From positions 2,270,537 through 2,334,536 of the forward strand of contig NW_026867509.1 in the NCBI RefSeq assembly GCF_020745735.1: a DNA stretch of 64,000 bases, given 5' to 3'. The position numbers were made by a program, and so were the translations under genes. The notes under the pieces are model-generated. The model searched no databases. It was not told where the DNA came from and saw nothing but the letters and a program-made list of their open reading frames with translations. Shown piece by piece: positions 1-64,000 of this stretch. Each line of letters starts with the position of its first letter. Position 1 is the stretch's first letter. This DNA comes from Hemiscyllium ocellatum. Lineage: Eukaryota.

Positions 1-12204: not shown

Positions 12205-13221
12205 TGACGGATCTCACTTGATAGTGCCAGTGACCTATACAATCCGATTCTGCACCTCTCTAAACGGGAGTATTTCCCTGATCCGGCAATACATGTTGTT
12301 GGTATCTGTTAGCTAAGGGATATCTCCAATGTGTTCAAGGCCAGAAATGAGATTGCCATGGCCTGAGAGTTGCTTATCCCTGCCATTGGCATTAGCAAGA
12401 ATACTGAGTAGATTAATTATATCCATTACAATCAGAAGAGATTTATTAATTTCATGATGATGCCCTCTCTGCATTGTGTGAGCAATTGGATGTGACCAAT
12501 CGGATTGCGTGACGGATGAGGCAGGACTTGAACTGGTTGTTGGCTGAGAAAGGTGTGTTCTGTGTACTGACTGCGGAACATTGCTGTACCTTTATTCCCA
12601 TTAACGCTAACCTGGACGGATCTTTTAACAGGTGATGGGTAAGCTGTGGAATTTACGGGAGGTGCTTAAGAAGACTGCTAGTTATGGCCATCGGTCCTTC
12701 TACTGGTTGGATAGAATTTTGGGCGGATGGGAGAGGGGAACTTAAGACTGGAATCGTTGAGGGTTTTGTGGTGCATGTTGTTGCCTTTGTGTTTTGCTGC
12801 GCTCGACCTCATATTAATTCTTTGTTAGTGTGCCTTGCTGCGCAACAATTTCCTGTTATTCCAGTGTACTCTCGTCAGGCCCCCTCTTCTACTGCAGCTT
12901 CGCCACTCTACTACAATGATCTGACGCCTGCTGTGGTGTTGAAGTCTTGTTCGGATGGACCGGTCTGACTTGCATGCGTTGTGTGCGCATATTGTTTGTG
13001 CAGGGTCTTTGGGGCATTTTGTTTCCTGTTCCATTTACTGTGCGACGCATTTTTGGCCTGTGACTCCAGATATGGAAGGAGATTCCTTTGAAACGTGGAC
13101 CTTGGAAATTATTATTTCCCATTTTTCGGTTCTGCCAATCGATATGACCTTTGTGCGTCCTGCCTCCTTGTATTATTTCTCTGTGTGAGGCCTATCGGTC
13201 TCAAAGGGGGAAATAACTGGA

Positions 13222-13609
13222 TGTTACTCTGCCAGTTATGTCACTAACCTAGTGTTGCAATGCATGCCCGAGATCATGTTACAAGGCTCCAATAACAGAT
13301 AATGGCAGTGCATTTTGATAGGCTAGTTAAATTACGGGCAGAAGAGCTCATGTTGAAGATGATGTGGGGTGATGTGATAGGTTAAGTGCAATGTAGGGAA
13401 CAGTGTGGCAGGCAATGAATAGTTTAGAAAGATCAAGCGAGACAGAATGACTTGTTATGCTAATGCTAGCTGATAAGCAGGGGAAGAACAGCTGTATAAA
13501 TTGCAGGAAAGAAAGAGCTTGTGGGGAGTCAGGGAAGACAATTTGCTGGATTAAAGTTTAATTTCGTGAGGGATTTTCTGCTTCTCCTGGCATTTTTTTT
13601 CATAGAACA
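13222..13609 (+). repeat. Putative ERV 3' LTR
   Basis: Follows purine tract AAAGGGGGAAA (13203-13213); TGTT...AACA termini; internal TATAAA and ATTAAA. Confidence 0.55.
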
Positions 13610-15899
13610 TTGAGTGATTCTTCCACAGCAAATTACAGAGAAGTCTTCCCTTTTTCGACTTCGGGTTCAGAATCTCAAAAGCTCGAAAGGTGGGGAGGAG
13701 TTTGCTATATGATAAATAAGTGAGACAACAGGTGAAATAGAAAACATTATCTTGATTAGGAATATTGTATCAAAACACTGTTAATTAGAGGCACTTTCAA
13801 TATAAGGGAACAGTAATAGGAACAATGTGATAGAAAAACATAATGTATGATCTCTTGCAGTTACCATTATGTTAGGGCGTGATCCATCCGACAACGTTAT
13901 TTTTAGTGATCAGCATTGACACCAATATTAGCAGCAACGCTTCCCTTTTTAAAAACAAAAAGGTATTCAGACATGGTCTATTGCAGTATGTGGTATGTAG
14001 TCTAAGAGGAACATAGCTATAACCTAGTGAAATTGAAACTGAAGCAACGCCAGGTGCAATACAGATGATAACATAGTCACATATTTATTTGTCATGAAAT
14101 AGAGCTGCACAGTAGTAACAGAGAAACGGTCTAGAAGCTTAGACTTAGAGCCACGAAATAGGGACATTTGTATTTTAGTCCAATTCGCCAATATCACTCG
14201 AAAGCATTGTGATACGTCATCCAGTGCAGAAAGAAATGAGAATTGAAAAAGTGAAATATACGCATACACATACTCAAGCTTAATGTACACTAAACTGACG
14301 TCGTTTAAAATATACAGCGTCCTGATCTACTGCATTGTATCACAGAATAGTAATTAGTTTTACAGGGAAAATCAATTACATGACCTTATTAGTACGTGGC
14401 GACCAAGGGTCTACAAGAGGAAAGTAAGGCATGGATTTGTGCACTGAGGACTAATAGGCCATACCATTGCATGAACATCCATGGGAGCTCATGTCATAAT
14501 AGTTTTTGCTTCGTGAATTGTTTTACAATAGTAGACAGGATTTTGTTCAGTTAGTGCTCCCATGGGACCTTCATATTTATGAAGAAGCTTCAGACCTGTA
14601 CGAAAATGATAAGAAATTACTGAAACAAAAGCGACAGAAACTAACACATGTCAAGGATGTAGGCACTAACGTAGAAAACAAGGGCCTAAACAAACACTAT
14701 TACATGGAGCACAAAGACTAGAGCAGTGATAATATCAATCGCCTCGTAATAATCAAATGCCACAATGGCAAATCATGAATTTGAAATCACCAAACAGCAG
14801 AATTAAAGCAATCACTGTTAAAACTCAAACATATTCTCGAATGTTGTTTAGATTAGGAAATCGGCCATTCGAAGTTCGTTTAATCAATGAGTGACTCCAG
14901 AAACACGAGCAGCACATTGGCTGTTAACCATTCTTGAAATGGCTTCATAAATCTTTTTATTAAATCCAATCAAACTAACAAAGGAATTGCAATTGGAAGA
15001 CTACTGATAACGAATGTTAACCCAGTCGACGAGAAACTCTTTGCCGCTACCTTTTGGAAGCTGGTGCCAATATCATGAAAGTTGTCCCAAAGACAAATCA
15101 AAGAACGGCCTGTCATAGTGAAACATATTGCATCATATTTACTAAAGAATGCCCCACATACCACCATTATCATCGTCTCTGGGTATGTTCCATTTGAGTG
15201 ATCAAAATAGAATTACTCAAAAACCCATGATCTTCCACGGCACAAGGGCAACGTAGCAAAGAGATTGTTTTTTGGCGACACACTTTCCTCTCATTTCTCT
15301 GAATGTTCATGTTGATGAATCCATGCTGAACAAGACTCTCAAGGCGAGATTTGAGGCGCAATGGCACAGAACGTATTCTTGGTGGTGTTACCAACATTAG
15401 TGTTTTAACATAGTAGTGCCCTCAGCCAAGCTATTCGATTTTATCCTCAACACTGACATTTATCTGAAAACCTGGAATACTGGCCAAATACGTTGCTTTG
15501 CGCAGAAATAAGTAGAAGACAAACTCAGCCAATTAATGTCCCAACAGTTCACTGTCTATCAACAGCAAAGTGTTGTATGAGTTTGTTGATAGTGCTATCA
15601 GGCTGCGTTTCCGCAGATCATTGATGTTCATCTTGTATCCCGGGAGGATCGTTCGCGTTCTAATTGCAGCCTTATTTCAAAATTGGAAACAGTATAGGAA
15701 CTCCATGTGAGAGAAGAGAATGACCGTCCGTGAACTGGAGGCCACATTTGAGTAACATGCCATTTATGATCCTAGTTAAAATTGAATTAATATGAATGAA
15801 GAGAACAACTCCCTACTATCTAACAAAAAGGAAGACAGCCTTCTCAGCTGTTGCAAAACAGCCTTCTCAGCTCAAGGACATATCTGCAGGATTTCTTCT

Positions 15900-16450
15900 G
15901 GATAATATTCCAGATCCATAAATCTTCATTGGCTTCAAAAATGATCTTCCCTCCAACATCTTGCCAAATGTTGGAAAATTAGATGATGATTGCACAATAT
16001 TCGGTAATATTCGCCACTCCTCCCACACTACAACATCTTCATGATGACGTGGAAAACCTGCAAAACATCAGATTTCTATGGTTAAGTGAAAGTAACATTC
16101 ATGCCAGCCAAGTTCCGTGCATTGAACATCTTACCAGAAAATGTTCGAAACGTTCCATCCAGAGGTTCAATGGCTTTACCACCGTTGAATCTCTGACTGA
16201 CAACAATTTGGGCATTATCATAAATAAGAAGCTGAACTTGCTTCACGATATTATTATTGCAGCTACAATAATAAATAAGAAGTTAGGGTGACTGCCCGAA
16301 GTACGTCATGCACTATCTCCTCAATGCCGACTAGAAGGTAGACGTCTGTAATATGATGCAATACTCCGCACTTATCTGGAACAGAGAAGTTCCAAAACGC
16401 CCCAACATGTTCGACAACATCCGTGGCAAAGCAACCTGATTTGCAGGCAT
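15900..16450 (+). mobile_element. Old, eroded LINE (CR1/L2-like) RT C-terminal relic
   Basis: LQHLHDDVENLQNIRFLWLSESNIHASQVPC resembles QxDLDxIxxWAxKWQVxFxxxKC. Confidence 0.5.
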
Positions 16451-17254
16451 TTCATCTTCCTCCTGCAAGTTTCACCAGCGTCATCCTATGGAGAGAAGTA
16501 TGCACCCTCCTCGAGGCACGCTGTGGTTAGTTACCAGTCCGCCAGAAATATTTTCAAATACACGACATCTGGCATCATAATGGATAAGTGTAGAAGATGC
16601 ATTGGAACACTCCCTACGTTTAGGATCCCCTTCACATGACTCGCCATTCTCTGGTCCTGGGTCCTCTTTGGGTTTGACATCTATATAACTGAGTTCGTTG
16701 CGAACACAGAAAATACTCTTTTTAATTTGGGGATGGCACAAAAAAAATCTGGTATGGTACACAGTGACAACTGGCATCTAATATGATAAACAGATATCGA
16801 GAATACTTCATGTTTATTTTTAAATATCCATGTTACTAATTCTCGGATCCAGATATCTAAATTAAGGGAAATTAGACCAGAACAGAAGAGAAAATATCGA
16901 ACAGCAAAGTTAAAGATCAACAGAAGTGAAGCCAATTGGATGTGTGGATGGAGGAGAAGGAGCAATATATTTACATGTCAGAAACATCCAAGTAGAAAAT
17001 CGAATGCTGGGAAATACATTAATAATAATTTCCATGGACAGAATAGTTAGAAACTATTGAAGGAGGATAGCAAGAAAAAATGTGAGCATGTGGTTCAGAT
17101 TTTAAAGAACGGGTTAAATCATAACTTAATGAAACATGAAGGAATTATGATTGCCCTTCCTTCGACGTCAATGCTTATGCAATCTAATAATCTCAAGAAC
17201 GTGTCCTGAAAATTTATCATCTGTTTTTGCCCATCCGCAAATTTCATAGAGATC

Positions 17255-17268
17255 CCACCAGAGGGCGC
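17255..17268 (+). promoter_or_regulatory. CTCF-binding motif
   Basis: CCACCAGAGGGCGC is a near-perfect CTCF core, ~1.4 kb upstream of the intact V leader. Confidence 0.6.
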
Positions 17269-17310
17269 TATACTCACACACACTGATGTCGTCCAAGTGT
17301 TTGCTTACTT

Positions 17311-17410
17311 GTTTATAGAAGACACAAAAGCATGTGGGATGGCACGTGTTGAAGGTGACTCAAAGAACTCACCACGCGCCGTCCCACATGCTTTTGTGTC
17401 ATCTATAAAC
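17311..17410. repeat. Isolated inverted repeat / hairpin (38-bp arms, 24-nt loop)
   Basis: Arm 17311-17348 matches the reverse complement of 17373-17410 at 35/38 positions. Confidence 0.9.
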
Positions 17411-18565
17411 TTGTCAGTAGTACGTTCACTTTAATCATATTTAGATGGTGTATTGACGTTTGTCTCTCGTCTTTCACTATCCTCATTGACATGAGGAACA
17501 TTTTATTGCAATGTTCAATTTTTTAAAGGATCAGTTGTCCTTCTAATGGTGCTGGTGGCAATAATCATGTTTATCACTAACAATGTGCGACAATATGATG
17601 GTGAGCAAAGGTTTGGACACATTATATCTATCATAGAAACATAAGTTACATTTGCGAAAATTGAAGATAAAGTTAAACAAGACTTTTGACAACGTAGAAT
17701 CTCTACAATACGGAAGCAGACCATGCAGCCTATTGAAACCAAACTGACCGATTGAAGAACATACATCCTATCTTATCCCATTCCATTAACCAAGCATTTC
17801 CCACGCTAGTCCCTATAGCTTGCACATCATTGAACTGTTTGCACAGACCTGGAGCACATCACGAGCGTGTAATCTTCACGAAGACCCTCACCTAAAGTTA
17901 GAATCGCATCTGCGACCCTAGTGCCGTGCGACAGGCCTACTAACCACCGACTTTCCATGCCAGCCAATGACGCTTGCCAGCAAATGCAGAGAAAGTAGCA
18001 TTCGATTCTACCTTTGCATAAATTGATTTTTTTTTCAATTTCTTTTTGTCTCTAGTTATTTTATTCCAAATGTCTCAGACCCAGAGGGCTTCCACATCGG
18101 TTTCAGGGAACTCTCATCGTCAGAGAGCAGCTCTGCGCACTGGGGATCTCCAGTTCTGATGGTCGAACAACATTAACAACTTTACTTCTTTTAGCGTTGC
18201 CTACAGAAATAATAAACGTTTTAGGACAACATGTGGTTTAAACTCTGTACATCACCGTGTTGCTAGGTGAACAAATTGACTTTTTTTTTAAAACAGATAA
18301 TAAAGAACTTACTGGATATCTGAAACAATAGCGAAAATAACTGGAGAAATTCAGACAGTCTGGCAATTCTGTGAAGAAAAATCAGAATCAACGTTTGAGT
18401 ACCAGAAGCCGTTTTTTTTAGAACTTTGCTCCTTTTTCACAACAGTTACGGCATGAAGCAGTCCTCACACGAGAGTTAAAATGGTCCAATTAAAGAATGA
18501 AGCAGCTCCAAGTTTCATGTCTGTCACGAGATGTCTTTGCCAATAATGAACCAATAAGCAGAGAT

Positions 18566-18573
18566 CCGGAAGT
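18566..18573 (+). promoter_or_regulatory. Ets motif in the V promoter region
   Basis: CCGGAAGT ~85 bp upstream of the leader ATG; motif match only. Confidence 0.3.
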
Positions 18574-18657
18574 TAGTCAATCATTTCACAACTCTTGAGG
18601 AAAACAATTTTAGTTTCGGCCAGTTCGGCTCATATTCAACGTGATAGCCCTACAAAC

Positions 18658-18712
18658 ATGTCGTCTGGAACTGTTTGTTTATTACTCACAGCTGCAACTC
18701 TTCTTTTAAATG
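18658..18712 (+). CDS. Leader exon of the intact TCR alpha/delta V gene
   Basis: ATG...MSSGTVCLLLTAATLLLN + G|GTATGT phase-1 donor; hydrophobic signal peptide, in frame with the V exon. Confidence 0.8.
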
Positions 18713-19179
18713 GTATGTTCAAAACTTGTGGAACTTTTACGCTTCAGGTCTTTGCCGGGATATACATTGATTTGAGCAGTTCGGGCAACAGTGAGGCAGA
18801 AACACATTCTCCACAGATGAAAATCACCTGCGTCTAAGATTTCCGAAAACTATGCAAAGCCTGGGAGAAATTAACGACTACGATTGGACAATGACAGGAG
18901 AACAGCTTGGCTGGGAATCCAGACAGGACTGAAGCGATTGAAATGACGTGACAAAGGAAGGACTTTTAAACTCACCGACTGTTTTCAATTATCCTCTCGG
19001 AAAGGGAATGGGAAATCATGTCGTTAATAGTGTGGCCTGTGTTTTAAATAAAAACATTTTATTTTATCTGTAAAAGTCCATAACAGTTCCAGTCGCTGAG
19101 TTGTATGAAATTGATCCTTTTCTAGTTTCCCTGCCTCTTCTTTCTCTGTTTACTTTTCAAGGTGAACGGGCTGATTCAA

Positions 19180-19563
19180 GGCTGAACAGGCTGTGGCTGT
19201 TTTCTCTGGAGCGTCGCGGGTTGAGGGGTGACCTTATAGAGGTTTATAAAATTATGAGGGGAATGGATAGGGTAAATAGACAAAGTATTTTCCCTGGGGT
19301 TGGGGAGTCCAGAAGTAGAAGGTATAGTTTTAGGGTAAGATATAAAAAACACCGAAGGGGCAACTTTTTTTACATAGAAGTGGTGGAGGCTGGTACATTT
19401 GCAACTGTTAAGAGGCATTTGGATGCGTATATTAATAGGAAGCTTTTAGAGGGATATGGGCTGGTTACTGGCAGGTGGGACCAGATTGGGTTGGGATATC
19501 TGTTCGGCATGGATTGGTAGGACCGAACGGTCTGTTCCCATGGTGTACATCTCCATGACTCTG
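19180..19563 (+). mobile_element. CR1/HER1 3' fragment inside the leader-V intron
   Basis: RLNRLWLFSLERRGLRGDLIEVYKIMRGMDRV is the CR1 ORF2 C-terminus, followed by the 3'UTR. Confidence 0.9.
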
Positions 19564-19606
19564 TGAAGGAATTTTTAAAATTTACTCTCACTACTGGTTC
19601 CTACAG

Positions 19607-19913
19607 GACTTTGTTGTGCAGATTCCGTCACGCAACGACCGGATGCAATCGCAGTGAATGAGGGGGATGATGTCCTGTTATTTTGTAATTACACAGCTAC
19701 AACAAGCAGCGATCCTACCCTGTTCTGGTACAGGCAGCATTCCAGCGGCTTCATGGAATTTCTCGTAAAGAGAAGCCAATATATCAGCACCGCAGACAGA
19801 CTTCCAGAAGACCGGATTTCCTCGAAGTTTGATCATGTGAACCGCACTATCCAGCTGAATGTGTTGAAAACAGAACTTACAGACTCCGCAGTGTATTACT
19901 GCGCACTGAGCCC
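19607..19913 (+). CDS. TRAV: Intact TCR alpha/delta variable (TRAV-like) exon
   Basis: Acceptor CTACAG|G. GLCCADSVTQRPDAIAVNEGDDVLLFCNYT...LFWYRQ...IQLNVLKTELTDSAVYYCALS; both canonical Cys and the Trp present, no stops. Alpha versus delta use cannot be decided from sequence. Confidence 0.92.
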
Positions 19914-19952
19914 CACAGAGACTCGGAACATGGCTGACCCCGTACAAAAACT
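19914..19952 (+). other. 23-RSS of the intact V
   Basis: CACAGAG + 23 nt + ACAAAAACT. Confidence 0.92.
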
Positions 19953-21309
19953 GTCAGACAGCAACTGCACATGATAGCACGTCAACGAAACAGTGAGAAT
20001 AGGGGCGGATCTGAAGTTGGATCCGAGTTCAGGGTGATAGCATATACCTCTCGTATGAACACCAAAATTTAACAGTTAGTAATCTAATGAAAATGGATTA
20101 ATACTGTTAGTTCAATGAATTACATACAAATAACTTGTTTTGTGCGTTTTGAGATGCCCAAAGGTGTTTCAATGTTTCAATGATGATGTGGTGTAGAAAA
20201 TGCAGCAACCAGTCGAGTTTAAACCGAATCCTCCAACGACATGGGGAATTGTAGGATTCGGTTGAGAGATAATAGCCTGCCATGTAATTGTAATAATCAC
20301 GCACTCGTGAAAATATAATGACATCAAAAGCACTGCGTGTTACTGAGTACTGCCGCTGTACGGCGTTTCTTCCAGCTCTAGAATGATGAAGGATCGCTTC
20401 AGTAATCCAGAATCATGCAGACTTGATTACTATGTCAATAAGAAAGCGGGATCTAATACACATCGGTAAACTATTACCTAATCAAAAATATATTTTGATG
20501 ACTGAGTAGTAAGTCCGAGCCGCCAGTGAAAGTTTTCGTCACTCTGCTGTTCGTCTGGATGGAAATTAACATTTTTCATCCTTCATGTAAAGGTTTCATT
20601 CTTTGCCAGCAGTTTTCTACTGCAAATTTAACTTACGTAAAGAACAACGGGGTTCCTCTTCTTCAGAGGACAATTGATATAAAACAGAAACCTATGTTGA
20701 AACTGAGTCACGAAAGAGACATTCTTGAATGTGGATGCTCGAATCGAGTTAAATCCGCTTCTGCAGATCACAGGTCGCACGTGGGACTTGGCACCCCTCA
20801 GGAGATAACACATTCTGCACAATTCTGAATAACTCTTTCGTTATAGGAGTGTTGAAACCTATTGATGGAAACCACGAATTGTCATGAGAGTTTATGACAG
20901 GCAGCTGCACGGAAAGTTTATAAGAGTGTTCAGTCTTTGTCTCAGTACGTCATTGTCCAGTGTTGCAAAACAACGTCTGACAACTCAGGACCACCAACAC
21001 TAATAATGTCTTAACTTCCTGTTGATTCAGTCAAGACGTTGAACCAACAGTTAGAGTCAGTCAGAGAACAGTGCAGAAACACCCCAATGGCCCAACATAT
21101 CCATACTACAGGATTATGAAAATATTTTTTGTAATTGAACCCTGCTGAACTCCCCTACAGGCAGTCTGTTCACTTTGCGCATTAACTTTGTTCATAGAAG
21201 TCATTTGCAATGCCGAACAGTTATGATGGCTATCAGAAAATAATTAGTTTGGAAATGCATGCCATGTTGTTAATGACTACTGTATGGATGTCTGCACGCA
21301 AGCTGAACA

Positions 21310-21680
21310 CACGATCAAAAGATTTACAAGGATGTGCTAGTGTTGGAAGGTTTGAGCTGTTGTGAGATGCCGAACAGGCTGGAGCTGTTTTCCCTGGAGG
21401 GTCGGAGGATGAGGGTTGATCTTATAGAGGTATATGAAATCATTGGGGCATTGATAGGCTGAATGGACAATTCATTTCAGTGATGTGAGGGACTACAAAA
21501 CTGTTGGATATAAGTTTAAGGTGAGAGTGAAAAGATTTAGAAGGGACCTAGAGTGCAACATTTTTAGGCATGGGCTGAATGTTCATAGAGTGCGTTGGAG
21601 TGCAATGAAGTTTTGGAGGCTGGTACAATTAAAACATTTTAAAGATAATTTGAATATGAATATGAAGCGCTATGAATGAT
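21310..21680 (+). mobile_element. CR1/HER1 3' fragment
   Basis: Same C-terminal ORF2 motifs (AGGCTGGAGCTGTTTTCCCTGGAG...GATCTTATAGAGGTATAT), eroded. Confidence 0.8.
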
Positions 21681-23124
21681 ATAGTCAATATGCTTTCAAG
21701 TGTTACTAGATTTTGTTTCGGTTTTCTAGTCGTCCAAGTCACTCTTTCCTTGCTGTATATCTCTCTGACTCTCTGACTCGAGGTTGTCGACTTTCTCTGA
21801 ACGTGGCGAAGAAAAATATAACTGGCTACCATCAGTAGCATGAAAGATAACGTTTACATATAAAGCAACGGAGGAATCATTCGTTTCGCATTTCAGCAAC
21901 CCTAGGGATTCAGAATTTATATTTATTTGAGTAAGGGAACCTATCATAATATTTCCAAATTTCTCTTCATTCCAAGAAGGTTTGAGTAACAAACAAGGAA
22001 TTATTGCTATTGCTCAAGAAAATGTTAAAAGCACATCAATGAGAAGTTCACGGTCATTTCCATACACTGGGCTTTAACTCTATATTATGAAAATTAGCAA
22101 TCAAACACCTCCAAATGGAATGATCGGTCCAAGAAGTCTAAACTCGAATCAGAGTAATTGGATTGCGACGCCAGTGATCTTGCCAAGATGCCATTGACAG
22201 CAAATCTCGTGAAGGTACATCTAAATGTGATTAGGAAGGGAGAGTCAGAAGTTTGACTTGTTTGCTGTGCAAGAGTCGTGCTGAGATTCAAACTCGAATA
22301 GTGTGCTTGCTTCGGCGTGGAAGTTGCAGTGTCTTGGTCTCCAGTAGTTTTGCTGTCTTTATGCTGAGTGGAGAGTTTGTGGGTTTAGAAAGTAATGCTG
22401 AAGGAGACATTGAGCAAATTTATTGACAGAGTATAAAAGAAAGCATCAGATTAACATGGAAGCTTGAAGTTCTGATAAGTAACGAAGTACTATGTACTTG
22501 CAAAGTAAGTATGAGAAGAACATTTCTTATTTGTATTTTACCACAGAGCCCACTTTCGTCTTCTGGTCGAATACATCAAACAAAAAAGTCTGTTCTCTCT
22601 TTTTGTATTAATTGAAAAGTGACACGGAAAGTTTGCATTATCGTGCTCAAGTCTACCAGGAACTGTTTGCTGTGTGTATTGGCTGCATGGAGTTGTCTTA
22701 ATCAGTAAGTTGCTGTTTTAAATGGGTTCTGCACCTGAGACGAGACGATATCATTGGATTGGTTTGTCTCTGTTTCCACCTTCTTTATTCAACCCATTAA
22801 ATTCATACTGAACGGTCACTAACTTATTAAACAAGTAGATGCGGTTTTGATTGTTTCTTGTTCTGTACCTCCTTCTTCAACAGTTTTTTGAGAAAAAAAA
22901 ATCTCTTTTGCGCCTTAATCTCTCTACATGTATTTTTCAATTTTTTCATTTAACTTTCTGAGTTAACAATGATTGGTTTATATTCTTAGTAGTATCATTC
23001 TTCGTCACTGATATATCTTTGTTGTCAGTCATGAACTGTTGTCTTCTGTTGCTTTTAATTACATTATTCCATCTATTCTTATTCTTTTGCATGGACAACT
23101 TGGAACAGTTACGAATGTGACGAA

Positions 23125-23265
23125 GAGAGTGGTGCTTGGAAAGCACAGACGGTCAGGCAGTACTGGAGCAGTAGGAGAACCGACATTTCAAGCAGAAGCC
23201 CTTCAGCATTTTCTTGCTCCTCGGATGTTGTCTGATAGGCTGTGCTTTTCCAACAACACACTCCT
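23125..23265. repeat. Degenerate Penelope-LTR-derived palindromic repeat
   Basis: Similar to the 62939-63115 palindrome, with a central deletion. Confidence 0.6.
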
Positions 23266-26200
23266 TTCTTTGATCTCCAGCATCTGCAGTCCTCACCTTC
23301 TCACAGTTACTTATTGACCAAGTTTCTTCATTCCAAAGTAAGGGCTTATTTCAGATTCATCACACTCACCCCTCGCTTGTATCTGAACTATACCTGCTGT
23401 TATTCGGTGATCCCTCTCTTGCCTCACAAGGTTGACCCTCATCAGAGAATGTAGGTGGAGTCGAGGAGGAGATTACCTCCTGGTATTACTGATGGCCTGT
23501 TAATCCAGAGAGCCAGGTTAATTTCTGGGCGCACAGTTACGAATTCTGCTCTGATAGATGATAGAATCTGAATTTAATTTTAAAAAAGTCTATCTCATAA
23601 TGATTATGAAACTATTGTCGATTGTCTGAAAAACCCGTCCGGTTCACTGATGTCTTTTAGAGAAGGAAACTGCCATCCTTTCCTTGTCTGTCCTATTTTT
23701 GCCTCCAGACTCACAGCAATGTGTTTGACCTTTAACTGCCCACTTTTAGGGGTAGACAGTAAACGCTGCCTTACCAGCGACGTTCGCATGAACTGAATAA
23801 GAAAATACGACAAAACGTTGTTTCTTATTCATATATTAACGATCGAAAACGTGTTGATCCCGAGGATGGTTTTCATCGGGATCCACAAAACCCGACACTT
23901 CTCTTCATCGAACAATCTCAGTCTATTATTTCCTCGAAGGTCTGATTAACGAGAAGGAGCAGAATTACAGGGAAACTCTGGGATCATAGCGGAGCCAGTC
24001 CTGGTCAATTTGCTTTTTTCGATGGTGAAATCATATTACGATCTTTGGACCAACATTATCAGCGTGTATCTGGTGATTGTCGCCACAATATGAATGCAAC
24101 AACAATGCTATCCTTGCACATGTTCGAATCCTACCAGTAACTTTTCACATCAGCTATTTTCCAGTGAATTGTTTACGTAGTACAACAAAAATCGTCTACT
24201 TTGAAAAGTGATGAGCACTGAGTCTAAGAAATGCACTGGAGGCATGTGAGGATCATGCATGCAATCGCCAGATGCAGCAGGAAGCGCATTATCGATTGCA
24301 CTAGCGATCACCCCGCATATTAGTACTTAATCTGCCAGTTGTGCCCGTTTTTAACAGGGGCATGAGCTGGCATGATAAAATTCACAAGCTGAATAATCAG
24401 CAAAGTCAGTTATTAATATTCTTCAATTTCTATGGCTCAGATTGAAATGTGTTGAGATTTTAAGACAAAAACTGACCAGAGGAATTGACACATTTCCCAC
24501 TATTGACAGCTGCATAAGCAACAAGATATTGGGAATGAAGAGTTCGGGGACAATTCTGTTCTTCATATCTTGCCTTCTCTCTCTTGCATGCACAATCTTA
24601 TTATCTACCTCGCTTACACACAAGCTCGCTATTTTTCTCTCACATAGACATTTTCATTACCTCACTCCCTCGTGAATGCTCGATCGAATTTCGCTTTTCT
24701 ATCCAAAGGGATCAAGGGATATGGGAAGAGGGTGGGATTATTCTGTTGACCTCCCTGACCAACCAGAATTACATTGAAAAGAAGAACTGGCTCGAGGTGC
24801 TGAATGACGTATTCGCGTTGGTATTTTTTTATTACCCTATGTTTACATTCGAGATTGAAAAAAAGCACAATTCCTATCTACCAGTAACTTGATTGTGCAA
24901 TACTGATCTTAACAGCGCGCTGCATACAAGCTCATATTCTTATGCCAGTCTACTGGTTGGCTGCAATCAATGTTCCCAATCAAAATAGAGACAAATGATG
25001 TCCAGCTAAGTCTCTGATTATGTAGAAATCTCAGACTAGCATGAACTGTTTAAGCATACACTTTGCTCTCTGGCGGTGCTTCGGCTAGGTGGATACAATT
25101 AGCCATTGGAAATATAGCATTCGATGGGAAGGCAGTGGGTATGGCTGGAATGATCTTTGGAGGTTTGGTGTAGCCTCAATAAGCCAAATGGAGTGATCCT
25201 ATGATTGTTCAAGCTCATTTTCCCAATGTTCTTCATACTGTTGCAACTGACTACAGCGGGAAAAGACTTGATTAACAAAATGCTTGGGATGCCTCCTGTA
25301 CATTGGAACCATTTTCAGCTGTGTATCTCAGGTATCGGAATAAAGTGTGCTGTGGCTTCATTTGCAAACATAAATGGTTTAAGTTGTGAAGTGTTTCGAT
25401 TCGTTGAAATGTGCAAACAAAAGTAAACATGGATTTTCCCAAATTTTTATTTTCAGAATGTTACGATGATGTCATCAGAAGAATTATTTGCTGTGTTTTC
25501 TATTATAACCTGCACCAAAACAATAAAGCAAGGAATTGCGGATGCTCAAAATCTGTCTCTGTATGCATGTATTCCTCCCAATGTATCCATCTGCTGTTTT
25601 GGAGCTTCATACAGCTGTACTGTGCAGCATTTTGTTCTGGAGCGACAGACAGTTGAACAAATGTCTCCACAGGCAATTCATTCACTCCAGATCAAAGATT
25701 TCTATGGAATCTTCTCATCCTCACTGACTTCAGAGATGAGGCCCAGGCTGTTCTAACGCTGAAAATAATGTGTATAGCTGCTCAACCCTATACTCAGCGG
25801 TATTAAAAAAAATCAAAGTTGATCATGTAAACGTATATTAATCTGAACTGGAGATTCCGCCCTGAGTTTGTCCGTAAATTTCAGGAATATCAAGGTGGTC
25901 CATCTGTCTTCACATCATCCTCTGCACTGTTTCCAAATGCATTGAGCCTTTCGTATTCAAACGTCTAACAAAGGGATTACTTATGGGCTCCATTAAGTGA
26001 TAGATACGTTTAATTAGGTCAATCTGAGTTGTAATAAGATACAGTTAACATAATGCAATCCAGATTAATTCAATCGGTGAGTGTGACCCTTCGCTGAGCA
26101 GTTGAATTTCAATATAATCGAATCAGGGATGTACAGCTAGGAGTCTTCAGTCCAACCCGTCCATGACAATCAGATATTCTAAATTAATGTAGCTTCACTT

Positions 26201-26334
26201 GCCACCATTTGGCCCACATACCTCTCAACCCTTCCAATTCAAATATGCATTCAGATGACTTTTCATGTTGTAACTGCAACACCCGTGACAGCCAGCACGG
26301 ATTTGTGAGGGGTAGGTCTTATTGAATTCTTTGT

Positions 26335-27480
26335 GGAGGTGACCAAGTATGTGGATGTAGTGTACATGGATTTTAGTAAGGCATTTGATAAGGTTCCCCA
26401 TGGTAGGCTTATGTAGAAAGTCAGGAGGCATGGGATAGTGGGAAGTTTGGCCAGTTGGATAGAGAACTGGCTAATCGGTCGAAGTTACAGAGTGGTGGTA
26501 GATGGTAAATATTCAGCCTGGAGCCCAGTTACAAGTGGAGTTCCGAAGGGATCAGTTGTGGGTCCTCTGCTGTTTATTAATGACTTGGAAGAGGGAGTCG
26601 AAATGTGTCAGTAAATTTGAAGATGATACGAAGATTGGTGGAGTTGTGGATAATGAGGAAGGGCTCTTGTCGGCTGCAAAGGGAGTTAGAAATGATGCAG
26701 AGCTGGGCTGAGGAGTGGCAGATGGAGTTCAGCCCTGTCAAGTGTGAGGTTGTTCATTTTGGAAGGACAAATAGGAATGCGGAATATAGGGTTAACAGTA
26801 GGGTTCTTAGTAAGGTGGAGGAGCAGAGGGATCTTGGGATCTATGTTCACAGATCTTTTAAAGTTACCACTCAGGTTGATAGAGCTTGTAAGAAGACCTA
26901 TGGTGTATTTGCAGAGGGATTGAATTCAAGAATAGTGAGGTGATGTTGAAGCTGTATAGGATCCTGGGAAGGCCACATTTGGAGTATTGTGTGCAGTTCT
27001 GGTCGCCTCATTTCAGGAAAGATGTGGAAGCTTTGTAGAGGGTGCAGAGGAGAGTTACCAGGATGTTGGCTGGAATGGAGGATAGGTCGTACGAGGATAG
27101 GTTGAGAGTGATAGGCCTTTTCTTATTGGAACGGTGAAGGATGAGGTGTGATTTGATAGAGATTTATAAGATGATCAGGGGAATAGATGAAGGAGACAGT
27201 CAGAGACATTTTCCCCGGATACAACACTGTGTTACAAGGGAACATAAATTTAAGGTGAAGGGTGGAAGGTATAGGGGGATGTCAGGAGTAGGTTCTTTAC
27301 ACAGAGAGTGGTGGGAGCATGGACTGCGCTGCCTATGGGAGTGGCAGAGTCAGAATCATTGGTGACCTTTAAGCGGCAATTGGATAGGTACATGGATAGG
27401 TACTTAAGCTAGGACAGCTGTTCGGCACACTATCGTGGGCCGAAGGGCCTGTTCTGTGCTGAATTGTTCTATGTTCTATA
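26335..27480 (+). mobile_element. CR1/HER1 RT domain to 3' end
   Basis: VDVVYMDFSKAFDKVPHGRL..., [28 protein letters not shown], and a GTTCTAT tail. Confidence 0.92.
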
Positions 27481-27870
27481 CATCTCCCTCTGGCAGTTCA
27501 TTCCATGAATGCCCTACACTCTGCATGAGAACGGTGTCCCAATATCATTTTACATCTGCCGCACCCCGTCTTAACTGAAACATATGCGCTCTCGTTTTGT
27601 ACTCCCTTACCATGGGAAATAGACGATGACTAATCACCCGATCCATGCCCCTCATGACTTTTTTAAACTTCTGTAAGTTAACACCTCACCCTCTGACGTT
27701 CCGGGGAAAAAGCCTCAGCCTACTCAGCGTATCTTAACATCTGAAAAACGCCAAGCCTGGCCAAACCCTTATAAATCCTTTCTGAATCGTTTTAAGTTTC
27801 ACAATATCATTCCTACAGCAGGGAGACCAGACTTGAACGTATTATTCCAAAAGTTTGCCTAAACAATGTC
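27480..27870 (-). mobile_element. CR1 3' relic, opposite orientation
   Basis: Antisense of the CR1 C-terminal and 3'UTR motifs. Confidence 0.65.
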
Positions 27871-28894
27871 GTTAACAGCTGCGATGTGGTCTCCTACATC
27901 GGATATGCAATGCACTGATGACGAAAGGCAAGGGTACCAAACGTCTTCTTCACGATATTGTCTACATCTGAATCTAATTTCAAAGAACAATGAACCTGAA
28001 ATCTACAATCTCTTATTCAGAAAAGGTCCCCTGAACCTTACCAGTAAATGTGCAAACCTGCCCTGATTTTCACTTTTCAATTGTTGCACTTCACTTTTAT
28101 CTGATGTTAACTCCATCTGCTATTCCTTCAGCCATCAGCCCATCTGATCAACGTTCCATTGCATTTTGAATTAGCCTACATTGTTGTCTACTACACCACA
28201 AAAATTGATTTCACCTGCAATCTTACTAATCACATCTCTTTTATTCACATTCAAATCATATACACATAATGACAAAAAGTTGGTAGACCAGCACCGAGTC
28301 TTGTGGCACAACGATGGTCGCAGTCCTTCCATTCGAAAAGCAACCCTCGACACCACACTCTGACCAAACACCAGATCACATTGCAATAACGTGAGAAAGA
28401 AAAGCCAAAAAAAACAATATCAGCAACGGAATAACCTTCAAGATTATTTCGTCGCTGTAATTCCTAAAAATAGATAAAATTGCACTGATCATACAAATGA
28501 CGGGTATATATCTCTCCTGTTTACACGACTGTTAGATCAATGACCTCAGTTGTATGAGAAACTCGTTCAAGATTGGCATGACAACAGACAGTCTAGAAGA
28601 CTGAAAAGAAGTTATAAATGAAGGCACATCAGAGACACTTCCATGACAATTCGATAATATTTTGAAACCAGCCACAGCCAAGAGGAGACGCTGAGTTCGA
28701 AACTCAGTGAAGACTATGTATTGTCAGCCCGAGACTGGCAAGTTGTCATCCACCGGCAGGATCTAGATTGTAGTCAAATCATTAGATGCTGCGTCGATTG
28801 TCTGCTTTCAAATGAATGAAAAGGTGAAACATAGAGAGGAAGTTGGAGTCTTTTCTAATTTCGCTGTTTGCACTTCACTGAGGAATTCGAGATC

Positions 28895-29197
28895 CGAGTT
28901 AAAAAGGAAGGTCAACACCAGTATCTCAAACTTAAAATAAGGAAGAAAGTAATTGCCCATATAGTCGCAACTGAAAGAAATGTCACAAAGAATGAAGCTG
29001 TATTCAGCCACTGCCTGCCCGGCAATAAAATTCTGATAGTGCTAAAATCATGATGTCTGAAGCCCCCTCTGTCATTTTCTCGGCTTTGTACCCCTCCAGA
29101 CTTTATACCAATAATTGCAAAGGGAAATGCTCTTTTTTAGTTCCACATTCCCATTGACAGCACCGGGAAGAAATCGTTTGCACAGAAGACAGCTCCT
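28895..29197 (-). pseudogene. Very decayed Vdelta-like exon (candidate supporting V of cassette 2)
   Basis: ~300 nt, ~390 bp downstream of the J2 donor. Fragments GAVFCANDFFPVLSMGM, YWYK, FSCDYMGNYFLPYFKFE and DTGVD are collinear with the 44 kb and 57 kb V exons; shares CTTTGCAA with both and TTGGTATAAAG with the 44 kb copy. Confidence 0.4.
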
Positions 29198-29585
29198 TTA
29201 ACACGTTCCTGTGTTCACAGCAAAGTTCAACTCAACACGTGTGAGTGAGTGTTACAGCTTTGGTAACCTGAATCCATTTTACACAAATCAAATTGAATGA
29301 GAGTGAGAGACTGGGATTATGGTTGCATCATCTGATGACCCTTTTGAACAAGGATGTGTCAAATGAGGCCAACAACACCTATTCGCCCATGTCTTGGGTG
29401 TCACTCCCAGACTTCACACATGCAGATAATTCTGCTCTCAAATCTAAATTTGTAACAAACGTGTCTCTCAGAAATCTGTTGAATTTAGCTGGAATTGTAT
29501 TGAAGAAGTATAGATCACAAGAATGCAATAATAGTACGCTTTTTCCTAGACAGTTCTGAACACGGTCGGGTTTGGAGTTACTTGC

Positions 29586-29637
29586 CAGCTGTGACAGTCA
29601 CCTCCGTTGTGGATCCATCTACTGTTCCATTGTACAC
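29586..29637 (-). other. NAR-TCR-type J segment 2 (open frame, GC donor)
   Basis: VYNGTVDGSTTEVTVTA + G|GCAAGT; homologous to J1 (shared GTGACTGTCACAGCTG). Confidence 0.88.
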
Positions 29638-29676
29638 CACAATGACAATGTTCTCGGTCACACAAATGCAAGAACG
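29638..29676 (-). other. 23-RSS of J2
   Basis: Minus: CGTTCTTGC + 23 nt + CATTGTG. Confidence 0.85.
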
Positions 29677-29974
29677 AATGACACCTTAATGTCCTGGGCG
29701 AAAATCACCAGTTGGCTCTGCGTCAGTATTGAGGAGAGTTGAATCAGTGCTCTCGATTCCAAGTCTGATACAATGCATCAATTCAAGTTGTTCTTGAGGA
29801 AATTCTAAAATCTCAGAGAACGTGAACTGGAGATGAACTCTTCGCAGAAATTGAGAATAATGTCAAAGAAAGAGAACAGAAGTATGAAATTACAGTAAAA
29901 TCAAACCCGGATGCGAACTTCTCCGCATGCATTTGTGGGTACAGGCTAACAGAATATCTATTGCAATTGTGTAT

Positions 29975-30046
29975 GATGTTTGTTTAGGTCTCATCCACTG
30001 TGTGGCTCCACCCAGTAACACAATATTTCTACACAGCATCAAATCT
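29975..30046 (-). other. D segment 2 (coding 30003-30018) with 12/12 RSSs
   Basis: Plus: GATGTTTGT-12-CACTGTG, 16-nt core (minus TTACTGGGTGGAGCCA), then CACAATA-12-ATCAAATCT. Confidence 0.82.
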
Positions 30047-30398
30047 CCCGGTATTGGTCAGATGTGGACTTTTTGAGTAAAAAGCGACTTCAGGTGCGAG
30101 CTTCAGAATTGGATGCCATCAGGTATTCGTGAATCCTGAAAGGCATCAGTCATTCCGAACAGCGTTTCACTGACGATTATCCCATAAAACACATCACTAC
30201 TAGATCCCCTCAGCATTTAGAATTGTTAAAAACCATAACAACGACAAACCAGTTTTATGAGAACCAGGACAGCGGATTTGGTGGAAAGAGGGGGTGATAA
30301 GGGCTGCTCAGGGGTGATGGGTTTCGAATTTTCACATTCTTCTGTGATAATTTGCAGAGGCAGTTTGGAAATCGCGCCAGGCCAAGCCACATCACTTA

Positions 30399-30679
30399 CT
30401 GCTATAACTGTACAAGGATTTAAAATAAGAGGTGGCAGTATTTTTCACATTCTGAGCGTCTGGCGAAAATGCATTTTCTATTCTATTTGAAATCAAAACA
30501 AACCATCCTCCAGATAAGATTCGGCCCCGATCTGTTCCAGTCTGTTTATCTGACGAATTCGCCCTGCTGCAAAGGATATGCAAAGAAACCACCATAGAAA
30601 ATGTAGTCGATAGTGGGAGACTGACACTCTTCCTTGATGCATGCTGGTGGAGTCTGTACCACTGAATGACAGACACATC
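30399..30679 (-). pseudogene. VNAR-like (NAR-TCR) V exon 2, pseudogene
   Basis: Acceptor CCAG|G. GCVCHSVVQTPPACIKEECQSPTIDYIF...R*, frameshift, GRILSGGWFVLISNRIENAFS...VKNTATSYFKSLY. Canonical Cys residues mutated (Y, F); RSS degenerate. Confidence 0.82.
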
Positions 30680-30811
30680 CTGGAAATTAAAAAAAGGAGA
30701 TATTAGTCCGCAAAATGGAACTGAGCCAGAGACGATGTCTGTTTTTTTTCATGGATTCATGAAGCTTTGTACCAAATGGGCACAATATTAGATTGTTGGA
30801 TCTGTACTTTC

Positions 30812-30851
30812 CGGCTAAACAGGCAAACAGCGTAAGGACAAGGACTCACAT
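30812..30851 (-). pseudogene. Leader exon of NAR-TCR V2 (inactivated)
   Basis: ATG TGA VLVLTLFACLA + G|GAAAGT (mutated donor). Confidence 0.7.
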
Positions 30852-33800
30852 CGTGTTGCTGCCAGGTTCAGCAGATGCTTCATACAGCCTGGAAGCTGAA
30901 AAATCTTTCAGGAGACGGGAACTGAGAGCTGGACTGATAGACTGTAGAATGATCAAATTAACTTGCTAAGGCAAGTCCTTTGAATGGATGTGAAATCCTC
31001 TCATACATGACTCTGATCTGCAGGGAGTGGTGTTGGAGACTGTTCTGTGAGTAGAGTCTGCCTTCCTACGTGCACCCAGAGAGTTGAGCTGAGAAGATGG
31101 TCATGTGGTTTCATTGATGCTGTTCTTTGCGTTTAAAAAGTTGGGCCAGGACGTTGTTTTTTTTCTCATTCAGGAAACCCCCACTCACTACATTCCGTTA
31201 CTGACAGGGGGCCATCAGCATTTTCCTGAACTGCTTAACAGGATTATGATTTAATATTTACTCAGAACGAGCACTTCTCAGAGATAGTCAATGAGTTTCA
31301 GTCCAATCTCTCACAGCTGATAACACAGTCGATTGTCAATATCCTGGAACAAAATATGGAAACATCCTCATTTTAACCTGGGTTTCGTACAAACTTCCTG
31401 GTTTGAAAACTGTTTATTCTGTTGTTCAAAAAGATCAAGACTTATCTGAATTTTTCATATTCTCATCTACCCCTGATTAAAATGCATGTGTATTCTGAAA
31501 GCAAGGATTTTATCTAACATTACCGAAAAAAAATCATAGACCTGCTTACCGTGCCTTTTAGAAAACAGAATTTAAAAAAACCTCATAGTCCCTGTGACAA
31601 AAGACGTCACCTTTATCTCTATATAGAATGCTCAAACCCTAATCATCAACCCCTGGATTCGAGTTCAATAGTCTCCGAAAGGAGAGGACATCCTTTCCGT
31701 GTTTGTGCTGCCAAGACTCTCAAGGTCTTATGTGCGTCAGTCAAATGGGCTCTTTCTCTTCTCACCTCAAACAGACAAGTCTCCAGTATCCGTGCTGGCG
31801 TCACAAGTCAACCTGTCAATTCGAGACATTGGTTCAGCATAATTTCGGCGATCTGCTTTCAACATATTCACACACATCGTAAATAAAGAGTGCAGTACTG
31901 TGCATGCAAGGGAAAATATGTTCACAATCAGAAAAATAAAAATGTATACCTGAAACAGAACCTTCCTACTGTTGCAGCAGGTTCTGATCGGAATAGAATG
32001 GGAGAAACTGTTCCCGCACCGAAAATGTTAGAGAGCCTGAAGCCATAGGTTTGAAGGTGCGTGGGCCACAAGCCTTGAAGCAGCATGTGAGGCACCAGCC
32101 CCGACGTAGTTAGTGGGCCACGAGTCCCGGAGCTGCGTGTGGTCTGTCAGCACTGGAGCAGGTGAAGAGAGCAGCGCAGAGAATCAGTCCCACATCAGCA
32201 CCCCAGAAAGCAACCACGGGCCATCGCACAGGCAGTGAGTCATAGGTTGACACCAGTGCGGGGGAAGCAGTCCACGACTTACTCTGGAGCAATTGAATGC
32301 CTGTATGGAATGGACTGTAGATTAATGTGGGACGAGGATTGTTGCTGTTTCGTGGACTCTGACTTGGAACGTTCGTTCAGACCCACGTACTGGGACGCTA
32401 TGCTGAGCTGCGTTGATGTAATGGCTATCTGTATGTATAAACTTATTCTTCAGCTCGTTGTAATAATGCAAATACTTCTATTTCTTTGCTGTAGTCAAGA
32501 AGTGTACTGAAATACTTGTCCCCTAACATATCGTCATAAGAAGGCGGACATTGCAAAACTTTTTTACTGCACTCGTGGAATATTCACATTACAGTAGAAT
32601 GATATTCTAGTATTCAAGGAAACATGTTGTAAAAAAGACAACATGAGAATGAAATAAATTATTTTCCGCGCAATCAGCCACCCAGTTATGGGTGAACAAC
32701 CTAGAAGGTGCAGGAGACAGTCTTACTTGAGACATTCAGAAGGACAATGGACTCTTCTTGATTGAGCAAATGCACAGGTTATGTGTGGAAGTTTCATGAA
32801 TTTGACACTAAGTTGCTGATTTTCCTCATCTAGCAGATTAACATTCGTGAAATTGTGGTTCCATGAATTGCATGGTCAAAAATGAACATGTTCTACGAAA
32901 GTTGCTAATTATTTACCGCATGTCAGTACTAACGTACCATACTTCATGGTCTGTGACACCCTTCTGTATCTCAGTACTCTGTTACTCTCGGCAATTAGAT
33001 AACATACTTTTTTTTACTCTTCCTGCTGTATCTGACAATTTCAAATATTTAGGCACAATGCTCTATCTTCTAGATCGTTCTGCATTTGTTTAACATACCT
33101 ACATTCCTCTTGTCTATTGTTTTGATCGAATTCAATTCAGCTTCCTCCTCTTCTGTGTCAAATATGCCACATGTTCTTTACATTCGCCTGCTAATGACAA
33201 TTACCTCACTGGCCTGAATTTCAGTATCCCGGTCTGCTTTCTTCTGAAGGTGATGAATCTGATCCAAGATGTGCAAAATTCACACATACTCACACAAAAT
33301 CAAAACATTGCGTCACGTGTGACAATTTGGGACAATACGTCCAATTCTGCCAATCGGAGACAGAAGATTTGGATCTGACAGATTGAAATAAATGTACAAA
33401 CTGAATCTTTATTCATAGGTGGACTCTTTGAAAATGGGAAGTAAGCACACTCTTGTGTAAACAGTGATGGAGCATATTGATACTACTTCAAAAGGCTATT
33501 TTAGAATCTTCTGACAATCTTCACGTTATGCTTCCTCAGTCTCTCACCTAATAGCATCAGAACATTGCTAAAACTGTGCAAAGTTGGTTTTGCATTGGCA
33601 CAACATTTTAGGCAGTCAGTTAATTGCGGGGGGAATAAAAACTCACATTTCTTCTTGAAATACGTTTGGGTAATGGAGGAGCAGTTCTTATGGATCATTC
33701 ATCTCGGCCATAGGTTATGCTGAACACTTTTTGCAATATTTTGTTTGTGCTGATATCGTTAAGATCGTTAAGGTGGCTGATATCTTTGTGATTCGAACAT

Positions 33801-34754
33801 TTGTTGATCTTGTTTGACTCGTACAACTAAGTTGTCTTTTGCAAAAATAGTCACTGTTTCTAATGGCAAAATGCTGACATCACATTTACGCGTCATGTAA
33901 AGGTTAAGAGAAGACTGAAACGATCATATGGTGGAATAAAGTAGTAGGATCATGTTTCAATAATTTATTTCTGCCTCTCTATCAGTCACTTACAGCCTTT
34001 GTTTGAAGATTCCACACTCAATCGGAAAGAATCATATCAATTTTGCTCTAATCCAGTTTGGCTGTGGGTTTCACAAAATGCGATTATTAAGATATAATGT
34101 TGCATGAAATTTAATTCAATATCTTGTATCATTGTGAATGCATGTCACATGAGTATAGGAAAAGTTTAAATTTTGATCCGATTTCGACTTTTAAGACGAT
34201 TGTTTAAAATAAAGCAATGAAGCTCAAAGCCAAAAGGCTCTGTCTCAGCAACAATCCCTTCCTTTCCATTCTTTTGCAGAGAATATTTTATATTTGTAAT
34301 AAAATGTGAACAGTGTTCGTGGTCTCTTGCCTCAAGCATGTTTGTATTTGTTGTAATAAGTAAAATACACAAATTGAAAGCGAATGTTAAATTGTTACTA
34401 GATTAATGTTATTTTAAGTAGACGGCACCACAATGCTACTGACCAAAATATAGGATTTTAGGACATACTTATAAATAATATGCTGTTATGTTACACAAAT
34501 AGCTTCAATAATATTTATTCTCTTTACTTCTGACAATAAAGCCTCCAGCCTTGTGAAATCCCATGAAGGAAAAACATTGTAATCCTTTAAAACATAAATT
34601 TCATTCGAATAACAGCTGCATTAAGTTATTTTCTGAAATAAATTTAATTAGCTCAAAGCATGAAAACCACTAACGACCTCCCTAGAGCCTGCTATTATGC
34701 ATAACAATGAGTATTTCAGGGGATTGCACAGCGCATTCAGAGGTTCTGGTAACA

Positions 34755-34824
34755 ATGCACGGAATACCAGCAGGTGTGGGGTTTGCCATTTATTATCCTA
34801 TCCTCGGAGCTCTCGGTGTTCCAG
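34755..34824 (+). CDS. GPR139/GPR142-like GPCR, exon 1
   Basis: MHGIPAGVGFAIYYPILGALGVP + G|GTAAAG phase-1 donor; supplies the start of TM1. Confidence 0.8.
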
Positions 34825-37329
34825 GTAAAGTATTCTAGTTAGTTTGGAGGTGAGAGTATCATTCTTTGGTTCTATCAATGCTGCAAGTTTGCCTGAAGCA
34901 TGTCTGTAGGTTCCAATTTAATTTTTTATGTTTTTTTTTCCATTCCATTGCAAAACTTCCTTTTCTCAGCATCATTGACAAACATAACGATGTTAATTCG
35001 CCATTTGAGCATTTACCTTGTTTATTTTTATGGCTTATTTTTAGTATGCATGTTATAAATTCACTCCGTTAAACGTGGCATTTTTCATGATAATGAGGAA
35101 TGCACGTTGTCAAGGTGCTTTCTCCGCTTTAACTTGATGCTATGTTCTTGTGACGGTTATCACTCGATTGTTTGAACGGTGTAATGAATCCCACATTCTT
35201 GGAACATAAGACGAAATAAAGGCACTTCCGTTATTTTAACGGGCCGAGTCATTACGTGTGAACTATCACACTTTTATCGTAATTTAAATACAATCCAGGA
35301 TGTCACTGATAATGCTATTGTGAGCGAATTGCTGCATTATTATTATTGTATAAATATATTTTTAAAGTGGCATAGCAACTGTCCTTTGATGCACTGGCGC
35401 AGTGTTATTACAGTGTATATGAAGATTCCTTGTGTTCCTAATGCTATCATTAAAGGTGAAGGACCTTCTTGCTATTTCTGTAAAAAGGTAGAACAATTAT
35501 ATTGTTTTGAATGTTGTTCAGTTTGAAGGAATATCCTGTAGGTTGCAACACATATGCAGCTGTTACTTGTTGCCAATTTGACAACATATCTGTGGGCAAA
35601 TAACATTCATCGTGTAAATATGAATACATTTGTGTCATTCCCTCTGAAATGGTGGAATAATAAACATAAGTTTCTCATTGATAGAAAAGTTTCAAACTAA
35701 ATGACTAATTTTAGACGGTATGATGAATTAATTTATTGAAGCCACGCTATTAGGCGCCGAGATAGTGATGTGGATTGTTCCGTTTGGAGGAAGCTCGTTT
35801 TGCAATCGAGTTCTCCCGAACAGTTATTTCCATTCATTCAGACTGCTACAGAAGATACTACTTGATTATTAACTAAGGAGCTCAGAATGAGAATTGCATC
35901 GACTCAACAGTCACACTCAAAATTCAGAGTAACGTTTTTTTGATACTCACTTACAAAACTTGAGGATAACTTGAGCAAGTTGACCACCATATCTTTTTAA
36001 ACACCGAAACGTGTTACAATAAGTTTTTGCAAATAATCACTTTTATTATCAGTTGGCGAGAAACTGTGTCCTTGTTCGTTTCCAAATGTATGACTTTGAT
36101 TTTTAATATGCCAAGTGAATGGTTGTCACAACATCACACGGCATTCATTTCCTCATCTACTCAATGCTGCTGTGTTGATTTCTTTTTATTTTAAATCCCT
36201 TATTTCCTATTACGGTAAATTCTACCAGAATGCATTAACATTCCATGGGCCTGATGAACATATTAGAAAATTTCTTGGCAGAATGATTATTGATGGAGTA
36301 AGAAGTAAGTTCTAACTTAGGACCAGCATTAAACAATTGCCTCCAACACCGAGTGCTCCAAAATGGTCGGGTGATTTTGTTCGGAGTTGAAATAGTAACG
36401 GATGCTTCCCCCTTAATCAAATATAAAACGCCTTTCTCCCTCTCTTTCTCTTTCTTGTTCTCTGTCATTCTCTTTCTTTCTCTCATCCTTTTGCTTTCTG
36501 TATCAATTAATTATTTCGGTGAGTGCACTCCATGTTTCTAGTTTTATCAGTATCAGCTGGTTTCCTTTGTTGTGGCGGCATCTTAGTCATCGTTTTGACT
36601 GCAATGTTAGATTGGATACCATAACTGATCTGCCATTCAGTTCTCTATCAAGTAAATGCAAGCAATTTCCATTTTATCTGAATTTTTCCAACTATTGACA
36701 GTTTGGCTGAGTAAACATACATTTTTTTATATACTTTATGGTTTCCAGGCCTTCCATGGAAGTAGGTAGAAACGTAATGATGGCATGTTTTGATGAACAA
36801 CGTTAAAAACTAAAAAGCACGTATTTCCCAATTTAAAATGCACATGGTTTAATAAAGTAATACAATAATGCGTTGAGTTTTCTTGAATAAGTAAGCAGTA
36901 TAAGATGAACAATTTTCGAAACCTTTCGTTATTTCCCAGAATTCAATATTTTCATTGTGAATCTCTGAACATTTTCTGATTTTTGTCTGTTGACCATTCC
37001 AATGGCGAATGATTTTACAGTACTTTGTCTGATGCGACAAATGTTAATGTTCAGAAAAATATGATCCTTTTTCTCTTCAGTTTTCAGATTTCTCTTGGAT
37101 TATTTATCAAATTTTCAGCAAGAATACATTTCCACATTATTTGCCAATATGACCATTATAGTATCTTAATGTCTTTTACTTCTGGTTAGTGAAAATGATT
37201 GTGAGGTAGTTTACTCTCTGATCTGTGTTATTACATTAATTTGTAATCTTTTTCTGTTGACATATTTGTATTCAAATCGGGAATCATGTTCTCCCTACAG
37301 TTCAGAGAGTGGCCATTCAAAACATTAAC

Positions 37330-37585
37330 TGTGCTCGAATTCTCAGAAGACCCACTGCCCACTCTCTGTAATCCCACAATAATCACAATTAACCCAAATC
37401 TTCCTTAGCACTATGTGATAATCCAGCGTAGCCAATAAAACTAGCCTGCACAACTTGGAACTTCGGGAGGAAAAGGGAGCACTTGGAGGAAACACACACA
37501 ATCTCACTAAGCAATCAACCGAGGCTGGAAACAAACGTGGGTCCCTGGTGCTGTGAAACATCAGGGGTCGCCATTGTGCCATGGG
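37330..37585 (-). mobile_element. Eroded HE1-type SINE in the GPCR intron
   Basis: Similar to the body and head of the 11872-12204 copy. Confidence 0.7.
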
Positions 37586-37776
37586 GACACTCTAAGCCGA
37601 ACGCTTTGCAAGTCGAACTAACTGTCAGGATGTTAATTTGTAATTTTTGATTCAAGTTCATGTCTAAAAAATACCAATTGCATTCAGAATCTCATAGATT
37701 ACTTCTCGTTATTCGTTGTTCTCAGATTCTATTTCTCCTCTACTTCTACATTCATGTATATATGTTTCTATGACAG

Positions 37777-38687
37777 CTAACCTGACAGTGATTGTGATCC
37801 TTTCTCAAAGAAAATGTGGCCTTTCTAGTTGCATCATTTATTACCTGGTATCCATGGCAGGGGCAGATCTCTTGGTCGTGGTAACTGCTGTAATATTAAA
37901 CCGTGTTGCTGGAATTTACTTCCCATCAAGCTTCTTGTTCATCACTCCAGTGTGCAGTCTACGTGATGCCATCATATACACAGCAATTGATTGCTCAGCA
38001 TGGTTGACGGTTGCTTTTACCTTTGATCGATTTGTGGCCATTTCTTGTCAGAAACTGAAAATGAAGTACTGCACGGAAAAGACAGCTGCACTGGTTATTG
38101 GAATAGTGACTGCACTCAGTTGCATAAAAAGTGCCTTTATGTTTTTTATTAATGAACCTATCTACATTATTAATAATGTGCCCTGGTTCTGCAACATAAA
38201 ATTAATATTTTATACGTCCCCTGCGTGGGCAGCTTATGATTGGATTCGTACCATTTTAACCCCTTGTCTTCCATTCATTCTGATTTTACTTCTGAACGCT
38301 CTAACTGTGAGACATATTATTGCGGCCAATAGATCCCGCAGGAGACTCCGAAATCAGAGTAGTGGAGAACATCAGAGGGATCCAGAGATGGAAAAACGCA
38401 AAAAGTCCATGGTTTTACTCTTCGCCATCTCGGGCAGCTTCATCCTGTTATATTCTTTATTTTTTATAACTACCATCTATGTCCGAATTGCGAATGTACC
38501 TTATTTCTCAGGTTTCAATTTAAGTCAGTCGGCATTCATTCAACAGGAAACTGGGTACCTGCTTCAGTTTTTGAGTTCCTGTATCAACCCATTTATTTAT
38601 ACAGGGACACAGAGTAAATTCAGAGCTGAGTTAAAGAATGGATTGAAATATCCACTGAGTCTCCTTATGAAGTTTTGTAAGGTTTGA
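37777..38687 (+). CDS. GPR139/GPR142-like class A GPCR, exon 2 (spliced product ~326 aa)
   Basis: Acceptor GACAG|CT. ANLTVIVILSQRKCGL..YLVSMAGADLL, TFDRFVAI, TPCLPF..LLNALTVRHI, CINPFIY; open to TGA with hydrophobic TM segments. Confidence 0.9.
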
Positions 38688-41600
38688 AAATAATAAAACC
38701 TAACAAAAATACAATGTTAGTTTGCAACTATCGTCTTATTAATCATAATGCACTGATATTCCTTTCAAAGTCGTAAGCACTGTCAGATGTTAACCCAAAA
38801 GGTGAATTTGGGAATGCCAAAGACATTTTTAATTCTGTTGATCCAAAGCTCATTTTTGCACTTTGATTCACCTCGCAAAACTGATTGGAAAGTGTCCTGA
38901 CTTCGATTGTCGTTTCCTTGCTCGTATAGAAAGGATCCATGCATTTCACACAGCTTTGTGAATACAAAGCTGATTTGCAGAAATTAGAGATGATTCTTGA
39001 AGACACAAATACTTTTAAAAATTATGTTATTTTTGGCCCATTGCAGAGGGCAGTTCAAAGACAGCTACGTTGTTGTGGGTCTGCACGAACATATGCTCTG
39101 GCCAGGGTAAGAATAGAAGCTCGTGAAACAGATTTTCTTTTTCTGAACAATTAATTCATAGTCTTTAATAGGCCCCTTAAATCCAGATTTCTTTTGACTG
39201 AACTACAACTTGACAAACCGCCATGGTGGGATTTGAACCAGGATCCCAATATAGTTTCTGAGGATCGGAATTAACAGTTTAGTAGTAATAATTCTGGGAA
39301 ATCTCCTCCGGCATTGTTCATGTGATGCATGTTTGTATATCCTGCATTTTTTGCCCAACTCCATTTTGGAGTTCTCTCTGCATTCATTGAATTGGCTCCT
39401 CTACCTTCCATGGTTGGATGTCCGGTGTCTCTTGAAGATGTGGCAGAAGTGTCCACAGCCCCCACGACGTATCCATTTCCTAGCTCTTTGCTACTGCACA
39501 TGGACCATATCAGCCTGTGGGTTAACAATTTTGTGCTTGACCAAATTACTCTCTGCTGGAGGAGAGACATCACTGCACAAACCGAGAATAAATATCATTC
39601 AGGAATCAGTCAGAAGGAGGGCTGAAGCACACAGGGGAGGTAACGGCGGAGTGGCATTAATACTGATTCCACTGGAATAATTCATGTAACACTTGGCTGA
39701 GCGGTCTTCAAATTCAGCCATGGCAGATGGTGGAAATTTAATGAAATAAATGTCTTCAATTCAGAGTCTAATGATGACTGTTAATCCATTTACAGGAACA
39801 TATTTTTCTTTAAAGCATTCCGTTCACTTACGTCCTGTAGCGGGATAACTGCCATCCTTACCTAGTCTGGCCTATTGATTAATCTACCAGTACGCAAAAA
39901 GGTTCGAGCTGCTGATCTTCAAGTTGCAGATCTTGTGACATTCTTTCCTCTTCAAGACTTCATTCCAGGAAACAGCTGTCACACTGTACCCTGTTGGTTC
40001 CATTCGAAAATATGAAATAGTAAAACACGACAATGAGCATTAGCCATATGTTGATCAACATAACGGTCACTAGTACATTGACCAACAAAAACATTTGAAT
40101 TGCAGCAATAATTTATTTTCTGTGAAAGAGATACTTACTGAGAGAGGATCAATAATGAGGAACTGTATGAGACATTTTTCCATGTTGCTTTCTGACTGCA
40201 CTTCTGCAACGCAGAAAATTCTATCATTGCTTGTCCAACCAAGAACAAGACTGGTCGATTGTCAGCATTCAATCCAAGAACACAATTGATTCAGAGAGAA
40301 GTAGGGGAAAAGAGATTGGATTGATTGGAGGTCACCAGACCGCAAACGAAATTCTTTTCCTGCGTTGCTGTTTCCGGTCCATCAGTAAATCCTCTATTTA
40401 CGCTAATGCACTACATTCAATGACGCAGGTGTTCTAACCTTATGACTAAATCTTTTGTGAGGTTACCTTCTTGAACATAGTTTGGACATCCAAGATGACA
40501 CATCTGCTGTTTCCCCTCTGTCCATTCTGGTTGAGACATCCTCAAAAATCTCTTACAAATTAGTCAGTTATGATTTCCCTTTCATGAAATCAAGTGAATC
40601 TGATCGATTAAAAAATAAAATTCCATGCTTCTTGCTTTACTTCCTAAGAATTAAATGTAACACCTTTTGAACAATAGCTGTCAGCATAATTCTCCTGTAC
40701 TAACCTATTTTTGCCTCCCTGTCTTTTTGAGTAGGCGTATCCCGTTGGCCATTATGCAATTTGCATTTACTTTTCCAAACTTCAATGATTTTTGGAAAAT
40801 AATTACAACCAATGCTTCTGTAACATTTGACAGATTCTGCCTCGTGTGACATCATCAGACCCTTGGTTGGATCAAAAACATTGTATTAGAACGAAGTTTG
40901 AAGTATGATTTTTTTTTAACTCAGTGACAGGTACGGCTGGGATCTGAATCCAGGGTTTCTTACTTAATAGTCAGGCGCAAACTGAGCCATGGCGCCAACG
41001 GGTGGGGTTTTTCTACCCCTCGACAGACCCATTACCTAAGCCATGGCCGCATCGGAGATTGATTTTTTTTTCCCTGTGTTAATGTTGTTGACTGGGAATT
41101 TCAATTGTCTTCGCCTTTTGAAAATAAAATAGGCAGTTCACAATTAAACAGTCTCCAGATACAATCCCCATTTACATTAGTTTAAAAGTGATGTTTTAAT
41201 CTGCTAAACTAACAAGATGAAATGGTTGTCTTCACCCTCTCGGGGCCCATTCACCGTGTTGATACACCAAGAGTGAAAATCGAAAACAGAAGAGGGCCAT
41301 TGTGGTTATTTGATCAGGAGTGATTTCTCAGCAAGTGTAAACAATGGGAAGTAAACTCCGATCCATTGTCACCAACACTGAGGCTATCAACACCAGATTT
41401 GAGCTCACATCCGGCCACACGCCACTCAGTTATCATTGCCTTTCATTGTGTTTCACTTCCTTGCTCTGCCTCTGGACTTCCTCCCGGCTGATTGCAGATC
41501 TCTCATTTGGAACTGTAAATTTAAAAACCTGAATTCTTGAATTCACAGCGATTGAATGAATTGTCTCTTTGTAATTGCTCCTTGTGTCGAGACGACGATC

Positions 41601-43114
41601 CACTTTTCGACTCTTGAACTCCCTGGCAACAGCTACAATTGTGGTGTCAATGTGTTCAGAACTTAGATCAAACGACGCTGAAAGAACGGCGATGTATTAC
41701 CGAGTCCAAATGGTGCATGACTTGTAGCTGCCTTCTGCTTACAGTTTTCCCATATACGTGCTACCAATTCTTTTCTTGATAGAAGCAAATTGTTATTGGA
41801 CTGAAACTGTCCGATTTAGGTCATATATTCGATTTGTAAACAGGAAGTCTTTTGCGTTTGGAAAATTCACACAAGAAGAAAAGGTGTCAGATTTAAAATA
41901 AAAACCCAGAAACTAATCTATGAAGAAACAGCAACGTGAATGAAGTTTAGTTCTGGTTTCCTTCAGCCTAATTCATTGCATCCTAATATTTCCTTTAAAC
42001 CTTGCTTATATTTAAGTCAACGTTTCTCTCTCTTTTCCTGTTGTGACATTTTCTGCCTCTCCCACGGATTCACCCACGGCCTGTTGAGTTTCCTCTTTTT
42101 CGTTCTCAATCTCCATTGTTCCCTTTTGCTGCATCTGTTTCTCTTACTATGTGGTTATCTCAATCTCTCCATGTCATTGTAGTTAATCTTTCTGTCCTTT
42201 CCCGAATCTTGACCGACGTAATTTCTACTGTTCATTTCCCTGTACCTCCATTATCTTTATACCTGCTGACCCATTCTCCATCTTCCTGCCTGACTCTCAA
42301 TCGATTTCTCTTCTGGATCTCCTCACAGACGTAAATGAGCATTAAAATTTCCTGCTGAAAGTCTTGACTGAAATGAAGATTTCTTCTCTTTTGTAGTGAC
42401 AGTTAATCGGGTCTGCACTCTCTCAACCCCAGCAGATGTTTCCGTTGGACATAACGTCAATTGAAATCCAGTGAACTATCTTTTGTGAAAACCAGAAGAT
42501 CTGTGGGTGCTGGAAACCAAAAATAATAACAACAATTGTTTTTAAAGCTCAGCAGATCTGACAGCATTTGAGTAGAGAAAAAAAAGTTATCTCCTACAAT
42601 CGAGCTATCCTTCCTCAAAAATGCCTGTTGTGTTCTATAATGAAAACGGTTGAGGAGCGTTTAAGTTTTTCTATGTATGAACATGTGATTTTGTTTTAAC
42701 AGAACAGCTCCCATAGTTTATCACTTTACGTCTACAATTCATTCCTTTCTGATGTATCACTCAGTCCCAATTTCATTCATATTAAACGAGGAACTCAACG
42801 TATTGACCATATCAATGACTGCAAGCCAGTATAATTGCACTGGCCTTCGACAGGCCGCTCTATTTTAGCTGACGGGAGGTCAAATGTTTGTGCTCAAGTA
42901 TTAGGATAGGAAACTTCAGCACTGATGCCTGCACAGTATGAGCAATTCTCCTTGACTTGGTCCAGCTCTGAGACTAAAGTTATTGAAAGGACAAAATTGG
43001 TTTATTTTATGTCCTGGCTCTTGTTCCAGTCACTGCTTCCCCAGAGATGTCATAAATTGGTGAATAAAGGCGTACTGAGTTGTTAGATGACAGCTGCTGA
43101 CTATGTCAAGAATG

Positions 43115-43765
43115 ATTCACGTGTGTGATGCTGGAAAAGCTCAGAAGGTCAGGCAACAGACAAGGAGCAGGAGAATCGACGTTTAGGGCAAAAACCTTTC
43201 ATCAGGAATGAGGCTGTTAGCAGGGAGTTTTATAAGATAAATGGGAGGGGCGTGTGGTCAGGGGGAAGGTAGCTGAGAGTGTGATAATGCGGTAGCAGTA
43301 GGGTTAATGGTGATAGGTCAGCAAGGAGAGTGGAGTGGATAGATGGGAAGGAAGATGGACATTTTGGAAAGGTCATTAGTGGGGTGCTGAGTTGAAATTT
43401 TGAAACTGAGATAAGGTGGGGAGAGGTAAATGGGGAAACTGGTGAAATCCACATTGATGCTGTAGAGTTAGATCGTCCAGAGGTGGAAGATGAGGCGTTT
43501 TTCCTCCAGGCGTCGGGTGGTCACATGGTGGCTCTGGAGGAGGCCCCCCACCTTATGTCCTTGGCCGAGATTTAGGAGGAGTTGAAGTGTTCAACTACTA
43601 CGCAGTGGGGTTGGTAGATGCGGGAGTCCTGGAGATGTTCTCTGAAGCACTCTGCAAGTATGCGTCCGGCCTCCCCAATGTAGAGGAGACCGCATAGGGA
43701 GCAACGATTGCAGTCAATGACATGTGTGGAGATGCTGGTAATTCTCGGATGTGCAAGTTGCTTTA
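43115..43765 (-). mobile_element. Penelope-like element fragment (GIY-YIG C-terminus + pLTR)
   Basis: CSLCGLLYIGEAGRILAECFREHL...VVEHFNS is a GIY-YIG motif; CT-rich tail; degenerate hammerhead-like core at ~43175-43205. Confidence 0.85.
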
Positions 43766-43769
43766 TATT

Positions 43770-43799
43770 CATTCTTCACAATAGCACCTGTTGTAACAG
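43770..43799 (+). pseudogene. Leader-exon remnant of the 44 kb Vdelta-like gene
   Basis: FFTIAPVVT + G|GTAACT; the 5' part abuts the Penelope insertion. Confidence 0.5.
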
Positions 43800-43946
43800 G
43801 TAACTCATTTCAAAACATATCCACTCTTCCACATTCAAGAATAACTCACGTTATTTTCTCTATTGAGAAAATTTTCAGTCAAGTGACGGTGGGTAATATA
43901 GTGTAATAATAAGATGTCGAATTTCTGTATTACTAAATGCATGCAG

Positions 43947-44265
43947 GTGTTGCTGGTGCAGACTTGGTCTTCCAAGAGTCGGTTTCAGCGATGAAATTTG
44001 TACAAGTTACAGTAGCCATTAGTTACAATTAATTGAACACTTCTGAACATTCTTTGCAAAGGTATTGCCAGGATTGGTATAAAGCATCGACATTCGTGAT
44101 CTACATCACAAACCATGGAGCTGTTTTCAGATCTGAGGGTCCTCATTTCTCTGCTGACATCGACCGTGTGAACAGTGAGGGGAATTTCAGTATCGGTGAG
44201 GTTCACTACTGGTTCACTAATGTCGTTTATGAAAGGAAACTGTCCTCCTTACGTCTGTCTGAAAA
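43947..44265 (+). pseudogene. TCR Vdelta-like pseudogene
   Basis: GVAGADLVFQESVSAMKF..ISYN*LNTSEHSLQRYCQ..FVIYITNHGAVFRSEGPHFSADIDRVNSEGNFSIGEV. Cys and Trp lost, RSS degenerate; clear paralog of the 57 kb V. Confidence 0.75.
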
Positions 44266-45689
44266 GTGACTCCAGAACCGAAACAATGCAGTTGACATAT
44301 AACTGCCCTTCTGGCAACAGGGGAAACGCAATAAATGCTGCCTCACTAGTGACGCCCTCATCCTGTGAATGTATAATAAAACAAAGGTGTGTGTGTCTGT
44401 CTGATTGCGTTGTGTATTAGTGCAGGCCAAAATACACAGTGACACGTACCAGAGGGGATTTGGCACAAAGGACACTGCCACGTTCGCACAAAGTAAGGAG
44501 CTGAAGGCTTGTGGGGGAATATGCATTGATTGCAAGAATTAATGAACAAATTCTAAACAAAAGTATTTGTATATGATGCTCCCAGCAGCTCTGAGCACCG
44601 ACATTTGAAAGATAAGTCAGCTCTGCAGTGAGGAAATGGCAGTTGAAACATAATGCAATGACTTAGCCTCCCTTCTCATGCATGCATGCTGATTTTTCCT
44701 TGTCAGTGAAAACTCTTTCCTATCTCCATTTAAATGGTGCTAGCATACGGTGACAAGAGAAAGTCATTCCCTCGGGTGTCCTACCTGGATTTTTATCGCC
44801 ACTCCGCACTGAGACTGACTAGACAGAGTGAATGAATAAGAACGAATATCTGAAAGTAAATTCATAAACATATTTCTCTCACTGAACTTTTTTTGTTTCT
44901 GGCCATTAACTACCAAGCTATATCTCGGCGGAGTTAGCGGTCAAGCTCTGTCAGGTCAATTGGAGAGACTATCTCTCTGGTTAGGTAGTGACCTATCATG
45001 TCCCAGTTTTCTTAACTTCTATAGACCAACAGAGCACAGCATTGATATCTTGCTTTGACAGCAATATTGCCTTGTCGTTATCGAAGTAATTATATCAGTA
45101 GATCCCATTTGTCACATCGCATGAGCTGAATGATGTGACAGCAAATTTAATGGATCCAATGCAGTCAGCTTTCTCTTGCTCGATGATCTGCAGGGTTCTG
45201 AGGCACAGAAAGATCTCTGGCAACTCGGATCAACAGTAATGTTGATATCCTTTCTCTTTCTGTTTTGGATTACTTCAATGTTGAAACAAAAATGACCTTA
45301 AAGTGAGCTTAATCTTTGGCTTCTCTTACATAAAGAATGAAGGACACAAATTACAACGGATAAACGATTTATGGACATGATGCGAGAAAAGAAAGATTTC
45401 AAATGTCAGAATTTAATAAGTCAGCGTGGATTCGTTTATCTGTGAGCGAGAAGATTATTGGTAAAAAGACTGATGGTTAAAAGAAAGTTATGAGGGTCCA
45501 GACGTGGAGAGGAATACTCAACTTGAGAAGGATTCCAGTTCTACACTTTTAAATAGACATGTTTACTTGACACAACGTGCTACGATGATGACTTGAAGAG
45601 GAATTTGTTCAGTAAGTGATGCAATGGTCAGTGGATTTCCTGATATTAAGCCAAACACCCATAAACGACTATCTGGCCTCGTAATGTAC

Positions 45690-48600
45690 TGTAACATGAG
45701 TAACAGAGAACACCAAACTTCCACTGCTTGAAGAAAAAATATCACATTATTCTTGAATTCTAACCAGGAACATTGAACAACAACAATTTTCAAGTCTGAG
45801 CCATTGTTCTCTGAAAAGTTTATTCTCCACCTCCCACTCAATAACAATGTTGTTCCAAAAAGCCCCTATTAAAATTACATCAACTGTATTTTCAAAACTA
45901 GAAGGCGGTGGTCGTCTCTAGTGTCCTCCTCCCTCTTGGAATAGATATCTCTGGGTCATCTTCGGTATTTTGCGAAAGATATATCATATGGAAATGTTAC
46001 TTTCAATACAGAGTTTTGAACGGCAGTCTCTCCGTAGATGGTGGTTTACTCTTTGTCTGGCTAGCTCACAAACTTTCCGCTGCTTCATACCCCAAACATC
46101 AGACTGGCTCATTGGTTCGACGTTAACAAAAGCAATGAACTCACATTTGATTGCACATTAGTGTCTTGGGGGACACTTTAACTGATTGGTTAAATTAGAT
46201 ATGTTCTGAACACAGCCAAATATGATATGTTTTCAATGTTCCAGTGCACTCTGAGACTACTAGTCAGTCATATGACAAGTGCTTTCAAACTCTCAGTGCA
46301 AAACAGCTTTCACTTCGTTTAAAGGTACAGTACACGCTTTGAAATTCTTAGAACCTCCCTCTTCGAGAAAACAGGTGAACTCTCATTATGAAAAGATGGC
46401 TTTTTTCTAATTCTTAACCCCATTACCATGAAATACATCGCAAATTAATCGAATTCCATATTAATTCGCATATAAAGGTATCTGTTCACTTATATCCACA
46501 TCTTTCTATTAAGTCCGCAATAATGCATTTGCCATGAAATTATGTAGTGCAACATGTACGATTTGTAAATTGAAAGTTTGTAAGGAAATTGTCTTACATT
46601 ATTGCCTTTACACCTTCCAAGTATCCAAGAGGGTTGTGATCCATTCACACAACCATCTCTGAAGCATTGTTCGTCACATAAACGTTAAAATGTTGTAAGG
46701 CCAGTATGAAAATCAATAGGTCCTTCGCAATTGTAGACTATTTTCTTTGTGGATGTTGAGTTTATTTGAAAAATAAACACCCGGTCGTTCAATTCCATCA
46801 TCATCTTCCTGTAGCAGTACAGCCCGACTACATCACTCGCATGGGTTGCAACTTAACAGAGTTTCAAAGTATTTAGTGTAGTTTAAACAAGTGCCGTGTG
46901 TAATACTGCATTTACTTTGTTAAATGCCTCCTGGTATTACTCTGTGCACTGAAATTTTGTGTTCTACTTCAGGAAATCTGTTAGCAGTGCCACAATGCTG
47001 CGACGTTTGGAACAAACTTTGGTGGAATCCGCTTTGTTCCAAAAAATGAAAAAGGTTTTTTTTGTGGTTGGTTGTAAAATTCCTCGATAGCTGTCGTCTT
47101 TGTGTTCCTTCGGGTCAGCCTTCTATGACCAATGTTATGTTCCAAGAAAGTCACCTCTGCTTTCACGAATTCTGTTTTCTTGAAATTGTTTTTAGTGAGT
47201 TTTGCTCCTTTTAATCCTTCAAAACGCTCTGCCAAATGTACCATGTGATCTTTCCATGACTCACTAAAAGTCGCCAGATCATCCAGATGGATTGCACTAT
47301 TTTCTAATCCAGCCATAGCTCTGTTTATGAGAGTTTGGAATGTGGCCGTTGCATTCTTCAGTCCTAAGTACATCACTTAAAAATTATACAGCACATTTTC
47401 AATTACAAAATCAGACATTCCTTATACTTTCTCCGATAATGGACCTTGCCTCCAACCACTCAATAAATCAAATTTTCCAATGTAACTGGCTTGTCCAACT
47501 GTCTCTATATAGTCCTCCAATCTTGGTCGTGGTTATGAGCCCAATTTTATTTTGGCATTGATCTTTCGAGAGTCCACACGAGATCATTGAGTAACTTTAG
47601 TTTGGGAACGAAGACAATCAGCGAACTCCACTTTTTCTGAGTTGTTCCTGTATCTTCGTTGAGCATCACATCTGCATGTTTCTCGACATGTCGGCTTTGA
47701 AAAGACTAAGCTTTGTTGGGTGTGTTGTTTTGTTGGGAAAAAAAACATTACCTACTACTACTTTATGCGCAGTAGCACAATGTTCCCCATCTTTATCCTA
47801 CATGTGCCCAACAAGCCTTTCAACTACATTCTTTGCTCCTGAAGCAAGTAGTTTACTAACGTATCCCACTCCCCAAGGCCTTTCTCATTACGCAACGTAT
47901 TTTGAGGCACATCAAATAACAAAAGATCTGTATTATGTTTGCTCACTCTGTGGGGCACTAACTAACACCTATTTCCCGTGTTCCTTCTCTCCACCATAAT
48001 AATATTTAAAAATATTCACATGACGTACAGGATGCAATTCTTTTCTATCCGGCATCTTTACCAGGAATTTTATCTGACTCAACTTTTTCTCAGTTTGATA
48101 GAGTTCTTTAAACCTGGCTTTGACGAAATTTCATTCCACCCGTAACAATACTAATATGTCTTCCCCAAGAGAAAACGCCCAAATTTCAGAAGTTCTATCT
48201 GTCTTCTGTTCCAATCTATATGGTGCCCTATTCAGGTGCTGTTGCACTAACTCACCTCATCGATTCAATCCATCCCTCACATCCGAGACAATCCAGGTGA
48301 GAGATCGCCGACTTCAGTCTTGTCAATTCTCATTCATAAATTTCAAAGTCCATCTCACATCATGTCCGAATATAAACTCAAAAATCCTGACAGTGCGCTC
48401 TTAACATGGTCTGCAGCATCTGATGCCACGTTTCCAAAGCTCCCTGGGATTCAGGCTGTTTCGCACTTTATTTAAAGTGCTGTATGCATAAGCTATCCAT
48501 CACCTCCTTAAAAAGCACAGTAGTAATGTTAGACCGTTGTTCAGACTGAATCATTCTGGGTAACCCATACCACTTGAAGAAATCTACTAACTCCACGATC

Positions 48601-51600
48601 ACACCTTTTTCCTTGATACTCCATAATGGAAGTGATTGCACAAAACTCAGAGACACATTCATTACGGTCAACAATTATTAGCTCCCACTTCTAGTTCTTG
48701 AGAGCCGACCTGTACAATCAATCATAACCCGCGTGAAATATTCTTCGAATCAGTAGCAAAGGTACGGGTTTTATTATTGCCTGCGGCTAACTTACCATTC
48801 ATCATGTATGACATGTATGCCACTTGTTAAGAACATTCCTGTGCATTCCACGCCAATAAACATGATTTTATACCTGCACCTGAGTCTTCCGTACATCTTG
48901 GTGAATTCCTACTGGTAGTTCATGTGCTCCTCGTAACACTTCCTTTTTGTACGCCACCAAAAACACAACTTGGTGCACTTTGGCCCATTTCAACTCTGCA
49001 CTAACATGCTGTGGTCTTCATTTCCGTCAGATAATAACTCTTCGGAATATTCTCTGCCTCCTTTTCAGATTACATACCCACATATACATCTTTTGTCGTC
49101 TTGCTTTGCTGTTATAAGTATCTTAGCCTTTCAGGACGAAAGACTTCTGGCGGACGCTCTGCCTGTTCAAGTTTTTCCTTCATAATTCCATCAAACATGG
49201 TATCGGCTAAGTGAATGTCAAATTCTGCATCTTTCTCTTTCATTTCTGCTTCGCGCTGTGTATTATGATAGTGGGATATGGTTATCACATAGTCTTGGCA
49301 AATACCAAGGTATTTTTGTTTTGACTCCACAGTTTCTTGATCTTCTTTGAGCTTCTTCGCAGGAAGGGGTGCCGGTCCCACCTTGGATCCTTCAAAATCA
49401 TTCCCAAGAACAAACTGAATTCCTGAACTGGCACTCTGTCAATCACTCCCATTGTAACATTCCCTGACTTAAGTTGGGCCTCCAATCTGATCTTACATAA
49501 GGGAACGCTAAATTTCTGTCCATCTATCCAAAACTTTACCACACGCTCTGGTAATAGATCAGAAAGGATGCTTATTCCCTCACTGCTTATTACCAATGGC
49601 TGCTTAGATATTGTATCTCTCAAAACCATAACTTAATGTGATCAACCCTTGTTCTTTCTGATTAAATTTTGTGCACAGAGGTACCAATTTTGCAGAGATC
49701 CTGTACGAACACCATATCCAGCCTCAGCCTAGGCTGTGCGCCTACCTGCAGATCGTCGGCTCTTCTCGGGGTCTCTTTTACTACATTCACGCATGCCACT
49801 GGCTTCTTTTGCTACATCTTTTCTCAAAGCGCCTTTCTTTATCGAGCAACACTTGTCCCACTTTAAGACAGTGCAAACACCTGAGTCCTTCCACTTCCTT
49901 TCCACTCTCTTGGGCATCTTTATTTAAGCTTTAGTAAATATTACCAGAGTCTGTACTCTTAGTTTTAACGTATAGGATCTCCTCTTGTCCCACCTTCTCT
50001 CTGTCACAGAATGAAACTCTGGCCGGACGTTTATCTTATACATCAACATGTATTCATCTACTCTTTCTACTGCCCTTCTCATTTCCTGACTATTCTGTTC
50101 CACCACATGAGTTTGTACCATCTCGGGAAGTGAGTTTTTGAACTCCTCCATCCGAATAGCCTCTCGGAGATCCTCAAAGGTCCTATCTATTTTCAAAGCA
50201 CGCATCCTTCTATCAAAATGACTGTGCTAATTCTTTCGAACTTAGCATTAAACTGACATGGTTCCCTTTTTGTTTTAGATCTGCTATTTAAACATTTCTT
50301 GTACCGATTCTTAACACTGAAAACAGTAAAAGATGCCACAATGCATGGGAATAAAACCCAGGTCTCCCGCTTTGCAGGCGAGAATTCTACCAATGAACCA
50401 CCAATGCAACTCTGGGAGGCACGGTGGCTCAGTGTTTACTACTGCAGCCTCACACCACCAGGGTTCCAGTTTCGTTGCCAGCCTCGGGTGACTGTTTGTG
50501 TGAAGTTCTCACGTTCTCCCTGTGTCTGCGTGAGTTTCTTCCGGTTTCCTCCCACTGTCCAAAGATGTGCAGGTCAGGTGAATTGGCCATGTTAAATTGC
50601 CCCATAGTGTTAGGTGCATTGGTCAGAGGGAAATAGGTCTGGGTGCGTTACTCTTCGGATAGTCAGTGTGGACTGCGTGGGCTAAAGGGTCTGTTTCCAC
50701 ACTGTAGGGAATCTAATCTAATCTCAAAAAGCCTATTTACCTTCTTAATAATCTCTGGACCCCTCATCTGACAACGCGGTGGATACCTCACTTTATGTGC
50801 CTAATGGTTTAGTCTGAACCACCATTACCCATAAATCCTCGGATCAGTCCATCTGCCGCGTCAATTTTTCAAATGAAATAGGGAAGGATTCAAAACCGTT
50901 TTCATCAACACTTGGCCGAGTTTGAATATATTTGTATATATCACTACCATCTCTTTTAATCTCCACCTTGTTACCTTACCTTGACTGACGAAGTTGCAAT
51001 TTCTCAAGTTCAATTCTCTCTAGTTTTACTCAGCTAAGAACCTTCTGACTCTTTATGTTCCCTTTGCTTCTTTCCCTCTGTGCTCAGCCACGAAGCTTCT
51101 CACTCTTTCTGTCTTTTTGCTCTTTCTTTCTTCTCTCTTCTCTCTCATTCTCTTTCGCTCTCACTTTCTCTTTCCTCTATCTTACTCCTTTTTTCTTTCC
51201 TCTACCTCTCTTTGTTTATTCTCTAACTCCATTTTCCTCAATAGTAATTTAAGTTTTTCTACCTCTAATTCTCTTGTATGTTTCGCCGACTCACCTACAT
51301 AATTGAGTAATTCCCTTCCAATGTCAGGTTTGGTTTGCTCCCTGTTTACACCCCAATCTAATTGTATGTCTTTCTTTCCTTCAAAACTTAGTTGGCAAAT
51401 TTGAGAAACATTTTCAAATCGCACAACTACTTTCGCAATTTAAGAGAAATTTCTCTTACTTTTAATTTAATCACCAAGTTACCGAATTTAAACAAATTAT
51501 CTCACCTATGTTTTATTTTGAAGATCTAGAATCCTAGCCTGCAAGCTTTTAAATCTGGTGGCATGTTTTGGAACCCCAAATCTATTCAATTATCTCTCAT

Positions 51601-53827
51601 CCAGTTCAAATCAGAAATCCAAAACCGAAGCTGTTCAACTCGTGATAAGAACGCCGTCTAAACCGTCCAAATACCGACGAAGAGTCCCCAGATCTATTAC
51701 TACACGGGATAAATTCACTCTGTTAATTTTAACGAGCAACACAGAAACAGAGTAATCTCTTGCAGTCATCTGCAAAAATTCGATAGACCAAGAGCTCGCT
51801 AATGTAAAATGTAACACCTTTATTTATTAAAGTATAACAGAGAATAATTTACTAATAACTGTTTACAGCTCCTATGTTTACTTTAACTTGTTTAATACTG
51901 GTCCGATAAAACTCAAATTCAGATTTACCAAAATTCAAATTCCAATATCAGGCAGCTGTCCAATCTTCCCTTGATATCATTCTCTGTAGTTATTTTTCTC
52001 CTTAGGATTTCTTTTCCACAAGTGGTTGATCAATAACTGTACCTGTAAGAGGCTTATTCTGCGGGCAGTCTATATATGCTGTTCGCTTAGCAGTTCCCTC
52101 TCACCTGTTCATGTTTTCCTGGCCTTATACCCCAAAGTATCGTATTGTGTCATTCGTTTTTAACATTGTCAATATATTAAATTTAAACTTGCTTGGAGAT
52201 TGGTATTTGTTGTGGGGTATAATTTAAACTGATTGGCCCAAATTAAACATGTTTTTGTTTCCTGGCAACCAGCACCTCTTGCTGCTGGAGCAAAACGTTA
52301 CATTTTACCTTATTCAGAACACTCAGTACTGTCAGGTAGTTCTGTTCGTTTTTAACTTTCGGAAAGGTACAGTATACTTCTACACCTTCATAGCACTTTT
52401 CATCTCCATTGCGTTAAATTGGTTTTTCTAAGTCGTAACTTCTGACGTTTATATTTTCTCTCCTTTTCTCTTTCTTTCCTCTCCTTTTCTCTCTGCCATT
52501 CTTCTTTGTCTCTCTTTGTCTCTTTCTTCTCACTCTCTTTGCTCAGCTACCAATCTTCTCTCTGTTACTTTTCCTCCCTCTCTTTTTTTTTCCTCTCTCG
52601 CTTCTCTCTGTTACTATTCCTCTCTCCCTTACTTTTTGTCCTCTTCCTCTTTGTTTGTCTTCTAGCTCATTTTCCCTCGATAGTTATGTAAGTTTTTCTA
52701 ACTCTGCTGCACTTGTCTTTTTCTCTGACAAACCTAAGCACTTGAGCAACTCTCTCACAATTTGTCTTTTTCTTTCATCCTTGGTTAAACCCAATTCAAA
52801 ACTCTTTGTTCATTCTAAAACCATGGTACCTTCCTGTTCTTCTGAAGTTTCTTGGCAAATTTGGAATTCAACAAACCTCAGAATTCCGTCAGCAATTTTA
52901 AGAGACGTTTCTCTTACTTTGCATTTGCCCAACAACAAGTTACAAATTGTCACATCTACAGTTTTTGTCAAAGATCTAGGACACTGATCAGCAAGCGTTG
53001 AAATCTGATGGAATCGTTCACACCACAAGTGCGTTCAAATCTGTCCAAATCTCAGTCTGGATCTATCTAAACCTGCCCAAATCCTAGACCCGAGCGAACA
53101 AACACGGTGCTGAAACCTTATGGTAAGTAAACCAAACATCACAAAAAAAACCTTGCATCATAGTCTATGACAATATGAATGACAGACAACTCCTAACTCC
53201 TACTACTTATATAGAAAAAAAAAACTCTCATAGTAAACATGAAACAACAATCATTTACAACTCTCAGCCTCCTTTCTCGTAAACGTTTCTTATCCACCTC
53301 CCAGTCTACAACACATTTGCTCCAATGTAAGCGCCCATGAAAATTACATAAATTTAGTTTTCAAAACTAGGAAGCGGCCGTCATCTCTGGTATCCTCCTT
53401 CCTCAGGCTGTCGCTATCGTGGATGGTCTTCAGACTTTTGCTGAAAAGGAATTTCATATGAAAAAGGGACCTTTGGTAGAGAGTGTATTGAATGGCAGTC
53501 TCTCTGTAGATGGCAGTTTACACTCTCTACGTGGCTAAGTCCCAAAATGCCTGCTTTTTTATCCCTTCAACAACAGATGTGTCATTGGTTCGATTTTGTT
53601 GAAAACAATATAATCACATTGGATTGGGATTTCGTATGTTGGCGCATAATTTGAACTGAATGATTAAATTCGAACGGTTGTGAAAAAAACTGAATGTCAC
53701 ATATTTTCAATTTTCAAATATACTCTGAAACTGCTAGTCAGTCACATGACAAGTATGTCATGCTTTCAGTGCAAAACAGCTTTCAGTCTCTCTTAAAGGT
53801 ACAGTATACGCCTTCAATTCCATAACA
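45690..53827 (-). mobile_element. Gypsy/Gmr1-type LTR retrotransposon complex (two related elements, nested or tandem)
   Basis: Diverged LTR pair ~53110-53827 and ~45690-46353 with a PPT at 46354-46363. Second LTR ~51790-52395 with a degenerate tRNA-Pro-like PBS (~51675-51689). gag (EEFKNSLP), protease (LRDT), integrase (YGLPRMIQSEQRSN, ~48.4-48.9 kb), then RT (GLKNATATFQ..HLDDL, ~47.0-47.4 kb). Confidence 0.85.
50415..50723 (+). mobile_element. HE1-type SINE inserted in the Gypsy gag
   Basis: GGCACGGTGGCTCAGTG head, HE1 body, AATCT tail. Confidence 0.9.
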
Positions 53828-55159
53828 GTGAACAAGTAGAATGCGGCTGTCTTTACCAGAAGGAGCACGAATGAATAACAAAGATGTACTTAACAGAACA
53901 CCAAGATAAACGTGAGTGAGAAAGGAATGGAAAGATTTTCAGATCGAATGAAAGGATGAAATGTGCAGAATGCTTTCGTTATTGAGGGCAGCTTATAACA
54001 GCGGTCAGACACAGACATTTCAGTCCATTCCTGTGAGAGAATTGCTGTGTGAGTGATTCACGGTAACTGAACAGCGGACTGATGCCACAACAACGTTAGC
54101 CATTACACATCAATTTCCCAGACAGACTCTGTCAATGACCAAAATTGAATTTAAAACTCATTTAAGCTTTATTCCATCATCAGAAAAAAAATGTTGCCAT
54201 GGTGCTGAGTATATTTGCGACCTACGTTGATAGATTAGTGCTCCTTAAAGGACAGAGATGATTAGGTGATTCAGCAAGACAACGTGGATCAATTCAGATG
54301 CGCCAATTAGCTTCTTACAGCCTCCATTCTGCGTTCACGTGGCGAGCACTTTGATATCATGGATTGAAGACAAGGGAGGTGTAAAGCGATTGAGTGATCC
54401 TTGATGACACCAGCAGAATTGAATTAATTTGCATGGAGTTCAGATGCGACATGCTTTTGAACTCAGCTGAAACAATTCAGTTTTAATCCCTTTTGATCAG
54501 ACCCAAACATGCTGGCTCTTCCTATTTGCTCATTCTTAAAAGGCACAATTTGTTAAGAGGTAAGTTGTTGTGCTGTGAATTGATCACTTTTGGGTAACAT
54601 GTCTGCAGTATTTTTCATGTAGTTGTGTTTATCTGTAATAAAATATATGCTTTAATTTGAAACATTGATTAAAATCATCATTTTATTATGATTTACTTTC
54701 TATATATCTGTAGCTGTTAAATCTGCAAATCCTATTCCACAGAAGCCAGTTACAGTGACACAATATGAAGGAAATTTCACGATTATTCTTTTCCACTATT
54801 CAGTATGTACGATCTGAATATTGCAATTTTACCTTCAGGGATCCGGTAAATCTCTGATATTCTTAATCTACATTCCAAATTGTTGAAATGTCGTCAAAGC
54901 AAATATCGTGTGCTCCGGACTTCCTGCATCTCTGGACACTTCACAAATGAAGGGAATTTCGCCATCGGTGAGCTGCAGCGATCTGACACTGGGGTGCATG
55001 ACTAAGATTCAGAGTGACAGGAAAAAGACAGAGCCTCGGACAAAAAAAAATGAAAATGGCTCTAATTGAACAACGCGAATGGAATAGGCAGTGGGCGATG
55101 CATGAGGAGCACAATGTGCAGAGCATACAGAAATTTCCATATTTCATCTTGAAAAGCAC

Positions 55160-55873
55160 GGAACAACGAGACCTTGAAGTGCAGTTTCATAGCTCCTTGA
55201 AAGTGGAGTCGCAGGTAGATAGGATAGTGAAGAAGGCGTTTGGTATGCTTTCCTTCATTGGTCAGAGTATTGAGTACAGGAGTTGGGAGGTCATGTTGCG
55301 GCTGTACAGGACATTGGTTAGGCTACTGTTGGAATATTGCGTGCAATTCTGGTCTCCTTTGTATCGGAAAGATGTTGTGAAACTTGAAAGGGTTCAGAAA
55401 AGATTTGCCAGCATGTTGCCATGGTTGAAGGATTTGATCTGCAGGGAGAGGTTGTACAGGCTGGGGCTGTTTTCTCTGGAACAACAGAGGCTGAGGGTGA
55501 CCTTATAGAGGTTGACAAAATTATGCCCGGCATGGATAGGATAAATAGACAAAGTCTTTTCCCTGGATTCAGGGAGTCCAGAATTCGAGGGCATAGGTTT
55601 AGGGTGAGGGGGAAAGATATAAAAGGGATCTAAGGGGCAACATTTTCACGCAGAGGGTGTACGTGTATGGAATGAGCTGCCAGAGGATGTCGTGGAGGCT
55701 GATACAATTGCAACATTTAAGAGGCATTTGGATGGGTATATGAATAGGAAGGGTTTGGATGGATATGTGCTGGGTGTGGCAGGTGGGACTAGATTGGTTT
55801 GGGATATCTGGTCGGCATGGACAGGTTGAACCGGAGGGTCTGTTTCCAAGTTGTACATCTCTATGACTCTATG
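55160..55873 (+). mobile_element. CR1/HER1 3' fragment
   Basis: RDLEVQFHSSLKVESQVDRIVKKAFGML..YRTLVRLLLEYCVQFWSP. Confidence 0.92.
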
Positions 55874-56753
55874 TCCAATATTTAACGATGGACAATTATG
55901 AGTGTAGTATTGGAGGAAAGTTTCCTCTGCCCCATTTATGAAAGATGTTCTCTGTACATCATTCGAAAAGTGATGAATGAATTTCTGGCTTTTTATGTAT
56001 TAACAATTTTGCAATATATTAGCTTCCGAAAGTCTGTGTTCATCCTTGGTGCACTCTGATGAGTAGAAAAAAATGTACACATGGATATGTTGTCATTAAC
56101 TGTCCTGGAGAAACTTTGAGCGCGCACTACATGAAGCAACAAGTTGATCTCTACCTGACCTGAGACACAGCTTAATATCTAACTGAGCTGACCCAGAGCT
56201 TGATGTCTTACTGATGTGGAATATCACTACTTCGAACAGAGTTTACAGACAGCTTGGACGGTTACTGACCAGAAAGGAATAGTTTCAGTGAAAGACTGCA
56301 ATTGTTGGAGTGAGATTGACAGGTTCGTTTTCACTCACCGTCACTAGACAGTCTCAGTTTGCAGTTGAGTGAGTTCTGAGAAACGTCAAAGTGGTACATA
56401 TCAAGGAGAGATTTTCATTGAGCACTCCGTATTAGCAGCATCCAAACAAAGATTGGGAAAGTCAACAATGCACTGGAGAAACAGAACACAGAATATGCAT
56501 TTGAAGGGACAACAAATGCATTCACCATGTTTCTACAAATAATTCCTCATTGTGGAGTTAACTTAACTCTGGAATTTCACTCGAGTATTCAGAGTGATAA
56601 TGGGAACAGTCATGTAGAGACATTGTCCATAAACGTTTAGTTTCTTCAGTGATGGTTATCTGTGTACATCCCCCAATCCCACCAGCGCACCACAGATTGT
56701 TTTTTTTTTAGCCGTTCCCCTTCCTTTAAGGCTCCAAGGCTTTTAAAACTACA

Positions 56754-56792
56754 AGTTTTTGAACCAGGCTTCGTATGATCTACGTCATTGTG
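56754..56792 (-). other. 23-RSS of the 57 kb V
   Basis: CACAATG + 23 nt + TCAAAAACT. Confidence 0.88.
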
Positions 56793-57096
56793 TCTATCAG
56801 TCCGCAGTAATCCACCACACCTACAGAGAGCCGAAGATCAGGAATAGTAAAATTCCCCTTCCTTTTCACACGGTCACAATCAGCAGCAAATCGAGTCCCC
56901 ACACCCTTAGCTCTGATAGCATCGCCATAATTAGAGAAGTAGATCAAGAGTTTCAGGGTTTTCTTGCAAACCTGACGCAATAGTTGCAAAGAACATGTAG
57001 TAGCAGTGGTTCAAAAACTGCACCTATTGGTCACCGTATCACCAAACATCATCACTGAAACTGGCTCCTGGGAGATCGAGTCTGCACCAGCAATAC
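56793..57096 (-). pseudogene. TCR Vdelta-like pseudogene with CDR1 Cys (supporting-V-like)
   Basis: GIAGADSISQEPVSVMMFGDTVTNRCSF*TTATTCSLQLLRQ..LLIYFSNYGDAIRAKGVGTRFAADCDRVKRKGNFTIPDLRLSVGVVDYCGLI. One stop, Trp lost, good RSS; no recognisable hydrophobic leader. Confidence 0.85.
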
Positions 57097-57554
57097 CTCC
57101 AGAAATTCGTAAATGTAGAAATTTAATGCTTTTATGAAGCTACAGTATTTAACATCATCTGTGACTGAACCTTTTGAAAAGAAAATACGTGTCAATCATG
57201 CTGGTATATGAACAAGTGTGTACATTTTATGAGAGCTGCAGTAATGACGAATAAATGGAAAGGAACTGACATATTTGCGAGTTCGCACAAAGCAAACTGC
57301 TCTTAACATTCTTTAGCTAAAGAACAGTGTTAATATTCAGTTACCTTGGAGTCTCCGAAGATTGGCTTATTGTTGCCATAGTCAGCAGGTCGCACCTAAC
57401 AGCTCACGGCTCATTGTTTCGACTGACATCAGAGGGACAATTGTGACTGGAACTGGGAACCCACCCAGAAATTAAAGCCTAGTGTTGCCCCTTCAATTCC
57501 GTCAGGTTTCGGGCTCGAAGTCGTAAATTGTTGTTTTGTGTGGCCATAGATTGT

Positions 57555-58142
57555 GCCTTAAGATTATTGACGGTATCCGTGAATATAAACCACCATAATC
57601 GTACTACTAATCGACACTTTGCTTTGTATTAGTTGCATGGAGTTCAATGGTTACTGCACAGATATTTTAAAGGACGTCGTAATAGGTCAATCCAATATGT
57701 TGACATGTTGTCACTGATAAGACCTCTGGAGACACATTTCTTCTTTATCCTTTGCCAAAGAAATAATTGTCAGACACATTGTCTTCTCGCTCATTGGCGA
57801 GAGGTGACTGCTGATGATCGAACCTGAGAGCCACCAGGCCTCAGGCAAGCGGCTGAAAATAAGAGTCCTCCATGGTCACCTCAAGCCAGTGTTTGGGATT
57901 GAACCCACGCTGTTGGCATTGCATTCCTCTGCAAACAAAATCTCCAGCCAAGTATTTAAACTGATTTCCTGGCATAGTGAAAAGGGTTGGCTCATAGGTT
58001 GATGTCTGTGCCAACAACGTCCATTAAAATATCAGTGCAGTGACCATTGAACTCCATCCAACTAATGAAAAGCAAGGTTTAGATTAGTAGTGCGATTATG
58101 GTGGTTCATATTCATGGATACGTCCATAATTTTAAGGCCTCC
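57555..58142. repeat. Local inverted duplication (~105-bp arms 57555-57660 / 58034-58142)
   Basis: GTATCCGTGAATATAAACCACCATAATCGTACTACTAATC...GGAGTTCAATGGTTACTGCAC recurs as its reverse complement. Confidence 0.8.
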
Positions 58143-61100
58143 TACTTTTATGAAATAAGTGGGGATTAACTGATCAGTGTGATATTAATGATGGTTTACG
58201 AGCAGCAGATGTGGAATGATAAACTGTGAAAAATGCTATGTTCTCCCAGATTAAAAAAAACAAATGTTAATATTCATAATAAATTAATCGTTCATCAGAA
58301 CATTTATAATGAAACATAGCAGGTATTATACTGCAGTCGAATTGATGCTGCTCCTTGGGGAAGCATCTACTGCGATTAGGAGAGTGAAAACTCTTGAATG
58401 TTCGTTGGTACAACGTACAGGAAAACAGTTTTTTTCTGGCGAGTACGTTCCGACATAGAATACGCAACTAAAATTATCGCTATAGATGTAGCAATTTCTT
58501 TATTTGCATTTTCCTGTTGTGTGACAAAAGATGCATCATGAATATTACTGGAGAGAATAAAAGAGCGTTAACAGTTCGAATCAAATTAGTTCTCTTGTCA
58601 TAGATGTTGCCAGACCTGCTGAGTTTTCCCACATTTTCTGTTTTTGGGTCTGAACTGCAACACATGCAGTCTTTGATTGGATATTTAGTTTAATTGGGAT
58701 TCAATCCGATGTACAATCAAAAAAAAATGTTCACGGAAAGAAGCAGTTATAACTTTACTCAGAGTAATAGGTCAATCGAATGTGTTTACATGTTATCAAT
58801 GACACGACCGCTGGAGACACATTTCTTCGTTATCCTTTTCCAAAGAAATAATTGCCATGAGTACCTGTTGGATTATTGTTGGCTTACCACGTAAAAGTAG
58901 CCTTCACTTCTGTTTTCCTTCGAGTATTCCAAATTCCAGGCAGACGGTGAGTATCTTATCTTCCTATGATTGAGTACCTGTTGATTAAATGGTCAGACAT
59001 TAATAGTTCTGCCTACACAAATAACTTACAGGATAATGGATGCATTTGCTTTGTGTTGGCTTGTCGTGAGCATATCAGGTTCTTGCAATTGTCTATTTCA
59101 ACAGAATCAATAAAGAAAGTATGAACCATAATTGATTTCAACAACAGATACCTTGCTGTTATTGAATTTATCTTATCAAGTCATTGGTTTTAAGCACTGA
59201 TATGGTTGACTTTGTTTGAATTGGTGTAGATTATTGGTTAAAGTTTGCTTCTACAAAAGTAATTCGTACTAAATTCTGGAATGCTATGGTAAAGGAACAT
59301 AATCACATTTCCATGCTTCCAAGGAGTCGAGTTGACTAAAGTGCCATCTGTTGGACCATAAGAGTAAATATTTATTTTTACATGTCAGGAGATCCAATCA
59401 AGAAAAGGATGAAGACTCAGGGAGGAACATTAAGTGGAGTCAGCCGACAATAAAGCTGATCGAATTTAGGGAAATAAACAGGGCGAAGGTAAAAGGTAGA
59501 AAATTGGGGAAGGGCAAGGAGGTTGACATCATCACATGAACGGACTTGGATTACCATCCCGTGAGAGAAACACATCCAGCAATATGGAGAAATGGAGACT
59601 AAGAACGCAAGAGAATGAGTTGAAATGTCTCCTGGGAAATCCGAGGAAGAGCCAGAGAAAGGCACAAGGGATATAATTAGGGAAACATTAAATTAAGTAT
59701 CAACCGTCATTGCGGAACATGTAAAAACACAACAAAATGCAATATAACATAGAAGTTGAAATCCTAAAATCAGATAGCCATTGAACTTAAACACTGACTA
59801 TCGCAAAGTGAGCCTGGGTTCACATCAGTTAACTGTGTTAACACTTTAAGTATGATACGGGATCTATTTGTTTTCACCAGACACAGAACTTTCAGAAAGT
59901 CAAATGGATCAATGATGACATCACAAAACTCGTTTTGAAGTAACTGAAATAAGCAAAAAGCGCATGTGTGTGCGTATGTGTGTGTGTTTGTGCGTGTGAG
60001 GATGAATGTCTCTGTGTGAAACGATGTGTGTTCACGATGAATCATTTTACGTTGAAGCACTGCTGTGTTTATGTTAGAATCCTCATGCCAGTCTTTATTT
60101 CAAGGCGAAATTTGTGCTGGCAGAGTTCTCTACCTTGTCTTATAGTCATAAATTGGAATTTTGTGACACTTCAGTAGTTTAATTGTCACTACTTCTGTTC
60201 CAATTCCTGATGATAATTGTTTAGTTTGATTCAATTTCCTATTTTCCCACAATCTGAATCTAAGTCAGGAATAATAACCGACTTTTCCCAGGTTACTTGC
60301 ATATCGCGATATTATTGAATTCCTAGTTATTGACACAGTGAACCCTTAAAAAAAAGACAGAAATTTCTCTTAATTCTCAGATCATCGAAAGAGGGTTTTA
60401 CCTGTTTACATGCATTCTCCTTATTGTTACGATCACTCCAACAATACTTTTTAACGTAAATATGCATGTGGCCGAATCAACGTCAGTTTGAATCCTCTTT
60501 CTTCCATTAATTTATTTTTAACATTGCAGAAAGGCCTGTCGTGCTCCTTCGAATCAATATAAAATCACAGAGATCACCACAAAGTTCACATCTTCACTCA
60601 AAATATGGTGATAGACATTCCAGATTGACATTTTTCCCAAATACTGTGCCATCTCAATGAGGCTGTTTCTATTTGGAGGTTTCCCCAAAGCTGAGTGGGC
60701 TGTTATGACTATATCAACTTTAACTGCTCTCTTGATTTGACGTCTGCATTGATAAATAGTGAATTAGTGGCAGGAAACTGGAGATTGTCAAACTAGAAAA
60801 GCGTGCAAGCGACTTGGCGATAGTAAGCACTGTTGTGCTCGAAGTCAATACCGATAAAATGTGGAGCTGGAAAGTCACAGCAGGTCAGGAACGTTGCCAT
60901 TTATCAAGGGTGTCAGAAACTTTGGATAGAGATAGGAATAGGACTGTACAGAAATGTTCAGACTCAGTATAAACAGCAAGTTACGTTAATAGGTTGTTTC
61001 CAGTTTTTGCTACAGCTGCAGTTTTCTACAGACTTTCCAGATAAACAAGACATTGGTGAAGGTCAGTTCCCCGAATGTTGACTATAAATAGCCGCGATCA

Positions 61101-62938
61101 TATAGTTCAGCAACATTATTTGGCACTACATTGTGAACGTAGACTGAACTAGATATGGTTGGAGAAAGATTGAGTGTGTGAGATGCCTTGGCTACCCTGT
61201 ATAGGGCAAATGGCATGTGTCGGTTTGGACTACCAGAAGCCGCAATGTCAGACCTTAAGCTCAATTCTTCTGCAAGTGGGATCAGTTGTTTTTAACGCAA
61301 CATTGAAACACAAGTGCCGTCCATGGTGTCCCATGTAAAACTCATTTCCAGTTAATAATAATCACTTGGGCTTCGTATTGATCACGAACAAGACATTAGC
61401 CGCATTTTACAGTTTAAAAAAAACTTGTCAGTACTGCTTTGTTATGCACACCAATATTTTGGTTAACTCCCAATCGTAGGTTCATATTTACTTTTGCTGT
61501 CATGAACAGATGTTAATGTGAATATTTTCTAGTTTTTGGTTGTTAGAGTGGTTTTCCATCATGTAAGAAATGACAAAAAATGTCGCATTCATAGTTGAAT
61601 CTTTTCACTTCTCATGCCAACTATTGTTAGAGCCATTTGTTCAAATTGAGATTACAGTACCGCACGAAAGAATGGCTATATCGTAAAATGCTCTTTCTTG
61701 GAATAATATCTCATCTCTCATCTTGTCGTTGTTCCTACTGACACATAATAAAATTGGCAATAATCAGTTGAAGAACTGAATGAATTTATTTGATATGGTA
61801 ACAAATAAATCAACACGTTTTAACAGAAATGTCCATAGGATGAGGATGTCTTTTGTCGCTGCAGGATTGGTTCACACATGACGCTGGACTGACCACAATG
61901 TAATGGATTTTCATCTGCTTTCTGAAATGAAATGGACTCAGTTAAAATTAAATGGGCAACGAACTTTGCTCTTGTCGGTCAATTTAACATCCGATAAGGT
62001 AGCAAACAATCACTTAAATTGAACAAGTCGTCTGCCAACGTTCTCAAAAGAGTTCTGAACGAATTCTTTGCAGTGTGTTGCGTTTAATCAGCAGTGATAT
62101 GTACTCCGTCAGAACGAACTGTTGTTCATTTTATGATGTAATAGTTGAATATTTCGTGTCAGGTTTTAAAATATATTTTTGTTTTTTAACCCTATTCTTC
62201 AACTTCACATTTTGTGTTTTTGGTTTTATTCTTATTGTCATTTATTGCCCTGGAAAATTTTGCATTATTATATGAGAGATAGATTGTTTTCTGGAATGAA
62301 CCTTTTTATAAGCAGAACCATTTTTTTCCAGCATAAAGTACAATGCTGGCAAGGAAAAATGTTTCACACGATTTTCTCTAAAAATACCTTTCGGAGTGGT
62401 GCTCCTTCATCAGGTGGCTATGGAGTAGAAGATAGTAAGACACAGAATTTATAGCAGAAGTTTGCAATGTGATGCAACTGAAAGTACATATTGAAAAATA
62501 CCTGGCTTAGAACAAAAACATTACAGCACAGAAACACGCCCTTCGGCCTACGAAAGCTGCACCGATCCATACACCCTATGTAAACCTTATAAGTAAGCAT
62601 ACCCCTTTGCTTCCGACATATTATTAAGTCCTACACTTTGGGCCAAAGGTTCCTGCTATCCACCTTGTTCAAACCTCTCATGATTTTGTAATCCTCAATC
62701 AGGTCCCCTCTCAACCTCCTTTCCAATGACACCAAGCCAGTCTACTCAAAACTTTCTTATAGCTAGCACCCTCCATAGCAGGCAAAACCTTCGGGAACAT
62801 CTGCACCCTCTTCAAAGCATGCACACCATTTTGGTAATGTGACAACGAGAACCGTACGCAGCATTCGAAATGTTGCCAAACCAAAGTCTAATACGACTAT
62901 CTTCGAGTAAAACGTGAGGTCTGCAGATGCTGGAGATC

Positions 62939-63115
62939 AGAGCTGAAAATGTGTTGCTGGTTAAAGCACAGCAGGTCAGGCAGCATCCAAGGAACAGGAA
63001 ATTCGACGTTTCGGGCCAGAGCCCTTCATCAGCTCTGGCCCAGAACGTCGAATTTCCTGTTCCTTGGATTCTGCCTGACCTGCTGTGCTTTAACCAGCAA
63101 CGCATTTTCAGCTCT
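62939..63115. repeat. Near-perfect 177-bp palindrome derived from a Penelope pLTR
   Basis: 84-bp arms around a 9-nt loop (CCTTCATCA). Confidence 0.92.
63005..63032 (-). ncRNA. Hammerhead-ribozyme-like core (probably lacking stem I)
   Basis: Minus: CUGAUGA-AGGGC-UCUG-GCCC-GAAAC-GUC. Confidence 0.45.
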
Positions 63116-64000
63116 AATTCTAAACTCCAGCAATTTTCTACGTCTTGTTCGTGCTGGAGAACAGTAATTTTGAATTGGAAATGTTTCTCTTTCACAGATA
63201 CTGCCAGACAAGCTGAGCTTCTACAGCACTTTCTGTTTTTGTTTCAGATCTCCAGCTCCGCAATGTTTTGCTTTTTTTTTGACTAGTTTGTACTAGAACA
63301 TATGACAGATAGATTGATCAAGAAGGAGTTGGTTCAGTCGTGTATTTTCAGCTCTAATACGACTATATCATGACCTGTCAACCCTTGTACTCAATACACT
63401 GCTGATGAAGGAAAGCATGCCATATGCATTCTTGACCACTGTACTGGCCTGCGTTGCCGAACATTCAGAAAACAATGGACCTGAACATCCAGATCTGTCT
63501 GTACACCGATTTTCCCCAGATCATTTGCATTTACTGTACAGTTCGCTCTAGAATTGTATCTTCAAAAATGTATCACCTCGTATTCGTCCGGATTGAACTC
63601 CATCTGCCATTCCTCTTTCCCACTTCTCCAATCTATCTATATTCTTCCGTATTCTCTTTCACTATCTGCTACTCCATCAATCTTAAAGTCATCTGCAAAC
63701 TTGCTGCTGCAGCAATCCACATCTTCCTCCAAAAAATTTATGTACTTCACAAATGACAGTTCTCCCAGCACGGAGCCCTGTGGAACACCACTGGTCACAG
63801 GTCTCGATTCTGAGAAGCTCCCTCCTGCTATTAAGCTCTGTCTCCGGTTGCCCAACCAGTTATATCCATCTAGCTAGAACACACTGGACACCATGCGAAC
63901 TCACCTTTTTCATCATCCTACTTTTGGGAACCTTATCAAACGCATTATTAAAGTCCATGTATATGATATCTACATCCCTTCCCTCTTCAATCAACTTTTT

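Follow-up and report, generated by a model that had tools for sequence, protein, structure and literature searches.

The NAR-TCR receptor type of cartilaginous fish has reportedly been known since the work of Criscitiello, Saltis and Flajnik in 2006 (PNAS 103:5036). In living NAR-TCR, RAG brings together a NAR-type V, whose recombination signal has a 23-nt spacer, and the D (12/12) and J (23) that belong to it, and a splice donor terminates the J exon (PMC1845163, PMC12227049). Splicing then links the joined V-D-J exon to a leaderless supporting TCR-delta V, itself rearranged separately to TCR-delta D and J segments, so that the delta chain has two V domains (PMC1845163, PMC12227049). Hallmarks of the NAR-TCR V are a typical leader exon, an a-b loop cysteine and absence of the canonical Trp in the WYRK motif (PMC1845163).

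The window studied here, by which we mean the whole 64,000-nt stretch of DNA analysed, is vertebrate DNA of ~40% GC, assembled without gaps. Two regions of its minus strand are compared below, cassette 1 (~2.6-1.0 kb) and cassette 2 (~30.9-29.3 kb). An original prediction had described the second as a complete unit of leader, V, D, J and supporting V that duplicated and died long ago. Our favoured reading, to which we give a probability of roughly 0.8, is that the minus strand from 30937 to ~29306 would be a germline NAR-TCR leader-V-D-J cassette, long a pseudogene and without a recognisable supporting V, and that the DNA proposed for that domain (28895-29197) is not one. The surroundings of the two cassettes hold the following genes, and retroelement debris is also present within the window.

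19621-19913, plus strand: V19, an intact TCR-type V gene with a 23-spacer signal (Pfam V-set, E 3.9e-11)
37698-38684: an intact rhodopsin-type receptor open reading frame
43915-44300, plus strand: V44, a pseudogene of the 44/57 kb V family
54697-55046, plus strand: V54, a pseudogene of the same family, the fourth V in the family search (nhmmer)
56740-57130, minus strand: V57, a pseudogene of the same family

Identity and layout of cassette 2

An HMMER search of 1.84 billion proteins with a 68-residue piece of cassette 1 returned seven shark gene models (P0001-P0007). These encode, in order, a leader, a NAR-type V, a J (DGSGTVVTVTA) and a second V, beginning DS.SLVS and with a Cys in CDR1, which is the published NAR-TCR architecture (PMC1845163, PMC12227049). 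Searched against the window by tblastn, the seven models matched cassette 2 in two frames, at 30686-30549 and 30544-30410 (best P0005, E 3.6e-17; P0003, E 3.3e-10), and a profile of their 7 NAR-TCR V domains matched the same V relic at E 4.8e-10 and 4.1e-7. Detection came from NAR-TCR-specific queries only: the Pfam V-set model found no match on open pieces of cassette 2, and phmmer found none between its pieces and PDB chains, VNARs included. For comparison of whole units at the DNA level we used a single intact NAR-TCR unit (n=1), here called L001, from another shark assembly (GCF_021869965.1, NC_063373.1, locus positions 23243-27700). The parts of cassette 2, and the neighbouring segment in dispute, are as follows.

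30926..30937, minus strand: upstream motif TCAGTCCAGCTC, promoter or 5'UTR region, 75 nt 5' of the leader ATG
30812..30851, minus strand: leader exon relic, M*VLVLTLFACLA (three-way alignment with the leaders of cassette 1 and L001)
30400..30679, minus strand: NAR-TCR V exon relic after the acceptor TTTCCAG (tblastn, profile, codon table)
30361..30399, minus strand: V recombination signal, decayed, 23-nt spacer (aligned to cassette 1 and L001)
30019..30046, minus strand: D 5' recombination signal, partly decayed, 12-nt spacer, nonamer AGATTTGAT, heptamer TATTGTG
30003..30018, minus strand: D segment of 16 nt, TTACTGGGTGGAGCCA, with heptamers on both sides
29975..30002, minus strand: D 3' recombination signal, perfect heptamer CACAGTG, 12-nt spacer, nonamer ACAAACATC (RSS scans, 14/16 consensus positions)
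29638..29676, minus strand: J recombination signal, 23-nt spacer, nonamer CGTTCTTGC, heptamer CATTGTG (12/16 consensus)
29586..29637, minus strand: J segment relic reading ..VDGSTTEVTVTAG (blastn against the cassette 1 J; three-way alignment)
29306..29585, minus strand: start of the J-to-supporting-V intron, first ~280 nt, homologous among cassettes (nhmmer)
28895..29197, minus strand: claimed supporting-V relic, treated here as intergenic or intronic DNA (similarity tests at chance level bar one)

The V relic is read in frame A from 30677 to 30549 and then in frame B from 30544 to 30400, giving (G)CVCHSVVQTPPACIKEECQSPTIDYIFYGGFFAYPLQQGEFVR* followed by QTGTDRGRILSGGWFVLISNRIENAFSPDAQNVKNTATSYFKSLY. 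It retains the a-b loop Cys, in KEEC(30626-30624)QSPTIDY, has FVR where functional genes have FFRQ, and has no Trp. A 118-aa open frame at 30395-30748 was considered as the V frame and dropped, because functional proteins put FR1-CDR1 in another frame; that open frame is thus partly accidental. Upstream, the leader ATG lies at 30851-30849 (functional leaders for comparison read MGILLVFSLCVCLP). The motif TCAGTCCAGCTC has only two exact copies in the window, in cassette 2 and at 2588-2599 in cassette 1, and is partly kept in L001 as TCATCCGAGCTC.

The signals follow the same plan in all three cassettes. Cassette 2 has GTAAGTG at the V heptamer position and TCCAAACTG at the nonamer position, the counterparts being CACATTG-23-CCAAGACTC in cassette 1 and CACAGTG-22-TCAAAAACT in L001. 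Its D 5' signal is homologous to the cassette 1 sequence ...CACTGTG that adjoins the D there, and its J signal corresponds in alignment to GGTTCTTGT-23-GATTGTG of cassette 1. The layout, 23 (decayed) at V, 12-D-12, and 23 at J, obeys the 12/23 rule, and L001 has the same one (spacers of ~23, with 22 at the V signal, 12 and 23). That the two cassettes share one geometry was borne out by the distances, V-D being 381 nt in cassette 2 and 351 nt in cassette 1, and D-J 365 and 374 nt; the corresponding distances in L001 are 383 and 376 nt. The D proposed for cassette 2 is likewise present (30018-30003, with its perfect 3' heptamer, 12-nt spacer and nonamer), and is 16 nt long, as it is in cassette 1 (1687-1672) and in L001 (24114-24129).

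The J segments of the two cassettes, which had been described as homologous, are 84% identical over 49 nt (blastn, E 1.9e-8). Compared with the functional DGSGTVVTVTA, the cassette 2 relic lacks the G-x-G motif's second Gly (GSG to GST). The position of the J donor, ..ACAGCTG|G.AAGT, is kept; this putative phase-1 donor is GCAAGT in cassette 2 as against GTAAGT in cassette 1 and L001. The post-J motif TTGAGAGCAGAAT lies at 29429-29441; like the upstream motif, which the original prediction had also named as shared, it has two exact copies in the window and no more, one at the corresponding place in each cassette. The start of the post-J intron is homologous by nhmmer between cassettes 1 and 2 (E 2.7e-6) and between L001 and cassette 2 (E 5e-4); beyond ~280 nt after the J donor, block identity among the three equals the shuffle baseline. 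Together with collinearity to cassette 1, the tblastn and profile matches of the NAR-TCR gene models uphold the proposal of a second NAR-TCR-type leader-V-D-J cassette, at 30851-29586.

Cassette 2 thus resembles L001 in the order and spacing of its parts, in its 16-nt D, in a homologous promoter motif, in the position of the J donor and in the first 160-280 nt of the intron, whereas L001 differs from it in having open reading frames and a supporting V, which begins 2,665 nt past J (J donor to supporting-V acceptor) and is followed by three tandem 23-RSS. Block by block, cassette 2 is 45-60% identical to L001 and cassette 1 ~70%, the latter at ~67-72% identity over 2,021 nt of exon, intron and spacer sequence (E 3e-165). 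In a blastn search of the window with the intact L001 unit, cassette 1 was matched and cassette 2 was missed; cassette 2 was found by nhmmer.

Cassette 2 is like the NAR-TCR cassettes of cartilaginous fish in that a leader precedes a NAR-type V with an a-b loop Cys and no WYRK Trp, in having a D and J of its own, the J terminating at a splice-donor position and not before a C exon, and in its place among TCR alpha/delta V genes. It is unlike them in being a pseudogene with multiple lesions and in having no detectable leaderless supporting V-delta with a CDR1 Cys. Compared with the V of IgNAR (VNAR), it belongs to the same V fold family and shares the patterns ..VVQTP....KE..QS.TI.. in FR1 and GG.F......K.FSL in FR3; unlike a VNAR, it went undetected by phmmer against the PDB VNAR chains. 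IgNAR has three D segments, whereas cassette 2 has one, and a NAR-TCR J splices to a V exon, that of IgNAR to C exons.

Inactivation and divergence from cassette 1

Cassette 2 carries lesions from end to end. In the leader, codon 2 is a TGA stop (30848-30846) and the donor at 30811-30806 reads GAAAGT where GTGAGT is expected. In the V relic, the canonical Cys23 has become Tyr (30605-30603) and Cys104 has become Phe (30424-30422), a TAA stop (30548-30546) adjoins a frameshifting 2-nt deletion, and FR3 has lost 6 nt. The V heptamer has lost its CAC, and the J donor at 29585-29580 is GCAAGT, not GTAAGT. With the leader stopped, both donors mutated, both cysteines gone, a stop and a frameshift in V, and the heptamer CAC lost, cassette 2 would be incapable of NAR-TCR assembly or splicing; judged by its sequence, it is dead, an ordinary pseudogene of a known receptor type.

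The homology of the two cassettes is colinear. Shared exact seeds of 11-17 nt fall on nearly one diagonal (offsets 28338, 28328, 28338 and 28315), which has the highest ungapped identity among 1100 diagonals (z ~4.6). MAFFT alignment places the islands of homology at the upstream motif, the leader, the V acceptor, FR1 and FR3, the D plus its two heptamers, the J plus its signal, and the post-J motif. The lesions of cassette 1 are a missing ATG, a 1-nt leader deletion, a 1-nt insertion in V and a TAA in FR3. A shared frameshift, which would have placed death before duplication, was considered and dropped, because the codon comparison resolves it into two different indels a few codons apart: the 2-nt deletion of cassette 2 affects the QT codons, which are undamaged in cassette 1, and two to three codons beyond them cassette 1 has its 1-nt insertion, at a place where cassette 2 keeps the frame. 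Codon by codon, no disabling lesion was found that is common to both cassettes. The differing lesions argue for independent deaths, and the absence of a common one suggests that the shared ancestor was probably functional.

Amino-acid identity between the two cassettes is only 29%, as against 52-64% between either one and the gene models nearest to it. In the tree, cassette 2 clusters with P0003 (GCA_964213995.1) and P0005 (GCA_036365525.1) at a support of 0.95, and it has the CDR1 YGGFFA(R)xL in common with both; its sequence thereby assigns it to a 'YGGFFA' CDR1 sublineage of NAR-TCR V, and the V of cassette 1 belongs to another sublineage. This grouping, and the low mutual identity against the higher identity to gene models, indicate two old sublineages and not a recent duplicate pair. 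Both sublineages have gene models from other shark assemblies among their relatives, and these models look intact. We infer that the lineages were functional when they parted and that each died on its own. Of the earlier proposal that the unit duplicated and died long ago, paralogy to cassette 1 and long-standing death are retained, and a simple duplicated dead unit is given up in view of the different sublineages and lesions.

The segment at 28895-29197 and the supporting-V family

About 390 nt after the J donor, the original prediction had placed a relic of ~300 nt, said to be collinear with the 44/57 kb Vdelta family and to be the residue of a leaderless supporting V; on that reading, loss of most of the intron would have brought it so near to J. 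The segment is on the right strand and downstream of J, yet in the comparison with shuffled sequence that had been set in advance it aligns to V no better. In blastn with word size 7 it yielded conflicting matches of 20-25 nt only. A V57/V44/V19 nhmmer profile recovered V57, V44, V19 and 54697-55046, and nothing at 28.6-29.4 kb at E<=100. Local and semi-global nucleotide scores against the four V genes, V54 included, were like those of dinucleotide shuffles or random window segments (p 0.11-0.95), and frameshift-tolerant protein-to-DNA alignment gave p 0.12 for V19 and 0.29 for V57, the segment scoring 30-33 where true relatives score 74-110.

Queries drawn from supporting V domains gave the same picture. 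The seven NAR-TCR gene models, five of them with a clean supporting-V domain, matched V19 and V57 only in tblastn, with none at 28895-29197 at E<=1, and an HMM of the five domains reached 28811-29041 at E 16, as against E 8.4e-15 for V19 and 0.014 for V57. The supporting-V DNA of L001, used in nhmmer against the window, found V19 only. The Pfam V-set model found no match on open pieces of 28.8-29.1 kb, sliding frameshift-tolerant scans with two supporting V proteins ranked 28.9-29.2 kb at 0.12-0.19, and an RSS scan found no minus-strand signal near 28.9 kb or after the segment. The one test above chance was a frameshift-tolerant scan with the supporting-V profile, in which windows at 28.65-29.4 kb rank 0.037 (the top 3.7% of the window); here the downstream half of the region is aligned to FR1-CDR1, in a register unlike that first proposed. 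A match of the L001 intron preceding the supporting V to 28917-28741 (nhmmer, E 2.6) was taken as noise, no V signal following it.

What probably drew attention to this DNA is a V-like skeleton in one frame at 29119, C-x2-WYK ... G..P ... YFL, whose spacing is roughly that of a V. Such skeletons are rare, with 0.58 expected per shuffled window, but the pattern was written after the sequence had been seen and has a clearly spurious match at 30825; its Cys and Trp are only 2 residues apart, and there is no properly spaced CDR1 cysteine. The distance also differs, 390 nt after J against the 2,665-nt intron of L001, although the intact length is read from the DNA of that one cassette and a shorter J-to-supporting-V intron is therefore possible in the sublineage of cassette 2. 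As a complete unit the proposal would span 1,957 nt, against ~4.2-4.5 kb in three intact units, L001 and gene models in two further assemblies (4,197 and 4,481 nt), and it was not sustained. An equally old supporting V should be detectable as well, given that searches still pick up the NAR V relic of cassette 2 at E 1e-10.

The claim that the segment identifies the supporting-V family fails on the family itself. V57 bears only a weak resemblance to genuine supporting V domains (profile E 0.014, 29% identity), while V19 gives a much stronger match (E 8.4e-15); one cross-species pair of such domains, P0003 and L001, has 65% identity. On these sequence comparisons the 44/57 kb V family does not appear to be the supporting-V family, and its members at 44, 54.7 and 57 kb should not be annotated 'supporting V'. 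We consider it very improbable that 28895-29197 is a decayed supporting V with kin at 44/57 kb; that it is the last trace of a supporting V, left 390 nt from J by intron deletion, is a long shot, and if true it would make this the sole NAR-TCR unit with a compact double-V layout. An equally speculative second possibility is that TCAGTCCAGCTC and TTGAGAGCAGAAT, exact in both dead cassettes, may be conserved regulatory elements of NAR-TCR units.

Fate of the partner V and meaning for the family

Searches with the supporting-V profile, proteins and DNA found no supporting V on the minus strand from 29.6 to 2.7 kb, the 26.9 kb downstream that separate cassette 2 from cassette 1. The intact V19 lies on the opposite strand and would thus be unable to serve either cassette. 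From the intact cassettes a supporting V is expected ~2.4-2.7 kb past J, near 26.4-27.0 kb, and none was found there. We infer that cassette 2 either lost its partner V or arose by a copying event that did not include it.

Two histories may account for this. 1. A supporting V once lay ~2.4-2.7 kb away, and a retroelement insertion or a deletion destroyed it, leaving cassette 2 an orphan. To this we give slightly less than even odds. The end of homology to cassette 1 and L001 ~280 nt after the J donor, the interspersed-repeat matches at 26.1-26.3 kb and a weak plus-strand ORF of reverse-transcriptase-like sequence at 26584-26940 (RVT_1, E 1.4e-3, which does not reach the Pfam threshold) are consistent with such an event, as is the lack of any minus-strand V between the two cassettes. 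Beside that ORF, however, no V fragments were found, V scores there being marginal (rank 0.03-0.10), and cassette 1 ceases to be homologous to L001 where cassette 2 does, which makes an insertion in the L001 lineage another possible cause of the break.

2. The leader-V-D-J part alone was copied at the origin of cassette 2, which on this view lacked a supporting V from the outset and never functioned. That no supporting V was detected in the 26.9 kb of minus strand downstream would fit this, yet we regard it as improbable: the two cassettes have no disabling lesion in common, the grouping of cassette 2 with the intact-looking P0003 and P0005 of other shark assemblies argues that its lineage was functional after the split, and the start of the post-J intron and the context of the J donor are conserved, as expected of a spliced unit.

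Whichever history holds, cassette 2 is known in kind. It is one more dead copy of a gene family already described in sharks, and as such it matters little by itself. V-D and D-J spacing, a 16-nt D and the 23 / 12-12 / 23 layout of signals are common to the two cassettes here and the intact L001 unit, and the two cassettes in the window represent different old V sublineages, told apart by CDR1.

A dead cassette and its intact counterpart

Over window positions 1004-2947 (-), cassette 1, a leader-V-D-J cassette of the NAR-TCR type, aligns with positions 22800-24808 of L001, a locus with an intact NAR-TCR unit in another shark assembly (GCF_021869965.1, NC_063373.1), at 67% identity across 2,021 nt (E 3e-165), and this match includes the leader intron as well as the spacers between V and D and between D and J. 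Cassette 1 is dead, with its ATG gone, a TAA in FR3 and a frameshift. L001 also carries a second NAR-TCR V (2945-3270, +), a pseudogene with stops and a frameshift; the intact unit follows 20 kb downstream of it.

V19 and the supporting V domains

19579-19971, +, V19, the sole intact V of the window

V19 scores higher than any other sequence in the window against authentic supporting V domains of NAR-TCR units, the leaderless TCR-delta V onto which the V-D-J exon is spliced (E 8.4e-15, 31-37% identity). Its start (..cag/ATTCC..) resembles that of the L001 supporting V, whereas the CDR1 Cys of the supporting V is absent. No leader exon 1 is evident for V19; an ORF lies directly upstream (19074-19517), for which no match was found in Pfam. 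Directly behind the intact L001 supporting V are three tandem 23-spacer recombination signals (L001 27532, 27593 and 27654, +), spaced 61 nt apart.

V pseudogenes of the 44/57 kb family

43915-44204 and 44396-44469, +, 44 kb V pseudogene, in two pieces
54697-55046, +, fourth V pseudogene of the family (nhmmer E 2e-16)

The V family placed at 44 and 57 kb by the original prediction gains a member at 54697-55046 that was missing from its listing. An ORF (55002-55505), for which a Pfam search returned no significant match, adjoins the 3' end of this pseudogene. The 44 kb pseudogene, which is in the opposite orientation to its 57 kb relative, looks to be split by ~190 nt, and its 3' piece bears a recombination signal, CACAGTG-23-ACAAAGGAC, at 44435.

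Other sequences among the V genes

46984-47376, -, reverse-transcriptase-like fragment (RVT_1, E 7e-6, below the Pfam cut-off)
49927-50226, -, SCAN-like piece (E 2e-5, below the Pfam cut-off)
37698-38684, +, intact rhodopsin-family receptor ORF, 329 aa (7tm_1, E 1.4e-24)

The first two are probably the remains of one retroelement. The receptor ORF is placed among TCR V genes. A NAR-TCR gene model of a different shark assembly has several 7tm_1 genes inside its span.
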